From an uncultured archaeon (lineage in GTDB: Archaea; Asgardarchaeota; Thorarchaeia; Thorarchaeales; Thorarchaeaceae), in NCBI GenBank assembly GCA_964458565.1, contig CAYWJO010000001.1, positions 191,160 through 255,159 on the forward strand: DNA of 64,000 bases, given 5' to 3'. Of this stretch, positions 1-64,000 are shown one piece after another. Numbering within the stretch: position 1 is the first letter of the stretch; every line of letters begins with the position of its first letter. The notes under the pieces were generated by a model. The model did no database searches and was not told the DNA's origin. It saw nothing but the letters and a program-made list of their open reading frames with translations. A program made the position numbers and the translations under genes.

Positions 1-215
1 TCCAAAGATAAGTGGAAGATCTGTATAAAGACGGTTTTCTTGACTATACCATTCCTTTAGAAGATAGGTAGAAAGTACACTTGTGAATAAGATAATGAGA
101 ACAGTGGGAATAGCTGTTACTAACATATACTGCATTGTTTACACCAGGTGTTATTCTCAGACAATTATGACGAATTGAAACATAAAAGCACCAATATAAT
201 CTGAAATAGTAAATT

Positions 216-560
216 TCACTCAGATAGAATTTCTTCATCTGGTTCTATACAATCATCATCCGGGGATAATAATAGAATTTCTTCAGTATCTAATTCACTG
301 TGGACTAGAACCATTGATATCCAACCCATAGGAATTATACTTGAATGAACCGGTCTCCGTGGGCCAACTATGAAATAATCATCACCAACGTAGATGATTC
401 GTACTCCATGTGTTTCAGAAACCATTTTTTCTCTATCTTCAGAATGACCATAAGCTCCTGTGCATAGATATACATCCACAAGAGATTCTGCGTCAGCTAA
501 CTTTTGAAGCATACTCTTCCAGTTCTGCCCATATTCAAGTGCGCTTGCAACTCTTTCCAT
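216..560 (-). CDS. hypothetical protein
   Basis: 114-aa ORF with GGAGGT Shine-Dalgarno-like motif 6 nt upstream of the ATG; no family recognised. Confidence 0.55.
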   Translation of the reverse strand: MERVASALEYGQNWKSMLQKLADAESLVDVYLCTGAYGHSEDREKMVSETHGVRIIYVGDDYFIVGPRRPVHSSIIPMGWISMVLVHSELDTEEILLLSPDDDCIEPDEEILSE

Positions 561-720
561 GTGGTAACCTCCGGGGTTTCCTCGTGATTAACTCCGATGG
601 ATGGATTTAAGGTGCATTCGATTGCGGGAAGCCTTTCACACCCTTCCTGTATTATGGCAAACTTTGCCTGATGGTTGCTGTAGACATAGACCTTTTCTTC
701 TTTCAAGCACTATGTAGTTT

Positions 721-1827
721 ATGTCGCGAGTTGGAGATGTAGTTCTTAGTGTTGATGGGCTCCGTGCATACCATTCCTCTAAGGATGGAATTGTAAAGGC
801 GGTTGATGATATTTCGTTCTCAATACGAAAAGGTGAAGCAGTGGGTCTCCTAGGTGAATCAGGTGCAGGAAAAACATCTGTCGCTATGGCAATAATGGGT
901 ATTTTCGAGAGATTATCAAGATACTATGCTTCATCAGCAGCCAATGAGGGAAACAAGAAATTATGGAGTCTGAGAGATAATGCAAGAAAGAATGGTAAGA
1001 CTTCCGAGGATTTAGGAGTAACACTACCCGGTGTTGAGGGGCATATCTGGTATGGAACTATTGATCTTCTGAGCCTTTCAGAAAAGGAGCATCGCATTTT
1101 TTGCGGTAATAGGATAACGTATGTTCCCCAAGGAACTACTCGTTCATTGAATCCGAGGTTATCAATTGAAAACCAGACACTTGAAGTTTTATGGAATCAT
1201 TTCAGGGACACAGTATCTGAGAACGAAGATTTAGCTAAAAGGGTTCTAGACATGCTAGGCATCGTTGAACTAGGAGATATGGCAATCAGGAGGGATATGT
1301 TTCCATCCGACTTTAGTTCAGGAGAAGACCAGCGAGTTTTGTTGGCAATGGCACTCATATCCAGACCAGATTTGGTAATAGCCGATGAACCAACAACAGC
1401 ATTAGATTTAGGGGTTCGTCACAAGATTCTCACTGCAATAAACACTGCAAGAGAAGAGCTCGGACTATCAGTCTTAGTGATATCTAACGATGTTGGCACA
1501 ATATCTGAAACATCTGATAAGATTGGAGTAATGTCCTCTGGACGGATAATGGAGTTTGGAAAATCTTCGCGGATTCTTACAGATCCAATTCATCCATTCA
1601 CACAAGCTTTCATGATGGCCAATCCTAGCATGGAGATGCTACGAAAGATGAAAGAACGAGGTGAATTATTGAAACGTATTCCCGGGCGTCCACCAAGTCT
1701 GGTTAGTCTGCCAAAGGGATGTCCATTTAATTCCCGGTGTACAAGGGCAGAAGCTGTATGTTTTGAAACCAATCCCGAATGGCGAGAGATTGAAACAGGG
1801 CATTGGATATTTTGTCACTTAGCGTAA
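721..1827 (+). CDS. oligopeptide/dipeptide ABC transporter ATP-binding protein (OppD/DppD-like), atypical motifs
   Basis: Walker A GESGAGKT, Walker B IADEPTTALD, C-terminal HPFT...GCPFNSRC oligo-HPY tail. Confidence 0.85.
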   Translation: MSRVGDVVLSVDGLRAYHSSKDGIVKAVDDISFSIRKGEAVGLLGESGAGKTSVAMAIMGIFERLSRYYASSAANEGNKKLWSLRDNARKNGKTSEDLGVTLPGVEGHIWYGTIDLLSLSEKEHRIFCGNRITYVPQGTTRSLNPRLSIENQTLEVLWNHFRDTVSENEDLAKRVLDMLGIVELGDMAIRRDMFPSDFSSGEDQRVLLAMALISRPDLVIADEPTTALDLGVRHKILTAINTAREELGLSVLVISNDVGTISETSDKIGVMSSGRIMEFGKSSRILTDPIHPFTQAFMMANPSMEMLRKMKERGELLKRIPGRPPSLVSLPKGCPFNSRCTRAEAVCFETNPEWREIETGHWIFCHLA

Positions 1828-2105
1828 GAGAATCGTAGACCTATACGTTTTATTCTGTAACATTGTTAAACAGTGTAATGAGAGAAAATGTTCCATCTCG
1901 GAACTAAAAATCAATGCATGTTTTCATTTTTCTACTTTAATCATGCATTGGTTGCATATATTCGACCCTGAATCTTTTTCATCGATATTCATTTTGATGA
2001 ACAAGTTGTTATACTACTATTTGTACGACAGATTGTCGTGCTATTATCAGTAGAGCATGCAGGAGGAAGAATATATCCTCCAGCAATAAAGGTGGAAAGT
2101 GAAAC

Positions 2106-3137
2106 ATGCGAATATTGAAGATGCAATCCAAATTTCTGGATGTATTCCTTGAGAGCCTCGAGAAATTTGGGGTTCTTTATGGACCCATCAAGAAAAATAG
2201 TGTTCTAACTTATGAAAAAGTAGACCATATTAAAGACCTTGAACTCTGGGGAGAACATCCTATGATTCCACTGAAGAAGATGTTCCATCCGAAGCAGTTC
2301 GATATGTTCAGGTTCGATAAGGACGGAATAACCCCTGACTATTCTACTATTGAAAAAAGAGTTGTCTTAGGTGTGCATCCATGTGATATTCATGGAATTC
2401 TCAGACTTGATGACTTATTTCTGGAAGAACCACAAGATCCGTACTATGCACAAGCGAGGAAAAATACTGCAATCATTGGTTTTTCATGTCTACCTACAGA
2501 GAATTCGTTTTGCAAATCCACAGATACCGATATTGTAGAAGAGGGGTTTGATCTCTTTTTTGTTAAACTCAAGGATATCTTCCTTGTTTGGGTCGGTTCG
2601 AGCATGGGATACGATATGATCTATGAGAGAGAGGAATACTTTGATGATGATGTTTCACATGAAGACATTATGGAGTATATAGAATGGAGAAACAAACGGG
2701 ATGAAATGTTCAGAACAGACTTCCCATTCCGAAACATGCCAGATATCATGGAATTGAGCCATGAGAGCGAGGTCTGGAGATACTTCGCGGATAAATGCCT
2801 ATCATGCGGTCAATGCACTATGGTATGTCCAACCTGCAACTGCTTCAATGTAGTAGATGTCTTCGATGTGACCAACGAAGCAGCAGGTAGGAGAACCAGA
2901 ACATGGGATAGTTGCATGTTTGTTGACTATAGTCTTGTTGCTGGAGGTCATAATTTTAGAGGCGACCGCGAAGACCGTTTGAAATTGTGGTACACACACA
3001 AACTGAAGAGCTACGGAGATGAATATGGGAAACCAGGATGTATAGGATGTGGAAGATGTGTGGATACTTGTCCTGTGGACATCAATGTACTCACGGTGTC
3101 TAAGGCTCTAATTGCGGGGGAGGTGCCAAAAGAATGA
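2106..3137 (+). CDS. hydB: group 3b [NiFe] hydrogenase (sulfhydrogenase) beta subunit, 4Fe-4S
   Basis: CLSCGQCTMVCPTCNCF and GCIGCGRCVDTCPVDI; first gene of a four-gene operon. Confidence 0.9.
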   Translation: MRILKMQSKFLDVFLESLEKFGVLYGPIKKNSVLTYEKVDHIKDLELWGEHPMIPLKKMFHPKQFDMFRFDKDGITPDYSTIEKRVVLGVHPCDIHGILRLDDLFLEEPQDPYYAQARKNTAIIGFSCLPTENSFCKSTDTDIVEEGFDLFFVKLKDIFLVWVGSSMGYDMIYEREEYFDDDVSHEDIMEYIEWRNKRDEMFRTDFPFRNMPDIMELSHESEVWRYFADKCLSCGQCTMVCPTCNCFNVVDVFDVTNEAAGRRTRTWDSCMFVDYSLVAGGHNFRGDREDRLKLWYTHKLKSYGDEYGKPGCIGCGRCVDTCPVDINVLTVSKALIAGEVPKE

Positions 3138-3985
3138 CAGTAACAGAACAGATTGACAATCCATATCTTCCTGAACCAGCTAGAATTGTACGGCACTTTG
3201 ACATGATTGACGACCATCGATTCTTCTGGATTCGTCATCGGGATGAAGAACGAGCGATGTCTTTCAAGTATAAACCAGGACAGTTCATCATGCTTTCACT
3301 ACCAGGAGTGGGAGAATCCCCATTCTCAATCTCATCAACCCCTAGCAGACCTGGAATTCTGGAACTTGGAATAAGAAAGACCGGAAAGCTCACTGATGTC
3401 CTTTTCCAGAAGAAAGACAATGATCTCATTTACATTCGAGGCCCATATGGAAATGGATTCCAAATTAACCAGATGAAAGGGAAGGATATATTGATTGTAG
3501 CAGGAGGGCTCGGTGTAATTCCATTACGTTCCATCCTTTACTATGTCTTGGACAACCGAGATCAATTCGGTCGATTATACTTCATGTACGGTGCACGTAG
3601 CCCTAGTGAATTCTTGTTTGCAAATGAGTTTTTCCAGCTAAAGGACCGAGAAGACATTGAGTGCTTCTATACTGTTGATCAAGACAGTACAGGCGATTGG
3701 ACAGAGTATGTCGGAGTTGTCACAAGACTCTTCGAAAACCTACCGAAACTTGAGGCGAAAAATGTCAATGCAGTGGTGTGTGGTCCTCCAATTATGTACA
3801 AGTTTGTCATCAATGAACTACTTGAATTAAAGATACCAAAGAATCAGATTCAGATGACATTGGAGCGAAGGATGAAGTGTGGAATTGGTAAATGTGGACA
3901 TTGTGTGCATGATCATATCTATACATGTATCGACGGCCCTGTGTTCAACTATTTCCAAGTCACACAGTTCAAGGAGTTGATATAA
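3134..3985 (+). CDS. hydG: group 3b hydrogenase gamma subunit (FAD/NAD(P)-binding, 2Fe-2S)
   Basis: PGQF, RGPYGNGF, AGGLG, CGPPIM, MKCGIGKCGHC...CIDGPVF. Confidence 0.9.
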   Translation: MTVTEQIDNPYLPEPARIVRHFDMIDDHRFFWIRHRDEERAMSFKYKPGQFIMLSLPGVGESPFSISSTPSRPGILELGIRKTGKLTDVLFQKKDNDLIYIRGPYGNGFQINQMKGKDILIVAGGLGVIPLRSILYYVLDNRDQFGRLYFMYGARSPSEFLFANEFFQLKDREDIECFYTVDQDSTGDWTEYVGVVTRLFENLPKLEAKNVNAVVCGPPIMYKFVINELLELKIPKNQIQMTLERRMKCGIGKCGHCVHDHIYTCIDGPVFNYFQVTQFKELI

Positions 3986-3986
3986 A

Positions 3987-4763
3987 ATGCCACAAAAGAC
4001 AGAAATCAAAAAACCACGGATAGGTGTGTATGGATTCACTGGATGTGCTGGCGATCAGCTCCTCATTATTCACACTGAAGATGAGATAGTAAATCTGTTC
4101 AACGCAGCAGATATCAAGTCCTTTGTGATGGCATCTAGCAACCCTGAAGAAGGGCCACTCGATGTGGCATTTATAGAAGGAAGTGTGAGCACAGAAGAAA
4201 ATCTCCATCACCTCAAAGAGATTAGGCAACGTGCAAAGATTCTGGTAGCCATCGGAAATTGTGCAGTAAGCGGCGGACCACAAGCAATGTACACAGAAGA
4301 TGGAAAATACCAAGAGAGATTGAAGACAGTATATGGGGATATCAAGTTTGATGTTGAACCGCTTGAGGCAACACCTATTGACAAACACGTAACTGTGGAT
4401 TATTATATACCCGGTTGTTCAATTAGTCAGAAGCAGACTTTTGCCACCATCACACGTCTTCTACACGGTGCGGAACCAGAACCATATCCACATCCTGTAT
4501 GTCATGAGTGTAAGTTGAACGAAAATCATTGCATATTACTGGATAAGAAATTTTGTTTGGGACCTCTGACCATGGGAGGATGCGATTCAGCATGTATCAA
4601 TCATAACCGACCCTGTGTAGGATGTTGGGGGCCAAATTATGATGCTAACTTCAAGGAGCACTTCAAGCTGTTACAGAGCTTCGGAATATCAAAAGAGGAA
4701 ATAGTGCAACGCATCCGAAACTACGGAGGACAAAAGATTCTCGAATATCTAAAGGAGATGTAA
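3987..4763 (+). CDS. hydD: group 3b hydrogenase small (delta) subunit
   Basis: EGSV, AIGNCAVSGG, IPGC, VCHECK, CLGPLT..GC...C....PCVGCWG. Confidence 0.9.
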   Translation: MPQKTEIKKPRIGVYGFTGCAGDQLLIIHTEDEIVNLFNAADIKSFVMASSNPEEGPLDVAFIEGSVSTEENLHHLKEIRQRAKILVAIGNCAVSGGPQAMYTEDGKYQERLKTVYGDIKFDVEPLEATPIDKHVTVDYYIPGCSISQKQTFATITRLLHGAEPEPYPHPVCHECKLNENHCILLDKKFCLGPLTMGGCDSACINHNRPCVGCWGPNYDANFKEHFKLLQSFGISKEEIVQRIRNYGGQKILEYLKEM

Positions 4764-4776
4764 AGAAGAGGCGATA

Positions 4777-6072
4777 ATGATGACTAAGAAAGAAACCATT
4801 CGAATTGAACCATTAGCAAGAGTTGAGGGACACGGTGGAATAAAGGTCGAGATTGAGGATAACAAAGTGAGTAATGTTGAGATGCGGATTCTTGAAGGCC
4901 CACGTCTTTTTGAAACACTTGTCATTGGTAAGACACCCGAGGAGGACTTGAGTATTGTACCAAGAATATGTGCAATTTGCAACCTATCTCACAAATTCGC
5001 TAGTCTACGAGCGCTGGAAAAAGCTTTGGACGTTAAAATCCCAGAGGTTACCTCCCACTATCGTCATCTCATGCATCATGGAGAGATTATCGAAAGTCAT
5101 AGCCTACACCTCTACTTCCTTGCCTTACCAGATTTCTTTGGGTATGATAATGCAGTGCAAATGGCGGATAAATTTGGAGAGGTAGTAACAAAGGCACTAC
5201 AGCTCAAGCAATTTGGTAACAAGATTATGCGCCTTATGGGAGGCCGGATGATTCATGGAGAGAATCCTATACTCGGTGGATTTGGTAAACTGCCAGAGCG
5301 AAAGATACTCATGGAAGTGAAAAAGGAAGCCCAAGAATTATTACCATTTGCAATTGAAACGATAGATATCATGGCAGGATTAAACGTTCCTGATCATATG
5401 GAACGTGAAACGCAGTTTCTATGCTGTAAGCCTTCACATGATGACTACGACTATTATGGAAACGAATTTATCACATCAGATGGAAAAGTACATCCTGTTG
5501 AGAACTACAAGGATATAATTAAAGAGCGGGTTGTAAGTCATAGCTTTGCAAAAAGAAGCTTGTACAATGGCAAACCCTTCTCAGTGGGTGCTCTTGCACG
5601 AGTTCTTCTCTTAGGAAATCGTCTTAAAGGCGAAGCTAAGAAAGCCTATGACAAACTCTACAACGAGAGATGGCACAAGAACCCCGTATACAACAATCAT
5701 GCACAGGCAATTGAACAGGTATATTCTCTTGAGCACTTGATTGAAACCATTGATTATCTTCTTGCTATGAAACCTCCCGAAGTCGCAAAACGAAATCGTA
5801 ACTCGGGCACTGGGACAGGAGCTGTGGAAGCCCCCAGAGGAACCCTCATCCATCATTATGAGATAGAAGACGGACGAACCATGGTCGCAGACTACATCAC
5901 ACCTACAGCAATGTTTCTGGATGATATTGAAGCTTTCATTCGTAAAAGCGCTGATGAATTACTATCCTCGAATAAGAAGGAAGGTATTGAGCTACAGTTT
6001 GAGATCATTGCACGAGCTTACGATCCCTGTATCAGCTGCAGTGCCCATCTTGTTGAAGTTGAGTTCAAGTAG
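4777..6072 (+). CDS. hydA: group 3b [NiFe] hydrogenase large (alpha) subunit
   Basis: RVEGHG, L1 RICAIC, EAPRG, L2 DPCISCSAH followed by a short C-terminal extension. Confidence 0.95.
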   Translation: MMTKKETIRIEPLARVEGHGGIKVEIEDNKVSNVEMRILEGPRLFETLVIGKTPEEDLSIVPRICAICNLSHKFASLRALEKALDVKIPEVTSHYRHLMHHGEIIESHSLHLYFLALPDFFGYDNAVQMADKFGEVVTKALQLKQFGNKIMRLMGGRMIHGENPILGGFGKLPERKILMEVKKEAQELLPFAIETIDIMAGLNVPDHMERETQFLCCKPSHDDYDYYGNEFITSDGKVHPVENYKDIIKERVVSHSFAKRSLYNGKPFSVGALARVLLLGNRLKGEAKKAYDKLYNERWHKNPVYNNHAQAIEQVYSLEHLIETIDYLLAMKPPEVAKRNRNSGTGTGAVEAPRGTLIHHYEIEDGRTMVADYITPTAMFLDDIEAFIRKSADELLSSNKKEGIELQFEIIARAYDPCISCSAHLVEVEFK

Positions 6073-6087
6073 GGCGGTTCGCCCTAC
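6069..6087 (+). terminator. hairpin at the end of the hydrogenase operon
   Basis: GTAGGGCG-GTT-CGCCCTAC perfect 8-bp stem over the hydA stop, followed by a pyrimidine-rich tract. Confidence 0.5.
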
Positions 6088-6144
6088 ATCCTTTCTCTGC
6101 AATAGGAAATTTAATTTATCACATAGCACATTGTTATACTGAAA

Positions 6145-6735
6145 ATGTCAATAGCGTGGCTCAATCTCATCTCACTTCATATCAGTGGATTTCTTTTCGC
6201 ATTTCTCGCAATTCTGAGTACGGTGCCAGTTACACTCTCAGAAAGAAGGGGTGAACGAGCATGGAAAGAGTGTAAATGGATAAGATTTGCTTCCTTCGCG
6301 TTCGCAATGATTATGGTCTTGAACACTTTTCTCTGGGGGATCTTCCCAGTACCCGAACTGATATGGACAACTGGATTAGAGTTCGCATCAAGACTGTTCA
6401 TTGTAATAATTTTGAGCATTCCAAGTTTGTTGATTTGTGGAAAAGCTATGAATGATGCAGGGCAGGAAATGAATTATCCTTTGAAGGAAACTAAGCTTCA
6501 TGGGGGAATCTATAATTATGTTAGACATCCGGGTATATGGGGTGAGATGCCTCTCTATGTTTGGGTGGCGTTCTTAGTTGACTCCCTGTTTCTGGTTATA
6601 TGGATGACCATCTACATTATCGCATTCTCTGCGGTCAACATCTACTACGAGGAGATGGACCTCGTAAAACGATTTGGCAGTGAGTATGAGGAATATCAAA
6701 AAAGAACTGGGATGTTAATTCCTAGAAGAGGTTGA
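6145..6735 (+). CDS. isoprenylcysteine carboxyl methyltransferase/PEMT-family membrane protein
   Basis: GIYNYVRHP and EEMDLVKRFGSEYEEY motifs, multiple TM helices. Confidence 0.8.
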   Translation: MSIAWLNLISLHISGFLFAFLAILSTVPVTLSERRGERAWKECKWIRFASFAFAMIMVLNTFLWGIFPVPELIWTTGLEFASRLFIVIILSIPSLLICGKAMNDAGQEMNYPLKETKLHGGIYNYVRHPGIWGEMPLYVWVAFLVDSLFLVIWMTIYIIAFSAVNIYYEEMDLVKRFGSEYEEYQKRTGMLIPRRG

Positions 6736-6754
6736 GAATGATATCGGAATATCT

Positions 6755-7513
6755 TTACGCCTTCTTTCCAATCACAAGTCCAGACCTTGCCCATTCAGGT
6801 TTAAGATAATGGTATTCAAGACCTGCATCAGTGATTGATTCTTTAAACATCTCCTTCGAAAAGAGGAACATCCGATTTGAGTCATGGAAATATTTTATGC
6901 CATCAGGAGTGCCAATTGTGAAATGAAAATCAAGAACTAAATACATACCTTTTTTTGATGCCTTAGCGATGCGAGATATCTTCAATTCAGGTTCATCCAC
7001 TGTATCCATCGAAACGTGATTGGGAATTACATCCTCCCAGAACAGGAATGGTTCAATTACCATAACTCCACCAGAACTTAGAGTTCTTGCAAAAGAATTC
7101 ATTGTGGATGAGAGTGCACTCTGATCAGCTAGATAGCTTATAGAACCGAATAGACATGTCATAACATCAAATTTCGGATCAAAATCCAGAGTAGTCATAT
7201 CAGCTTGAATGAATGGAATTTCAGGATGTTTTTTCTGGGCAACTTCGAGCATCTCTTGATTGAGATCACATCCAACCACATCATAATATTTCTTGAAATA
7301 TGAGATATGTCCGCCAGTTCCACATGCAACATCAAGTAGTCTATTGCCTTCCGATTGTTTAAACCTCGAGATTATATCGTATAGTTTATCCACTTCGTCG
7401 GAGTAGTTTTTTTGTGAGTACACTTTATCATAGTATTTGGCTAATGTCTTGTATAAATTAATCACACTCCTTAGTGGATAATAATCTACAAATGATGGGG
7501 TATGAGGAATCAC
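6755..7513 (-). CDS. class I SAM-dependent methyltransferase
   Basis: LLDVACGTG motif I; true start is probably a little downstream of the ORF-track start. Confidence 0.85.
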   Translation of the reverse strand: MIPHTPSFVDYYPLRSVINLYKTLAKYYDKVYSQKNYSDEVDKLYDIISRFKQSEGNRLLDVACGTGGHISYFKKYYDVVGCDLNQEMLEVAQKKHPEIPFIQADMTTLDFDPKFDVMTCLFGSISYLADQSALSSTMNSFARTLSSGGVMVIEPFLFWEDVIPNHVSMDTVDEPELKISRIAKASKKGMYLVLDFHFTIGTPDGIKYFHDSNRMFLFSKEMFKESITDAGLEYHYLKPEWARSGLVIGKKA

Positions 7514-8412
7514 ATAGTTCTTTCGACAAAGCGTGGATCTTTCAGAGCTGCTTGAATCGCTGCATTAGCGGCAGTCTCTTTACTCTTAATTTCGAACATC
7601 ACATCGAAATCGAGGTCTTGAGTCATTTCAAGAAAGCGCTTGAAATGTGCAATATCGATATGTTCTGCATGTTTTCCAGGTCGAGAATAAGGTTCTTGAG
7701 AACTGTAATGTACCAGTGGAATCCCATCTTTTGAATCCCAGCAAGGACTTATGGATTGTATTGCGGATTGTAATGACTCTCCATTATTATTTACAGTGTG
7801 ATGCAATGTATCAAAGACTATTGGAATTTCTATCGCTTCATGAATTCTAAGACAATCCTTCAACGTGTAGCTCTTCTCATCATTCTCGATAATAAGACGC
7901 CTAGTAATTGATTCATCTAGCTGCTGATAATTTGTAATGAATCGCTGTAGAGAGCCAATTTTATCTCCATAAACACCACCAACATGAATCTGAATTTTTG
8001 CAGAGGGGTCTAGTTCGAAAAGATCTAGAACATCAACATGATACTTGAGTTCACTTATGCTGTTCTGAACGATTCGTTTGGTCTTTGAATTAAGCACTGT
8101 GTACTGACCGGGATGCATTGTTAGTCGCATTCCATTAGATTTCGCAAACCTACCTAACTTTCGGAATTGCTTCTTGAAGTGATCTTGCCAATCGAATGTG
8201 CAAATAGGGTGAGATGCAAAAGGAATCAAATCAGATGTTACTCTAAATAATAAGATATTGTGTTGAAGATTGTATTCAAGAACCCGTCCAAGACACTCAA
8301 GATTGTTATTTACCGTTTCAATTAATCGTTCCTCTGAATAGGATTTCAGGCGAAATGTACTTGAGCTTGTACATCCGACTGATTGATTGATACACGCATA
8401 TCCAATTCGCAC
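7510..8412 (-). CDS. uvsE: UV DNA damage repair endonuclease
   Basis: RIGYACIN, RLTMHPGQY, IHVGGVYG, IENDEK, FDTLHH, MFEIKSKE. Confidence 0.92.
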   Translation of the reverse strand: MRIGYACINQSVGCTSSSTFRLKSYSEERLIETVNNNLECLGRVLEYNLQHNILLFRVTSDLIPFASHPICTFDWQDHFKKQFRKLGRFAKSNGMRLTMHPGQYTVLNSKTKRIVQNSISELKYHVDVLDLFELDPSAKIQIHVGGVYGDKIGSLQRFITNYQQLDESITRRLIIENDEKSYTLKDCLRIHEAIEIPIVFDTLHHTVNNNGESLQSAIQSISPCWDSKDGIPLVHYSSQEPYSRPGKHAEHIDIAHFKRFLEMTQDLDFDVMFEIKSKETAANAAIQAALKDPRFVERTM

Positions 8413-8437
8413 TATAATGCCTCAGATTGAAAATTTA

Positions 8438-8761
8438 CTACTTATTCTCACGTTCATCAAACCAATGACGAATCCAGGTGAGTGGTGCCTTAATAACAAG
8501 TCGAGGTCCGGAATAACGCATAACTCGCCTAATCATCTCTCGCCTTTCAGGATTATAGCAATGAATCGGACACTTTCGACAACTAGGTTTGTCTTCACCA
8601 AATTGGCAATAATCCAAACGTTTGTGGGCATATGATAAAAGCGAATCACACTCTACGCAAAGTTCGGTCTCGGATTTATCATGGTTACTTCTACAGAAGA
8701 ATCCAATCATTTTTTCAACAGTATCTTTCTCTCTTTGTATTTTGGGTCCATTATTTGTCAT
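8438..8761 (-). CDS. YgbA-like (nitrous oxide-stimulated promoter family) protein
   Basis: LCVEC..LLSYA..RLDYC.FGEDKP.C.KCPIHCY....RE.IR.VMRYSGPR. Confidence 0.85.
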   Translation of the reverse strand: MTNNGPKIQREKDTVEKMIGFFCRSNHDKSETELCVECDSLLSYAHKRLDYCQFGEDKPSCRKCPIHCYNPERREMIRRVMRYSGPRLVIKAPLTWIRHWFDERENK

Positions 8762-8834
8762 TCAAGACCGATCCATAATTTGTAAGTGGATTAGGTCGGT
8801 AATAAATATGAAATCACCCTTAGGGTACAAGAAA

Positions 8835-9326
8835 TCAACTAGACTCTGATTGTTCTTCACTGGGTGAATCAATATCTGGAGTTTCTTCAGTATCCGCTTC
8901 TATAGGTTCTGATTCTTGTTTTTCTTTCTTCTCCTTGATGTTCATATCTAAAAATTCTTGTAGATTCTCCATCATTGGTACTTTCCCTGTTTGAATTGCC
9001 ATGGGAATTGCAAAGAATAGAATCATCACTGCACCAGCAACGAAGATGAAGTTATAAAATAATGGAATGAAGGGACCTAATACATAGAATATAACACCGA
9101 TAAGCAATCCAATCCAAGCTTGGTTTACAGGGCGTTTCAACGCAGAGGCAGCCGTAGCAAAACAAGTGAGGGTAAATCCAATCGTATTAAGAATTACACC
9201 TACAAATGAAATCCATCCAATGGTATAGAGACCAACTATCCATATGGCTGCACCTACAAGAATACCCAATAGATTAGGGTCCGATATTATATCTTCAAGA
9301 AAGTTATTGTTACTCAAATCTGTCAC
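8835..9326 (-). CDS. 4-TM membrane protein with acidic tail, paralogue of 10023-10358
   Basis: shared GFTLTCFAT.A.ALKRP and LFFA.P.A segments. Confidence 0.7.
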   Translation of the reverse strand: MTDLSNNNFLEDIISDPNLLGILVGAAIWIVGLYTIGWISFVGVILNTIGFTLTCFATAASALKRPVNQAWIGLLIGVIFYVLGPFIPLFYNFIFVAGAVMILFFAIPMAIQTGKVPMMENLQEFLDMNIKEKKEKQESEPIEADTEETPDIDSPSEEQSESS

Positions 9327-9434
9327 CGAAGATATGAAAAAATACTTTGAATATAATCTCTTTTATTTGGATTCTCTTCGGAGTATTATATCCGAATCTT
9401 TAGATATAGATTGAAGTTCGCTCATGAATAACTG

Positions 9435-9731
9435 GTGAAACGTTTGGCGTATTGTGTGATGGTAAGGGGACCTTGCCGCGGGAATAGATGTGATTTTTGG
9501 GCAAGGATTAAGATTAGAAAGAAGAGCATCACAGAGTTGGTTGAAGAAGCCCAGGTCGTGATTATTCCGTGTCAAGATCAGGAGTCTATGAATCTTAGAA
9601 CCGCATTAGATGAGTATTGGAAGGAATCGGGCATTAGTGACATGTACATACTATGTCTCGAAGAACCAGACCTATGTGAAAAGATTGCATCTGTAGAGGC
9701 GAAAATAAAGTATTCCAACTTGCATTCTTAG
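9435..9731 (+). CDS. hypothetical Cys-containing protein
   Basis: 98-aa ORF filling the gap; YCVMVRGPCRGNRCDFW. Confidence 0.55.
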   Translation: MKRLAYCVMVRGPCRGNRCDFWARIKIRKKSITELVEEAQVVIIPCQDQESMNLRTALDEYWKESGISDMYILCLEEPDLCEKIASVEAKIKYSNLHS

Positions 9732-9774
9732 AAGTACACACAATATTCATGAAAGGTAATGAGAACCATATCTT

Positions 9775-10017
9775 ATGAGATTCGAGGGATATGCAACCTG
9801 TCCAGGGTGTGGTCATGATATGCGAATAGGAGATTTTGAAGGTTCACTGTTTCTAGGGGTTACTGATGAATCAACATTAGTCAATAAAGAAGATGGCATA
9901 ACACCGGTTGACTCGTGTAATGATTTCAATGTCTTTAGAATAATCTGTTCTGAATGTGCTCTGATATTCTATGCATCATCAATGGTGATGATGAGGATAG
10001 AGAATGCTGAGAGATAG
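9775..10017 (+). CDS. small zinc-ribbon protein
   Basis: CPGCG and CSEC pairs. Confidence 0.6.
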   Translation: MRFEGYATCPGCGHDMRIGDFEGSLFLGVTDESTLVNKEDGITPVDSCNDFNVFRIICSECALIFYASSMVMMRIENAER

Positions 10018-10022
10018 ACCAT

Positions 10023-10358
10023 TCATTCTCTACGTAATGCTAGGGGTACTGCAAAGAAGAGAAGCAATACATGACCGAGTACATAGACTGCGGGACCAAT
10101 TATTGGTATCAGAGTCAGTGCCCAGAGCCCAATGAAGTGCACAATCGCTCCCACTAACACGCCAGGCCAAGCTAAGTCAGTTGGTCGCTTCAAGGCATAA
10201 GCAGTTGTAGCAAAGCAAGTAAGAGTAAATCCCAATGTTATTCCAAGGTATCCAAAGATACCAAATAATAACCCAACATACCATATAGCTGCGCCAAGAA
10301 AAATCAGTAGAAAATAGGGGTCCTTTCGTACTTCATTAAGATATTTACTGAGAGGCAT
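10023..10358 (-). CDS. 4-TM membrane protein, paralogue of 8835-9326
   Basis: hydrophobic; GFTLTCFATTAYALKRP; AGAGGA upstream of the ATG. Confidence 0.7.
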   Translation of the reverse strand: MPLSKYLNEVRKDPYFLLIFLGAAIWYVGLLFGIFGYLGITLGFTLTCFATTAYALKRPTDLAWPGVLVGAIVHFIGLWALTLIPIIGPAVYVLGHVLLLFFAVPLALRRE

Positions 10359-10448
10359 ATCATATCCTCTAACAATTCTGTATATCTAGTCTTTCCTGAG
10401 TGATGTGGCATCATAACCTGAGCGTATGCAGTATTGGAATGTGGAGAT

Positions 10449-12086
10449 TTATGGAATAGGAATCATGTTTCCTTGATTCAAAAGCCATTTTGAATCGAGA
10501 GCTCTTTTAACAGCCTGTATCTCCCTGATTCCTTCATCACCGTACATTACCTTCAAGAATTCACGTTTTAATTTTCCAATTCCGTGTTCTGCTGCTACAG
10601 TCCCGCCTAGTTCGACAGCTCTCTTTGCAAATGTCATATAATTCTGCATGCCTTGGCTTGCTTCCTCATTGTTTCGTGGAAGCATATTTACATGCAGATG
10701 ATTACTACCAATATGACCAAAGATAACATACTCCATACCCTGAGATTCTAGTGTCTGTCTATAGAATTTCAGATAATCACGTAAAGCTTCGTCAGGAACA
10801 GCCATATCAGTGCCTATTTTGTGGACTTCGTGATACTGTGCTTTTCTCATGGCAATTGTTGCATTAACAGTTTCAGGTACAAAGTGACGTACAGTTTTCA
10901 TCTTCTGCAATTCTGTGTAATCCAGTCCAGCCCAGCTGGACTCAGAAGAGGTGTTGTGTTTGTTCAATATTTCCTCAAGTCCCATGATTTTGTCTTCCAT
11001 GTTCTCTTCAGTATAAGTGAACTCAAAGAATACAATTGCTTCCGTATCCTCACCCATTACTGGAACAGTGATTCCAGATGCAGCTGCTTTCTCCTTTATC
11101 ATCGCTAGTGCATTAGGTCCAAAATATTCCAGAAACTCCATCTTAACAGGGGTATCAGGAGCTCGGATATCATATACGAAGTTCACAGCGTCATCCTCGC
11201 TCTTAAAGAAAGCCATTACAGTCATAATGTTCTCGGGGAGTTTCATAAGACCTAATTCCGCTTCAGTAATAACCCCAAGGATTCCTTCAGATCCTATGAA
11301 CAAGTCAATCAAATCCATATCGCGTTTTGCGTATAGTCCTGCAGCATTTTTAGTAGCTGGCATCTTGTATGATGGAACAGTAACCTCAATCACAGATTTA
11401 TCAGCAAGCACGATTTCGAATTTTCCATTGTTAGCAAAAACTTTACCTCTCTCGATATCAAGAGCATCACCATTCATCAGAATGACTCTAATTCTACATA
11501 CCCAGTCACGGACTGCACCATAGCTAAAAGTCCTTGCACCGGATGCATTACATGCCACAACACCACCAATCCAAGCGCTCATTTCAGTTGGATCAACAGG
11601 AAAGGTGTAAACAGCAGTTTCTGACAAAAACTTCCTCAAGGATTCCTTTTGTTCGGGCGTGCCTTTATCTTTGATAGACTCAAGTTTCTTCGATGAAATA
11701 GCCTTTACTAAATCTTCCAAAGTAGCTCCAGCTTGTGCACAAATTGAATAGAGCCCTTCATTCTCGTCGAAATTCATGTAAAGAAGGTCAGTCATTTTCT
11801 CGAGATTGACAACAATACCACCCAAGGGAACAGCAGCTCCTGTGAGACCTGTTCGCCCACCCTGAATTGTGACAGGAGTTCCTGAGGTATAGGCATCCTT
11901 CAAGATTGTTGCCAGTTCAGCCTCTGAACTTGGAAAGGTAATCTTCTCTGTTTTCCCTTCAAAGCTATGACTCTCATCATCAAGATACAATGCATATGTG
12001 TCTGTGATTTCTGATTGATCCGTTACTGCTTTAACTCCTGAGAGGTCAACCAATTCGATCATTCGAGCTTCAATCATATTCGTCAT
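10449..12086 (-). CDS. FAD-linked oxidoreductase (D-lactate dehydrogenase/GlcD family)
   Basis: GGRTGLTGAAVP, NASGA, GSEGILGVIT, FGHIGSNHLHVN, AEHGIGK. Confidence 0.9.
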   Translation of the reverse strand: MTNMIEARMIELVDLSGVKAVTDQSEITDTYALYLDDESHSFEGKTEKITFPSSEAELATILKDAYTSGTPVTIQGGRTGLTGAAVPLGGIVVNLEKMTDLLYMNFDENEGLYSICAQAGATLEDLVKAISSKKLESIKDKGTPEQKESLRKFLSETAVYTFPVDPTEMSAWIGGVVACNASGARTFSYGAVRDWVCRIRVILMNGDALDIERGKVFANNGKFEIVLADKSVIEVTVPSYKMPATKNAAGLYAKRDMDLIDLFIGSEGILGVITEAELGLMKLPENIMTVMAFFKSEDDAVNFVYDIRAPDTPVKMEFLEYFGPNALAMIKEKAAASGITVPVMGEDTEAIVFFEFTYTEENMEDKIMGLEEILNKHNTSSESSWAGLDYTELQKMKTVRHFVPETVNATIAMRKAQYHEVHKIGTDMAVPDEALRDYLKFYRQTLESQGMEYVIFGHIGSNHLHVNMLPRNNEEASQGMQNYMTFAKRAVELGGTVAAEHGIGKLKREFLKVMYGDEGIREIQAVKRALDSKWLLNQGNMIPIP

Positions 12087-12190
12087 TTTCTGTCACCGTG
12101 GACTAGTACTTTCTCGATATTAAGTTGGGTTACACAACTGATTTTATTCGTTACCCTATGACTATTTGATGTTACTAAGGAGAGTATTTC

Positions 12191-13093
12191 ATGCGTATTG
12201 CTGCAGTATCAGACATCCATGCTCGCCCAAATGGAGTGGATAATGACCTTCTCAGAGCTATAAGAGAGAGAGTAACAGAATTCGATCCCGACGTCTTTAT
12301 CATAGCTGGAGACATGAATGAGCAAATCAAGGAGTTGGAACACAATCTCTCAAAGGTTCGAGTGGATGGATGCAAAAATCTCTATGTTTCAGGAAATCAT
12401 GATATCTGGTTTGAGGAAGACAAAGGGATAGGAAGTCTTGAGAAGTATTCTCATCTAATGAAAGAGGCTTGTGAGAGAAGTGGATTCGTACACCTTCCTG
12501 ATGAACCATGTCTTGTAGAAGATATTGCCTTCATAGGTTCCATCGGTTGGTATGACTACTCCTTTCGATGTGAGGATCTGGATATTCCTCTGGAAAATTA
12601 TGAGATGAAACAATATCGAGACTCTTATTGGAGGGATCTCTACTGCATTGATTGGTCATTGACTGACGTAGAAGCTACTTCTTTACTTAATCAAAAATTG
12701 ATTTATGATTTGGAGACATTACCTGAAAGTGTGAAGTGCGTGGTATACATTTCACATCACCTTCCGTTTTTAGAACTAACTCTCTACAAAGACAGACTCC
12801 CATGGGATTTCTTTTCAGCTTTTATGGGAGCCGTATCTTCAGGAGAGATTTTGAAACAGGATTCTAGAGTAGTTTTGTCAATATCTGGACATAGTCACAT
12901 TCGCAGCGTTTTGAAACTTGATTCACTCATGGCTCTCACAGTACCTGTTGGATATGGACGGCCTCACAAGGATGACCTCGATTCATTTGTGGACTCGGCA
13001 ATTGCGGAAATAATCATCAGAGATAATGAAGTAGAGTTACTACATTTTGTGGAGGGAGATCTCTGTCAAAACCTACCATATTCGTTCGGATGA
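12191..13093 (+). CDS. calcineurin-like metallophosphoesterase
   Basis: SDIH, AGD, GNHD, SHH, SGHSH. Confidence 0.88.
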   Translation: MRIAAVSDIHARPNGVDNDLLRAIRERVTEFDPDVFIIAGDMNEQIKELEHNLSKVRVDGCKNLYVSGNHDIWFEEDKGIGSLEKYSHLMKEACERSGFVHLPDEPCLVEDIAFIGSIGWYDYSFRCEDLDIPLENYEMKQYRDSYWRDLYCIDWSLTDVEATSLLNQKLIYDLETLPESVKCVVYISHHLPFLELTLYKDRLPWDFFSAFMGAVSSGEILKQDSRVVLSISGHSHIRSVLKLDSLMALTVPVGYGRPHKDDLDSFVDSAIAEIIIRDNEVELLHFVEGDLCQNLPYSFG

Positions 13094-13190
13094 CGAACTC
13101 AAAAACTCGACACATTAATACGGAGGTCACGAATCTATCTATAAATAGGTTTGATTATCGTATTCCGAGCTTAACTCAGTTGCAAGTGAA

Positions 13191-14612
13191 GTGAAGAAGA
13201 CCATGATGAATAGAGAGGTTGGTGCTGAGATTGTCGCAGCCATTATTGTTCTGGTGATGGCTATTGTTGCATTGGTATGGACAGTGCTAACTCAGGATCT
13301 CGGAATTCCAGTAATCATTGTATTCATCGGAACCTATGCAATCATTAGTAGTGAGAAAGTAAACAGAACGGCTATGTCTCTACTTGGGATGGCTATTGTA
13401 GGAGTAGTCCTTTTCGTTGGCTTCAATATGGGACTAATAGGAGTTGAAAACCCCGACCATTCTATATTTCAGGAACTCATATTACATATTGAATGGGATA
13501 CAATACTCTTTGTTACTGCGATGATGATAATAGTCAGCGTTGCTGGTGCATCTGGACTCTTTCAGTTCATCGCGCTTAACATTGCTGCACCTAGTGGAGG
13601 AGACCATAAGAAACTCTTCATTACGTTCCTGGTCTTCGTTGCGGGGATTAGTCTATTCTTTGATACAGTTTCAACTATGCTCATCATAGCACCACTTACA
13701 ATTGAGATTTGTAAAGCACTGGAAATAGACTTCAAACCATTTCTTATATCTGAAGCAATCGTGTGTAATTTCTCCTCAATCCCCTCAATAGTTGGTGCAG
13801 TTCCCAATCTTGTTATTGCGGGCTACACCAATCTGGATGTTGGTTTTCTATTCGTTGTATTCATGCCCCTCTCAATTATCCTGTTTCTCGTCAGTCTACC
13901 AATTCTTCTACGATGGTATGGAAGTAAATTCGGAACTACTGATCAATATCGCGTTGATGCGGTATTCTCAATTGACCCACATACAATGATCAAGGACGAT
14001 CTTGAGTTCAAGGTCTCAGTAGTAGCCATTGTGGTTCTTATTGTGGGATTTGCAATTGGTCCAACCTTGGGCATAATACCACTAATGGTGGCATTAGTTG
14101 TTGCAGCGTTTATGTTACTCCTATCACACGAGAGAGCTGACGCTTTTCTGAATAAGGTGGGATGGGGGACAGTATTTTTCCTAGTTGGGCTCTTTGGACT
14201 TGTTGTTGCACTCGATTTGACAGGATTAATCAGAGCCCTTGCTGATTGGGTAGGGAATATTATAGGGACTAACGCCGCATTTGCCACAGTATTTCTGATT
14301 TGGATACCAGCGATGCTATCAGCCTTCCTCGACAATCTACCAGTATCCGCTGTATTAGCCCCGATTGCATTTGATTTGGCAACTCTTAGTCCTGTAATAC
14401 CTCTCGCTCTTGTTTTCGCTGTTAACATTGGAGGATATATTTTCACACCCTTAGGGTCACCTGCAAACATGGTGGCAATTGGATTGTCAGAGACGGAGCA
14501 TGATCCAATCCCCTTTATCGAGTTTATCAAGATAGGAACTCTGCTTGGATTGATTCATCTTGCTATCGGAAGTGGATATCTCCTGTTAGTCATGTTTCTA
14601 TTAGGAGGCTAA
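13191..14612 (+). CDS. ArsB/NhaD/SLC13-family ion transporter
   Basis: multi-TM; SAFLDNLP, NIGG..TPLGSPAN. Confidence 0.85.
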   Translation: MKKTMMNREVGAEIVAAIIVLVMAIVALVWTVLTQDLGIPVIIVFIGTYAIISSEKVNRTAMSLLGMAIVGVVLFVGFNMGLIGVENPDHSIFQELILHIEWDTILFVTAMMIIVSVAGASGLFQFIALNIAAPSGGDHKKLFITFLVFVAGISLFFDTVSTMLIIAPLTIEICKALEIDFKPFLISEAIVCNFSSIPSIVGAVPNLVIAGYTNLDVGFLFVVFMPLSIILFLVSLPILLRWYGSKFGTTDQYRVDAVFSIDPHTMIKDDLEFKVSVVAIVVLIVGFAIGPTLGIIPLMVALVVAAFMLLLSHERADAFLNKVGWGTVFFLVGLFGLVVALDLTGLIRALADWVGNIIGTNAAFATVFLIWIPAMLSAFLDNLPVSAVLAPIAFDLATLSPVIPLALVFAVNIGGYIFTPLGSPANMVAIGLSETEHDPIPFIEFIKIGTLLGLIHLAIGSGYLLLVMFLLGG

Positions 14613-14711
14613 TAGACAGAATATGTTTGCATTACAAATTCTAGAAAGAGATTCAGGAATATTCAGAACAGAACATCATTGGTTTCAATTTATTCAAAAC
14701 GGTGACATAAG

Positions 14712-16004
14712 TTGGCTGCAGAATTAGTACTCATTGTGTTTGTAGGAACATACATTGCAATATCATCAGAAAAGGTGAACAGAACAGCTACCGCACTTCT
14801 GGGAATGGGTATTGCGGGATTGGTGCTCGTTGTCACAGGAACTAGTACATTCACAGATGTCGTGAATACTGTAGAATGGCAAACAGTTCTTTTCGTGACT
14901 GCCATGATGATTATCGTAACAATTGCAGCAGGGTCAGGGATGTTTCAATTTCTAGCAATTGAACTCACTCGACCGTCTCATGGTGAAACAAAGAAGTTGT
15001 TTGTATCATTTCTTGCGTTTGTCTTTGTTATCTCGTTATTTCTGGATACCACATCAACTATGCTAATAATGGCACCCCTAACAATAGAAGTCTGCAGGGC
15101 ACTTGATATCGATTTTAGACCTTTCTTGATTTCTGAATCAGTGGTATGTAACTTTGCGTCTATTCCTTCAATTGTTGGTGCAGTCCCCAACCTAGTTATT
15201 GCAGAGGTTATAGCAGAAGAAGCAAGTGGGATATTTGATGCAGGTATAATGTTTGTTCTCTTAATGCCACTCTCGATAATTCTATTCGTAGTATCAATTC
15301 CAATCTTTCTGCGTTATTTCAGAGACCTATTAATTCCGGGAGATGATGAGCTCATTAACAATTTCCTATTGATAGATCCATCATATATGATTAGGTCAAA
15401 AAAGGACTTCTATGCATCAATAATTGGGATGGTTGTGCTTGCTCTTGGATTTACTATCGGACATAGTGTAGGATTTCAACCATCTATGATAGCAATCATT
15501 GTGGCTGCGTTTCTTCTGATTCTCACACGAGAATGGGTTGACGATGTACTAAAAAAGGTGAATTGGGGAACAGTATTCTTTCTTGTAGGACTCTTTGGAC
15601 TCGTAGCATCATTGGAGATAACAGGAGTCATTCATTGGCTGGCTGTAGCTGTAGGATCGTTTCTCGCAGATAATGAAGTTTTAGGGATTATATTCATGAC
15701 ATGGGTCCCCAGTCTGATATCTGGAGTGATTGACAACATACCGGTTTCTACAGTTCTCGCACCGATAGCTGTAAGTCTAGTGACCATAAATCCGATATTA
15801 CCGTATGTGTTGATATTTGCAGTAAACATAGGGGGTTTCTTACTTCCAATCGGAGCACCAGCGAATATTCTAGCCATAGCATTTTCAGAAAAGGAACACA
15901 AGCCTATTCGTTTTGTTGATTTTGCAAAGATAGCTACCCCACTGTCATTACTTATGTTGGCAATAGGTACAGGATGGTTTCTCTTGATTTCAGCTCTCTT
16001 TTAA
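14712..16004 (+). CDS. ArsB/NhaD/SLC13-family ion transporter, tandem paralogue
   Basis: shares ISSEKVNRTA, IPSIVGAVPNLVIA and WGTVFFLVGLFGLV with the upstream gene. Confidence 0.85.
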   Translation: MAAELVLIVFVGTYIAISSEKVNRTATALLGMGIAGLVLVVTGTSTFTDVVNTVEWQTVLFVTAMMIIVTIAAGSGMFQFLAIELTRPSHGETKKLFVSFLAFVFVISLFLDTTSTMLIMAPLTIEVCRALDIDFRPFLISESVVCNFASIPSIVGAVPNLVIAEVIAEEASGIFDAGIMFVLLMPLSIILFVVSIPIFLRYFRDLLIPGDDELINNFLLIDPSYMIRSKKDFYASIIGMVVLALGFTIGHSVGFQPSMIAIIVAAFLLILTREWVDDVLKKVNWGTVFFLVGLFGLVASLEITGVIHWLAVAVGSFLADNEVLGIIFMTWVPSLISGVIDNIPVSTVLAPIAVSLVTINPILPYVLIFAVNIGGFLLPIGAPANILAIAFSEKEHKPIRFVDFAKIATPLSLLMLAIGTGWFLLISALF

Positions 16005-16203
16005 CAAGAGATGAAGGAGGCGTCTCCATTTCCGCCTATCTGCCCACCGGGAGGACAAACAACAGGTGGAATGTGACGCCAAAACGTGATGCTCACAATC
16101 GCCTAATAGTATTTTGGTCTAAGAGCTATTCATCTAATTGGTCAAAATGGTATTAAAAGGTAGAACTAAAGGTTTACAATGATTTTGTAGAGCTGCAAGC
16201 TTA

Positions 16204-16719
16204 TTGGTGAGGTCAACATTATTGCCGAAAAGAAGCAGGTGTCCATATTGTGACAGACTTTTCAGTCGTGACCAGATTGACAGCCACGTTTCTCGATGCA
16301 GAATAAAACCAGACACACAAAAAGTAGTCAAACGAATCCCTAGTAGAAAGAATATCATCGTTGATGGTAACAATGTGGCATACTATCTTGCACCAGAAGG
16401 AAAACCAAAATTATCTAATTTGTTACTAGCATTGAGAAGTCTTCAGTATGCGGGATATAGAGCTACGCTGGTTGTGTCTTCCGCTCTCAAGCACAAAATC
16501 GACAAACCAGAGGGACTAAAAGAGCTAATTATCACTAAAAAAATAATTGAAGCTCCTCGAGGGACAAATGATGATCTTCAAGTCATTCTCTTGGCTCGGA
16601 AGACAAATGCAGACATCGTTTCTAATGATAGGTACTTAGAGTGGCGCGATCGTCATCCATGGCTTGAATCAAGACTCCGGAGATATCGTATGACTCCTTC
16701 TGGACTTATTCTAACATGA
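16204..16719 (+). CDS. NYN/PIN (Zc3h12a/Regnase-like) ribonuclease with N-terminal C2HC zinc finger
   Basis: IIVDGNNVA, NDDLQVILLA, IVSNDRY; CPYC-x11-H-x3-C. Confidence 0.75.
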   Translation: MVRSTLLPKRSRCPYCDRLFSRDQIDSHVSRCRIKPDTQKVVKRIPSRKNIIVDGNNVAYYLAPEGKPKLSNLLLALRSLQYAGYRATLVVSSALKHKIDKPEGLKELIITKKIIEAPRGTNDDLQVILLARKTNADIVSNDRYLEWRDRHPWLESRLRRYRMTPSGLILT

Positions 16720-16801
16720 GTTATGGTGATAGAGCAAAAGCGTTAAAATCGCTCCATCTCCAGATGCAGTGTATCATATACTAACGGCTAGGTGAAATAC
16801 T

Positions 16802-18577
16802 ATGCGAGTAAAGGAACTAAGAGAGATGTACTTGAGATTCTTCAAGGAAAAGAAGCATGCGATCATTCCTTCCGAATCATTAATTCCAGAACATGATCCT
16901 ACAGCTCTCTTCACCTCAGCCGGTATGCATCCGTTAGTCCCATTTCTTTTAGGACAACCACACCCACGAGGCAATCGTCTTGCTAACTGTCAGAAGTGCA
17001 TTCGTACAACTGACATCGATGAGGTAGGTGATCCTACACATCTGACATTCTTTGAGATGCTTGGTAATTGGAGTCTTGGTGACTATTGGAAGAAAGAAGC
17101 AATCACATGGAGCTACGAATTCCTCACTGATAAAAAGTGGCTGGGCTTTGATCCAGAGAAGCTATCTGTGACTATCTTCGCTGGCGATGAATATTCACCG
17201 CGTGATGATGAATCAATAGAACTCTGGAAGAGTGTTGGAATCCCAGAAGAGAGAATATACCACCTTCCCAGGGAGGACAACTGGTGGGGACCAGTGGGGG
17301 ATATAGGACCGTGTGGCCCCTGTACTGAGATGTTCATCGAATTAGATAATGTTCCGGCTTGTGGACCTGAATGTAAACCAGGTTGTGAGTGTGGCCATTA
17401 TTTCGAAGTATGGAATGATGTGTTTATGTTCTACAATCAGGTGGACGTGAACAAATTCGAGAAGCTAAAACAACATAATGTTGACACTGGCATGGGAGTT
17501 GAAAGAACTGCAGCCATGCTGCAAGGTGCTACTAAAGTATACGACATTGAGACCTTTATCCCGCTTATCACTAAAATAAAAGAAAGGGCTGGAAAAGAGG
17601 AATACTCAGAAACCGATGAAACCTATGTCCACATAATCGCAGATCACATTAGAGCAGCAGTAATGATTATGGCTGATGACCGACAGATTGCACCATCCAA
17701 TGTTGAACAAGGATATATTGTCCGTCGGTTGATACGAAAGTCAGTATTTAGTGCAGATCAACTTGGTTTGAATCCCGGATTCTTACCTGAACTGGTTGAT
17801 CCAATTATTGAGATATATGAAGACTTGTATGATGAAGTAAAAAGAAATCGCGAATTCGTGATTAAAAATCTCAAAGACGAGGAGAGTAAGTTTCGGAAGA
17901 CTTTGAATAAAGCGCTCAGAAAATTAAACAAAATACTCACAGAAACCGGAACAATCACAGGAGAGGATGCATTTCTTCTCTTTACAAGCTATGGACTCCC
18001 GTCAGAGATGACCAGAGAGATTGCCGAGGAAAATGGTATCAAAGTGGATATGAATGAGTTCCAAAAGCAATTCGAGGAGCACAGAGAGATTTCACGAACT
18101 GCAACACAGGGCAAGTTCAAGAGTGGGCTTGCTGATCACAGTGAGATTGTAACTAGGATGCACACAGCTACTCACATTCTTCAAGAAGCACTTAGAAGAG
18201 TTCTTGGCGACTCGGTTCAACAAATGGGCAGTAATATTACACCTGAACGTCTGAGGTTTGATTTCTCATTCGACAGGAAATTGACTCAGGAAGAAATCAA
18301 GGAAGTAGAGGATCTAGTAAATGGAGTAATAACAGAGGATATAGAAGTCACCCGAGAGATTATGGAATACGATACCGCAATAAAGGCAGGTGCTCTCGCA
18401 TTCTTCAAGGAAACATATGATGATGAGGTTTCAGTTTACAGAGTCGGAGATTTTAGTATGGAACTTTGCGGGGGCCCACATGTGACACACACTGGAGTCA
18501 TAGGCGTGTTTAAGATTGAAAAACAGAAGAAAATTGGAGCCAACATAGTCCGCATTCGTGCCGTCCTTGAGGGTTAA
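16802..18577 (+). CDS. alaS: alanine--tRNA ligase, compact form
   Basis: LFTSAGMHP, QKCIR, HLTFFEMLGNWS, GPCGPCTE, DTGMGVER, ADHIR; editing HTATH and ELCGGPH. Confidence 0.95.
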   Translation: MRVKELREMYLRFFKEKKHAIIPSESLIPEHDPTALFTSAGMHPLVPFLLGQPHPRGNRLANCQKCIRTTDIDEVGDPTHLTFFEMLGNWSLGDYWKKEAITWSYEFLTDKKWLGFDPEKLSVTIFAGDEYSPRDDESIELWKSVGIPEERIYHLPREDNWWGPVGDIGPCGPCTEMFIELDNVPACGPECKPGCECGHYFEVWNDVFMFYNQVDVNKFEKLKQHNVDTGMGVERTAAMLQGATKVYDIETFIPLITKIKERAGKEEYSETDETYVHIIADHIRAAVMIMADDRQIAPSNVEQGYIVRRLIRKSVFSADQLGLNPGFLPELVDPIIEIYEDLYDEVKRNREFVIKNLKDEESKFRKTLNKALRKLNKILTETGTITGEDAFLLFTSYGLPSEMTREIAEENGIKVDMNEFQKQFEEHREISRTATQGKFKSGLADHSEIVTRMHTATHILQEALRRVLGDSVQQMGSNITPERLRFDFSFDRKLTQEEIKEVEDLVNGVITEDIEVTREIMEYDTAIKAGALAFFKETYDDEVSVYRVGDFSMELCGGPHVTHTGVIGVFKIEKQKKIGANIVRIRAVLEG

Positions 18578-18678
18578 TTACTGAAAGCCCTATTTGCTCT
18601 CACTCCATCATATTCATCATACCACAATTTGTACTCATTGAATCTATTTGGGTCGAAGAAGAATTTATAAATAAATTT

Positions 18679-18707
18679 TGTAATACATATTACGTAATAC
18701 TATTACA
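18679..18707. promoter_or_regulatory. tandem GTAATA-N1/2-TATTAC palindromes next to a TATA-like TTTATAAA
   Basis: tgtaatacatattacgtaatactattaca directly upstream of 18741. Confidence 0.45.
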
Positions 18708-18740
18708 TTTCACATAAAAGGAATGGACGGATAGGAGAAG

Positions 18741-19721
18741 TTGCCAACCGAAGCCGCGAACATGGTTCGCGCTCTAGCTGACGAAATCCTTCTTGACACT
18801 GTCTTTAGTCTAGATAGACCAGTGAGTTGCGAAGGATTATCGTTTATTCCAATTGTTCAAAAAGAGCCAAATGAACACGACATGGAATACATTAATGCAG
18901 CACAAGCCATTGAAGAAGGAGTATTGGAACTCACTGAAATGGGCGATGCTGTAAACACAATATTAGCTCATAATCGAGGAACGATACCGATTGTAATTGA
19001 GGAAGCGGAGGTACTTTCCGCCCCTGGAAGTCAAGACAGGATGGTTGTGGCTAGTGTAATACTACAACCAGGTAAGCGAAAGAGAATTCCAGTGAAATGC
19101 GTTCACGCACCTCATGGTCTTCGTCGAGGAATTGGATTGCATACCATAGGGGCAGCGTCATATGGACTCCGAGAAAATATGAGAGTACAGAAATACAGCT
19201 CAATCATGACAGATGTGGAACATTATGTGCCTGAAACTGCAGTAGACCAATCAGTGATTTGGGATAGAGTAAAGGAATACTGCAAAGAAGTGGGTACCAA
19301 AGATCCCGACAAGTACATTGAAGCTCTCGAAACTTTAAGAAGTAAGGCGGAAGGGGATGCAAAGAAGGTAATAGATGGTATCCCAGATCGAACTAGTGGA
19401 CTTGTTATATTAAGCGCTGAGGGAGAATTCATTTCATTTGAGATGTATAGAAACCATACATCGTTTTCGAAGAGAGTGGGATTCATTGAATCAATTCTTA
19501 TGGAATATGGTAAGAAGGACACTCGTACTCTAGAAGAGGAAGCTGCCTATGCGAAAGCTGTGCAGATTCTGATGAACTTGAAAAAGATTAAACCTGAAGA
19601 AGTAATCTCACAAGAGGGGGCCGATAATATCCATATTGGAACAGAGGAAATGAAAGGTGAAGCAGTTGTTGCGGAGAAAGACAAGATGCAACGTATACTA
19701 TACTGCTCTTTTGGTAAATAG
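18741..19721 (+). CDS. ARPP-1/DUF6569-like protein
   Basis: N..TIPIVIEEAEVL...SQDRMV..SVILQP..RKRIPVKCV pattern. Confidence 0.6.
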   Translation: MPTEAANMVRALADEILLDTVFSLDRPVSCEGLSFIPIVQKEPNEHDMEYINAAQAIEEGVLELTEMGDAVNTILAHNRGTIPIVIEEAEVLSAPGSQDRMVVASVILQPGKRKRIPVKCVHAPHGLRRGIGLHTIGAASYGLRENMRVQKYSSIMTDVEHYVPETAVDQSVIWDRVKEYCKEVGTKDPDKYIEALETLRSKAEGDAKKVIDGIPDRTSGLVILSAEGEFISFEMYRNHTSFSKRVGFIESILMEYGKKDTRTLEEEAAYAKAVQILMNLKKIKPEEVISQEGADNIHIGTEEMKGEAVVAEKDKMQRILYCSFGK

Positions 19722-19839
19722 CACAAGATCTGATCTATTAACAACAGACAGCAGGGGAATCCATGTTCGTATATCGTTGTTCCCCTGATGTCAATAATGC
19801 TTATGAGAGAGTTTCTCCCTTCTCAAATACCCCTATGGA

Positions 19840-20511
19840 GTGATGAATATGGGAACCTTCTCAAGGATATTTGGTTCTGGGGATAAGAAATTACAAGAGC
19901 GAGCGAATAAAATCCTGTTTGACTTAAGTAAGGGATTACAGTCTGCAAGTGCAAAACTGCATGTTGCTGCTGAAGAGTGGCATGATGGTAATATCAAAGT
20001 TCTAGAGGAAATTAGGGATGAGATAATAGCTCTAGAGAGAAAAATGGATAGAAAGAAGGAAGAGTTGATTGAAGAGATTCTATGTCAACACGCTTATCTT
20101 CCACAACAGACAGAAGAAAGACACCAACTCATCAATTTGATGGACAGTATTATTGATACTGCAGAACATGCTGTTCGGATTATGTGGACAGGGAGAAAAT
20201 TCAAGCCTCCAAAAAGAATGGAATTATTGGCGGAGAAAGTCTGGTCTTGCACAGACTATCTCCAAGATGCTGTGAAATATCTCTACGGTGATTTCAAGAA
20301 ATCAGTGGAAATTACTAGAAAGGTTGATGAATTACGTGAAGAGGCTAGAGATATGGAGTTCGAGTTGCTGGAGGAAGTATTCAATGAGGGAGATTACTCC
20401 GCTGCAGAAATTCAGTTGTTCGTTGAGGCAGCGCATTGGGTTACAAAGGTTGCAGTTCAATCTGAAGTTACAGGTGACTTCCTTAGAGAATTAGCTGTTA
20501 GGTACTCTTGA
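19840..20511 (+). CDS. DUF47/PhoU-like phosphate transport regulator
   Basis: all-helical, LERKMD and LREEAR repeats, directly upstream of a PiT gene. Confidence 0.8.
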   Translation: MMNMGTFSRIFGSGDKKLQERANKILFDLSKGLQSASAKLHVAAEEWHDGNIKVLEEIRDEIIALERKMDRKKEELIEEILCQHAYLPQQTEERHQLINLMDSIIDTAEHAVRIMWTGRKFKPPKRMELLAEKVWSCTDYLQDAVKYLYGDFKKSVEITRKVDELREEARDMEFELLEEVFNEGDYSAAEIQLFVEAAHWVTKVAVQSEVTGDFLRELAVRYS

Positions 20512-20527
20512 TTGGAGGAAATCCTCC

Positions 20528-21562
20528 TTGGAACTGTTCCTTCTCATCTTAATCCTATTTGTAGGTTTCATTGTAGCATTTGCTATCGGAGGTAATGATG
20601 AAGCCATGGCCCCTGCAGTGGGGGCAAGAGTGTTTACAATAACTATGGCTGTTGTTATTGGTGGAATTGCTAGTATAATTGGTGCTTTAACCCTTGGAAG
20701 AGGGGTTTCTGAAAAAGTAGGTTCGGAAATGGTAGGCGGTAATCAGTTGACAACCGCCATGGTATTCGCCGCTCTCATTTCTATGGCAATATGGTTGCTA
20801 ATAGCCTCAGTTACAAAGGGACTACCAATAAGTACGACCCAATGTATTGTGGGCGCTGTAGTGGGGGTTGTACTTGTCGCCCCATTTATAGGATTGGCAG
20901 GTTGGGGAGCTGAAACTATTTCTTGGTTAGTTATATTGGAGATATTTGTTGGATGGATTATATCTCCAATAATCGGTTTCATCGGAGCCGCTTTAATATT
21001 CCAACTTGTGCGACTTCTTCAAAGGCGAGCTCCTGGTCTTGACGCTCGTGAGAAACAGGAGAGAGTAGCAGCTTATGCACTTGCAGCTTTCCTAATATTC
21101 ACCAGCCTCAGTCGAGGTGGTAATGATGTTGCTAATGCGGTAGCTCCACTCATAGTCCTACCTGAGTTCCAAGGATCCTTCATGATAGGTCCATTCTTGA
21201 TTGACAATGTTATCATTCCTCTGCTAGTGGGAGGAGTAGGAATGGCACTTGGTTTGATTGTTGTTGGTAGAAAGGTGATTCAAACATTAGCTACAGAAGT
21301 GACAACATTAACACCAACAACTGCTCTCGCAGCTAGTATTTCGGTATCTCTTGTAATGTTTGTGGGAACGTATATGGGTCTGCCATTAAGTGGAACGCAT
21401 GTACTTGTGGCAGCTCTAATCGCTGTGGGATGGATAACTCAAGAACCAATCAAGATGAAACAGGTGAGAGATATCATTCTTAGCTGGGTTGTTACAGTCC
21501 CAATCTCTGCTATTTTCGGAGCAATTGTGTTAGTAATCATAAACCCATTTTTCCTAAATTAG
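20528..21562 (+). CDS. pit: inorganic phosphate transporter, PiT family
   Basis: GGND, GLPISTTQ, GGNDVANA, GLPLSGTH. Confidence 0.9.
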   Translation: MELFLLILILFVGFIVAFAIGGNDEAMAPAVGARVFTITMAVVIGGIASIIGALTLGRGVSEKVGSEMVGGNQLTTAMVFAALISMAIWLLIASVTKGLPISTTQCIVGAVVGVVLVAPFIGLAGWGAETISWLVILEIFVGWIISPIIGFIGAALIFQLVRLLQRRAPGLDAREKQERVAAYALAAFLIFTSLSRGGNDVANAVAPLIVLPEFQGSFMIGPFLIDNVIIPLLVGGVGMALGLIVVGRKVIQTLATEVTTLTPTTALAASISVSLVMFVGTYMGLPLSGTHVLVAALIAVGWITQEPIKMKQVRDIILSWVVTVPISAIFGAIVLVIINPFFLN

Positions 21563-21584
21563 GAACCAATTCAAAAATTGCAGA

Positions 21585-22382
21585 TTATTTGACCCAATCT
21601 GGAACTTGATGGATAATAATATGGTCCTTTGCTAGAGTAGCAAGTTGCTCTGCTTCTTCTCGTGACAAGTGTGCTCGTGTATCTGACTCCGGAATCGTTC
21701 GGTATGTTGACTCTATAAGAGCAAGATCAGCAGATTCCACGATATTTTCAAGATTGGCACACATTCTGGTATCACCCGTGTATGCTACTATTGTATCACC
21801 AATAGTTACTCTATACCCAAGTGCAGGCTGCCAGACAATATCACTCGTTGGCACATCTGAATCAAAATGTTCAACTTCGAATCCCTTCACTCTGAAAAAA
21901 TCTGCATTAAATTCCACACCATCTTTCATTTCATGACACCGGATATCAAAAGGGATTGTGGACGGATGAAATTCACGAAACGATTCAATAATCCCCAACA
22001 CTTCGATACTACCTTGAGGCATAATGATATCGAGGGGGGATTTACGATGCAGCATACGGAGAAACCCAAGAAGCGAGTATAATCCGCCCATATGATCGAA
22101 GTGTCCATGTGTGATTGCAATCAGTGTAAGGTCCTCAACAGATGAATTCGGAAGCTGTTGGAATAAATCACGTGTTGTACCATCACCCACATCAAGAAGC
22201 ATCTTCTTACCTGTGAATTTGCTTTCAATCACAATCATAGTACCAACACCTGCCACACTGAAGGGTACGGTTACAATCGTTTCGTCATTTGCCCAATTGG
22301 ATGAGTACTCATTTTTAGAACTAGTCATAAACTGCACCTTCACTGTATGTGATGATTTTGTTTCAATAATTCGCCTTTTCAT
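21585..22382 (-). CDS. MBL-fold hydrolase, RNase Z-like
   Basis: LLDVGDG, ITHGHFDHMGG, AYTGDT, ESTY; start probably downstream of the ORF-track start. Confidence 0.8.
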   Translation of the reverse strand: MKRRIIETKSSHTVKVQFMTSSKNEYSSNWANDETIVTVPFSVAGVGTMIVIESKFTGKKMLLDVGDGTTRDLFQQLPNSSVEDLTLIAITHGHFDHMGGLYSLLGFLRMLHRKSPLDIIMPQGSIEVLGIIESFREFHPSTIPFDIRCHEMKDGVEFNADFFRVKGFEVEHFDSDVPTSDIVWQPALGYRVTIGDTIVAYTGDTRMCANLENIVESADLALIESTYRTIPESDTRAHLSREEAEQLATLAKDHIIIHQVPDWVK

Positions 22383-22443
22383 AAAAAATCATTGGAAAAA
22401 GAAAGGATTGTGCGGCAAAAATTCATAGCCGCACATCATGGGA

Positions 22444-23733
22444 CTAGTCATAACCCAACTTGGGTACACGAGCAAGCCAGTTCATGAGATATCCAATTAG
22501 AACTGATACTACCAGTCCAGCTGCAGTTATTAGAAGAACATCGATTAAAGATGGAGTCTGTCCACCTATAAGCTGCATCCAACTGAAGTATGTAGCTGAT
22601 AAGGTCATACCAGAGAATGCAACCTTCTTGAGCGGAATTTTCACGGTCTTAGTCTGGAAAACATCCATGTCAACCAGTGCTGCTGCTAATGCTCCTCCTT
22701 TGTCTGGTTTTAATTTTAGCTGCTTCGAGAATTTCCCAACAGTCACCTTGGACTTGGGTTTGACAACCTGAAGTGCTTTTGGCGCAAACTGTGCTATGTC
22801 TTCAGAGAAATAGGCCACAGCGGCATCTTTACTTATATTGCATTTTGAGCATTGAGGTGCACCTGATTTCCAGTTCTTACCACATTTAGGACATTTTTTA
22901 GCATCCCAAGACTGCCTTGCAGCAGTTTCCACTCTCTTTAACAATTCATCTTTGCTTATCGTTTCACTCTCACTCTTCTTCTTTGGTTTTCTTCTCAAAA
23001 CCGCTTCTGGTGGAAGGATACCAACGTCCGAACCTCTTTTCGCACCACGCATCTTTCTAGCCGCAAAAATACCTCTCTGGAACTCGTCAAGAGAAAGCAA
23101 TAGTGAGAACACTGCCATTACTGTAAATCCCACTGTGATTAGACCAGGAATTGTTGTGAGTGCAGCTGTCCCCTGAGGACCAAGTAAAACCACGAAATCC
23201 TCTGAAACAACGGTACTATTTGTGAATCCTTCCAAGGTGTAGTTGAATGAGAAAATTCCTGTTAGAGAACCACCGAGCATCCCTAAACCACCAGTGTCAA
23301 GGAAAGCACTCAGATCAAGAGCCTGGGATTGGTTGAACGATTGTCCTGCAAGGAAATCAGCCCCAATTGGATACTCTTGAACAGGAAACGGGAATCCCAT
23401 GTATATCAATTGAAATGAAATAGATGAGAGATGGAGATTATTTGCAGCCTCAACTTCAAAATAGAAATCAGGACTTGTCAAAATTGGAATAGGGTCTGTA
23501 ACCCCAACAACTGATTCATTGTTGAGTTCCATCTTAATGTAGAGGTTTTCATCCCCACCCCATCCGGGTGGTTGTGCATGAACAGGGGCAATATAAGGAG
23601 CCCATAGAATACAAGTGATTAATGTAATAACAATGAAATGAGTTAGCGTCTTTCGCATTCTTATCCCTCTGAAATCATTCGATTGACAGCAATACTCGAA
23701 GGTACTTATGAATGCTTTTGGAGACAATACCAT
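22444..23733 (-). CDS. membrane protein with extracellular domain and cytoplasmic zinc ribbon
   Basis: signal-like segment, TM, CPKC...CSKC, two C-terminal TMs. Confidence 0.7.
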   Translation of the reverse strand: MVLSPKAFISTFEYCCQSNDFRGIRMRKTLTHFIVITLITCILWAPYIAPVHAQPPGWGGDENLYIKMELNNESVVGVTDPIPILTSPDFYFEVEAANNLHLSSISFQLIYMGFPFPVQEYPIGADFLAGQSFNQSQALDLSAFLDTGGLGMLGGSLTGIFSFNYTLEGFTNSTVVSEDFVVLLGPQGTAALTTIPGLITVGFTVMAVFSLLLSLDEFQRGIFAARKMRGAKRGSDVGILPPEAVLRRKPKKKSESETISKDELLKRVETAARQSWDAKKCPKCGKNWKSGAPQCSKCNISKDAAVAYFSEDIAQFAPKALQVVKPKSKVTVGKFSKQLKLKPDKGGALAAALVDMDVFQTKTVKIPLKKVAFSGMTLSATYFSWMQLIGGQTPSLIDVLLITAAGLVVSVLIGYLMNWLARVPKLGYD

Positions 23734-23744
23734 TCATGAAATCA

Positions 23745-24110
23745 CTATTCAGAATCCATAAAGCTTTTCAACTGACGTTCAAATTCCTTTTCTTCTTCCT
23801 CTGGATCAAAAAGGATGTGTGACTTCTTGGAAGTCTTTTGAATAGGGGCCCAGTTGATAATTTCACCAAAGATAATACCAGCAGTATTGGCGATGATAGC
23901 AAGAAGGATACCATAGTCACCGGGATCAACGATTGCAACCAACATCAATGAAATGATTATGCCTCCAATAACACCTACAACAAGACCTAGTCCAATACGG
24001 TCAATCAATCTAAGACTTCTCGTACCTCCAATCAGGTACCCTAGCATTATTCCCAGGAATATTCCGGGTAATGCATATACTATTAGTTGCCAGTAATCTA
24101 GGCCTTGCAT
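23745..24110 (-). CDS. small membrane protein
   Basis: three Gly-rich TM helices and a charged tail. Confidence 0.65.
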   Translation of the reverse strand: MQGLDYWQLIVYALPGIFLGIMLGYLIGGTRSLRLIDRIGLGLVVGVIGGIIISLMLVAIVDPGDYGILLAIIANTAGIIFGEIINWAPIQKTSKKSHILFDPEEEEKEFERQLKSFMDSE

Positions 24111-24166
24111 AGGTAGACCTCGTTGATACTTGGAATATAATCAGAATTCAAGCTATTTTAATTTGA

Positions 24167-24715
24167 TTACCAATTATTCCAGTGAACGATTTCATCAAGT
24201 GGTTTTCGCGGAGTTCTGGTCTTCTCTCGTTCTTGGTTTCTCTCTGAGAGAAAAGTGGGTTCGCCTTCAAATTCGTAACCGAAGAAAACCACGGTGCCGA
24301 TTCGGAAATCAGATGGAATGCCAGTTATACCCCTAAGTTTTTCTTCATCCCATCCCGCAGTAGGATGACCCATGAGTCCAACATGAACTGCTTGAAGTAA
24401 CATATTCTGAACAGATAATCCAACATCCATCATGAAATAAGGTAGTCCATGAGAGGGACAACCTCCATCTGGATGAGCTGCCACAATAATCATCACTGGG
24501 GCACGCTCAGCCCAAGCATTACCCCCTGACATTGCTTCATTAGCTTTCTTGCGCGTTTCAGAGTCCTTTATGACAATAAAATGCCACGCTTGCGTATTTC
24601 CACATGATGGTGCACGTCGACCTGCCTCAAGAATTGTTTGAAGAAGGTCATCGGGGATCTCTTTAGTATCATAAGCTCTACCGCTACGTCTTTTTTCGAC
24701 AACATCTAGTAACAA
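24167..24715 (-). CDS. nitroreductase family protein
   Basis: RRSGRAY, APSCGNTQAWHF, DVGLSVQNMLLQA. Confidence 0.9.
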   Translation of the reverse strand: MLLDVVEKRRSGRAYDTKEIPDDLLQTILEAGRRAPSCGNTQAWHFIVIKDSETRKKANEAMSGGNAWAERAPVMIIVAAHPDGGCPSHGLPYFMMDVGLSVQNMLLQAVHVGLMGHPTAGWDEEKLRGITGIPSDFRIGTVVFFGYEFEGEPTFLSERNQEREKTRTPRKPLDEIVHWNNW

Positions 24716-24743
24716 TGAGTTTCCTCCAAAATACAGTCCTTTG

Positions 24744-24911
24744 TTATGTTTCTACCCTCATAACTGCTCCGCAGTGTTCAGGAATGTCCTGAAAACCACA
24801 CCCCTTCCCCATCCAACAGACAAGTTGTGTGCCTTCTTGATGCATCTCTTTTCCACAATGAACAGGTATGGGAGTCTCGTGATTACACTTGATACAAACT
24901 AATTTTGCCAT
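24744..24911 (-). CDS. 55-aa tandem Cys/His metal-binding protein (desulforedoxin/zinc-ribbon-like), absent from the ORF track
   Basis: manual translation MAKLVCIKCNHETPIPVHCGKEMHQEGTQLVCWMGKGCGFQDIPEHCGAVMRVET; AAGGAG upstream; co-oriented with neighbours. Confidence 0.75.
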   Translation of the reverse strand: MAKLVCIKCNHETPIPVHCGKEMHQEGTQLVCWMGKGCGFQDIPEHCGAVMRVET

Positions 24912-24980
24912 GTATTTTCTCTCCTTATTCCAACAATAATTGTAATTAACTATATTTAATAATTCCGTTCTGGGATATAT

Positions 24981-26240
24981 TTATGATTTCATGTATTTTG
25001 CAGGATCTTCACTGAAAATCTTCTCTGAGGTCTTATGGGCACCGGGTGTATCCAATTCAACATCACGCTTGTCCGACCCATCATCCGAGAGCATTTCTGT
25101 GAAGACCTCATTCTGAATTATTAGACGCTGAACCTCGTTGCTTCCAGTCCATATCGTTGCAAGTCTTGCATCCCTGAATAGGCGTTCAATTGGATAAACA
25201 TCTGTATAACCAATTCCACCAAGGATTTGCATTGCCTCGCTGACAACTTGAAGACCTGCTTCTGTGCAGAACACTTTGGCCTGAGATACTTCTTTTCTAC
25301 ACCAGGCACCGGTGTCTGCAACCTTTGCAGCTCTATACACAATGCCTCTGCTGGCATCAAGAAGTGTAGCACAGTCCGCAACTTTGAAGCTTATTCCTTC
25401 AAATCGTCTTATGGGGCGTCCGAATGCCTCTCTCTTGTCAGCGTATCGTACTGCTATCTCAAGTGCTGCTCGACCCATCCCAATCGGGCCTGCTGCTGAT
25501 GTAAGACGTTCTGGAACCATCATCGCGTTAAATACATCGTTACCTTCATGCAGTTCACCGACTAATCTCTCGGAAGACACTTCTAAGTCCTTGAATACAA
25601 TTCTTGCAGCCCCCATTCCTCTACAACCCATAAGCTCATACTCTTCCTCTACCTTCACACCATCATCACGTTCAACCAGGAAAGCACTCAGGGATTTGTG
25701 TGGTGGACCATCAAAGCCAGTCTTTGCATAGACTAAGAAATAATCTGCACCGATGCCCCCTGCAACAAATCGTTTTTCGCCATTGATTATAAATGAGTCA
25801 CCCTCTCCTATTGCGGTTGTGTTTGTTCCAAAGAAATCAGACCCACCTCTGGGTTCAGTAAGTCCTTCTCCACATATTTTCTCTCCTTTTAGAGTAGGGA
25901 GGAGATACTTCTTTTTCTGTGCTTCACTCCCATACTTGTTGATACCTTCACCGACTATACTTGGAAGCGAGTATGCACACCCCAGTGCTATACCAAGAAC
26001 CCCAATCTCTTCAATGGCAAGCATCTCAGAAACCCACCCAAGATCTCGACCTCCATATTCCCTGGGAAAACGCAATCCAAGTAAGTTTGATTCTCCTGCA
26101 GCCCTCACAAATTCATATGGATATTCCTTTTCTTTTCCATCCATTTTAATGAGAAGTGAAGGGTCTACTTTGTTTTTTACAAAAGCCCTTATTTCATCAC
26201 GAAGTTGTTTCTCTTCGTCAGTGAGTATAACATCAAACAA
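24981..26240 (-). CDS. acyl-CoA dehydrogenase
   Basis: LTEPRGGSD, INGEKRF, REAFGRPI, MQILGGIGY, ERLFRDARL..IWTGSNEVQR. Confidence 0.93.
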   Translation of the reverse strand: MFDVILTDEEKQLRDEIRAFVKNKVDPSLLIKMDGKEKEYPYEFVRAAGESNLLGLRFPREYGGRDLGWVSEMLAIEEIGVLGIALGCAYSLPSIVGEGINKYGSEAQKKKYLLPTLKGEKICGEGLTEPRGGSDFFGTNTTAIGEGDSFIINGEKRFVAGGIGADYFLVYAKTGFDGPPHKSLSAFLVERDDGVKVEEEYELMGCRGMGAARIVFKDLEVSSERLVGELHEGNDVFNAMMVPERLTSAAGPIGMGRAALEIAVRYADKREAFGRPIRRFEGISFKVADCATLLDASRGIVYRAAKVADTGAWCRKEVSQAKVFCTEAGLQVVSEAMQILGGIGYTDVYPIERLFRDARLATIWTGSNEVQRLIIQNEVFTEMLSDDGSDKRDVELDTPGAHKTSEKIFSEDPAKYMKS

Positions 26241-26307
26241 TTACCTAACCTCAAGGAAAAAATGATGAACCCATGTAAAGAGTCTTACGAGAACTGCGAA
26301 AGGTGCT

Positions 26308-26691
26308 CTAACCAAGTAAGGAGTCAAGTGTTTCCTCTGATCCTCCAGACCTAACAACATGAAGTGCTTCAGTTGGGCAAACTAATTCGCAAGCTAAACA
26401 AAGAATACATTCACTCTCTCGTACCGGGTCGACAATTCGTGATTTATTATGTAGGTAAGGTGCAAAGACCTTTGTTGGACATACGCTGACACATTTCATA
26501 CATCCATTACATAATTCGAAGTCCACTCCAACCGTGGTCCCGTGAATTATGTGGCTTCCTTTCATCCAGATGTCATGATCGCGATGAGTCCCAGTTTTTG
26601 ACCATCTTGATCGATATTCCTTATCGATAGGCACATTTTTGCAACTGTATTTCTGATTTATAGAATCTTTGCTATTCTGGTTTGAAATCAC
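26308..26691 (-). CDS. 2x[4Fe-4S] ferredoxin-like protein
   Basis: CNGCMKCVSVCP and CILCLACELVCP. Confidence 0.85.
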   Translation of the reverse strand: MISNQNSKDSINQKYSCKNVPIDKEYRSRWSKTGTHRDHDIWMKGSHIIHGTTVGVDFELCNGCMKCVSVCPTKVFAPYLHNKSRIVDPVRESECILCLACELVCPTEALHVVRSGGSEETLDSLLG

Positions 26692-27121
26692 CTAAACGAT
26701 TCTCACCCTCAAACTTTTGTAATGGAGTGAGATTAATAGTTGTTTCGAGCACTCCGAGATAATTATCGTTATCATCCCGAATTGCAATGTATCTTATGAG
26801 AAGCTTACGCGGTTCATCTCCATCGGGAAGATTCATCCAGAAATCAATATGGTCTTTTTTCCCGCTACGAAGTGCATCAATGACCTGTTCCACCTTATCA
26901 ATACTATCACCAGGATGACAGAGTTTCACATTCCTTCCTAGAACAGCGGGACCCCGTTTAAATATCCGAACTCCATGCCTATTCCAAAAAAGTACTTTAT
27001 CATCAGCATCGATAATTGAAAACTCGATAGGCATAAAATCAAGAACTGTGGACAGAAAATCAACATTCATCCCTTTAAGACGGTCCAAGAGAAATTCATT
27101 CTTCAAATTATTCAGCTCCAT
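26672..27121 (-). CDS. stand-alone PAS-domain protein
   Basis: LDFMPIEFSIIDADDKV.FWN...IFKR...LGRNV..CHP; YIAIRD....YLGVLE. Confidence 0.8.
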   Translation of the reverse strand: MELNNLKNEFLLDRLKGMNVDFLSTVLDFMPIEFSIIDADDKVLFWNRHGVRIFKRGPAVLGRNVKLCHPGDSIDKVEQVIDALRSGKKDHIDFWMNLPDGDEPRKLLIRYIAIRDDNDNYLGVLETTINLTPLQKFEGENRLGDFKPE

Positions 27122-27265
27122 TGTAATACTAGATAAATGGAGAACTAGTTAATCGTTTTGTAAACTGTTTATTTCAGTTGACGGAACAGTATAATCCGCT
27201 TCCGATAGATTAATTCCGAACGTGGAGGCTTCCAGCAAGAGCCATCCTCTCAGGGAGCAGATTAC

Positions 27266-28636
27266 ATGTCCATAATTGTAGAAGGTTGCAAGCCTACCGA
27301 ATGTCAGATGGAGTGTATACTTGCATGTCAAAGAATTCATGAAGAAGATGCTCCTCTTTCATTTGATGAAAGAACAAAGAGACCCATAATTCAAAATGGT
27401 TCATGTACACAGTGCCTTGGATGTATTCGAGCGTGCCCATTTGATGCTATAAGGCTTCATCAAATTCCAGAAAGTAGCGTTACTAAACGAGAAGAGAGAA
27501 CCTTTGTACAATCGTCAGAGAAACCCTACAATGTGCATGCATCATATCAACCAATATCGGAACGTAACATCATTTTTGCGAGAGTGCATTATGACTCCGA
27601 TTTCTCAAACTATGGGAAGTATATATATTCAAAAGGGCCTGAAATGGTAGAAAAAGGGATTCCAGGTTACACGAGATTTGAGTTCGAATTGGGTCAAGCT
27701 GCTTGGAAACTCTATACTAATCGTTATCTTTTAAATCAGGATGTCCAGGATCGAGACCTTGAAACAATATCCAAGACATGGAAGGGACGCGCAAACAGGA
27801 GTACCCTAACAAAGTTAGTGAAACGAGCTGCAAGGTTTTTTGGAGCGAGTCTAGTAGGAATTGCAGATCTTGACCTTCGATGGTTATACACAGCCAATAG
27901 ACAAGAGGAGCCATATGATATCCCTGAATCTGTGAATCGTGCAATTGTGATTGCAGTAGAGATGGATTACGATGATATTAGTACATCACCTGCAATGCTG
28001 AGTTCTTCTGCATCAGTCCGTGGTTATTCTCAAATGGCATACATTGAGATTGAACTAGCTGCGTATATCGAACGACTCGGGTACAAGGCAATAACGTGTG
28101 GTAATGAAGTTGCCCTTAGTGTCCCGCTTGCCATAGATGCGGGCCTTGGTCAATACGGAAGACATGGCCTTTTAATAACAAAGGAGTTTGGTCCAAGAGT
28201 CCGGATTGCCAAGATATTAACTGATATGCCACTCTTAATAGATCAAGTAGACAACAAGTTTTGTGAATCAGTCATTCGGTTCTGTGAAACCTGTGAGAAA
28301 TGTGCATCCACATGTCCCTCACAATCAATACCCTATGGACGGGAAAGAACATGGGATGGGACATCAATATCAAATAATCCTGGAATCGAAAAATGGTATG
28401 TTGATGTCGAATCGTGCTATGAGTTTTGGGTTGAAAACGGTGGTGATTGTTCAAATTGCATACGTTCCTGTCCATACAATAAGCGTAATGACTTCTTCAC
28501 AAGGAAACTACATAGTATGATACTCTGGTTTACGCAGAATCTCCCATTCATGAATCGTTTAATCGTGAAATTCGATGATATCATGGGGTTTGGAAGACAG
28601 CGAAACTCCGCAAAGCTATGGAAAAAGTACGACTAG
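27266..28636 (+). CDS. reductive dehalogenase-like (RdhA/QueG superfamily) protein with extra N-terminal ferredoxin
   Basis: KRAARFFGASLVGI, AIDAGLGQYGRHGLLITKEFGPRVR, FCETCEKCASTCP, CSNCIRSCPY; N-terminal CTQCLGCIRACP. Confidence 0.85.
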   Translation: MSIIVEGCKPTECQMECILACQRIHEEDAPLSFDERTKRPIIQNGSCTQCLGCIRACPFDAIRLHQIPESSVTKREERTFVQSSEKPYNVHASYQPISERNIIFARVHYDSDFSNYGKYIYSKGPEMVEKGIPGYTRFEFELGQAAWKLYTNRYLLNQDVQDRDLETISKTWKGRANRSTLTKLVKRAARFFGASLVGIADLDLRWLYTANRQEEPYDIPESVNRAIVIAVEMDYDDISTSPAMLSSSASVRGYSQMAYIEIELAAYIERLGYKAITCGNEVALSVPLAIDAGLGQYGRHGLLITKEFGPRVRIAKILTDMPLLIDQVDNKFCESVIRFCETCEKCASTCPSQSIPYGRERTWDGTSISNNPGIEKWYVDVESCYEFWVENGGDCSNCIRSCPYNKRNDFFTRKLHSMILWFTQNLPFMNRLIVKFDDIMGFGRQRNSAKLWKKYD

Positions 28637-29298
28637 CCCATAGGTTTCGTGCACATGGGTCCGTCATTACGAGGATTATTGACATAGGTGGAAACCTCAA
28701 AAGCTTCAAGAGAGTTGTCAGTGGAAGGAACAAGTAAAGATTGAAGCACATCTATATTATCAATTGAGGGGTCTAACCACGTTTTCTCATCTTCAGCACG
28801 AAGAATGACTGGCATCCTATTATGAATAGGTTTCATCATATCGTTGGGAGTTGTTGTCACAATGGAGCAACTAAGGATAATAGTATCGGAAGGAGACTTC
28901 CAATGACTGTAAATTCCTCCGAAAGCAAAGGGTATGTTAGTTTCCATTCGAATATGCATTGGTACTTTCTTATCTTCTCCACTCATCCACTCGTAGAAGC
29001 CGGTAGTTGGAATCAAGCATCGCTTCTTCAAAAAGGCATGTTTGTATATACGCTTTTCAGCTATTGTTTCGGCCCGAGCGTTAATCATCTTATTTCCTAT
29101 TTTCATATCTTTAGCCCAGAATGGTATGAACCCCCATCGCATTCCTACAAGTTTTATGATGGGATCTTTAACAATTACTGCAATTTTCTGTGTAGGAGCA
29201 ATATTGTATCGGGGAGTTACGCCAAATTCAAACTCCTCAATACCGAAACGTTCTCTGAGAAGTTCTTGATGAGCTAATAAAGAGAAGCGGCCGCACAT
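28633..29298 (-). CDS. SRAP/HMCES (YedK-like) abasic-site protection protein
   Basis: MCGRF N-terminus, RYNIAPTQ, INARAET, GFYEW, IHNRMPVIL. Confidence 0.93.
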   Translation of the reverse strand: MCGRFSLLAHQELLRERFGIEEFEFGVTPRYNIAPTQKIAVIVKDPIIKLVGMRWGFIPFWAKDMKIGNKMINARAETIAEKRIYKHAFLKKRCLIPTTGFYEWMSGEDKKVPMHIRMETNIPFAFGGIYSHWKSPSDTIILSCSIVTTTPNDMMKPIHNRMPVILRAEDEKTWLDPSIDNIDVLQSLLVPSTDNSLEAFEVSTYVNNPRNDGPMCTKPMG

Positions 29299-29385
29299 AA
29301 TCTACAATCTATTTCTAGAAGTAAAAAACTTGAGATAGGGGTTGCTATTATGCTATATACAGATAGAAAATAGAGGATAGTATCA

Positions 29386-30207
29386 TTGAGTTCTATGCGA
29401 GAAGGGGTTTTCATTGGAACTTGCGGCTGGTCATATCAGGAATGGCGAGGAATGCTCTACTCCTCTACAAAGAATCTCCTAGAACAGTACCTCAACTATT
29501 TTGATACCGCAGAAATCAATACTACATTCTACGGAACGCTAGGATATGCGTCAATTGAGAAATTCAAACGCCTTCTAAGGAAAGGCCAATTTTATTCTGC
29601 TAAGATGCCACACCAGATAACGCATGTCCATAAGTTGAATATGAACTCAGATGCGAGAATTATCCTATTTGATTTCCTGGAAAAGGCAAAGCCAATGTTA
29701 CCAGATCTAAAAGTAATTCTGCTACAATTACCACCTTGGGATATTGAGAAATTCGGAGATCTTGAATCAATTCTAGCATTGTTAGATGATGATTTTCGCT
29801 ATGCGGTGGAATTCAGACATCACAGCTGGCTATCAGATAGAGTGTATAGGTTGTTGGAAGATTACAATGCGGCATATGTAATTGTAGATGAACCTGTACT
29901 ACCCATTGACCTACGCATAACTACTGATTTCACATACATTCGTTGGCATGGACATGGTACAAATCCTTGGTACAATTGGAGATACTCCGATCAATCACTA
30001 AAGGAGTGGAAAACCAGACTCGAGATGATACATGATAGAGTAGGCACCATTTTGGGCTATTTCAACAATCACTTTTTTGGATATGGCCCAACAAATGCGC
30101 TTCAAATTCTAGACAAGCTCAATCTAACAACAATCCAACAGAAAGAGAAACTCGAGAGAATGCTGCAACAACTTGATATTGAACAGACATCATTGGATGA
30201 GTTCTGA
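29386..30207 (+). CDS. DUF72 (YecE-like) protein
   Basis: IGTCGWSY, EINTTFY, LLQLPP, AVEFRHHSW, YIRWHG, YFNNH. Confidence 0.9.
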   Translation: MSSMREGVFIGTCGWSYQEWRGMLYSSTKNLLEQYLNYFDTAEINTTFYGTLGYASIEKFKRLLRKGQFYSAKMPHQITHVHKLNMNSDARIILFDFLEKAKPMLPDLKVILLQLPPWDIEKFGDLESILALLDDDFRYAVEFRHHSWLSDRVYRLLEDYNAAYVIVDEPVLPIDLRITTDFTYIRWHGHGTNPWYNWRYSDQSLKEWKTRLEMIHDRVGTILGYFNNHFFGYGPTNALQILDKLNLTTIQQKEKLERMLQQLDIEQTSLDEF

Positions 30208-30220
30208 TTGATTACACTTA

Positions 30221-31057
30221 TTGGAAACAAGAATGAAGTACTTGAAGGGATTAATGGTGAATACAGGACTAAAAGATAGACATGTGGTGATAACAGGTGC
30301 GGCAGGTGGCATTGGGACAGAAATTGTCAAGCAGTTTCTTAGCGAGGAATGTCAAATTACAGCGGCTTATAATACATCTAAAGGTGAGCTTGAACATCTC
30401 AGTGAAAACTACTCTGAAAAGATAGCTCTCTGTAAAACAGATGTGACAAAAGAAGTCGAGGTGAAAAATCTCTTTGCATTTGCAAATTCGAAGCACCAAC
30501 GCGTTGACATTCTGGTATCTAATGCAGGGATAGCAAATCCACTAGTCAATATTGAAGATATGACATTGAATCAATGGAATAAAACGATAACAACAAACCT
30601 TACAGGGGCATTCTTATGCTCAAAATATTTCTTTCAAAATTTGGAGAGGTATCCAGAAGATTATGCATCTCTGGTATTCATAGGTTCTACTGCGGGAGTA
30701 TTTGGTGAGGCTGGATTCTGCGACTATGCTACCTCAAAAGCAGGAATGTTTGGACTTATGATGAGTCTGAAGAACGAGATTATTCGAATAGCGTCAAGAG
30801 GCCGTGTCAATATTGTAAATCCGGGTTGGACATTGACACCAATGGCAGAGGAAATTGCTAAGGATGAAAATAAGATGAAACGGATTCTTCAAACAATCCC
30901 AATGAAGAAAATTGCAATACCGGAAGATATTGCATCAGTTGTGATGTTCTTATGTTCAGACAGATTGGCAGGTCATGTCAGTGGCCAGGCAATAACTGTA
31001 GCCGGTGGCATGGAGGGTCGTGTTCTCTACAGTAAGGATGAAATTTTCATGGAATAA
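30221..31057 (+). CDS. short-chain dehydrogenase/reductase
   Basis: ITGAAGGIG, NAG, YATSK, NPGWTLTPM. Confidence 0.9.
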   Translation: METRMKYLKGLMVNTGLKDRHVVITGAAGGIGTEIVKQFLSEECQITAAYNTSKGELEHLSENYSEKIALCKTDVTKEVEVKNLFAFANSKHQRVDILVSNAGIANPLVNIEDMTLNQWNKTITTNLTGAFLCSKYFFQNLERYPEDYASLVFIGSTAGVFGEAGFCDYATSKAGMFGLMMSLKNEIIRIASRGRVNIVNPGWTLTPMAEEIAKDENKMKRILQTIPMKKIAIPEDIASVVMFLCSDRLAGHVSGQAITVAGGMEGRVLYSKDEIFME

Positions 31058-31138
31058 CTTGCTACGATTAGTTAATGAGGAAAGTTTCCTATGCAAAACC
31101 AGAATAACAAAATTTGCTCATATTCGGAGGCGTTTTGA

Positions 31139-31657
31139 TTGACCCTACTAAGTTTGAAAATTGCCCTAATAGGGAATGAAGGTGTAGGAAAAACTGAACT
31201 TACACCGTGGAATAGATCACCAATTGAGTATTCAGAAACTGTTGGTACCGACATTGCTCTTTACACTACAGTACTTCCAGGCACAGATATGAAAGTCAAG
31301 ATGCAGATATGGGAGCTTAATACCAAGAGTCGGTTTGATCTGATTCGGGACACTCTGTGGACAGGTACAGCAGGTGTGATTCTCGTGTGGGATGTGACTG
31401 ACAGAGCAAGCTTTGCTGCAGCTGACGACTGGTGGATAAAACTGAGCTCCAGTATTGGAGGTGTTCCTGTACTCTGTGTTGCCAATAAGACAGATATTGT
31501 CAGTGAGCGTGAGGTCACAACAGAAGAGGGATTATCATATTGCAGCGAAAATGGGTTTGAGTATGTAGAAAGTAGTAAAGGAAATCGAGCTGATTTTGAA
31601 CATGCATTAACAGATCTTGCAGTGAGAATTAAGGCATGGTTAGAAGAGAATAAGTGA
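31139..31657 (+). CDS. Rab/Ras-like small GTPase with degenerate G3 box
   Basis: G1 GNEGVGKT, TVG, KMQIWE, G4 NKTD, REVTTEEG, ESS. Confidence 0.8.
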   Translation: MTLLSLKIALIGNEGVGKTELTPWNRSPIEYSETVGTDIALYTTVLPGTDMKVKMQIWELNTKSRFDLIRDTLWTGTAGVILVWDVTDRASFAAADDWWIKLSSSIGGVPVLCVANKTDIVSEREVTTEEGLSYCSENGFEYVESSKGNRADFEHALTDLAVRIKAWLEENK

Positions 31658-31675
31658 GCTTCACGATGTGATCCG

Positions 31676-32437
31676 ATGACTGCCTTTGATAATCTTGCAA
31701 TTGCATACGATGGTGCTATAGAGTGGGAAGACCGGCTCAAGAGGGAGATTCCATTTCTCTTGAATTGTATCTACAAAGCTGATGCCAAAGTCCTGGATAT
31801 GGCATGTGGAAGTGGTAGGCATGCAATCTCTTTGGCGGAAAACGGATGCGAAGTTACTGCATTTGATAACAGCGAAGTAATGATAGACCGAGCGAAGGCA
31901 ATTGCAAATGAAATGAATGTTCAGGTTGAGTTCATTGTTGCAGAGATGAATGATATGGACAAAGCTGTAAATGGTAAATTCGATCTGATCTATTGTGTTG
32001 GCAATTCGCTTTCATTACTCAATGACCAAATTGAACTGAGTAGAGTAATATCGCTAGTTCATTCATTCTTAACTAAGGGAGGAACATTCGTTTTTCAGGT
32101 TCTAAATTTTGAAGAAATCATAGGAACAGGGTTCAGGTTTATGCCCCCGAAATCGGGTAGACTTGAATCCGGTCAAGAGGTGATTTTTAGTCGTTTCTTT
32201 GACCATGAACTAGGTAAAACCCATAGTAATCTTGTTATGAGTAGTTTTACAAAGAATGGGATTAGATGGATTCCAGAAGTATCAACACAGAGAATATTCA
32301 GACTAAGCCTTACTATTATACAAGAGACCCTGCAACATTGCGGATTCAAGGATTTCATTGTGTTCTCAGATTATTCAGGAAACGATTTTGTTCGATCACT
32401 TCATAGGAATATGATTTTTAAAATAAGAAAAAAATAA
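31676..32437 (+). CDS. class I SAM-dependent methyltransferase
   Basis: VLDMACGSGRH, FDLIYCVGNS. Confidence 0.85.
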   Translation: MTAFDNLAIAYDGAIEWEDRLKREIPFLLNCIYKADAKVLDMACGSGRHAISLAENGCEVTAFDNSEVMIDRAKAIANEMNVQVEFIVAEMNDMDKAVNGKFDLIYCVGNSLSLLNDQIELSRVISLVHSFLTKGGTFVFQVLNFEEIIGTGFRFMPPKSGRLESGQEVIFSRFFDHELGKTHSNLVMSSFTKNGIRWIPEVSTQRIFRLSLTIIQETLQHCGFKDFIVFSDYSGNDFVRSLHRNMIFKIRKK

Positions 32438-32441
32438 GTAT

Positions 32442-32469
32442 GTCAGGGCGGAAAATTTCCAACCCTGAC
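32442..32469. terminator. hairpin between convergent genes
   Basis: GTCAGGG..GGAA/TTCC..CCCTGAC next to an A-run (a T-run on the minus strand). Confidence 0.5.
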
Positions 32470-32490
32470 TGAGTTAGAGAGAATATACAG

Positions 32491-34182
32491 CTACTCTGGT
32501 TTCGCTAAACTCCTGATTCCAGAATATGCAAGAGTCATACCTATGAGTGACATGACCCCAACGCCTAAGAAACCAACAGCCATCATCACATTTCCTTCAC
32601 CTACTAATCCACTAAGCATGGTAAAGAAATCAATGCGAAAGACTATGTCTAGTAGTATCATCACAATGAACAAAGCCATTGAAGCAAACTGTGCAATCAG
32701 CATTGCTGACATTATATTGGCTTGATGTGCTGGTGACTTACTATCTTCATATGCTGGATTTCTCGCAGTTATACCAACAGCAACCATCGCAGCACCACAC
32801 TCAGCGATATACCCAAAGACGAACAGTAGAAGAAAGTTGGAAAGAGAGAGTGAGAACAATAATGCAATAATTACTACTGGAACTACTGTCAAGGGTACAC
32901 ATATCATGAATGCCATTACAAGTCTACTCTTCACAAAGCGGGATGCTCCGTGGGGAGTACTCTGGATAATCCAAAGCTGATCCTTACTCTCAAGAAATCC
33001 TTGACCAACAAATGGAAACACTCCACATATTGAAAGAAGCATTCCAAAGATGAAGAACATCTCCGTGAAGGAATCATAAAAATCACCCATCTGGCTAAAG
33101 AAGAATGGAAGGATTGATGCAAGAACGATACCATAACCAATTTTGGACAAATTCTGAGCCTTTCTCAAAAAATCCTTCATATTGGCTACAAGCAGTGCAC
33201 CAAATGATCCTGGTACAACACGTCTCATTCCCCGATATAGAACATTGTCCCTACCAACTGTAGTGACAGATTCAGTCCTAACACCAGCTTCAATTGTGAA
33301 GATTCTATCAGCAGTCCCCAGACCAATTCCAACAAGCCCTAGAACAAAAACACCAACTACAAGGGCACTCTGAAATAGGTCAAGAGAAAGTAGACCTGTA
33401 AATCCAATAAATTCAGCAGAGGTCCAACCAAGACCATTGAAAGCTACAATAATCTGACTAGTCAAATCAGCAAACCAAGTGAAGGGCGCAAAGATAAAGA
33501 CATCAAGCCCTAATATTTCAGACATAGCAGGTGCAAACATCATCAATCCATACATAGGGATAATAACAATGATTGCTACCACCATAGAAATTGCCTTAGC
33601 TATGTCATTTCCCTTTGAAGAATCACCAAGTCGTGCTTGAATCATACTAGTGAGCCAGTTAGATAACCAGATAGTACTGAGAGCCATCAATGTGATTGAA
33701 CCATAGATAGCAACCTGACCGATCAAAGATATCTCAAGTACTAAAGCAAACGGTGCTATCAATATAGGAGCCAAATATAATACAACTAGACCATATAGCA
33801 TGGTACGTCCAATATATTGACCAGACAGAATATCCCTTGTCCGTACGTTATTTGATAGCATAATCTCCCACTGCCCTATCTTGATCTCTTGAAGAGAGTA
33901 TGACATAGGAAATAGTAGAAGCATGAACCATACGAACATCATGACTGTCCGTAAAAGGCCAGGCATCATTGCACTCATTAGAATCTGAAGATCTTGCATC
34001 TCGAAGATTGTAAAGAGAATACTACCCATTATCATGGGAGCTAGCCATGCAGCCCATATCAGTCCAAGAGTGATTATTGCACCTAGATATAGTGCCCTTC
34101 GTCCCTTCATGCTTGAGCTTAGGACTAAGAACTCTGCCTTTGCAATTGCTGACCAAGGCTTAGTCACTTTGACTACCTCCAA
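32491..34182 (-). CDS. large ABC exporter permease, paralogue of 45881-47539
   Basis: ~14 TM; LQEIKIGQWEIMLSNNV and GFLESKDQLWII shared with 45881. Confidence 0.8.
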   Translation of the reverse strand: MEVVKVTKPWSAIAKAEFLVLSSSMKGRRALYLGAIITLGLIWAAWLAPMIMGSILFTIFEMQDLQILMSAMMPGLLRTVMMFVWFMLLLFPMSYSLQEIKIGQWEIMLSNNVRTRDILSGQYIGRTMLYGLVVLYLAPILIAPFALVLEISLIGQVAIYGSITLMALSTIWLSNWLTSMIQARLGDSSKGNDIAKAISMVVAIIVIIPMYGLMMFAPAMSEILGLDVFIFAPFTWFADLTSQIIVAFNGLGWTSAEFIGFTGLLSLDLFQSALVVGVFVLGLVGIGLGTADRIFTIEAGVRTESVTTVGRDNVLYRGMRRVVPGSFGALLVANMKDFLRKAQNLSKIGYGIVLASILPFFFSQMGDFYDSFTEMFFIFGMLLSICGVFPFVGQGFLESKDQLWIIQSTPHGASRFVKSRLVMAFMICVPLTVVPVVIIALLFSLSLSNFLLLFVFGYIAECGAAMVAVGITARNPAYEDSKSPAHQANIMSAMLIAQFASMALFIVMILLDIVFRIDFFTMLSGLVGEGNVMMAVGFLGVGVMSLIGMTLAYSGIRSLAKPE

Positions 34183-34955
34183 GCAAGCAGAGCCTTGCGA
34201 TCGATCTTTCCACCAACAATCTGCAAGTATGCGTCTTCTAAATCATCAACCTTGGCAGCTTCAATGATATCTTGAGGTGCGCCTAATGTTACTAATTGAC
34301 CTTCATTGAGAATCCCAATTACATCACAGACATCCTCGGCAAACTGCGTCATGTGAGTACAGATATAGAAGCTGGTTTCTGTTTCCTCAGCTAATACTAG
34401 AATTAGGTCTTTTACCAGAGCACTTGCTGATGGATCTAATCTAGACGTTGGTTCATCTAGAAACACCAGCTTAGGCTCATGTAGTAGGGTAGATGCAACC
34501 AAGACTTTCTGTTTCATACCAGAAGAGTAAGATTCCAGCAGGTCATCTCTTCTTCCCTCAAGTCCTAGCATTGCAAGTAGACTATCGATTCTTTTGTTGA
34601 GACTATCACCATTACGACTGTTGAGTGCACCGATGAACTCAAGGAACTCCACAGCTGACAGCTTAGAGTATAGTCCTGGTGATTCCGGGAGTAGCCCTGT
34701 TATCTCTTTGACTTTATCCCTGTTTCTCCCAACATCGAATCCGCAGACTTCTGCGGTTCCACTTGTCTGTTTCATGAGACCTGAAAGTATGCGGACAGTG
34801 GTCGTTTTTCCTGCTCCATTGGGACCCAAAAATCCAAACCTACTGCCTGACGCAACATCCAGATCCAGATCACGTACAGCATGAACTGTATCAAAGCGCT
34901 TGTTCAGAGCGCGTGTGCGAATGACGATTCCATTTCTAGCCATTTTTTCCACCAA
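34173..34955 (-). CDS. ABC transporter ATP-binding protein, paralogue of 45109-45879
   Basis: GPNGAGKTT, YSSGMKQK, FLDEPT. Confidence 0.92.
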   Translation of the reverse strand: MVEKMARNGIVIRTRALNKRFDTVHAVRDLDLDVASGSRFGFLGPNGAGKTTTVRILSGLMKQTSGTAEVCGFDVGRNRDKVKEITGLLPESPGLYSKLSAVEFLEFIGALNSRNGDSLNKRIDSLLAMLGLEGRRDDLLESYSSGMKQKVLVASTLLHEPKLVFLDEPTSRLDPSASALVKDLILVLAEETETSFYICTHMTQFAEDVCDVIGILNEGQLVTLGAPQDIIEAAKVDDLEDAYLQIVGGKIDRKALLAWR

Positions 34956-35102
34956 TTTTCTTGGTAAAGCATCTTGCTAAATCTTTACCAAATTCTAGTA
35001 CAATATTCAACAAGTTTATATATAAATTTATGCAATAACGTATATGAGAATTACCACGAAACTGCTAAATAGTGGAGTGATGATGAAAACGAGGAATCAG
35101 AA

Positions 35103-35642
35103 ATGGGTCTGTTAAGCACTCAAGAAGAAAAGGTCTGGGAACTGTTCCAGAAGGGATACAGTACAAGTGAGATTCCAGAACAATCTCCTGAAGAGGAGTG
35201 GGAATCAGCATATGTATCTAGAGTGCTAAATCGAGCTCGGAAGAAAATTGAGAAGGCACTTAGAAATCAAGCTAACTCACATCGACTTGACATTGAGAGT
35301 GTCCAAGATTACAAGGGTTTGTTAATCGGATTCGATTATCAGGCCAATGCACAGGTGTATATGATATTCACCATTAGACTCGGAATAATAGTATGGTACA
35401 AACATGACAGCTATGCAGGAAAGCTCTGTGATGGGAAAGTCTTTGGAAGATCTGATGCAATGGCAGGAGGACCCTGTCCAAAATACGATGAGTGTCGTGA
35501 AACCCTTGATGCAGTCATGGACGAATACAGCATCAAACTTCGTCCAGATGAAGAACAGCTCTATATGACTGAACAGTCTATTGCAATTTTCAACAAGCTC
35601 GCAGCAAAAGAAGTTCCTCGTTACAAACGCAAAGATGAATGA
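35103..35642 (+). CDS. putative HTH transcriptional regulator
   Basis: N-terminal LSTQEEKVWEL..KGYSTSEI....YVSRVLNRARKKI; divergent from the ABC genes. Confidence 0.55.
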   Translation: MGLLSTQEEKVWELFQKGYSTSEIPEQSPEEEWESAYVSRVLNRARKKIEKALRNQANSHRLDIESVQDYKGLLIGFDYQANAQVYMIFTIRLGIIVWYKHDSYAGKLCDGKVFGRSDAMAGGPCPKYDECRETLDAVMDEYSIKLRPDEEQLYMTEQSIAIFNKLAAKEVPRYKRKDE

Positions 35643-35651
35643 TAGGAGAAA

Positions 35652-36401
35652 ATGGAAGTGGGTTTAGACACAAGTGAAAGATTGGTGAAACCTCCAGAGA
35701 TGGATGTAGTAACGAGCGGAAGGATTTTCAAACCAAGCTCGGCATTTAAGAAGAAGTATTTGTTCATAAGCATAATGTCAGTCATTATTGGCTGGCTTCT
35801 CATTGTTGTAACTCTTTGGTCATCCTTGTTCATAGCAGGCGCTATTACTGGTAGTGGGACAGGAACTTTGCTTCAGGATGCACTCTGGACAATAACTCAG
35901 TGGTATACCGTGATATGTGGAATTATTTTACTGACAGGGATTCTCATTGTAAATGCTTGGATCAATAGCATTGAGTATTCAGTCGTTGGTGAATCGGGTG
36001 AAGCCATGCCTGAAATTTATGTGAAATCAGGCATAATAGATGTTACCGAGAAGCATGTGGGTTTTAATGCTATAACAAATGTATCTGCACGTGCAGGTCC
36101 GTTTGATAGAATCTTTGGGATTGGAAGTGTGTTCATTGAAACTGCAGGTAGTTCATCCGTACAGCTAGGTGGAATTTTGGCACCGGATATTAAGATAGAG
36201 GGAGTCACCTTCTTCAAGGAGCTAAGAGATCATATTGTTAGAGAAATGCGGAAAACAAAAGGGGCATATAAATTAACAACAGAAACTGGATTTGGTAGTG
36301 AACGAGATATAATCGCGACGGGCGATGATTTGGCCATTGTGTTACAGGAGATTCTACGAGTGCTACGTAGGTTAGATGATAAGCTAGACAGGTTAGGGTG
36401 A
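35652..36401 (+). CDS. 2-TM protein with bacterial PH (bPH_2/YdbS-like) domain
   Basis: GII...EKHV.F..ITNV...AGPFDRIFGIGSV.IETAG. Confidence 0.8.
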   Translation: MEVGLDTSERLVKPPEMDVVTSGRIFKPSSAFKKKYLFISIMSVIIGWLLIVVTLWSSLFIAGAITGSGTGTLLQDALWTITQWYTVICGIILLTGILIVNAWINSIEYSVVGESGEAMPEIYVKSGIIDVTEKHVGFNAITNVSARAGPFDRIFGIGSVFIETAGSSSVQLGGILAPDIKIEGVTFFKELRDHIVREMRKTKGAYKLTTETGFGSERDIIATGDDLAIVLQEILRVLRRLDDKLDRLG

Positions 36402-37129
36402 TAATAATGAGAGAAGGTGTAGTAATCAAACCTCCAATGGAACGAGTAAAGAGTGGAAAGGTATTCAGACCCTCACCAACCCTTAGAAACAAGTATTATT
36501 TGACTGGATTAATTACAGCTGTGATATTCTGGGCAATAATAGTTGGAGGATGGTTGGGAATTGGATACATGATCCTAGCAGGTGATGGCCTGACAAATGC
36601 ACAGATTTTTGCGATATTTGGAGAATGGTGGCTGTCTGTGAACATCGGTTATTGGGGCTTATCTTGCATTTGGATTATTCCTGGGCTGATTATAACTCCG
36701 ATGTACATCAATAGAATTGAGTATTCAGTTATATCAGAATCCGGAGAAGCCATGCCAGAGATATATGTTAGAAAAGGGATTGTCAATATCACGGAAAAGC
36801 ATGTCATGTTTAGAAATATTACTTCAATCCAAAGTCGAGCAGGACCGCTAGATCGATTATTTGGAATTGGAAATGTGGAGATACAAACAGCAGGAATCAC
36901 CAGTGGTACTCAACCAGGGTCTAAACCAGAAGAGAAAATCGAGGGCATTCCCTTTTTCGAGGAAGTACGAGATTTCGTTCTTCAGGAACTGAGGAAGTTT
37001 CATCGCCCCTATGTCACTGGTACAGAGGTTGATGCTCCTGGAATCCAAACAGGAAAGTCTGTTGTTTCAACTCAAGAGGTAGTTGAGATTCTCGGAGAAA
37101 TAAGGGATCTTTTACGTGATAAAAGGTGA
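36398..37129 (+). CDS. 2-TM protein with bacterial PH domain, tandem paralogue
   Basis: ESGEAMPEIYV shared with the upstream gene; GPLDRLFGIGNVEIQTAG. Confidence 0.8.
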   Translation: MIIMREGVVIKPPMERVKSGKVFRPSPTLRNKYYLTGLITAVIFWAIIVGGWLGIGYMILAGDGLTNAQIFAIFGEWWLSVNIGYWGLSCIWIIPGLIITPMYINRIEYSVISESGEAMPEIYVRKGIVNITEKHVMFRNITSIQSRAGPLDRLFGIGNVEIQTAGITSGTQPGSKPEEKIEGIPFFEEVRDFVLQELRKFHRPYVTGTEVDAPGIQTGKSVVSTQEVVEILGEIRDLLRDKR

Positions 37130-37429
37130 ATAATTGCAAATGGATTGTAGATGGCTTGGATTCCTAGGTTTCTTGAGCGCAGGAGCAGGACTTTTTATTT
37201 CGCTTCTACTTATCTCTCTCTCAGGCTAATAGTGCTTGAGGATAGGTACCACTTCCATCGCGGAATGGAGTGAGTCTGCTCTGTTCCGCACCTTTATGAT
37301 GAACCGAAGACATGAAGACACGGGTGTGAAAAAAAGGACTCACGTAGAATAATACTCAAAATTTCTCTTGTGACATTAATGTTTTTCTTCTTCTTGCTAG
37401 CAATATTCCTTCACATGGCGAATCCATAA

Positions 37430-37729
37430 TCAGAGTGATACAGATGTCCAAAGAGGAATTGCGATGATTACAAGTAGGAAGCTCAAAAGATAGAGAATTG
37501 CAAATCGCCGTCCATTCATTATTTGTCCTCGATGAATGATAAAGCCAGCGAGGACAATTGCAAAACCTAGGGGAAAAATGAATGTGAGTCCAGGAGTTGC
37601 GACGATTATAAGACCAGGTGCCAGAGGAGGACGCATTATATAGAGTATGACCTTGAATAACGAGTCAAGATATAATCCTGTAATCATCATCAGAATGCCG
37701 ACAATGACCGTGGATTTGCTCCGTTCCAT
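37430..37729 (-). CDS. small membrane protein
   Basis: three hydrophobic segments; GAGGA upstream. Confidence 0.6.
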   Translation of the reverse strand: MERSKSTVIVGILMMITGLYLDSLFKVILYIMRPPLAPGLIIVATPGLTFIFPLGFAIVLAGFIIHRGQIMNGRRFAILYLLSFLLVIIAIPLWTSVSL

Positions 37730-37847
37730 TTCATTATCCTCAGAAATACCTTACAGAATAATATGGAAAATTTACTCATTAGTTTAATTATTCTCCGTAG
37801 TATATTATCGAGATTGGAAACATAGTGAATCCATTTTACTAGTGGTT

Positions 37848-38693
37848 TCACTCTAATATGATGCCATATCGTTTTAGAAGAATCTCCAGATTACTCAGAC
37901 TATCTTGAGCGTCTTCACGTGGACGCACCTCTATGACATACTGCAATCCTCTTGATATCGAACCAAGAAGTGTTAGCGATTCGGAAAAGTCTATCAAACC
38001 AGTTCCAATCACCTGATGTGAACCAAACTCCTGAGCCCAATCATGTAGATGGACAACTTCTATAGAATCCAGATGTTGCTTGAAGAGGTTCCAATCAGAC
38101 TTGAGTAATGACAAGTCGGAGTTGTATAGTTTGGGAATATCCATACATAGTTTAAGCCCTCTTGGAACAAGAATTCTAATGACTTCGTGTGCAATCGTAG
38201 TCCATTTGTAGTTCTCTAAAACAATATCTACATCAGGGCACCCATAATCCATGAGCTCTGTCAGTATTTCACTGAGGGCTCGCTGATACGTATCTTGATG
38301 AGATTCTACGAATTCATCACTCATTGATCGAGGCTTTCGGAACTGTGGGATCACCCCTGCGTGTAGGACAAGATTAGTTGATTTCCAGCTGACATCACGA
38401 GCAAAATCAATTATAGACTTGAAGTATTCCAGAATACCCGTTCTGATATGAGGGTAGGTTACGAAGAGATTCACGTCATCTCCAGGAGCGTGAAATCCCC
38501 ATTCAATCGAGAGTTCTTCTGATGAACGGCGGAGTCGATCACGGTCTTTTTCTGAATGGAGATGGGGTGAGAATCGGGGCACGCTGATATCAGGAACAAT
38601 TCCAGTCCAATTATTGTCTGCTGCATAATTCAAAGATTCTTGCAGAGTATCATCATAAATAACGTGATAGGCTCTTCTGGAAGGTAAGACCAT
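37848..38693 (-). CDS. sugar phosphate isomerase/epimerase (AP_endonuc_2 TIM-barrel) family protein
   Basis: FHAP, VLHAG, LEN, VHLHD, HQVIGTGLIDF, IEV. Confidence 0.8.
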   Translation of the reverse strand: MVLPSRRAYHVIYDDTLQESLNYAADNNWTGIVPDISVPRFSPHLHSEKDRDRLRRSSEELSIEWGFHAPGDDVNLFVTYPHIRTGILEYFKSIIDFARDVSWKSTNLVLHAGVIPQFRKPRSMSDEFVESHQDTYQRALSEILTELMDYGCPDVDIVLENYKWTTIAHEVIRILVPRGLKLCMDIPKLYNSDLSLLKSDWNLFKQHLDSIEVVHLHDWAQEFGSHQVIGTGLIDFSESLTLLGSISRGLQYVIEVRPREDAQDSLSNLEILLKRYGIILE

Positions 38694-38735
38694 ATCAGCA
38701 ATTAAGGCAATTTCACCATATGAGTCTAATTAGAG

Positions 38736-39548
38736 TCAAGATTTGCGATGCGAGGGGTAAATAATCTGGCCATTGTCGAAAACTATTAGTTCGCCGTTGG
38801 CGAATTCAACCCAGTCTTCGGTAGTTAGTTCTTCTGTAACAATGAGATATCCATTAGTTTGGGGTATCTCCCTATTGTCAGAGATTCGTATTTTAACAGA
38901 TCCTAATCGTTCTTCGTTTCTAATCAGTTCAGTAGTTCCAAATGGAGATGATCGTTTGATAAAGCGGAGACCGTCATTGTGTCTGTTCTCATCTGAGTAG
39001 CAAAAGAGCCTAACACCATCAGATAGCAGACAATTGAATGTATTAATACGGTCATTGATATCATGGAGTAGATCTTGGAGAGATGAGAACCAACGGTTAT
39101 CCCAAGTGCTAATCCTATTCGCTTGGATCCAATCCAAGATGTAACAGAATGCTTGTTCGGAATCAGTTTCTCCTAATGGCACAAATGTTCGTAACTGAAG
39201 TTTGTCTTTTGTTTTCAAAGTGCCATTGTGAGCGAAAACCCACTCCCGTCGGACATCATCAATCTGTACCTTTCGATAGAATGGGTGAGTATTCAAATAA
39301 CTTCTGATTCCCATAGTAGTTCGTCTCACGTGGCATAGGAAAGTCTTGGAATTAGTGCTATTCTCTACAAAATCAAACAGGGTGCTATTTGTCGCAGGTT
39401 CTGGTTCCTTAACAATTTGAAGCGAGTTTTCATGATAGTACGCAACACCCCAACCATCAGGGTTTTCTTTTCCTCTACGTTGAAATACATCTAAAGAGAT
39501 TCGAGCATTGATGGGATTGTTAAATGATAATCCTAGTAAATCGCACAT
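38736..39548 (-). CDS. class II glutamine amidotransferase (YafJ-like)
   Basis: MC N-terminus, NPDGWG, HVR, NTHPF, FAHNG, GETDSE. Confidence 0.9.
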   Translation of the reverse strand: MCDLLGLSFNNPINARISLDVFQRRGKENPDGWGVAYYHENSLQIVKEPEPATNSTLFDFVENSTNSKTFLCHVRRTTMGIRSYLNTHPFYRKVQIDDVRREWVFAHNGTLKTKDKLQLRTFVPLGETDSEQAFCYILDWIQANRISTWDNRWFSSLQDLLHDINDRINTFNCLLSDGVRLFCYSDENRHNDGLRFIKRSSPFGTTELIRNEERLGSVKIRISDNREIPQTNGYLIVTEELTTEDWVEFANGELIVFDNGQIIYPSHRKS

Positions 39549-39580
39549 CTAAAACACAAATACAGCATCTCGAAATTCAG

Positions 39581-40222
39581 TCATAAATGTTCAGAGGATA
39601 TAATGGCATATACACCACCACAGAACGACACCTGTTCGTAAGTCACATAGATACCTGTTCCACGTGTCATCATCTGAATTGTATCAGCAGCCCAATAGAA
39701 CTCAGAATCATCCCATTCATCCGCTAATTCTTTTCGAGCCTGTCCGAGTTCATAGAAACTACGGAATGAAACATCACCAACCACCAGTCTACCTCTTTCA
39801 ACGAGGGTCTCGTTCATTATTCGCCGGATGATTCCAATCTTTTCATCTAATTTGAAGTGGTGCAGTGTATATGCGGATACCACTCGATCAAAATTAGATA
39901 GTTCAGATGGCCATTTAGAACCAATATCGCATTTAATTAGATTCGCAGAAGAAATCTTCTTAGCTGCTAATTCCAGCATCCTGTCAGAGAAGTCCATACC
40001 CCAGATTTCACAGTTATAATCAACAAAGCGCTTGGCTAACTCTCCAGTTCCTATTCCCAGATCCAATATTTTCATCCCTGGTTGAGGCGCACACAGCTCA
40101 ACAATCCGATTGAGAATGTTTTCATATCCTGAGAAAGGGAAGCTTTCTTTTGAGAACTCAAGCATATCATCATATGTGGATGCCCACTTATCAAACATCT
40201 CAGGAGTTCTTCGAGGACTCAT
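39581..40222 (-). CDS. class I SAM-dependent methyltransferase
   Basis: FDKWASTYD, ILDLGIGTG, VSAYTLHH. Confidence 0.85.
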   Translation of the reverse strand: MSPRRTPEMFDKWASTYDDMLEFSKESFPFSGYENILNRIVELCAPQPGMKILDLGIGTGELAKRFVDYNCEIWGMDFSDRMLELAAKKISSANLIKCDIGSKWPSELSNFDRVVSAYTLHHFKLDEKIGIIRRIMNETLVERGRLVVGDVSFRSFYELGQARKELADEWDDSEFYWAADTIQMMTRGTGIYVTYEQVSFCGGVYAIISSEHL

Positions 40223-40397
40223 TATATCTGATATGTACTCTTCTTGATATCTGTCTATCTGACCACTTTATTTTATGAGCCTTGACACGAGAAGTCACTG
40301 ATTGAGCCTTAGAATATAATTGAAAAGATATTAGACACATCAACAAGAATTTAGGCAAATGGCGTTCGCAACAGATCAAAATAATGAAAGGCGATAA

Positions 40398-40688
40398 ATG
40401 AGATTGGCAAAAAAGAGAAAATCAGCAGGTCGCGCTAAAGGTGGATCAGGAAGCAAAGGCACAGTTCAATGTTCAAGATGTGGTCGTATGGTACCCTTGG
40501 ATAAAGCCAAGAAGTTCACCAAGAGTACATCAGTCGTAGAACCACAAATAGCTAGAGAACTTAAACAGCAAGGTTCGTATATTCAAACTAGAAGGGTGAC
40601 GTCCTATTACTGTGTTAGTTGTGCAGTCCATTCCGGCAAGGTTCATATACGGCAAGCAGACCAGAGAAGACCTACGGCAAAACGATAA
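40398..40688 (+). CDS. rps26e: 30S ribosomal protein eS26
   Basis: KKRK..GRAKG, VQCSRCGR.VP.DKA, YCVSCAVH. Confidence 0.92.
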   Translation: MRLAKKRKSAGRAKGGSGSKGTVQCSRCGRMVPLDKAKKFTKSTSVVEPQIARELKQQGSYIQTRRVTSYYCVSCAVHSGKVHIRQADQRRPTAKR

Positions 40689-40788
40689 ACAGGTTTTGAC
40701 AATAGTTTCATGTTTTGTTGGGTTCGAGAGCCTTAATGGAATACTCACAATTCACTCATGAAGGAATTGTTCAGAGTTAACACATCTA

Positions 40789-41091
40789 TCATTTCGGAAT
40801 CAGACGAGTTGTAGTTGACTCTATTCGAATTTCTTTCAGTTGGTTTGTAAGCTGTGAATAGCGGACATCGTTTCTAAGACGTTCGACCTTCTTATTGTAG
40901 TCATCTTCGTCTAAGTATTTTGAAATGTAGTACGTCACTGAGGGATTGCTTTCTTCAGCCCAAGCTCCGACGATATCAATTTCATACTCTTCGTAAAGTT
41001 TCTCGAATTCACTTCGTAGTTCATCCATTCTAGGTATATTTTCGTGACTTGTTTTCGATTTGTAAAGCATATAGAAGCTCAATTTCATCAC
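40789..41091 (-). CDS. NIPSNAP-like protein
   Basis: 100 aa; F..LYE.Y.I.IVGAW....., ends TRLIP. Confidence 0.55.
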   Translation of the reverse strand: MMKLSFYMLYKSKTSHENIPRMDELRSEFEKLYEEYEIDIVGAWAEESNPSVTYYISKYLDEDDYNKKVERLRNDVRYSQLTNQLKEIRIESTTTRLIPK

Positions 41092-41268
41092 AAATTTAAC
41101 TATTGTTAAATATTAGATAAATGTTCCTCAAGCTCTAAATCAATTGATATGCTAGCCCTCTATCACTGTTGTCTGTCTTATGAGTCGTAGAATGAAAAGC
41201 GATTTTTGTTGGTAATAGGAGTGAAGATACTCGATTAGGACAACTTATCTTCTATTTTTAATGTACAA

Positions 41269-41652
41269 ATGATGGTGGAGATTTTGACAAATGTAAGTGT
41301 TATCGGAATCTATGTTGATGACATAAGTGAAGCTGTAATGTTTTACTGCGACAAACTTGGTTTTGAGATACAGAACCAGTATAATGATGGTTACATTGTG
41401 ATGCTAAAGAACGAAGGACCAAGATTGATACTGGAACAAGTAGAAAACCCATCAGAGAAAAAAATTCCTGGATATTCCCAAATTGTTATTTGTATTGCGA
41501 CAGATGATATTATAGCAAAATCCACGGAGTTGAAGAAAATGGGTGTGGAATTCCTTTTTGATCAACCAATGCCATTCACTGCAGGTAAATACATGATTAT
41601 GAATGATCCAGCTGGAAATATTATCGAACTCCTAGAATTTGACAGGGAATAG
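41269..41652 (+). CDS. VOC/glyoxalase family protein
   Basis: IYVDD..EA..FY.DKLGF, DPAGNIIEL. Confidence 0.88.
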   Translation: MMVEILTNVSVIGIYVDDISEAVMFYCDKLGFEIQNQYNDGYIVMLKNEGPRLILEQVENPSEKKIPGYSQIVICIATDDIIAKSTELKKMGVEFLFDQPMPFTAGKYMIMNDPAGNIIELLEFDRE

Positions 41653-41686
41653 AGAGATGTTAAGGAATCATGAGCGGGATAAATTG

Positions 41687-42043
41687 TCAACAGGTGTCAT
41701 CGCAGAATCCGGTTTCTCTGCATTCTACTACTATATAGCCAAAGGCTTGACTGAAATATCTTGCTGCATCCTTAAGGCCATCCTGTCCGGCCGCTGTTAA
41801 AGTATAGACAATTTCTCGACCTTCTTTCTTTCCTTCAATCAGTCCACGCTCTTTTAATTCCTTCAAAGCAGGATAGATAGTACCTGCAGTTGGAACAAAT
41901 CCTCGTCGCTTTCCTAGCCGGTCAGCTATTTGTTGCCCATATAATGCCTCATCCTTCAATTCCCAAAGAATCTGAAATGTAAGAAATCCTCTCATATCGC
42001 AACAATCAGGGGGACAACATGTGCTCGACTTTTCTTTTTCCAT
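41687..42043 (-). CDS. PadR-family regulator with Cys clusters at both ends
   Basis: GTIYPALKEL..RGLI, YTLTAAG; start moved to MEKEKSSTCCPPDCC because the ORF-track extension runs over the operator/TATA region. Confidence 0.85.
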   Translation of the reverse strand: MEKEKSSTCCPPDCCDMRGFLTFQILWELKDEALYGQQIADRLGKRRGFVPTAGTIYPALKELKERGLIEGKKEGREIVYTLTAAGQDGLKDAARYFSQAFGYIVVECRETGFCDDTC

Positions 42044-42049
42044 AGAAAA

Positions 42050-42117
42050 TATAGGGCATCCGATATATTTAAATACATATATAGGACATCCTATAGATAT
42101 GTATAGGGTGTCCAATA
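42050..42117. promoter_or_regulatory. divergent promoter: three TATAGGR-NN-TCCNATA palindromes around a palindromic TATA box
   Basis: tatagggcatccgata 42050-42065, tatttaaata 42066-42075, tataggacatcctata 42080-42095, tatagggtgtccaata 42102-42117. Confidence 0.75.
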
Positions 42118-42244
42118 TGAATTCGAAAGGTGTTGGAAAAGTTCATTCTTCCAAAAAAGAAGAAAAACGAAAAGATGAGATGACCTCTTGTGATAAGTTA
42201 CCACCATCACCGATCGCATGTTCGGAGTATGGGAATCCTGAAAA

Positions 42245-43012
42245 ATGGATAATATAGTTGATGAAACAATGACTGAACAGAAACATGTGAGTCATCTTAC
42301 AGATGATGAAATAAAAGAAGAAGTCAAGAAGACGTACAGTAAGATTGCCAAGGTATCAAGTTGTTGTGGACCAAGCTCTAGAAAAGATCTTGCCCTAACA
42401 TTTGGATATGAGATAGAAGGAATTCCAGATTCTGCAACTGAGTCATTCGCTGGTTGTGGAAATCCTGTTGCACTTGCGTCCCTCAAAGAGAGCGAAATTG
42501 TAGTTGATCTTGGCAGTGGAGCTGGATTGGATGCATTTATCGCCGCTCGAAAGGTTGGCGAAACCGGTCGAGTAATTGGCATCGACATGACTCCTGATAT
42601 GCTGGCAAAGTCAAGAGCTGCAGCTGAACGAGCTGGTATAACGAATATAGAATTTAGAGAAGGTGACATCGAGCAACTACCTGTTGAAGATAATTCAGTT
42701 GATGTTATTATCAGTAACTGTGTAATTAACCTTGCACCAAACAAATCTAAAGTATTCGAAGAAGCGTTCAGAGTCCTACGACCAGGAGGCCGTTTGGCAG
42801 TATCAGATATTGTACTGGATAAGGAATTACCAGGGCATATTCGTGAAAGTATTGGCAACTACACTGGTTGCCTTGGTGGTGCAATCCTCGAGGAGGATTA
42901 TCTGCATCTGATTGAGGAAGCTGGATTTGAAAGGATAGAAGTTGTCGATAGAGCTGTGTTCAACTTAGGTGTTAGTGCGAAGATTTCTGCATATAAACCA
43001 GAGGCGAACTGA
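42245..43012 (+). CDS. arsM: arsenite S-adenosylmethionine methyltransferase
   Basis: SCCG, SFAGCGNP, DLGSGAG.D, IGIDMT..ML, ISNCVINL, GCLGGA. Confidence 0.9.
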   Translation: MDNIVDETMTEQKHVSHLTDDEIKEEVKKTYSKIAKVSSCCGPSSRKDLALTFGYEIEGIPDSATESFAGCGNPVALASLKESEIVVDLGSGAGLDAFIAARKVGETGRVIGIDMTPDMLAKSRAAAERAGITNIEFREGDIEQLPVEDNSVDVIISNCVINLAPNKSKVFEEAFRVLRPGGRLAVSDIVLDKELPGHIRESIGNYTGCLGGAILEEDYLHLIEEAGFERIEVVDRAVFNLGVSAKISAYKPEAN

Positions 43013-43016
43013 ATAA

Positions 43017-43475
43017 ATGAAAGAGAGATCTATAATTGAGAGCGCATCAATAGGAGATCTTCAACAGATTCAATCATTATTGGAACTTGTTGAACTTCCA
43101 GTTCAAGGAGTAGATGTTCATATAGAGCACTTCTTTGTAGTAAGAACCAATACTGAGAGATCTCCAGTGCACTCAATTATAGGCTCTATTGGTTTAGAAG
43201 TCTATGGCGTAAATGCAGTTCTTCGATCTCTAGCAGTTCATCCAATACACCAGGGAAGGGGTATTGGAAATGAACTCCTGTCTAAGATAACAAGATACGC
43301 TAGAGAGAAAGGAGTAGAAAAACTGTATCTCCTGACCACAACAGCAGACCATTATTTTGAGTCCCATGGTTTTGAGGTCACAAGTAGAAACTTAGTCCCA
43401 CAAAGCATTCTTGATTCACTTGAATTCAAATCCATATGTCCCTCAACTGCAACTTGTCTATCGAAATCGATTTAG
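43017..43475 (+). CDS. arsN2: arsenic-resistance GNAT acetyltransferase
   Basis: LRSLAV, GRGIG, LYLLTTTA..YF..HGF, EF..ICPSTA; follows arsM. Confidence 0.85.
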   Translation: MKERSIIESASIGDLQQIQSLLELVELPVQGVDVHIEHFFVVRTNTERSPVHSIIGSIGLEVYGVNAVLRSLAVHPIHQGRGIGNELLSKITRYAREKGVEKLYLLTTTADHYFESHGFEVTSRNLVPQSILDSLEFKSICPSTATCLSKSI

Positions 43476-43492
43476 TGAAGTTTTACTAGATT

Positions 43493-44188
43493 GTGTTAGA
43501 CATCTGGGTGAAAAGTATGGGACAATATTACAGAAAGACTCTCTCTGCAGACCGATTAAAAATGTGTTATGATATTGCTCCAAGTAGAACTGTACAGTAT
43601 TTAGAAGCAGAAATTAATCATGTTCTCCAACATATGGACACAAATTATACGGTTCTTGAACTTGGTTGTGGTTATGGCCGGGTCTTGAATAGGTTAGCGG
43701 ATAAATGCGGTCCGCTTGTTGGAATAGATATCTCATATGATAATGTGAAGATGGCGCAGGATATACTGAAGGAAAAGACCAATGTCGATGTTATTCTCAT
43801 GGATGCGGAATTCTCAGGATTTCTAAAGAGACAGTTTGATGTTGTCATCTGTATCCAGAATGGGCTATCAGCGTTTAAAATTGAACCATTGACTCTCATT
43901 GAAGAAACGCTTAATGTTACAAAGAAAGGTGGACTCTGTCTATTCTCAAGTTACTCTGGAAAATTCTGGCAAGCTAGACTTGAGTGGTTCGTAAAGCAGT
44001 CTGAGGCGGGTCTTTTAGGAGAGATTGACTATGACGCTACAAAAGAAGGATTGATAGTGTGCAAAGATGGGTTCATATCTTCGACCTTTGATGAAAAGGA
44101 TTTTCAGAAGTTCTCAGACGATCTTTCACTGAATTCTAGAATCATCGAAGTTGATGAATCAAGTATATTTTGGGAAATACGGAGATAG
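43493..44188 (+). CDS. class I SAM-dependent methyltransferase
   Basis: VLELGCGYGR. Confidence 0.85.
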   Translation: MLDIWVKSMGQYYRKTLSADRLKMCYDIAPSRTVQYLEAEINHVLQHMDTNYTVLELGCGYGRVLNRLADKCGPLVGIDISYDNVKMAQDILKEKTNVDVILMDAEFSGFLKRQFDVVICIQNGLSAFKIEPLTLIEETLNVTKKGGLCLFSSYSGKFWQARLEWFVKQSEAGLLGEIDYDATKEGLIVCKDGFISSTFDEKDFQKFSDDLSLNSRIIEVDESSIFWEIRR

Positions 44189-44541
44189 ATGTGTGTTCTG
44201 AATCTATCCATGAACTAAATAAAAATCAGCAATAAGAAAAATAACCAGAGTTCTTTTAGACGTCCGTAACATACCAGCGTGGGGAACTTAGAGTATGATT
44301 CAGTGTGTAATGGGGGTGGTTGATATCAAAAACAACCACCTCCCAGCGTCCTTCTTCTATTTTCTTCAGATCAAAAAGCGCGACACCTTCAAATGTGTTA
44401 TTTAGAGAAGAGGAACTTGATAGTCTATCATCAGAGTGATATAACCTCTTAATTCAACATACTGGCAAATTCACTATTGCTTGGTCTTGGAACGGGGTAT
44501 TATATTGTTTCAGAACCCAATTTAATTCGAGATGATGTAGA

Positions 44542-45057
44542 ATGGTAATTGACAGTTCAGAGAAAATCGATTCAAGTGAAGGTAAGATTGAAGCGGTTCT
44601 CTTTGAAGCGATATCCCATCCGACTAGAATAAAGATCTTGTTTAGTTTGGAGAAAAAGTCTCATGGTTTCGCAGATTTGAAACGGAAGCTTGGAATTACT
44701 AGCAGCGGTAATTTACAACATCATATCAGTAAGCTGGCAACACTTATCCGGCTGGATAATAGCGGCGATTACATTCTTTCAGATCAAGGTCGAGATGCTC
44801 TTGTCACTATTAAATCACTGAGAAATGTACAAAATCATCAAAACAATACGAATCAATATACAACTGACAGGAAAATTACTACTTTTGGAGCCGCCCTAAG
44901 CTTCTACGTTGTTCAGATGAACATGCCTTTCGTTTTTGGAAATGTGGATCAGCTTACGCCAATAACAGCGTTGATTTCATCTCTCGTCTTTGCAGTGGTG
45001 TTCTACCCAATATATGGATTTTTTGAAAGTCGAAGGATGAATAAGAGCAAAGAATAA
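44542..45057 (+). CDS. ArsR-type winged-helix regulator with two C-terminal TM helices
   Basis: FEAISHPTRIKIL, SSGNLQHHISKL; hydrophobic C-terminus. Confidence 0.75.
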   Translation: MVIDSSEKIDSSEGKIEAVLFEAISHPTRIKILFSLEKKSHGFADLKRKLGITSSGNLQHHISKLATLIRLDNSGDYILSDQGRDALVTIKSLRNVQNHQNNTNQYTTDRKITTFGAALSFYVVQMNMPFVFGNVDQLTPITALISSLVFAVVFYPIYGFFESRRMNKSKE

Positions 45058-45108
45058 TAATGGTAGGCATGAATGTTACTAAAATTGAAAGTGGAGGAGA
45101 AATAAAAC

Positions 45109-45879
45109 ATGTCTAATTCAATTGACATCAAAACCGAGAGTCTTACCAAACTGTTTGGTAATATACAAGCACTTCTGGATTTGAATCTTGAAGTTCGGCG
45201 AGGTAGTGTGTTTGGATATCTTGGACCGAATGGTGCGGGTAAAACTACTACAGTCAGAATTCTATCGGGGCTTTTACGTCCGACTAGGGGGAATGCGAGT
45301 GTATGTGGGTATGATATTCACACACAGCGCGATGAGATAAAAGCAATTACTGGCCTTCTCCCAGAAGCTCCTGGATTGTACTCAAAATTATCTGCTGTTG
45401 AGTTTTTGGAGTTCATTGGTGCATTGAATGACCTATCGGGTGAGGTAGTTCATAGGCGTATTGATAATTTGCTAGACCTTCTGGGGCTTGAGGGGCGTCA
45501 AAATGACCTTTTGGAATCATACAGTTCTGGAATGAAACAGAAAGTTCTCATTGCAGCAACTATCATTCATGAACCACGACTCGTTTTTCTTGATGAACCA
45601 ACGTCACGCTTGGACCCAGCAGCTAGCGCTCTTGTAAAAGAGATAATCCTTGCCTTAGCCAGTGAAACTGATACAACGTTTTTCATCTGTACTCACATGA
45701 CGGATTTTGCAGAGGATGTCTGCGAGGTCATAGGAATACTCAATGAGGGCGTTTTGACCACACTTGGCGCTCCAAATGATATTGTGAATAATTTAGGTGC
45801 AAAAGACTTGGAAGATGCATATCTCAAGATTGTTGGCGGGGAAGTAGACCGAGAGAAGCTACTGAGTTGGAGGGAGTGA
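45109..45879 (+). CDS. ABC transporter ATP-binding protein
   Basis: GPNGAGKTT, YSSGMKQK, FLDEPTSRLDP. Confidence 0.92.
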   Translation: MSNSIDIKTESLTKLFGNIQALLDLNLEVRRGSVFGYLGPNGAGKTTTVRILSGLLRPTRGNASVCGYDIHTQRDEIKAITGLLPEAPGLYSKLSAVEFLEFIGALNDLSGEVVHRRIDNLLDLLGLEGRQNDLLESYSSGMKQKVLIAATIIHEPRLVFLDEPTSRLDPAASALVKEIILALASETDTTFFICTHMTDFAEDVCEVIGILNEGVLTTLGAPNDIVNNLGAKDLEDAYLKIVGGEVDREKLLSWRE

Positions 45880-45880
45880 T

Positions 45881-47539
45881 TTGAGAGGGCATTGGTTTGC
45901 CATTGCGAAAGCGGAATATTATGTAGCGACCTCTAGATTCCGAAGATTTCGTTTGCAAGCAACCATTGCACTTGCTGTTTTTGGTATCATCTGGGCGTTG
46001 TATATTGTGCCAGCGATTGTGTCAAGCATATTGCAGGGTATAGGCACAGAAGTTGAAATCCTACTCAGATATTCACTTCCGCAAATGATGCGGACTGCAG
46101 TTTTGTTTGTTTGGATCATGGTACTGATCTATCCTATATCCTATGCATTACAAGAGATCAGGATTGGTCAATGGGAGATTATGCTCTCCAATAATGTTAG
46201 TACAAGAGATATGATGATGGGTACCTTTCTTGGACGCATACCTACCTATGGCCTTTTGATCCTCTTCATGGCACCAATCGCAATATGTCCTTTTGCGTTA
46301 TTCTTTCATGTTTCAATCATTGGTCAGTCGATAATGTATCTGGTCATCGTTTTCGTAGCTCTGAGTACATTACTGCTATCGAATCTCATAACTACAGCAA
46401 TACAAGCCAAGCTTGGTGAATCATCAAGAGGGGATGATATTGCAAAAGCTCTTGGCATGGTTGTAGCAATCGTCGTTCTCCTTCCAATGTATGGCATCAT
46501 GTATTTTGCAGGACCATTGTCTGAAGTGATGGGTATGTCGGTATGGCTCTTATTTCCATTTACATGGGGAGCTGATCTCATCTCATGGTCTGTTATTCTA
46601 TTCAATGGAGTTAATCTGACTCAGAATGATATTAATTTATTCAGTCAGATTATAGGAATCAATGTCAATGTAGAACTACTTCTGCTCCTGGGATTTACAG
46701 TACTGGTAATAGGATTTGCTTTTGTGTCAGCAGACAGACTATTCACATTTGCTGGCGGTGCAAGAACGGAGAAAATAGTCACAGTAGGAAAGGAGAATTT
46801 CATAATACGCACAATTCGAGGGAGCTCTTCAACACCGTCTAGAGTGCTACTAGCAATCACGCTCAAAGATTTTAGTAGAAAGGTGCAAAATATCACACGA
46901 CTAATGTATGGAATTGTTCTAGCAATATTGATGCCAATAATATTCCAATACTCAATGAGCGGAGTGGGAGAGATACCACCTGAGATTCTTAGGTTTGTAA
47001 TGCCCATAATCATCCTGATGTTAGGTATGGTGATGGCTATGATTGGAGGTTTCACCTTTGGAGGGATTGGATTTCTTGAATCTAAGGATCAGCTCTGGAT
47101 TATCAAATCTGCACCAAGGGGTGCTATGAAATATACAAAGGCACGTCTATTGGAATCGTTCATTATGGCGTTTCCAATTTCATTAATTCCCGCCATAGGC
47201 GTATCGATAATATTTGGTTTCAATATTTTGGATGCTCTTTCAATTCTGGGATTCACATATCTGACTGTCTGTGGAGCCACACTCTTCAGCATAGGAATAA
47301 CTGCAAATAATCCAAACTATGAGAATCAAAAAAGCAGTGCTTTCTATGTGAACACATTTGCATCGATATTTGGTGTAATGATAATCTACATGTTTTCGTT
47401 TTTCTCAGGATTTGGATTCATGATCACAACGGGAAGCACACCACTCATAATGCTAATCTCAATTGGACCACTCCTGATAATTGGGATTATTGTTTGCTAT
47501 CTTGGGGTCTATCGGATGTCGAAACCAGACTCCGGGTGA
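45881..47539 (+). CDS. large ABC exporter permease
   Basis: multi-TM, paralogue of 32491-34182. Confidence 0.8.
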   Translation: MRGHWFAIAKAEYYVATSRFRRFRLQATIALAVFGIIWALYIVPAIVSSILQGIGTEVEILLRYSLPQMMRTAVLFVWIMVLIYPISYALQEIRIGQWEIMLSNNVSTRDMMMGTFLGRIPTYGLLILFMAPIAICPFALFFHVSIIGQSIMYLVIVFVALSTLLLSNLITTAIQAKLGESSRGDDIAKALGMVVAIVVLLPMYGIMYFAGPLSEVMGMSVWLLFPFTWGADLISWSVILFNGVNLTQNDINLFSQIIGINVNVELLLLLGFTVLVIGFAFVSADRLFTFAGGARTEKIVTVGKENFIIRTIRGSSSTPSRVLLAITLKDFSRKVQNITRLMYGIVLAILMPIIFQYSMSGVGEIPPEILRFVMPIIILMLGMVMAMIGGFTFGGIGFLESKDQLWIIKSAPRGAMKYTKARLLESFIMAFPISLIPAIGVSIIFGFNILDALSILGFTYLTVCGATLFSIGITANNPNYENQKSSAFYVNTFASIFGVMIIYMFSFFSGFGFMITTGSTPLIMLISIGPLLIIGIIVCYLGVYRMSKPDSG

Positions 47540-47555
47540 ATGCTATCCGACAGAA

Positions 47556-47595
47556 GTAGAAAATGAAAAAGTGTCTTACAAGGGATGATGATTTC
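47556..47595 (-). repeat. possible highly degenerate copy of the 23S trailer end
   Basis: gtagaaaatgaaaaagtgtcttacaagggatgatgatttc resembles gtaggaaaagaaaatagtctgcagggaatgatgatttttc at 54.74 kb. Confidence 0.35.
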
Positions 47596-47681
47596 CGGGG
47601 ATACATTATTTGTAGTGATTCTTATAAAATCCATATTTCTAGTACAACATATATGGAGGGACAGCAAATAGTTAGAGTGGA

Positions 47682-48650
47682 ATGACAAGTATTATTGAAA
47701 CTACAAACTTGACCAAGATCTTTGGTCACAAGCTCATCGCTGTTAACAACCTGAGCTTGGAAGTAGAGGAAGGTTCAGTTTACGGTTTCCTTGGTCCAAA
47801 TGGAGCGGGAAAAACGACCACGATAAGATTAGTGTTAGGTTTGATAAGACCCACTGCAGGGGAGGTTACAGTCTTTGGAGAGAGGATGCTCCCCAGTTCA
47901 TCTGAACTGCGTAGAAGAATTGGATATCTGCCAACAAATCCAAAACTACCACCGAAGATGACTCCTATAATGTATCTTGATTTTGTAGGAAAATTATTTG
48001 CGCAAAATAAGGACCAACGAACATCGAGGCTGTCAAAACTAATACGATCAGTCGATTTGCTACCCAGTGCTTCAAGAGAGATTAAGGGATTCTCAACTGG
48101 AATGGTAACTCGTCTTGGGCTTGCTGCAGCACTAATGAACGACCCTGATCTACTCATTCTCGATGAACCAACATCAGGTTTAGACCCAACAGGAAGAAAA
48201 TCAACATTAGATTTGATTGAAGAGCTTGATAACAAGACGATATTCGTATCATCTCACATTCTTAGCGATATTGAGAGGATATGCACCCATGTTGGAGTAG
48301 TGAATGAAGGCAAGCTGATCTATTCGGGTCCAATAAAAGAAATGAAGAAGCAGATTCAGAGAAACAGAATCAGATTGGAATTGGATGGTAATTTGGACGA
48401 TTTCTGTGAGAAGTTGAAATCTATTAATTATGTTATGGATGTTGAGAGAAGAGGAGACTTCACAATTGACATTACCTTTGATTCCCAAATCTCAACAATA
48501 ATTGGATTAAAGCAGGTAATTGAGTTACTGTCGGAAACTGAAATAGAGTTGATATCAATCAACTCATCAACGTCACGAATTGAAGATGCATTTTTAGCAT
48601 TACTTGAGGAGGAAGAGTCGCGTGGGTTCCTTAGAGCAGTCGAAGATTAG
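47682..48650 (+). CDS. ABC-2 transporter ATP-binding protein
   Basis: GPNGAGKTT, FSTGM, ILDEPT, SSHIL. Confidence 0.92.
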   Translation: MTSIIETTNLTKIFGHKLIAVNNLSLEVEEGSVYGFLGPNGAGKTTTIRLVLGLIRPTAGEVTVFGERMLPSSSELRRRIGYLPTNPKLPPKMTPIMYLDFVGKLFAQNKDQRTSRLSKLIRSVDLLPSASREIKGFSTGMVTRLGLAAALMNDPDLLILDEPTSGLDPTGRKSTLDLIEELDNKTIFVSSHILSDIERICTHVGVVNEGKLIYSGPIKEMKKQIQRNRIRLELDGNLDDFCEKLKSINYVMDVERRGDFTIDITFDSQISTIIGLKQVIELLSETEIELISINSSTSRIEDAFLALLEEEESRGFLRAVED

Positions 48651-49365
48651 AAGAACTATAATGCCATTTCTAGCCATATTTCAGGCTGATTTAGAGGCAT
48701 TACTAAAATCAAGGATAACATATGGCTGGTTGATAGCGGGAGTATTCCTTCAGGTCATTAGAGTTCTGAGTAACTCCCGAATCACTCCCACATCAGTGAT
48801 CATCCCACTTGGTCTCAATGACTTCATAATCATATGGAGTATGTTGATTATTGGTACAACAGCAAGCACAGTTTCATCAGAAACAGGTGAGCTTGCAGAC
48901 TCTATAATGAGTAAATCTGTAAAGAGACAGGATTACATCTTTGCAAAGTTCGCCTCTAGAATTGTGTATGTAGCCATAATGTATCTGGCAATAACATTGG
49001 TCCTGGTAATAGCATCATTGAGATTAGCTGAGAATGATTATGACATCTATGGATTAGTCGCTGCTATTTTATTCGTGCTGATTGCACTCATCATGTTGAC
49101 ATCTCTTGGTGTTTCACTCAGTACTTTTATTTCAAACTCTGTTATTGCCATAGTGACTCTACTCATTCTTTGGTATTCGATGACTGCCTTCTTTCCATTA
49201 TTAGATATGGAGTTATTATCTCCAAGTAATCTAATTGCTAAGATGCCAGATCTCATACAAGGCGATTGGACAGGTGATAGCTGGATCACTGCGGTAATCT
49301 TTGGATACATCTCAGTTGTCTTCACATTTCTCACTGCTTCCTATTTCACAACCAAGGACCTTTAG
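48604..49365 (+). CDS. ABC-2 transporter permease
   Basis: 6 TM; E.GEL..IMSKSVKR...AKF; ATG at 48661 is the likely start. Confidence 0.85.
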   Translation: MRRKSRVGSLEQSKIRRTIMPFLAIFQADLEALLKSRITYGWLIAGVFLQVIRVLSNSRITPTSVIIPLGLNDFIIIWSMLIIGTTASTVSSETGELADSIMSKSVKRQDYIFAKFASRIVYVAIMYLAITLVLVIASLRLAENDYDIYGLVAAILFVLIALIMLTSLGVSLSTFISNSVIAIVTLLILWYSMTAFFPLLDMELLSPSNLIAKMPDLIQGDWTGDSWITAVIFGYISVVFTFLTASYFTTKDL

Positions 49366-49469
49366 GACTGGGAAGTGGCATTTCAGGTCCATTGTGACAA
49401 TATAGTGAAGGGGAGATTGCTAAGTCCCAATCTATCAGAGACATTGCTATTTTTCTGATGATTGCATAA

Positions 49470-49775
49470 TCATAATGGAGAAGACAGAGAATTGTATCTA
49501 TCAAATCGAATGCGTAGGATATTGTATTTTCTGAAAGATAGATACAAAAGTACTGCACCAACCATCCCGATACATATAAGAATTAGGATACCCAATGGAG
49601 AATCGTATAGAGTAAGAAATGTGATGTATGTCATATAACTTGCGAAGATTAAGATGACCAGCGAGATAATTACTTCTAGAGAGGAAATCTGCTCCTCTTC
49701 ATGACCGCTCTCATCACCATTAATTTGAGCACTCACCATAATGTTCCCTATGTTTCTCGTAATGGAAGTTTCCAA
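49470..49775 (-). CDS. small 2-TM protein
   Basis: two hydrophobic helices; starts just past repeat 49817. Confidence 0.5.
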   Translation of the reverse strand: METSITRNIGNIMVSAQINGDESGHEEEQISSLEVIISLVILIFASYMTYITFLTLYDSPLGILILICIGMVGAVLLYLSFRKYNILRIRFDRYNSLSSPL

Positions 49776-49816
49776 ATTAAATTCATCTAAGGTCCATCAA
49801 AAATCAAAAACAAGAA

Positions 49817-49879
49817 ATAGTCCACAGAGGATGATGATTTTCTCAGACACTCGCGTTCTCATGCATACTCTAACAACTC
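49817..49879 (-). repeat. 23S trailer repeat copy 1
   Basis: atagtccacagaggatgatgattttctcagacactcgcgttctcatgcatactctaacaactc aligns with 63797-63863. Confidence 0.9.
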
Positions 49880-49938
49880 CACGAATCTATTTTCTAATCG
49901 AGCGATGTATTTATTCAGACTGGTGTTGAATATCTCAT

Positions 49939-50283
49939 GTGGAAATCAAGACAGTCAGATGCAATTGGTGCGGAAAACCCGAAACAGAATGGAATACCAA
50001 AATTCGCTGGAAAAGCAGAGGATATAGATACTGCTCAGCTAGATGCTTTGCCGCTGCAGAATATCAAGCTCATATTGCTATGGCAATTTGTTCAATTCCA
50101 ATTCTCTCGTTACTTGCAGTTAATCTTGTATTCATCCTACTGTCGGATCAGTCTTTGTTCTATCTTGTAGTAGAAATATGGGTCGTGGGTATTATATTCA
50201 CATATGCAGGAAGTTGTATGTACATGATTTCTCTTGGAAAAAACGAACGACAAGAGAAAGAGAGAGATTCTTCCTTATTGTAG
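49939..50283 (+). CDS. small protein with treble-clef-like Zn motif and two TMs
   Basis: CNWCGK...YRYCSARC; stop codon lies in repeat copy 2. Confidence 0.65.
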   Translation: MEIKTVRCNWCGKPETEWNTKIRWKSRGYRYCSARCFAAAEYQAHIAMAICSIPILSLLAVNLVFILLSDQSLFYLVVEIWVVGIIFTYAGSCMYMISLGKNERQEKERDSSLL

Positions 50284-50330
50284 AAAATTAGTAAAGACAG
50301 TCCTCAGAGGATGAGATGTTTTTCTCGCGT
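50277..50330 (-). repeat. 23S trailer repeat copy 2 (degenerate)
   Basis: attgtagaaaattagtaaagacagtcctcagaggatgagatgtttttctc vs attgtagaaaataaagatagtccacagatgatgatgacttttctc at 63781. Confidence 0.8.
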
Positions 50331-50346
50331 CAAATGAAACGATATT

Positions 50347-50631
50347 TTATGCTAGCCACTCCTCCGGACCTTGTTCACTCTCGATTCGTTTGTGGAACAG
50401 GTATTGATCAACACCTGCAAGCGCGATTAAAATCATGAGTAGAAATGGATATACTTTAACAATTGTTCCAATCAACCCCATTGATAGATATGCGATGTAT
50501 GCATCTACTAATAAGAGCAGTACAACAATTATTATTGAAGCCACGTGGCTTTTCCTTCTAATAACAAGATACAGAATAGCTAAGAGTATAAGTAATGAAT
50601 GAAGTGGTGCAAGTGTCGTTATTATAGTCAT
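50347..50631 (-). CDS. small 3-TM protein downstream of the zinc protease
   Basis: hydrophobic 94-aa ORF with GAGGA upstream. Confidence 0.65.
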   Translation of the reverse strand: MTIITTLAPLHSLLILLAILYLVIRRKSHVASIIIVVLLLLVDAYIAYLSMGLIGTIVKVYPFLLMILIALAGVDQYLFHKRIESEQGPEEWLA

Positions 50632-50670
50632 TTTAATTCCTCAAGTAGAGGGGTATTTCTACCCCTCATA

Positions 50671-51584
50671 TCATCTAGAGTGCTTGAATAAGTTTGGACC
50701 CATCACATCTTGGTTATTTTGGCACAGAGTACTGGAATATGGGAAAGGTGCATTATAAAATAAGGCTTGATAATCCATGATATCAAATGAGTAAAGAGTA
50801 TCGGAAACATCATAGTTGTGACATATCTCGTGAGCAACTGCCGTCCAAGCTCCGAGGTATCCCCAGATAGGATAGAACCCCCAACTCCACCCCGAATCCT
50901 GATGAAGCGTAGAGCCCCACATTGCACAGCTGGTAGTGCGAACGAGGACGATATTTCCCTTAATCCAAGCACATCCTGCATAATCTGTAGGAGTCAAATC
51001 TGTATCACCAGTAAACATCACAAGAATATCATGATATGAGCCATGAGCATCGAAATCCTCTCCTAATTTATTCTCATGACGACCATAATTCGTCCAGTCT
51101 CCTGATACTTGATGAGTCCACCACCATTGATAAGCCCAATATAAACAGTAAGAGGTGAAATCATCACCCTGATACGAATACAACGGGTCATTGTATGGTA
51201 GACCCTGATTATCTCTTGGACCATTTGCATCATAGTTCTTCCAAGTCCAATCCCAACTGAAGATAATATCCTTGTTTGGCCAGTATTGGTCTTCAAAATA
51301 GTTCAAGGCATCAACAATATCCTCACACACTTCATCAAAGTCCATGAAATATAATCGTCCATCTTCAAAGTCATCCTTTGCAGCTTTATCATACATGAAC
51401 CATAAGTCAACATATCGTGTAATGGTTCGTGTTTCATCTTCCTGAAATGACTAATCAATTTCTTCCTCAACCTGTTGAAAGATGCTATTGATAGTATCAA
51501 TATCAACAGAAGGTGATTGAATAGCAGGGGGAGGTAGTCTATGATATATGGAAACTAGTATGAGCTGTTCATAGCTAAAGAAAA
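50671..51584 (-). pseudogene. zincin metalloprotease, 5'-truncated with an in-frame TAG
   Basis: AHEICHNY...DIMDY in 50671-51396; frame stays open upstream except TAG at 51451-51453 and reaches repeat copy 3 without an ATG. Confidence 0.6.
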
Positions 51585-51622
51585 ATAGTCCACAGATGAT
51601 GACAACTCCACTCTGACATGCG
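51585..51622 (-). repeat. 23S trailer repeat copy 3
   Basis: atagtccacagatgatgacaactccactctgacatgcg vs atagtccacagatgatgatgacttttctctgacacgtgcg. Confidence 0.8.
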
Positions 51623-51940
51623 TAACTACGCGCTAATATTCATGCTTGTATGCATGATAATGCATAATAATTACAAATGGATAAAACATAAAAAGGTACA
51701 TGGGATAAATATATGATGATCTTTCAAGTCACTACACGTATTCTCTTAAATGTAATCTAACCTGGAGAATAAATTTGTTCAATGAGTAGATGTATTATCA
51801 TCTAGAAGAGTTTCGTGATAATGAAGTGTATATTCAACACACTCTTTCGAATTCATGGGGAGAAGATAACTATTTATAACAATATATCGCCTCTACCGAA
51901 CAAGACTACTATATTATGTGAGGTTTTCATGGAATGAGGG

Positions 51941-52858
51941 ATGATAACGTCAGTCATTGAGGTATATAACCTGTATAAATCATTCAACGGAGTTCAGGCA
52001 CTCAATGGCCTCAATTTGAAGATTGGTGAAGGTGTCTTTGGTTTTATAGGTCCTAATGGCGCTGGAAAGACAACACTCCTTCGCATCCTTCTGGGTCTAA
52101 TCACACCAGACTCTGGGAATGCAAAAGTACTTGGATTTGATATTCAGGGACAGTCTTTGGAGATACGGAAGAGCATTGGTATCCTTCACGAACGAACAAC
52201 ATTCCCTGAACAGATCACACCACTCCATTATCTGAGAAATGCTATCAGGCTCTATGGAAGTAGCAAAGATCCCGAAAAGCTCATTGCAAGCGTAAATCTG
52301 ACAAAACAAAAGAATCAGAAGATAAAGGGGCTCTCTGCAGGCATGAAGCAGAGGCTTGGTCTGGCTCAATCACTTGCAGGAAATCCACGTCTGATCATCC
52401 TTGATGAACCTACATCAAATCTAGACGTGGCAAGTCGTGATGAGGTCATAGACATCATCTTCAATCTTCACACCACAGAACGCATATCATTCTTTGTAGC
52501 ATCACATATCCTGTCAGAGCTCGAACGAATCTGTCACAATGTTGGTTTCATCAACGAAGGAGTGCTATTAGAACAAGGTTCTGTGCGGGACATAATAACC
52601 AAACATACATCGAATCTACTTAAGGTCAATACTCCGGAGCCAACCTTGGTATCGCAACATGTTACTGGCATCTCAGGAATTGTTGGGACACGCATCACAG
52701 GTTCAAGCCAAGTCGTTGTCCGAGTTGAACCCTCGATGAAGGCTGAGAGCAAGAAACAGATTCAGGAAATCCTCAAGAACGACAATATTCCCTTCTATGG
52801 GATATCAGAAGATGTTGGGTCGCTGGAGGATGCGTTTCGAGATATAATGAGGGGTTAG
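51941..52858 (+). CDS. ABC-2 transporter ATP-binding protein, paralogue of 59280-60203
   Basis: GPNGAGKTT, LSAGMKQR, ILDEPTSNLDV, SHILSE. Confidence 0.92.
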   Translation: MITSVIEVYNLYKSFNGVQALNGLNLKIGEGVFGFIGPNGAGKTTLLRILLGLITPDSGNAKVLGFDIQGQSLEIRKSIGILHERTTFPEQITPLHYLRNAIRLYGSSKDPEKLIASVNLTKQKNQKIKGLSAGMKQRLGLAQSLAGNPRLIILDEPTSNLDVASRDEVIDIIFNLHTTERISFFVASHILSELERICHNVGFINEGVLLEQGSVRDIITKHTSNLLKVNTPEPTLVSQHVTGISGIVGTRITGSSQVVVRVEPSMKAESKKQIQEILKNDNIPFYGISEDVGSLEDAFRDIMRG

Positions 52859-52861
52859 ATA

Positions 52862-53656
52862 ATGAGGAAGAATCTGCGTGCTATCATTGCGATAGAGTTT
52901 GAGAATATGGCATACTTTCCAATCCTAGAGGGAATCATCTGCTTACTTGTGTTCTTTTGTTTTTCAGCACTCACGGCAAGTTTCGCACAGGACTTCGAAA
53001 TAATCACAGGGAGTGTGTATAATGGAACAACAATAGAAACTGATATTCTTGAAGACATCCAGAGGTTAAATATTCAACAAGCAGTAAACCCATTGCAGGC
53101 CCTCTCAGTTGCTTACTTCTTCTTTGTTCCATTGTTGAGTACTCTAACGATCACAAGACCTATTGAGGATGGGACTCTTAGGGCCTATCTCTCATTCCCA
53201 GTATCCAGATCATCCATTCTCATGGTCAAGTTCCTCCTGGTCAATCTGATTCTCTGGGTGACATCCACAGGTAGCTGGATAATGGTGGTTGCACTCTTAT
53301 TACCTGGCTATCAGCAGTATCTAAGTTTGATAGTCTGGAGTCTTGTACTCCTTCTCAACTGCATGGTGATAACATCCACCTGTTTTTTGATTTCGATGCT
53401 ATCAAAACAGAGTGGAACATCGCTGTTCATAGGGTTGGGATTGTGGTATGTTCTCACAGTGTTGGCATCCAGTTATAACACTCCAATTCAACTCAGGGGT
53501 CTTTTCTTTCCTGCTATTATAGTCTGGTTATCGGTACAATATGGGTCCTCCTATGTGTTAACAGGTGAGCTCATTCTACCAATTCTTGGAGCGATTGCCA
53601 TAGTCATACTTGCCTACTCTGCGTGTCACATCGTATTTAAGAAAATGGAGGTTTAA
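52862..53656 (+). CDS. ABC-2 permease, paralogue of 60724-61527
   Basis: EDGTLRAYLSFPVSR; 6 TM. Confidence 0.85.
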   Translation: MRKNLRAIIAIEFENMAYFPILEGIICLLVFFCFSALTASFAQDFEIITGSVYNGTTIETDILEDIQRLNIQQAVNPLQALSVAYFFFVPLLSTLTITRPIEDGTLRAYLSFPVSRSSILMVKFLLVNLILWVTSTGSWIMVVALLLPGYQQYLSLIVWSLVLLLNCMVITSTCFLISMLSKQSGTSLFIGLGLWYVLTVLASSYNTPIQLRGLFFPAIIVWLSVQYGSSYVLTGELILPILGAIAIVILAYSACHIVFKKMEV

Positions 53657-53659
53657 CAG

Positions 53660-54142
53660 GTGAGAATTGGAAGAGCATTGATCTTGATTGGAATTGTGAT
53701 GATTGCCGCTTCCCTTTTGGGAGGGAGTGGGAGGGGTGGAGGTGTCAATGTAAGATATGGTGAGTGTGGGGGGCAGGTATTCAAAGCATATGGAAATGTA
53801 GTAGTGGAGGCAGAGGAGTTCTATAACCGATCATTCTCGATATACATTCTCACGTGGTCGAGCTTTCAATACATCCTTGAGAATGGAAGCCTTGAAGATG
53901 TTGATCCTGTTGCTATTTTTGAGAAAGTTGATGGATCTGTTGAAACTATCGTTGAGTTATCAGGAACGGGTATCTATGCCATTTTGTTCACGCCATACTT
54001 TGATGAAATAATACTCATCGATTTTCAAGTCATTCAAGCCACACCAAGAACAGGAATATTACTACCTGGGATTGGCGTCGTGATGATTGGGATTGTCGTG
54101 GTAGTATTGTCAGTACTATCAAAATGGAGGTATAGTAGATAA
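53660..54142 (+). CDS. 2-TM accessory protein with extracellular domain, paralogue of 60207-60722
   Basis: N.SFS(I/V)YIL, G.Y.I and Q..PR shared with 60207. Confidence 0.7.
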   Translation: MRIGRALILIGIVMIAASLLGGSGRGGGVNVRYGECGGQVFKAYGNVVVEAEEFYNRSFSIYILTWSSFQYILENGSLEDVDPVAIFEKVDGSVETIVELSGTGIYAILFTPYFDEIILIDFQVIQATPRTGILLPGIGVVMIGIVVVVLSVLSKWRYSR

Positions 54143-54317
54143 TAAGACCATTATTACTCTTTAGCATCCTTGAAATTAAATCTTGAGAAATTCCTGCTGT
54201 AATCATAATCCTTCTTTCGATGATAAGATAAAAAATAAAAGCTGGGCACTCTTTTTATTTACTCTCATTTGATAGATGGATTATAATCACTCCTAATGAG
54301 GGTAGGAGAATATTGTA

Positions 54318-54755
54318 ATGATGAATGTAAAGAGGCTAGTACCAATGTTAGGCTTCGTGCTATTCATGGGCTTTTTGCCAGCTCTAGCACAAGGCACTAC
54401 GGTTTCTGATCATTATGACGAAAAGGATACAGATTTTATTGGTGATGGATGGTACTATCATTCTGTCAGTAAGGTTACTGGCAATATCAAGCTCGACCAT
54501 GGGCAAACCATTGGCAACGCCTATTGTACGATTACATTGAGAGAACAGATTACTACACCGACAGGGGAAGACCATTACTATATCAACATATTTTGTCGTT
54601 ATCGTACATGGTTTCAAATTGCTGGAATGTTTGGTAGTACGTTTGATATGACCGTATCACTTCAATTATTAGATAATGCACTTGGAGTGGATGCTGAAGA
54701 AACAGGGATTACGGAGGATGATGATTATTCTCAAATCTGTAGGAAAAGAAAATAG
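54318..54755 (+). CDS. secreted protein whose C-terminus and stop come from repeat copy 4 (probably truncated)
   Basis: signal peptide ...FLPALAQG; final CRKRK* encoded by tgtaggaaaagaaaatag of the repeat. Confidence 0.65.
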   Translation: MMNVKRLVPMLGFVLFMGFLPALAQGTTVSDHYDEKDTDFIGDGWYYHSVSKVTGNIKLDHGQTIGNAYCTITLREQITTPTGEDHYYINIFCRYRTWFQIAGMFGSTFDMTVSLQLLDNALGVDAEETGITEDDDYSQICRKRK

Positions 54756-54878
54756 TCTGCAGGGAATGATGATTTTTCTCAGACACTCGCGTTCTCACAT
54801 TATACTCCAGCAACTCTAGGTACTGTGCGAGCCACACTTTTAGTCTGCACGCCTCGGACATTAGTAGCGGTGAGCTGA
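54738..54878 (-). repeat. 23S 3' end plus trailer repeat copy 4
   Basis: 54810-54878 is identical over 69 nt to 63857-63925, including the terminal 23S sequence. Confidence 0.97.
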
Positions 54879-55128
54879 GGATTATAACTTCCAATATTAA
54901 TGATGATTAGCGGTAAGATCAATAAAAATGGAGAATTGAGTAACTAATTCGTCAAGACAATACTATTGCTATTTATACAAAAGAAGGAACAACATTAGAT
55001 GCCCTATCAATAATTGCATCTCACATGTATAATAGAGCAATAATCTATCTTTAAATGATATAAAATACTAAGAATAATGAGTCTTCACATCAATACAACT
55101 TAAATTGTTAATTGGAGCTTATTGAAAA

Positions 55129-57903
55129 GTGAACAGAAGTCGTAATGCAATTGCATTTATAGTTCTAATAATCATGCTATATTCTGTTGACAGTTTTCAT
55201 ATCATTCAATCAAACTCGAGAAGTCACGCACCTCTTATAATTAGCAGAGATTCGTTTAGTTTGTTCATACAAAATATGGGTCAGATTAAAACACCTAATA
55301 CAAAATATTATGCATATACTGATGATGGAATGATTACATTTACAAATGATAGTGTAGTATTCTATCAAAGATTCACGAATAATACAGCCATATTAAATTT
55401 AGATTTATTGAAATGTGGACCCGTTGGAATTGATGAAATTACTAGAAATATCGGATATTTCATAAACTCAAATGAGAATTACACTGGATGCAAGGCATAT
55501 AGATACATAATATATCCTCTGCCATCCTCTGAAGAAGTTCTACTTTTTTTCATGTCCTCAGAAGGATTGCATCACGAATTCTTGGATACAGCTAATATTA
55601 GAGCCAAAATTCAAACTTCTAACGCAAATCGAGATACCGCATCTGCAAATATTCAACAAACTTCACTAGCGAAGGACATAGCCTTATTCGAATCAAAATT
55701 GCATAATTTCAGCATCTCGGAGTCTTCTACAAATAACTATCTTATCTCCTCCTCATTGTTTGGTGGGGGTAATGAAGACATCGGAGAAGATGTCACAGTT
55801 GATGCATATGGCGATATCTATATAACTGGAAAAACGGAATCGATTGATTTTCCTGCCTATAATGGAATAGATTATGATAATAACGGACCTTCAGATTGTT
55901 TTGTAATAAAGATGAACTCAACTGGAAACGGATTGATATTTGCTACATACATAGGTGGTTCATCAGCAGATGGAGGATATACTATCGATGTGGATGCTTT
56001 TGGTTGCGTGTATATTGGAGGAGTTACAAACTCTCCTGATTTTCCCATACGGAATTCCTTTGATTCATCATATAATGGAGATCTTGATTGTTTTATATTG
56101 AAGCTAAATGCATCTGGTAATGAGATTTTATTTTCTACATATCTTGGAGGAACTGATTATGATAGACTTGCTGAAATTACATTAGATTCAAATCAAAATA
56201 TCATTGCTACAGGTCTTACTAGCTCAAACGATTTTCCATTGATTAATGAATCAAACAATACATATTCTGGAAATGGGGATTGTTTTATCACGCAATTATC
56301 ATTCAATGGTACATCTTTATTATACTCAGGAATGTTTGGCGGATCTGAAGTTGATACTGGTAGTGATTTAGTTATAGATAAAAATGGTACAATTTATGTA
56401 ACAGGTACTACGCGTTCATCTGATTTTCCAGTTTTAAACGCCATAGATATCTCACTAAGTGGTTACAGTGATGCGTTCATTGTTGTCATAGATGAATTTC
56501 AAGCACTTGAGTTTTCCACTTATTATGGAGGAAATTCGTATGAGAGTGGTACATCTCTAGCCTTTGATTTAGAGGGATCTGTAATCATAGCTGGAGAAAC
56601 GAAATCTTCTGATTTCCCATTATTGAATCCGTTTGACGATACATTGGACAATGATGAATATGATGGATTTGTAGCGAAATTGAATTTGAATGATATGAAT
56701 CTGATTTATTCATCATATATTGGTGGTTCAGGGATAGATAGTGTTGAATCTATACTCTTAGATGCTGCATCCAATATATATATCGTAGGAACCACATCAT
56801 CCTCTGATTTTCAGTCATCATCGTCTTTTGATGATACATTCAATGGCATAAATGATGGATTTCTCATGAAATTATCTTCCAATGGAAGTAATTTGTTATA
56901 TTCGACATTCATCGGGGGCTCAGGGGGGGATTCGTGTAGTTCTATGTCGTTTGGAGATTCTGGATCCATATGGGTCACAGGCAGCACATGGTCTGAAGAC
57001 TTCCTAACAGCAAATTCATCTTTCGATGAATACCGGGGTGGAACCTCAGATTGTTTTCTACTTGGGATACGAGATACAACGGATTCTGACGGGGACCTCC
57101 TCCCTGATTGGTGGGAGTGTGAATATCAATTGAATATGTACTACAACGACTCTAAGGAAGATTCAGATGATGACAATTTAACGAATCTTGATGAGTTTAT
57201 TATAGGTACAAATCCCTTATACAATGACTCGGATTTTGATTGGATGCCAGACGGATGGGAGTATCTTTATGGGCTTGATGTTCTCAAAGATGACTCAGGA
57301 GATGATCCTGATGATGATGGCCTAACAAATTATATGGAATATGTACATAATACAATGCCGTTCATTAATGATACGGACTCTGATTTGATACCTGATGGAT
57401 GGGAAGTCCTGCATGGGCTCAATCCTTTACTGAACGACTCATACAATGATCCTGATGATGACAACTTATCAAACCTTAATGAATTCTATCTAGGCACACT
57501 TCCTCTGAATGATGACTCCGACTTTGACCAAATGCCGGACGGATGGGAATATAACATTGGATTAAATCCATTGATGCAAGATGCGTATGGTGATCCTGAT
57601 TCTGACTTGCTTTCAAACCTCTTGGAATATAATCATGGCACTAATCCATTTATCTCGGACACTGATTTTGATGGGATGAGTGATAAATGGGAGGTGGAGC
57701 TCGGATTCGACCCGATAGATCCCAATTTTACAATCTATCAGTATCTTGTGTATAATATTGTCGGAATCATTTTCATTGTTACAATTGGATTTGACCTGCT
57801 CCTCGCTAGATATCTATTGTTAGCCTTCAATAAATCTGATAAGAAAAAGCATGAAGCCCTTGTGAGAAAAGAAATGCACATTTTGTTGGAAGAAGATAGA
57901 TAA
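55129..57903 (+). CDS. membrane-anchored surface protein with SBBP beta-propeller repeats and Asp-rich Ca-binding repeats
   Basis: about seven repeats of YIGG...D....I..D..G.IY.TG.T.S.DFP; DSDxDx(L/M)PDGWE...GLNP repeats; N- and C-terminal hydrophobic helices. Confidence 0.88.
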   Translation: MNRSRNAIAFIVLIIMLYSVDSFHIIQSNSRSHAPLIISRDSFSLFIQNMGQIKTPNTKYYAYTDDGMITFTNDSVVFYQRFTNNTAILNLDLLKCGPVGIDEITRNIGYFINSNENYTGCKAYRYIIYPLPSSEEVLLFFMSSEGLHHEFLDTANIRAKIQTSNANRDTASANIQQTSLAKDIALFESKLHNFSISESSTNNYLISSSLFGGGNEDIGEDVTVDAYGDIYITGKTESIDFPAYNGIDYDNNGPSDCFVIKMNSTGNGLIFATYIGGSSADGGYTIDVDAFGCVYIGGVTNSPDFPIRNSFDSSYNGDLDCFILKLNASGNEILFSTYLGGTDYDRLAEITLDSNQNIIATGLTSSNDFPLINESNNTYSGNGDCFITQLSFNGTSLLYSGMFGGSEVDTGSDLVIDKNGTIYVTGTTRSSDFPVLNAIDISLSGYSDAFIVVIDEFQALEFSTYYGGNSYESGTSLAFDLEGSVIIAGETKSSDFPLLNPFDDTLDNDEYDGFVAKLNLNDMNLIYSSYIGGSGIDSVESILLDAASNIYIVGTTSSSDFQSSSSFDDTFNGINDGFLMKLSSNGSNLLYSTFIGGSGGDSCSSMSFGDSGSIWVTGSTWSEDFLTANSSFDEYRGGTSDCFLLGIRDTTDSDGDLLPDWWECEYQLNMYYNDSKEDSDDDNLTNLDEFIIGTNPLYNDSDFDWMPDGWEYLYGLDVLKDDSGDDPDDDGLTNYMEYVHNTMPFINDTDSDLIPDGWEVLHGLNPLLNDSYNDPDDDNLSNLNEFYLGTLPLNDDSDFDQMPDGWEYNIGLNPLMQDAYGDPDSDLLSNLLEYNHGTNPFISDTDFDGMSDKWEVELGFDPIDPNFTIYQYLVYNIVGIIFIVTIGFDLLLARYLLLAFNKSDKKKHEALVRKEMHILLEEDR

Positions 57904-58007
57904 CTATTACTATAAATTTGCATCATCTTAGCATTCTTTCGCCGCTTTTTCTAATTCGGACTTTAAATTCAATCTCGGGAACTAAATCACATTATAGGAA
58001 GATAAAG

Positions 58008-58385
58008 ATGAAGGAATACAGGAAAACATCAACTCTATTAACTGCAGTCACGTTATTTTTGCTATTTATTACAACGAATCAATTAATGGTCTTAGCAAAT
58101 GAAGACCCTAGTGATACAGGTGTTCAAAAATGGATGGAAATTAATCATCTACATGGATTGGGATATAAAGGAGATGGTGTTACAATAGCCATTATCGACA
58201 CAGGATGTATCTATCATGATGATCTTAATAGTACCTACGAAACCGAACTCACCCAATATTGTGAGGTAGATAGTGAGGGTTCAATCAGTCGGACAACATT
58301 ATGGTCTAGTCCAATTGTTGGAGAGAGTACTAACGAAACAATACAAGGTACTGTGCGAGCCATGCTTTTAGTCTGTATGCCTTAG
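58008..58385 (+). pseudogene. subtilisin-like (S8) peptidase, truncated by repeat copy 5
   Basis: signal-like N-terminus; GYKGDGVTIAIIDTG catalytic-Asp motif; no His or Ser motifs; last 13 codons are repeat-derived. Confidence 0.8.
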
Positions 58386-58424
58386 ACATTAGTAATGATA
58401 AGGTAAATACCTCGCCAAAGCTTG
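58346..58424 (-). repeat. 23S 3' end plus partial trailer repeat copy 5
   Basis: aggtactgtgcgagccatgcttttagtctgtatgccttagacattagt...aatacctcgccaaagcttg aligns with 63865-63943. Confidence 0.92.
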
Positions 58425-58485
58425 ATTTATTTGGATAGTAGCAAATAATAAAATTGAAGACGATATTGATACTACTAAAGAGAAT

Positions 58486-58800
58486 GTGATTAAAATGACC
58501 TCTGCAATCGATATTCCATCAAAGGAAATTCTATCGGAATTTTGCGGAAGGCATCATATCCGTAAACTCTCGATTTTTGGCTCAGCCCTAAGGGACGACT
58601 TTGGTCCTGAGAGTGATATAGACATCCTAATTGAGTTTGAAACAGGATATACACCTGGATTCTTTGGGTTCATTGAGATTCAGGATGAGTTATCCGAACT
58701 TTTTGGAAACAAGGTTGACTTACGGACACCTTCAGATCTTAGTAAATACTTTCGGGAGAGAGTACTAAAGGAAGCTGAGGTTCAGTATATTGCAAGATGA
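58486..58800 (+). CDS. mntA: MNT (minimal nucleotidyltransferase) antitoxin
   Basis: IFGSALRDDF...SDIDILIEF, L..LFG.KVDL. Confidence 0.9.
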   Translation: MIKMTSAIDIPSKEILSEFCGRHHIRKLSIFGSALRDDFGPESDIDILIEFETGYTPGFFGFIEIQDELSELFGNKVDLRTPSDLSKYFRERVLKEAEVQYIAR

Positions 58801-59146
58801 TATTATACGTCTTCAACATATGTTGGATGCTGTAAACGAGATTTTAGAATTCACCGATGGTAAATCACGATCTGACTTGGATGATATACGAGTGCTTGCT
58901 CTTGCCCTTGTCAAATTACTTGAAATCATAGGTGAAGCAGCATCAGGGATTTCGAAAGTAACCAAAGATGAACATCCTGAACTACCTTGGAAACAAATGA
59001 TTGGAATGAGAAACCGTCTAATTCATGGATATTTCGATATAGACCTAGATATTGTTTGGCAAACTGTTGATATGGATTTACCACCTCTCAAGATTAAATT
59101 GGAGAGCATTCTTCGACAGGTTGAAAATTCCGTAAAACAAGAATAG
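58790..59146 (+). CDS. hepT: HepT/DUF86 HEPN ribonuclease toxin
   Basis: LEIIGEAA, PWKQMIGMRNRLIHGYF (RX4HXY); overlaps mntA; stop lies in repeat copy 6. Confidence 0.9.
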   Translation: MQDDIIRLQHMLDAVNEILEFTDGKSRSDLDDIRVLALALVKLLEIIGEAASGISKVTKDEHPELPWKQMIGMRNRLIHGYFDIDLDIVWQTVDMDLPPLKIKLESILRQVENSVKQE

Positions 59147-59255
59147 TCCACAGAGGATGATGTTTTCTCAGACGTTTGCGTTCTTAACTATACTCCAGCA
59201 ACTCTAGGTACTGTGCGAGCCACACTTTTAGTCTGCACGTTTCGATAATAATAGC
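59143..59255 (-). repeat. 23S 3' end plus trailer repeat copy 6
   Basis: 59198-59239 is identical over 42 nt to 63857-63898, then degenerate tcgataataatagcgatgaattga. Confidence 0.95.
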
Positions 59256-59279
59256 GATGAATTGATCTGGAACTTTGAT

Positions 59280-60203
59280 TCACACCGTTTTATCGGATAT
59301 TATAGACTTGTAGGTTTCATCAAGTGTATCAGCTACTTCAAAAGCATAAATACACAAACCAAATTCTTCAGCTATTTGCCTAATCATCTCTTTAGTATCG
59401 TTACATGTTGCAGGTTCTATTTTAAGAGTTACAGTATTAATCCCAGAAATGGTTGCTCTGATAACAGTTGGTATGTCTTGAACAACCTCGAGGAGCTTTC
59501 TTGAATCTGAAGTAACAATTCTAAAACTTGATTCAGTATACTTTTTGATTATTTCACGAGTTTCTCCGACCTCAATAATCCTGCCCCGATTTATGAAACC
59601 TACATGATTACATGCTCTTTCGATTTCTGACAGAATATGTGAGGAGATATAGAAGGACATCCCTTCGTCTTGATGTAGGTTAATAATAAGCTGAATCAAA
59701 TCCTCACGACCATCCACATCAAGGTTTGATGTGGGTTCATCTAGAAACACAACCTCAGGATTTCCGATTATAGCCTGAGCAATTCCCAGCCGCTGATACA
59801 TTCCCGCAGAAAGATTACCAATTGTCCTATTTCGTGCATAATGTAAATCAACATTTTTAAGTACTTTATCAGGATTACTTGTACTTCCATAAAGATTCGC
59901 AATTCGTGTAAGATATTTGAAAGGTGTCATATTTGTAGGAAAATATGGTTTTTCATGAAGTATACCCACACGACTACGAATGGCTAACGTTTGGTTGTTG
60001 ATGTCAAAACCCAGAATCATCCCCGTCCCAGCATCGGGTTTTATAAGATTGAATAAAATACGCAATAATGTTGTCTTTCCTGCTCCATTAGGTCCTATTA
60101 GTCCAAAAATCCCCTTTTTGACATCAAAGCTGATTCCATCAAGAGCAACTACTTCATTGAAACGTTTTTTTATAGATGAAATAGAAATAACAGGTTCGTT
60201 CAT
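59280..60203 (-). CDS. ABC-2 transporter ATP-binding protein
   Basis: GPNGAGKTT, LSAGMYQR, FLDEPTSNLDV. Confidence 0.92.
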   Translation of the reverse strand: MNEPVISISSIKKRFNEVVALDGISFDVKKGIFGLIGPNGAGKTTLLRILFNLIKPDAGTGMILGFDINNQTLAIRSRVGILHEKPYFPTNMTPFKYLTRIANLYGSTSNPDKVLKNVDLHYARNRTIGNLSAGMYQRLGIAQAIIGNPEVVFLDEPTSNLDVDGREDLIQLIINLHQDEGMSFYISSHILSEIERACNHVGFINRGRIIEVGETREIIKKYTESSFRIVTSDSRKLLEVVQDIPTVIRATISGINTVTLKIEPATCNDTKEMIRQIAEEFGLCIYAFEVADTLDETYKSIISDKTV

Positions 60204-60206
60204 TTT

Positions 60207-60722
60207 TTATTCCACATCCATCACGTTTACTTCGCCTAATTCAGAAGTGAGTCGAAATTTATTCTGCAAAACATAAAGAGGTATACTAATTGACAATAGA
60301 ACAATACTTGATACATAATATGTTATCCTAGGAATGACCTGAGCAATACGATATCTGACACTAATAGAATAGTTCATGTCTGTTGTTATGACGATACCAT
60401 ACCATCCTGAATGAGGTGTTTTTAATATCATCTGAATTTGTGTTACATTTGCAGTAACAAAAAATGGAGATGTGCCATTAAGCGATTTATTTGATAAAAT
60501 ATGATAAGAGTCAACCTCGGAAAGAATATACACCGAGAATGATTCATTGATTCTTGACTCCATATGCAGAGAAACACCATCGTTAATAAACAGAAACCTA
60601 ACTGTATAGTTGTTCTTTGTAACCTGCATACTGCTTCCACGAGAACTAGTAGGTAATATGGATACGATAAGAAGTGTAACTCCAATCAGCAGGAAGAATT
60701 TAGTAATACGCACCTGAATCAC
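60207..60722 (-). CDS. 2-TM accessory protein with extracellular domain
   Basis: N- and C-terminal hydrophobic helices, several NxS/T sequons; similar to 53660. Confidence 0.7.
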   Translation of the reverse strand: MIQVRITKFFLLIGVTLLIVSILPTSSRGSSMQVTKNNYTVRFLFINDGVSLHMESRINESFSVYILSEVDSYHILSNKSLNGTSPFFVTANVTQIQMILKTPHSGWYGIVITTDMNYSISVRYRIAQVIPRITYYVSSIVLLSISIPLYVLQNKFRLTSELGEVNVMDVE

Positions 60723-60723
60723 C

Positions 60724-61527
60724 TCAATTTATTTCCACTTGACGAAAAACCAGCAAGCTACTAATTATCATGATTATCGTAATCAGAAAGAGAATGCAAT
60801 ATGAACCAATTATATCTCCTACAACGAAATCCGTGCTATAAGGAGAAAGGAAAGAACTCATAGCAAGAAGAGGATTTGATAAAGCTCTAATAATTTTAGG
60901 AAGCTCATACATATTGAAAATCCATTGAGGAAAAAGAAACCAAATTAACATACCAGTAAAAGCAGTAGTTATTGATTTTCTTGAAATGCAAGCAATAAGA
61001 ATACAGACTGATACAATTACAGAAACGTATATCCAAATGCCAATTATTACTAGAACTATAAAAGAAAAATGTAAACTACTCCAGAAGCTCACAAGACTTC
61101 CTATTATAAAAAATGATGTTAGAGTAACGCCAATAGGTATCACAACAAGAAATAATCTTGAAAATAGGAGAGTTTGTCGACTGATTGGATATGAAAGAAG
61201 AGTACGAAATGAGCCATCATCAAAACTTTGAGCGAATGTAAATGCAATGAGAAGTGGAACAATCAGAGCAATCATAGAAGCAATTGAATATGTATACATC
61301 TGAGTAACAGAATATAATGTCATCTCTAGATCTTCTGAGTTCTCTAGGGCTATTTGTGTTGTATTTAGAGGAAATTCAGTTGTATAGGAGGCAGAAACAA
61401 GAGGATTGAGGAATAAGAAAGGGATAAGAGATACGAATACGAAAATAATAGTGATGATCTCATGTATTGGATATCTAAACGTACTATCATTTTCAAGATG
61501 AATTATATCACTTAGCTTTGCACTCAA
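60724..61527 (-). CDS. ABC-2 permease
   Basis: DDGSFRTLLSYPISR; 6 TM. Confidence 0.85.
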   Translation of the reverse strand: MSAKLSDIIHLENDSTFRYPIHEIITIIFVFVSLIPFLFLNPLVSASYTTEFPLNTTQIALENSEDLEMTLYSVTQMYTYSIASMIALIVPLLIAFTFAQSFDDGSFRTLLSYPISRQTLLFSRLFLVVIPIGVTLTSFFIIGSLVSFWSSLHFSFIVLVIIGIWIYVSVIVSVCILIACISRKSITTAFTGMLIWFLFPQWIFNMYELPKIIRALSNPLLAMSSFLSPYSTDFVVGDIIGSYCILFLITIIMIISSLLVFRQVEIN

Positions 61528-61721
61528 TTCTCACAAGCTCCTATTCAAATTTAAATTACTATATAGATGTTAAAACTTTCTAGTAAAGGATTTTGGTTTT
61601 CAAATCTTGTTCATGATTAAAGTCCATCTGTTTAGTTGAATTGCCCGCGAGTGTGAAACTTCAAATTATGGTAATATATATATGTATGTTTGATTAAAGT
61701 AGTATTTAGGAGTTTGAAGAT

Positions 61722-62366
61722 ATGACTATGATGAGTGCATATCAGAAAAGATGGGTTTTCTTAATCATTTTACTAACAATGGTGGTAAATGTATCATATA
61801 TACCATTAAGTATACATACTCCAGTAATAGAGAGAGTCTTTAATGTAAGTGGTTCTCAATCAGGAACCTTTGATTACACAGATGATTCCACTGGAGCCAT
61901 ATGGTGGTTATCATATGTAGATGACAGTGGTCTAATGAAAATGTGTGGTGATTCTCATTATCCTAATTGGTTTGGAAGTTATAGTAGACTTACTGTTGGT
62001 TCCCTTGTCACTGTTAACGAGCCATTGAAGGTGAGAATAGGATTTTATGCTACCCTTAATGCAAAGATACTTGAAGGATTTCCTGGAACTGTATGGATAA
62101 AGGTATTTGTAACACTTCTTGATGAATCGTACAATCAGATTGATTACAAACGTCTTCTTTTCAAAGAAACAGATTGGACAGGATCAGTTGATTTTACAGG
62201 GTATAAGCACAAACTTGATTCTGAGACCACTCTTCAGCCAAATCATAATTATTATCTTTGTGTTAAATGGGAGGGCTATCTACAATGTACAGGGTATGTA
62301 CATGCAACTGATGGTACAGGTTATGCAGACCTAATAATTTCGCAAATATTGTGGTCGTTCTATTAA
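61722..62366 (+). CDS. secreted/anchored protein of unknown family, paralogue 1
   Basis: N-terminal hydrophobic helix; KVRIG..., LLDESYNQID, ETTLQPNHNYYLCV. Confidence 0.75.
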   Translation: MTMMSAYQKRWVFLIILLTMVVNVSYIPLSIHTPVIERVFNVSGSQSGTFDYTDDSTGAIWWLSYVDDSGLMKMCGDSHYPNWFGSYSRLTVGSLVTVNEPLKVRIGFYATLNAKILEGFPGTVWIKVFVTLLDESYNQIDYKRLLFKETDWTGSVDFTGYKHKLDSETTLQPNHNYYLCVKWEGYLQCTGYVHATDGTGYADLIISQILWSFY

Positions 62367-62399
62367 TCATTTATTGATATGGCTTGGCGGTGAATATAC

Positions 62400-63047
62400 T
62401 TGATACACAAGAAAACAGAATTAGTAATCATAACTCTCATTTCCCTGTGTTTAATATTTCCAATTCCTAGCAATAATGTGAGTCTACCGAATCACTCATA
62501 CCTGCCAGCATTTGAATGGGATAATGCACCTTGGGACAAGACTGTGATACAGGAACAACCATTTTGGTGGGATTTGAGAGTTTATGATCAATATAAAATG
62601 TATATGAGAGGTGTTTCAAACCCACTTAATCTACTCGGAAGCAAATCGTTTATCTACTTTGGATTTGAGGTCCAAGTTGATACAGCTAAGAAAGTCAAAA
62701 TTGGAGCATATGGTTTGTTGAATGCTTTTATAATCTCAGGAACTCCAGGCAGTGTTTGGATTAAGATATCAGCAGTTTTGTGTGATGAAACCATGAATCC
62801 AATAGATCAGCATCAACTCTTCAAACGTTCAAGAGCAAATGGTGCAAATTGGACAGGACGAAATGTAGTAATTAATGATGATTTTGACGTGTATAAACTG
62901 GACTATGAAACAACTTTGCAGCCAGGGCATAAGTACTATGTATGTGTTCGATTAGAAGGATGGTTGTGTTATTGGAGTCAGATATATGGAATAAATAATA
63001 ATTTTGCACAGTTTCATGTGTCCTGCATAATGTGGGAGTTTTATTAA
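62400..63047 (+). CDS. secreted/anchored protein of unknown family, paralogue 2
   Basis: KVKIG..., LCDETMNPID, ETTLQPGHKYYVCV. Confidence 0.75.
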   Translation: MIHKKTELVIITLISLCLIFPIPSNNVSLPNHSYLPAFEWDNAPWDKTVIQEQPFWWDLRVYDQYKMYMRGVSNPLNLLGSKSFIYFGFEVQVDTAKKVKIGAYGLLNAFIISGTPGSVWIKISAVLCDETMNPIDQHQLFKRSRANGANWTGRNVVINDDFDVYKLDYETTLQPGHKYYVCVRLEGWLCYWSQIYGINNNFAQFHVSCIMWEFY

Positions 63048-63141
63048 GTTGCAATAAGCAATGCAAAATTAAATTCCTCATGATATTGGTCTAGTTTAAT
63101 AAATTTTGAACACTTAGTGATAAGGAGGTGTTACATATTAG

Positions 63142-63741
63142 ATGGAAAGATTGGGTACAAAGATCAAAGCTGTGTTGGTATTAGCAGGATTATGTTTCAG
63201 TTTATGGACTTTATGTGAATTACTAGCACCAAGGGTTATATCAGTCGATGTTTATAATGAGAACCGAGGAGTATTCATTATTTCAAATGTGAATCAAACA
63301 TCAAAAGAGATATCAATCGAGGGGCATCATGATCTCTTCACGTTACCAAGAGCTTGTTATGCTCAATACATAAGTGATTTTCCGCCTCCACATCAAGGTA
63401 AGGTTAGATTTGAAGTTGAATGGAATCTAACGGGAAAAATTATTGCTGGAAAACTAAGTGAAGCTAGTGTAGTGGTTTCGGTTTTGCTGTTGGATACAAC
63501 TAAGAATACGTTGGATATGAATCAGATTTATAGCATAAACGTATATTCTGATACCTTAGAAATTAGCATTCATAATTCGAATACTGGTTACTTCAAGTAC
63601 AACACTACAGTATATCCTCAATTTCTATATTATCTCGCAATTCGACTTCATGTTACTCTCTCTGGAGCATCATCATTCACCAGTATCGATGGAGATATTC
63701 CTGCAATTCTTACAGTACAAAGTATTGAGGGTTTTTTGTAG
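63142..63741 (+). CDS. secreted/anchored protein of unknown family, divergent paralogue 3
   Basis: AGGAGGTG upstream; KVRF..., LLDTTKNTLD, NTTVYPQFLYYLAI. Confidence 0.7.
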   Translation: MERLGTKIKAVLVLAGLCFSLWTLCELLAPRVISVDVYNENRGVFIISNVNQTSKEISIEGHHDLFTLPRACYAQYISDFPPPHQGKVRFEVEWNLTGKIIAGKLSEASVVVSVLLLDTTKNTLDMNQIYSINVYSDTLEISIHNSNTGYFKYNTTVYPQFLYYLAIRLHVTLSGASSFTSIDGDIPAILTVQSIEGFL

Positions 63742-63780
63742 AATATGAATACATGAATATTGCCCTGAAAAATAATCTCC

Positions 63781-63890
63781 ATTGTAGAAAATAAAGATAG
63801 TCCACAGATGATGATGACTTTTCTCTGACACGTGCGTTCTCACTCATATACTCCTGGCAACTCTAGGTACTGTGCGAGCCACACTTTTAG
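63781..63890 (-). other. 23S rRNA 3' trailer ending in a T-rich terminator-like tract; master copy of the repeat
   Basis: directly follows the 23S end; minus strand ends ...gtggactatctttattttctacaat. Confidence 0.75.
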
Positions 63891-64000
63891 TCTGCACGCC
63901 TCGGACATTAGTAGCGGTGAGCTGAATACCTCGCCGAAGCTTGGTACTTACACCCCCGCCCTATTCACCTTGTCTTCTACAAGAGTCCTCGTTTCCAGAC
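63891..64000 (-). rRNA. rrl: 23S rRNA, 3'-terminal ~110 nt (gene continues beyond the window; exact end approximate)
   Basis: minus strand GGACTCTTGTAGAAGACAAGGTGAATAGGGCGGGGGTGTAAG...TTCAGCTCACCGCTACTAATGTCCGAG fits the conserved archaeal LSU 3' end (GTAGAAGAC...ATAGG..GGGGTGTAAG...TTCAGC...TACTAA). Confidence 0.9.

Follow-up and report, generated by a model that had tools for sequence, protein, structure and literature searches.

Displaced copies of the 23S rRNA gene tail at the joints of a strain-variable gene array in an Asgard archaeon

The stretch of DNA analysed here (the window, 64 kb) belongs to the genome G000, a Thorarchaeota (Asgard archaeon) MAG of 3.7 Mb in 93 contigs with 5% contamination, and the data throughout are metagenomic short-read assemblies. 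The window stops at a contig end within the 23S rRNA gene, into which the public contigs L070, L064 and L119 reach about 2.0 kb, 0.4 kb and 0.27 kb deeper, respectively. A whole-genome Rfam search of G000 for 16S and 23S found no gene, only fragments at contig ends, and a motif search for the 16S 3' end returned none in G000. Cofolding of the 23S trailer with the 23S leader (contig C26) gave 72 intermolecular pairs across 63798-63896 with a dG of -108.5 kcal/mol, compared with -85 ± 4 kcal/mol for shuffled trailers, about 6 sd better. The tail unit consists of the 23S tail (up to 55 nt), the entire 3' strand of the processing stem and the T-run behind it. On its own, neither strand of the unit folds better than shuffled sequences (z +0.46 and +0.45). 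A C/D-box or K-turn was considered for the trailer stretch GATGATGA...CTGA and rejected, as its flanks are unpaired and the stretch is part of the leader-trailer stem.

Table 1. Features at the 23S-proximal end of the window, with the evidence for each.
Feature	Positions	Strand	Content	Evidence
23S rRNA gene 3' end	63889-64000	minus		Rfam LSU_rRNA_archaea RF02540, model positions 2875-2987, 71.7 bits
23S trailer	63783-63888	minus	3' strand of long processing stem (63798-63888), T-rich run (63783-63797)	
R1	63781-63943	minus	working tail beside 23S body	reference copy for searches
Block A	59266-63780	minus, plus	ABC-2 transporter trio (59280-61527, minus); three secreted paralogues (61722-63741, plus)	Pfam; G+C 0.344
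R2	59128-59265	minus	displaced tail, 23S part degenerate	82%, E 5e-28; nhmmer 1.6e-37
Block B	58425-59127	plus	MNT (58486-58800) and HepT (58790-59146), toxin-antitoxin pair	PF01909, PF01934
R3	58337-58424	minus	displaced copy	84%, E 1.5e-17; nhmmer positions 80-156
Block C	54897-58336	plus	SBBP beta-propeller surface protein (55129-57903); S8 subtilase fragment	PF06739, 2.7e-31; G+C 0.353
R4	54737-54896	minus	displaced tail	87%, E 4e-43
Block D	51625-54736	plus	ABC-2 trio (51941-54142); 145-aa protein (54318-54755)	Pfam
R5	51567-51624	minus	displaced copy, distal trailer part only	E 7e-6; nhmmer 1.8e-8
Block E	49904-51566	plus, minus	three small ORFs: 114 aa (plus), 94 aa and 241 aa (minus)	
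R7	49805-49903	minus	displaced copy, trailer only; outermost supported copy	E 3e-10; nhmmer 1.2e-15
ABC-2 pair region	47553-49487	plus	ABC-2 pair (47682-49365); no supported tail copies as bounds	Pfam

Copies of the working tail (R1) were sought by blastn in the whole genome, and an nhmmer profile search recovered the identical set of six copies in the window. An earlier note on this DNA had counted eight; six of these are significant by both methods, and the other two (50277-50330 and 47556-47595) are at chance level: neither blastn nor nhmmer detects them at E ≤ 1, and they lack the 22-nt core motif even when 5 mismatches are allowed, a tolerance that already gives hits at unrelated genomic sites. 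G000 carries ten copies in total at three loci, namely six in the window, one 241 kb upstream (G000:C1:13206-13350) and three on the 15-kb contig C64, all in the same direction within each locus. Unlike a MITE, the repeat is neither scattered in both orientations nor furnished with terminal inverted repeats, the alignment of the copies showing no inverted termini. As had been claimed, only the three copies nearest to the rRNA gene (R2, R3 and R4) keep 23S sequence, R5 and R7 being trailer alone, and the 69-nt identity of R4 with the working tail is exact (54810-54878 = 63857-63925). The nhmmer alignments place the distal start at the same position in eight of the ten copies and show scattered ends on the 23S side. 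The two copies that lack the distal part are R3 and C64:4717-4778; R3 holds only the 23S part and the proximal trailer, and in place of the rest stands the end of a truncated subtilase gene.

Between the copies lie blocks of one to six genes on both strands, which encode surface proteins, ABC-2 exporters together with small secreted proteins, and the toxin-antitoxin pair MNT-HepT. The S8 subtilase fragment of Block C (57918-58385) has an IAIIDTG motif, matches only positions 1-26 of PF00082 (E 0.027) and ends within R3, where the gene is truncated at an illegitimate joint. None of the Block E ORFs matched a Pfam family above cut-off, and look-ups for the proteins at 50671-51396, 45881-47539 and 51941-52858 added no context. 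The ABC-2 pair of the outermost region is replaced by 79 nt in a relative of about 94% identity, as seen in one bridging contig (run X11). The G+C content of the proximal blocks is 0.344-0.371, compared with a genome mean of 0.409 (sd 0.018, 3-kb windows), and this lower value of the three proximal blocks is the sole hint of the newest cargo lying beside the rRNA gene.

The window breaks off in 23S and the genome is in many contigs with some contamination, and either could point to an assembly artefact or chimera beside a collapsed rRNA repeat, but the copies are only 82-87% alike and are therefore not collapsible duplicates, the depth of run X2 is even over array and backbone, and all junctions from 54318 to 23S recur in public assemblies that were built separately from G000's own (L057, L064, L065, L066, L070, L115-L117, L121 and L125), some of which come from other samples, studies and years and a few of which may come from the source sample of G000. 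We regard an artefact as extremely improbable.

Public assemblies at least 99.7% identical across the rRNA-proximal block were compared as strain variants, and their block content differs with breakpoints inside the repeats. In L057, a block X replaces Block D to the left of R4, and in L058 Blocks C and B are absent (4.4 kb) and a hybrid repeat, whose left part is of R4' type and whose right part is of R2 type, has its crossover near the middle of the trailer. After 2 kb of 23S, L070 enters a tail in which R1 is interrupted by an R2-type patch (an R1/R2/R1 mosaic), the patch starting near 63796. In the 4.7-kb contig L060, the end of Block A is joined to its start through an R1-left/R2-right hybrid whose crossover falls in a 42-nt identical block; the contig begins and ends with the same 20 nt, and counted with only one of these it is 4657 nt long, compared with an R2-R1 period of 4654. 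This single contig represents either a circle or a tandem duplication, and its closure through a hybrid repeat is in keeping with the earlier note's reading of the array. R2 is the partner in the hybrids of both L058 and L060. Block A also occurs at ≥99.7% identity in public contigs with other neighbours, and the junction of Block D with R4 recurs in L065 and L066. A joint of run X5 that goes back from 63796 to 59143 was considered as a second circle and is better read as an R2-type patch as in L070; L059 and L063, also considered as circles, merely end in repeats. Parts of the array with no cover in runs X6 and X11 were left out of the evidence, and a metagenome scan with a 41-nt block returned one contig only.

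Blocks are therefore lost and exchanged by recombination between tail copies, and are possibly also looped out in this way. L060, L058 and L070 provide at least three distinct crossover positions, and crossovers placed so variably within the repeat point to homologous recombination and not to one fixed att core; their spread fits host homologous recombination and gene conversion. These data uphold the view that the locus is an array of cassette-like blocks with the 3' end of 23S as its anchor, and the outcomes that the earlier note had named as refuting, a repeat dispersed like a MITE or relatives without indels at the repeats, did not arise. They do not support an attachment site of the integrase kind at the rRNA end, given the several crossover positions and the failure to find a recombinase. 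Nor do they show that the newest cargo lies next to the rRNA gene, as had been proposed: every strain difference seen concerns an inner copy, and more distant copies are not less similar to the working tail, R4 being closer to R1 than R2 is.

Direct repeats of the 3' end of stable-RNA genes are the classic footprint of integrase-mediated accretion (Williams 2002, as cited in PMC8813620), and the repeats here are of this kind. An unrecognised site-specific recombinase encoded elsewhere might insert and excise cassettes at the 23S tail, the mosaics being later gene conversion, in the manner of integrase-less satellites of tRNA-gene islands, SCC-type arrays at rlmH or integron cassettes. Pfam scans found no integrase, resolvase or reverse transcriptase within the window, in agreement with the earlier note, and no PF00589, PF00239 or PF00078 in the arrays, including contig C64 for PF00589 and the array ORFs of G000, G012, G019 and G003 for integrases. 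Across whole genomes, PF00589 is absent from G012, G019 and G001 and PF00239 from G000, G012 and G001, and G012, a genome of the same family that is 98% complete and bears 32 displaced copies, has neither a tyrosine or serine recombinase nor a reverse transcriptase. The genome search did return one PF00589 gene in G000, on contig C53 and outside the arrays, which counts in favour of a recombinase, and one of a new family would escape profile searches. The several crossover positions, the ragged 23S-side ends of the copies and the limitation of the families that recur across arrays to ABC-2 trios, SBBP proteins and MNT-HepT all speak against it. The mosaics leave room for a recombinase at the capture step, because existing copies recombine whatever made them; overall, we consider such an enzyme unlikely, if still deserving of attention.

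A distal end fixed at the T-run together with a variable 23S-side end would also be expected if the 3' part of the pre-rRNA had been reverse-transcribed and inserted, since such copies would share their 3' end and be truncated to varying extents at the 5' end. Yet PF00078 is absent from five array-bearing genomes, the strict co-orientation and clustering of the copies are unlike retroposition, and the strains differ by whole blocks swapped inside repeats and not by added repeats, which makes an RNA origin very improbable. Several plus-strand genes stop at or a few nt from the distal edge of a copy (for example at 54755 and 59146), the copies carry T-runs, and leader-paired positions vary about half as often as unpaired ones, a weak signal as the copies are not independent; this could suggest regulatory or terminator modules reused between ordinary, immobile chromosomal genes. 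The orientation of the copies is constant, however, while that of the genes is mixed, many copies are partial, neither strand is structured by itself, and strains 99.7% identical differ in block content at the copies, so that we give this explanation very little weight as well.

Such arrays are also borne by other genomes of the same family. In G012, the 32 displaced copies lie on 7 contigs and are co-oriented within every contig (chance about 2^-25); 12 of the 32 end at one trailer position and their 23S-side ends are scattered. Arrays adjoining 23S were found on contigs of other genera (L048 and L047). No synteny was detected between the upstream genes of the window and the 23S flanks of four other genera, because these relatives are too distant, and cargo proteins common to different genera are at most 72% identical, so no recent inter-genus transfer is visible.

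In light of these data, we read the locus as a strain-variable array of accessory genes behind 23S, whose joints are co-oriented tail copies and which is run by host recombination with entry of circles, and we put the probability of this reading at roughly 0.55. New blocks would enter as DNA circles carrying a tail copy, and such a circle would insert into a resident tail by a single crossover (Campbell type), for which a dedicated recombinase would be unnecessary. Only inserts that rebuild the 23S end, the stem arm and the terminator would keep the rRNA working, and this need for a rebuilt tail would explain the tail unit at every joint. The fixed distal end of the copies would correspond to the end of the conserved functional trailer, and the ragged 23S-side end to an illegitimate joint where the incoming fragment was closed. 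Under homologous recombination, R3 and C64:4717-4778 need additional deletions. No direct insertion event was seen among the strain variants compared, and the first acquisition of a tail copy by a new gene block is something that we purely infer.

More tentatively, and with somewhat less than even confidence, we propose that rRNA gene tails in Asgard archaea, and perhaps the tails of further highly conserved genes, serve as recombinase-free landing pads for tail-bearing circles through host homologous recombination, possibly fed by DNA uptake, with the tail rebuilt for ribosome maturation and portable homology left at every joint. The outcome would be a population-wide library of swappable blocks, parallel to integrons in function and different in principle. 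If host recombination alone drives the array, accessory genes would have a simple and general way of moving within the archaeal lineage that is closest to eukaryotes. The poor assembly of rRNA-flanking regions in Asgard MAGs would also be explained, and the conserved tail would be a handle for fishing the flexible gene pool from metagenomes and could guide the design of integration vectors for Asgard archaea once these are tractable.

To our knowledge, gene capture beside stable-RNA genes has been known only via integrases, and cassette arrays only via integron integrases; our literature searches returned no description of arrays jointed by rRNA tails. At the present locus, cassettes are joined by an rRNA gene end and no integrase is in sight, and population data show the exchange of blocks at the joints. 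As in the tandem islands at tRNA and tmRNA 3' ends, co-oriented displaced 3' ends of a stable-RNA gene bound successive accessory blocks, and each insertion restores a working gene end. Unlike in those islands, the anchor is the 23S rRNA gene and the copy spans a whole processing-stem arm (about 100 nt of trailer), no integrase is found in or near the blocks, crossovers fall at several positions instead of one fixed core, and many blocks are one to four genes without mobility genes.

The attC sites of integrons are imperfect palindromes that form single-strand hairpins and are conserved in structure and not in sequence, whereas the sites here are sequence-conserved rRNA tail copies with no hairpin of their own. 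Integrons and CALINs, including archaeal integrons (Ghaly et al., bioRxiv 10.1101/2022.02.06.479319), share with the array a long row of small unrelated cassettes with a recurring site, toxin-antitoxin cassettes, strain-variable content and a possible circular cassette form. Here, however, there is no IntI beside the array and no attI/Pc platform, and the blocks are operons in both orientations, whereas integron cassettes are mostly single promoterless co-oriented ORFs. The SCC and pseudo-SCC elements at the 3' end of rlmH (orfX) in staphylococci are likewise composite arrays that lie between direct repeats, adjoin the end of a conserved, ribosome-linked gene and include some units with no recombinase of their own, but SCC requires both a Ccr serine recombinase and a fixed core of short length, and neither was found here. 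Finally, the additive flexible genomic islands of marine bacteria and archaea resemble the array as strain-variable hot spots by a conserved gene that are enriched in surface, transporter and defence genes; the array differs in that every joint bears a copy of the tail of the anchor gene, and with it portable homology.

Copies of the 23S rRNA 3' end and trailer (R1; 63781-63943, minus strand) were sought by repeat search, by profile search and by blastn over the complete 3.7-Mb genome. The displaced copies R2, R3, R4, R5 and R7, which the earlier note had described in the orientation of R1, were recovered by each of the three, and the 69-nt exact identity of R4 to R1 was confirmed (54810-54878 = 63857-63925); 23S sequence is retained in R2, R3 and R4, and R5 and R7 consist of trailer alone. 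The window spans 191160-255159 of contig C1 of the source genome, G000, and its right edge is the contig end. Two further copies proposed at 50277 and 47556 could not be detected at E<=1, and as the 22-nt core motif is absent there at a mismatch level already matched by unrelated places, we attribute them to chance.

Features of the array and of its variants (bare coordinates are window positions; C64 is a 15-kb contig of the same genome; blocks lie between tail copies, with A nearest the 23S; L-numbers are public contigs)
Feature	Position	Orientation	Match or content
23S rRNA 3' end, archaeal	63889-64000	minus	Rfam, last 113 model positions
R2	59128-59265	same as R1	82%, E 5e-28
R3	58337-58424	same as R1	84%, E 1.5e-17
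R4	54737-54896	same as R1	87%, E 4e-43
R5	51567-51624	same as R1	E 7e-6
R7	49805-49903	same as R1	E 3e-10
C64 tail copies	169-294; 4717-4778; 4959-5081		
ABC-2 modules	45109-49365; 51941-54142; 59280-61527; C64:10764-14431		
Block A	59266-63780		ABC-2 transporter trio and three secreted paralogues
Block B			MNT-HepT pair
Block C			SBBP beta-propeller surface protein and start of S8 subtilase, truncated inside R3
Block D			second ABC-2 trio and small protein
Block E			three small ORFs, no known family
L057	54751-63911		9.7 kb; left of R4, block X in place of the window's block
L058			tail copy, X, hybrid repeat, block A, R1, 23S; without blocks C and B (4.4 kb)
L060			4677 nt; inside block A, A end, R1-left/R2-right hybrid, A start
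L070			23S (2 kb), then tail R1-type, R2-type (~60 nt), R1-type
L114			four tail copies within 2.6 kb; one small gene in each interval

By profile search, ten tail copies are present genome-wide, six in the window, three on C64 and one at C1:13206-13350, 241 kb upstream on the window's own contig and oriented as the window copies; with just ten copies, the repeat is not dispersed in the manner of a MITE. At both C1:13350 and C64:4718, an SBBP surface-protein gene, preceded by a paralogous F8-family gene, has its stop codon directly against the 23S-side end of the tail copy, so that a single block type (tail, SBBP, F8) recurs at two sites remote from the 23S. Two ABC-2 trios are also found on C64, which could belong to a further array or to a strain variant. 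A tRNA-Sec gene (L017:10653-10739, corresponding to G000:C1:18652-18738; Rfam RF01852, 57.6 bits) is located ~5 kb from the orphan C1 copy.

The 23S 5' end and its leader were found on contig C26, and leader and trailer are predicted to form a duplex of 72 intermolecular pairs spanning 63798-63896, with an energy of -108.5 kcal/mol vs -85 +/- 4 for shuffled trailers; neither strand of the unit, folded alone, does better than its shuffles. Since the trailer pairs with the leader over this stretch, the folding model identifies the repeated unit as the last <=55 nt of the 23S, then all of the 3' strand of its processing stem, and finally the T-rich run that follows. The distal start, on the side away from the 23S, falls at one position in the T-run in eight of the ten copies from the profile search, and the 23S-side ends are scattered. 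Substitutions are about half as frequent at leader-paired as at unpaired positions, in copies that are not independent of one another, a weak hint that the copies may once have worked as trailers. The stem base (63798-63820) carries a plus-strand motif, CAGAGGATGA(A/T)G, that is conserved across many Thorarchaeota genera and may act as a signal for processing or termination; the distal trailer outside it is not conserved across these genera.

Genes of the array occur on both strands. ABC-2 modules, of which there are at least five in this genome and others in the arrays of the relatives G001 and G012, pair an ATPase with a permease and in most cases add a small protein of 160-195 aa without a known family, and the one in block A might form, with its three adjoining secreted paralogues, a module of toxin or export-immunity type. 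The SBBP gene contains three tandem 144-nt repeats (57145-57552, 60-72% alike), a repeated protein module. In one contig of a 2025 marsh metagenome, the ABC-2 pair at 47553-49487 is swapped for 79 nt between flanks that are ~94% identical; the left breakpoint coincides with the proposed faint copy at 47556, where no tail copy is detectable. For the suggestion that the newest cargo lies next to the rRNA, the one hint is the G+C of the three rRNA-nearest blocks (0.344-0.371; 3-kb windows of the genome have a mean of 0.409, sd 0.018 and first percentile of 0.366); every strain difference observed falls at an inner copy, and in sequence R2 is further from R1 than R4 is.

At least half of the sampled words from 52000-61900 are present in ten public runs from several studies, sequencing depth in run X2 is even over array and backbone, and a 2015 marine-sediment run yielded contigs matching 54873-59204 and 59210-63886 with one or two differences, broken at the repeats. 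Variant contigs were found by exact protein look-up, with block A at >=99.7% identity and differing surroundings. Block X, seen in L057 and L058, is the gene of a 231-aa membrane protein absent from the source genome, and in the hybrid repeat of L058 an R4'-type left part is joined to an R2-type right part. The R2-type stretch inside the R1-type tail of L070 is a conversion patch. In L060, the crossover of the hybrid falls within a 42-nt identical block, and because the contig starts and ends with the same 20 nt and the remaining length of 4657 nt compares with an R2-R1 period of 4654, it is, as a single contig, a closed loop, that is, a free circle or a tandem duplication. The window's own junctions recur in L064-L066, L115-L117, L121 and L125, and across all variants block A has the distal part of R1 on one side and the 23S-proximal part of R2 on the other. 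As the earlier note had anticipated, near-identical strains differ in block content with breakpoints within the repeats; the array is genuine, with the 23S tail as its anchor.

Among 40 relatives examined, more than one tail copy was found in several genomes of the same family (G012, G001, G002, G019 and G003), and genome by genome the trailer in the copies is the host's own. In G003 the array adjoins a 23S lying internally on an 81-kb contig (C46), and this 23S has a group I intron (L048:18054-18384; Rfam RF00028, 114 bits). The array of G001 follows the 23S on one contig; this 23S probably carries inserts too, since 660 model positions are stretched over 1458 nt. The tail of G012 was matched 33 times, with 32 displaced copies across seven contigs in a single orientation within every contig (chance ~2^-25); 12 of them share a trailer end position and the 23S-side ends are scattered. 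The relatives' cargo includes LRR and TPR proteins, restriction-modification genes, GNAT acetyltransferases, peptidases, ABC-2 trios and more MNT-HepT pairs, and there is no sign of recent transfer between genera. In a closed Thorarchaeota chromosome (CP070658.1), a 289-nt 23S 3' fragment alone was detected within an 8-kb stretch (L090:3318-3606), with a second tail copy ~900 nt away and no other 23S tail in the chromosome by tail query, reflecting either a very large insert in the gene or an assembly error.

We propose that new blocks come in as circles bearing a tail copy, each of which would join a resident tail through a single crossover. The makeup of the unit would be explained by selection, because a 23S that an insert had split from the stem arm and the terminator would fail to mature, and only inserts that rebuild the unit would survive. 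The fixed distal end of the copies would then mark the point where the conserved function ends, and the ragged 23S-side end the place where an illegitimate joint had closed each incoming fragment. Cut genes at the joints, the S8 fragment at R3 among them, would fit the model as well.

Less probably, a recombinase of unfamiliar family acts on the tails. Tyrosine recombinases (PF00589) are absent from the window, C64, G012, G019 and G001, the only such gene of the source genome being on another contig; no resolvase-type serine recombinase was found in G000, G012 or G001, no reverse transcriptase in five array-bearing genomes, and the only protein families that recur in the arrays are those of the cargo. 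Arrays on rRNA tails were not described in the literature covered by full-text searches, including the main Asgard mobile-element paper (PMC8813620). Crossovers are found at several positions of the repeat and, because blocks are also exchanged inside the repeats, the pattern points to homologous recombination and gene conversion between direct repeats of 100-160 nt, and not to a site-specific enzyme acting at a single core.

Follow-up and report, generated by a model that had tools for sequence, protein, structure and literature searches.

Accessory-gene cassettes and copies of the 23S rRNA tail alternate behind a Thorarchaeota rRNA gene: a probable accretion array

Tandem genomic islands at the 3' ends of tRNA and tmRNA genes are integrase-mediated, following the "Islander" principle, and include the tycheposon arrays of Prochlorococcus. 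The array that lies behind the tail of the single 23S rRNA gene of a Thorarchaeota (Asgard) archaeon resembles such islands in having the 3' end of a stable-RNA gene as its target, where insertion would restore the end and push a partial copy downstream, and where successive insertions would leave co-oriented partial copies with cargo between them, the newest beside the gene. It differs in that the target is the 23S end together with its processing-stem trailer and not a tRNA. The islands carry one integrase per element, whereas here none was found in the cassettes, in the flank or in the whole of a related genome (G012), and their repeat length is fixed by attP, whereas the left boundaries of the copies here vary from -59 to +67 relative to the 23S end. 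Integrons (IntI, attI, attC) also gather cassettes of one to five genes, toxin-antitoxin pairs included, at one anchored site with a recurring repeat, and their arrays can be very large, as is that of G012, in which at least 31 BLAST segments match the genome's own trailer. Unlike an integron, the present locus has no IntI, its repeats are not hairpin-forming, its genes are in mixed orientation and its repeat is a working part of the rRNA precursor. Homology-facilitated recombination via a conserved anchor has been described for naturally transformable bacteria. There too a conserved sequence, here the rRNA end, is the homology that lets foreign DNA integrate, but a linear fragment replaces DNA and the anchor is not duplicated, so that the duplicated tails found here require a circular substrate or unequal exchange.

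The hypervariable region HVR2 of SAR11, located between the 23S and 5S genes, is presumed to be exchanged as one block by double crossover, and rRNA genes have been proposed as the homologous recombination sites that spread island variants (PMC2217521). Like the present locus, HVR2 is a fast-changing island of surface and transport genes beside a single 23S gene, and it contains no attC sites (PMC2217521). Unlike HVR2, the island described here has a protein-coding far flank, and duplicated rRNA tails divide it into segments, a structure that implies growth by single rather than double crossovers. Full-text literature searches returned no description of rRNA-tail cassette arrays in archaea. 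On balance, we consider it probable that the locus is an accretion array, whose cassettes were gained by homologous, Campbell-type recombination in the rRNA tail that displaced the former tail.

Layout, cargo and spread of the array

The window, the whole 64,000-nt stretch that was analysed, stops where contig C1 stops, at base 64000, and so holds only the 3' terminal 112 nt of the 23S gene (63889-64000, minus strand; Rfam RF02540, model positions 2875-2987, 71.7 bits). A metagenome contig, L035, carries the same junction 1966 nt deeper into the 23S gene. An Rfam scan of the window found no rRNA gene besides the 23S end, and a search of the whole metagenome-assembled genome (MAG; G000) found neither a full 23S nor a 16S gene; BLAST placed the 23S 5' end and its leader at the start of another contig, C26, and the contigs of this MAG break at rRNA and at repeats. 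Downstream of the resident copy (63776-64000), a BLAST search of the window with the resident segment found six co-oriented partial copies of the 23S 3' end and trailer at 49807-59260, numbered as in the first-pass annotation, and blocks of accessory genes alternate with these spare tails. The copies show 56-93% identity and have differing boundaries.

All six copies lie on the minus strand. Copy c6 (59134-59260; BLAST, and alignments with L035 and the resident copy) spans -31 to +101 relative to the 23S end; c5 (58346-58424; BLAST and alignments), with 84% identity to the resident copy, spans -54 to +24; and c4 (54738-54878; BLAST) spans -36 to +106 with its 23S part intact. The shorter copies are c3 (51577-51623; BLAST, alignment and motif coordinates), which holds the distal part only (+52 to +100); c2 (50277-50319, of which BLAST matched 50277-50314 with E=1e-4; alignment and motif coordinates), a distal box with a tail resembling that of the resident copy (TTTTCTACAAT); and c1 (49807-49876, of which BLAST matched 49807-49867; alignment and motif coordinates), which runs from about +35 to +101, is c6-like at the box and is the most distant from the 23S gene. 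The changes in the diverged 23S parts of c5 and c6 hit positions that are invariant in 20 genomes of the family and are mostly GC to AT. On that ground we rejected c5 as a foreign working 23S allele; the 23S parts of both copies are decay products and not foreign working rRNA alleles.

The cassette next to the gene, cassette A (59261-63775, both strands; Pfam and protein clusters 0, 1, 2 and 7), encodes three secreted paralogues without an assigned family on the plus strand (61722-62366, 62400-63047 and 63142-63741) and an ABC-2 module on the minus strand (ATPase 59280-60203, small protein 60207-60722, permease 60724-61527). A one-pair cassette follows (58486-59146, plus strand), consisting of a toxin-antitoxin pair: an MNT nucleotidyltransferase (58486-58800; PF01909), a homologue of which (69% amino acid identity) adjoins a repeat in the array of G019, and a HepT RNase (58790-59146; PF01934). 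The cassette between c4 and c5 (54879-58345, plus strand) encodes a 924-aa secreted SBBP beta-propeller/TSP3-repeat protein (55129-57903; PF06739 and PF18884) and a 155-aa ORF that runs into c5 (57918-58385); homologues of its protein cluster 4 are found at C64, at 13k on C1 and in G012. Between c3 and c4 lies a second cassette with an ABC-2 module (51941-54755, plus strand; Pfam and clusters 0, 1 and 2), comprising an ATPase (51941-52858), a permease (52862-53656) and a small protein (53660-54142), with a 145-aa ORF (54318-54755) that ends inside c4. Within and between genomes, ABC-2 modules share 21-52% protein identity, and their trailers 74-93% DNA identity. Tandem duplication followed by divergence was rejected because the cassette proteins are thus far less alike than the noncoding tails and because module orientation differs; the cassettes are not recent duplicates. 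Relative to the repeats, both strands carry genes in the window, in C64 and in G012; there is thus no shared cassette orientation, in contrast to the co-oriented cassettes of an integron, which are expressed from one promoter. Arrays of different genera contain members of the same cassette families.

The far flank of the island is protein-coding and not rRNA. It contains a syntenic block (window 30221-41091) that is common to G024, G023 and G020, and the variable island lies between this block and the 23S gene; the interval measures about 8, 9.5, 15 and 20-22 kb among these three genomes and the window, and its gene content differs. The query was matched by 19 of the 24 genomes of the family. 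Displaced copies were present in all nine genomes that were searched with their own trailer (G012, G003, G001, G019, G000, G041, G023, G020 and G024), and copies co-oriented with the 23S end also occur in G003, G001, G012 and G041; the closed genome CP070658.1 has a single segment that matches its own trailer. Across arrays, the left boundaries (-59 to +67; the copy in G023 spans +67 to +132) concentrate within about 60 nt of the 23S end and not over the whole gene, which plain homologous recombination does not predict. Pattern scans of IMG/VR for the 23S end and the proximal stem, as traces of a viral or plasmid vehicle, gave no matches.

The trailer as a strand of the pre-23S processing helix

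The resident trailer (63776-63888, minus strand) forms the 3' strand of the long helix between leader and trailer out of which pre-23S rRNA is cut, as seen in leader-trailer cofolds, and its architecture is conserved in 20 genomes. In the cofolds it consists of a proximal stem (about 63848-63888), a variable centre (63820-63847), a distal box (63797-63819), which is the most conserved trailer element across genera, and a T-rich tail (63776-63796). Cofolds for G000 give 69-76 intermolecular leader-trailer pairs, and those for G012 and G002 give near-continuous pairing that includes the distal box against leader GCAGAGGATGGAGG. The assembled leader pairs best with the displaced copy c4 and not with the resident trailer (ddG -40.7 for c4, -33.5 for c6 and L035, -30.8 for the resident trailer and about -19 for the C64 copies), an argument weakened by the location of leader (C26) and 23S 3' end (C1) on separate MAG contigs, which could be from different strains. 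The rRNA leader may lag behind its changing trailer. With regard to possible bulge-helix-bulge cleavage and ligation, contig L036, a record of either RNA or DNA, has the trailer, at ...CACAGTACCTAG, running straight into the leader, at TACTGTGCCGG, in the manner of a circular pre-23S, and c5 is truncated 2 nt short of this join. Circular Asgard 23S transcripts have been reported (PMC12918454).

Exchange of trailer alleles between copies and strains

All of the shared trailer variants listed by the first-pass annotation are present, as checked by alignment and motif coordinates (motifs are given in the 23S sense). GTCTGAG occurs in c1 (49842-49848), c4 (54778-54784) and c6 (59167-59173), and GTCAGAG in the resident copy (63823-63829) and c3 (51611-51617). 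TTGCTGGAGTAT is common to c4 and c6, and the resident copy has TTGCCAGGAGTAT instead; CATCCTCTGTGG is common to c1 and c6, and CATCATCTGTGG to the resident copy and c3. The proposal that the copies fall into at least two trailer variants holds insofar as the sharing is real, but there are no two clean lineages, as the informative sites are reticulate: 49 of 105 biallelic site pairs fail the four-gamete test, so that 47% fit no tree.

A scan of metagenomes for further strains gave three contigs. L035, assembled independently from another sample, was aligned globally with C1 over 4184 columns. It shows 24 differences, of which 18 fall in a 48-nt trailer patch (63809-63856, minus strand), two are a compensatory pair in the 23S gene and four lie in the remaining ~4 kb; outside the patch the two strains differ at 0.1% of positions. 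Within the patch L035 is identical to c6, and it then runs on into cassette A's own tail, the right breakpoint falling in an 11-nt block, CTGTGGACTAT. The trailer allele has thus been swapped patchwise between two near-identical strains, and two strains with 99.9% identity elsewhere have different trailer alleles attached to cassette A. Copy c6 is itself chimeric: its 23S part has decayed, whereas its trailer matches the resident trailer of L035 exactly. Against L035 there are seven differences in the 21-nt 23S part and then none over about 100 nt. The trailer part of c6 is only 81% identical to the resident trailer of its own genome, and alignment found no exact donor of that resident allele in the MAG. 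L035 stops 560 nt short of c6, and two independent integrations are therefore indistinguishable from one integration followed by gene conversion.

The first-pass annotation had proposed that each incoming cassette brought its own trailer and displaced the resident one, such that the array may record donor strains, and had suggested comparing the copies with the trailers of other strains. That comparison bears out the first half of the proposal: once-resident trailers survive as displaced copies, and the trailer that a cassette brings in can be a different one, since c6 matches the resident trailer of L035 better than that of its own genome. The second half finds no support: the two alleles of cassette A and the reticulate sites speak against a clean record of donors in which each cassette kept its own trailer. 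Two cassette copies with 78% DNA identity share the same junction at -42, and the adjoining 23S pieces are 98-100% identical to the 23S gene, which indicates that recombination keeps rewriting the copies. Together, these alignments show tails being exchanged by recombination, and the array is best read as a blurred record of past insertions and not a clean one.

Mechanisms weighed and their meaning

We present a model in which accessory-gene cassettes, each bounded by a co-oriented copy of the 23S end and trailer, would pile up behind the single 23S gene, entering the array or passing between strains by homologous, Campbell-type recombination. The partners would be a cassette-borne copy of the 23S-end/trailer segment and the copy attached to the 23S gene, and the crossover would leave the cassette-derived trailer on the rRNA gene and push the former resident trailer downstream. 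Each copy would consequently be a mosaic, of old cassette-borne sequence upstream of the crossover and former working trailer downstream of it, and the variants would be trailer alleles that circulate in the population and are mixed further by later exchange between copies. We infer that the intermediate is circular, that catalysis falls to the general recombination machinery of the host, and which way each transfer went; neither a circular cassette nor an empty site was observed. Retention of the distal box in the shortest copies would also fit a site-specific enzyme.

Gene conversion among the copies of one genome, all descended from its own trailer and swapping short tracts with no part played by donor trailers, is unlikely as the explanation of the locus, if by no means negligible. 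In its favour, c6 is an exact donor for the L035 patch at a distance of 4.6 kb within the array, diverged cassettes are flanked by 23S pieces that stay at 98-100%, and the pattern of sites is reticulate. However, conversion leaves unexplained the unrelated cassettes between the copies, with their 21-52% protein identity and mixed orientation, as well as the same cassette families in arrays of different genera, and the resident allele is without an exact donor in the MAG. Gene conversion and cassette entry are compatible and not mutually exclusive.

The retained box raises the question of a dedicated recombinase. Tyrosine, serine and IS110 enzymes (PF00589, PF00239 and PF01548) were searched for in G000, G012, G001, G019 and G003. 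None of the three families matched anywhere in G012 or on any array contig searched; PF00589 had no match in the array-bearing genomes G012, G001 and G019 and a single match in G000, on a separate contig, C53. Pfam found no integrase or recombinase in the cassettes of the window or in the syntenic flank. A dedicated Asgard gene-cassette system that has no integrase of a known family and docks at the outer box of the pre-23S processing helix is a speculative and fairly improbable reading. If it were true, strains and genera would be trading cassettes in the form of small circles, and the displaced tails, far from being mere scars, would have a function, perhaps in terminating transcription in both directions or in marking cassette transcripts for processing. 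Archaea would then have their own equivalent of the integron, founded on a signal for rRNA maturation. Distinctly improbable is an integron-like site-specific system in which an unrecognised recombinase inserts circular cassettes at the distal box (consensus CCWTCATCCTCTGCAGRCTAT) as the real attachment site. No trailer element is better conserved across genera than the box, but leader pairing already accounts for this. It is the part left in the shortest copies, c1-c3, and in G023 (+67 to +132), many copies in G012 stop abruptly at it, and the right breakpoint of the L035 patch lies inside an 11-nt block; yet many copies contain 23S sequence, which would not have been duplicated had the crossover taken place at the box. 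The enzymes of the three families are absent from G012 and unlinked to any array, gene orientation is mixed, and the repeat units, unlike attC, do not self-fold: single-stranded DNA folds of c4, c6 and the resident trailer, on both strands, have less structure than shuffled sequences (z +0.8 to +1.6).

Independent decay from one sequence, with the shared bases due to chance or mutational hot spots, is very improbable. The alignment has 25 parsimony-informative columns, against 15.2±2.6 under a star model with uniform sites, which is rejected (0 of 5000 simulations reach 25), but the excess is not significant when mutation is confined to the observed variable sites (20.8±2.5 columns, P=0.064), nor is a PHI-type test within the alignment, which is uninformative for recombination (P=0.69). 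On the evidence of the alignment by itself, the sharing of variants thus exceeds that of a uniform star but is borderline once rate heterogeneity is allowed. Against decay stand the rejected uniform star and, decisively, the L035 patch: 18 differences in 48 nt as against four in ~4 kb, in a patch identical to c6, exclude point mutation, and for this allele independent decay is refuted. An assembly artefact, a false concatenation of alternative strain versions behind the 23S gene in a MAG whose contigs break at rRNA and repeats, is barely credible, as an assembler would not collapse or chain copies that differ in their boundaries and share 56-93% identity, an independent assembly from another sample contains the same junction of 23S gene, trailer and cassette A, and the same structure occurs in a closed genome and eight other MAGs.

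The arrays account for the contig breaks found behind the 23S gene in Asgard MAGs, and they caution against reading a simple history into the order of copies. A leader that possibly lags behind its trailer would link the plasticity of the genome to rRNA maturation. Strains that are 99.9% alike and differ by one swapped 48-nt patch provide population-level evidence of present-day tail exchange, with ABC-2 exporters, secreted propeller proteins and toxin-antitoxin pairs as the cargo at stake. Gene flow into Asgard archaea is central to debates on the origin of eukaryotic gene content, and few integration mechanisms are known in these archaea; with a hotspot on a near-universally conserved rRNA end, accessory genes could pass between related species without any integrase of the element's own.

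Copies of the 23S tail and the helix strand they represent

Contig C1 of the Thorarchaeota genome under study (G000) terminates at the final base of the window, where an Rfam scan found only the last 112 nt of the archaeal 23S rRNA (63889-64000, minus strand); the assembled MAG contains neither a complete 16S nor a complete 23S. A BLAST search of the window with the resident 23S end and its downstream sequence identified six extra copies, all co-oriented with the resident end on the minus strand. Positioned relative to the 23S end, these are c1 (49807-49867, +41 to +101), c2 (50277-50314, the distal box only), c3 (51577-51623, +52 to +100), c4 (54738-54878, -36 to +106), c5 (58346-58424, -54 to +24) and c6 (59134-59260, -31 to +101). 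Four more are found in the MAG beyond the window, at C1:13232-13350 and, in three copies, on contig C64. A 155-aa ORF (57918-58385) without a Pfam match at E<0.01 extends into c5. Between the syntenic block and c1 (41687-49800) no tail copy was detectable, and this stretch may be an older portion of the island without repeats. It carries paralogues of core-block genes (45109-47539 versus 32491-34955), the ATPases of which are 71-75% identical to the orthologue of the related genome G024.

The architecture of the trailer is common to 20 genomes of the family: the 23S end is followed by AAAG, a conserved strand (..CTCGCACAGTACCTAGAGTTG), 20-40 variable nucleotides, a conserved distal box approximating CCWTCATCCTCTGCAGRCTAT, and a T-rich tail. 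Pairing between leader and trailer was analyzed in G012 and G002, in which the whole 23S is assembled. In both, the leader pairs with the entire trailer, including the box, an exact complement of which is present in the leader. In G000 the leader and the 23S 5' end are at the start of contig C26, and the leader shows the same pairing to the trailer. The repeat is thus the 3' strand of the pre-23S processing helix, and for this reason the similarity between copies ends at the box and tail. No self-folding of the repeat units was found for single strands.

When trailers of equal length were compared for binding to the assembled leader, c4 bound most strongly (ddG -40.7), followed by c6 and the trailer of the sister-strain contig L035 (-33.5), the resident trailer (-30.8) and the C64 copies (about -19). 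At the variant site singled out in the first-pass annotation, reading of the sequences indicates that GTCTGAG pairs with a leader A, the resident GTCAGAG producing an A·A mismatch. This fits displaced copies that would have been earlier partners of this leader, with the present trailer a later arrival, and is supporting evidence only because leader and trailer are on different contigs of the MAG. Circular 23S transcripts have been reported for Asgard archaea (PMC12918454). On metagenome contig L036 (Ga0316588_1018205, approximately 1361-1526), the 23S 3' end and about 27 nt of trailer (...CACAGTACCTAG) are joined straight to the leader (TACTGTGCCGG...) and 23S 5' end, as expected for a circular pre-23S RNA or a head-to-tail gene pair; the end of c5 falls 2 nt short of this join point.

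Trailer variants and the sister strain

The first-pass annotation had proposed at least two trailer variants from bases shared by non-adjacent copies, and alignments and motif coordinates located all of those bases where it had placed them. Of the columns in the copy alignment, 25 are informative. Under a star model with uniform sites, 15.2±2.6 are expected and 0 of 5000 simulations reached 25; with mutation restricted to the observed variable sites, the expectation is 20.8±2.5 (P=0.064). The copies sort into roughly three groups, c6/c4/c1, c3 with two C64 copies (C64a and C64b), and the resident copy, which has sites in common with both of the others. A PHI-type test on the alignment was not significant. 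Of 105 site pairs, 49 are incompatible under the four-gamete test, so that the variants, although real and not star-like, do not resolve into two clean lineages.

A metagenome scan with a genus-specific pattern retrieved three contigs, among them L035 (sample Ga0307426), from a near-identical sister strain. From the 23S through cassette A, the gene block between c6 and the resident trailer (59261-63775), L035 and C1 exhibit 24 differences in 4184 columns, 18 of which fall within 48 nt of the trailer (63809-63856). Two others, within the 23S (63957, G/A, and 63916, C/T; G000 versus L035), compensate for each other on opposite strands of a terminal stem and preserve the base pair, and four are found in the remaining approximately 4 kb. 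Over the 48-nt patch L035 is identical to c6, and after CTGTGGACTAT L035 continues, like G000, into the tail and the genes of cassette A. A single cassette thus lies behind different trailer alleles in two strains that are almost identical, and one of these alleles is the copy kept displaced 4.6 kb downstream in G000. Only recombination can account for this. The same cassette could have integrated twice, with resolution at different points, or once, with later conversion from c6; the two are not separable because L035 ends 560 nt before c6.

Chimeric, decayed and renewed copies

Compared with L035, c6 has seven differences in its 21-nt 23S part and none in the next approximately 100 nt. One crossover close to the end of the 23S would give precisely this pattern, leaving old cassette-borne sequence on the left and the formerly working trailer on the right. 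The c5 copy is diverged over its whole length, with changes at family-invariant positions that are mostly GC to AT; it is an old, decayed copy, and these changes rule out a foreign working rRNA. Two copies of a two-gene cassette, one at C64:1732-4777 and the other near 13 kb on C1, share only 78% DNA identity, and both have their junction at -42 and 23S pieces 98-100% identical to the 23S; recombination thus renews the rRNA-derived part of the copies. The second of these (C1:13232-13350; L034 8233-8351) is a truncated copy of the C64 cassette; it includes a 43-nt 23S fragment that is intact, and is located on the contig of the 23S itself, at a distance of 240 kb.

It had also been suggested that each incoming cassette brought its own trailer and displaced the resident one, leaving a record of donor strains. 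The core of this proposal holds, in that resident trailers were displaced and one allele matches that of another strain; the array is not readable as a donor list because the copies are mosaics and have been rewritten.

Arrays across the family and the proposed gain of cassettes

The query matched in 19 of 24 family genomes, and displaced copies were present in all nine genomes queried with their own trailer (G012, G003, G001, G019, G000, G041, G023, G020 and G024), of which G041 is a closed genome (CP070658.1). The island between the 23S and the syntenic block (window 30221-41091) ranges from about 8 to 22 kb across four genomes. In G019:C3 (L023), two copies (2279-2590 and 10942-11226), each preceded by a homologous ORF, include 23S sequence of at least 111 nt, so displaced copies can far exceed the lengths found in this window; a 23S gene was not detected upstream of the first. 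In G003:C46 (L022), a group I intron (RF00028, 114 bits) is present within the 23S gene at 18054-18384. Contig C64 (L033), which L037 (sample Ga0307444) shows to be adjacent to C87, contains four copies of an approximately 130-nt unit (1-126, 4788-4913, 10376-10501 and 15257-15382), also found at the ends of C87 and C32. It resembles the 5' part of a minus-strand tRNA-Arg(TCT) gene together with its upstream region, and two of the C64 units are fused to 23S-trailer copies; cassette arrays thus contain another type of displaced fragment from a stable RNA.

Duplication as the origin of the cassettes is contradicted by the ABC-2 modules, five in G000 and also present in G001 and G012, whose proteins share only 21-52% identity whether compared within a genome or across genomes, by mixed orientation of modules and genes relative to the repeats, and by a G000 ABC-2 ATPase whose nearest relative is from G012. 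A two-gene cassette common to the G001 and G012 arrays has 74% DNA identity, with homology limited to the coding part. Pfam searches identified no recombinase in the cassettes or syntenic flank, and the single G000 match to PF00589 is on a contig other than that of the array. G012, in which at least 31 BLAST segments match its own trailer, has no match to PF00589, PF00239 or PF01548. Viral contigs were scanned twice, and none was found to carry the rRNA tail.

The best account is that cassettes are gained and shuffled through Campbell-type homologous recombination within the rRNA tail; this would push the former tail out of place, presumably with circles as the cassette intermediate. This account does not explain why left boundaries are concentrated within about 60 nt of the 23S end. 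Our literature search found no paper on these rRNA-tail arrays; the nearest published analogue found is SAR11 HVR2, which adjoins the 23S gene (PMC2217521). In G012, the left boundaries of the copies lie between -59 and +33, many of the copies stop precisely at the box, and two tail types are interspersed in the array, which indicates that several trailer variants per array are a general feature.
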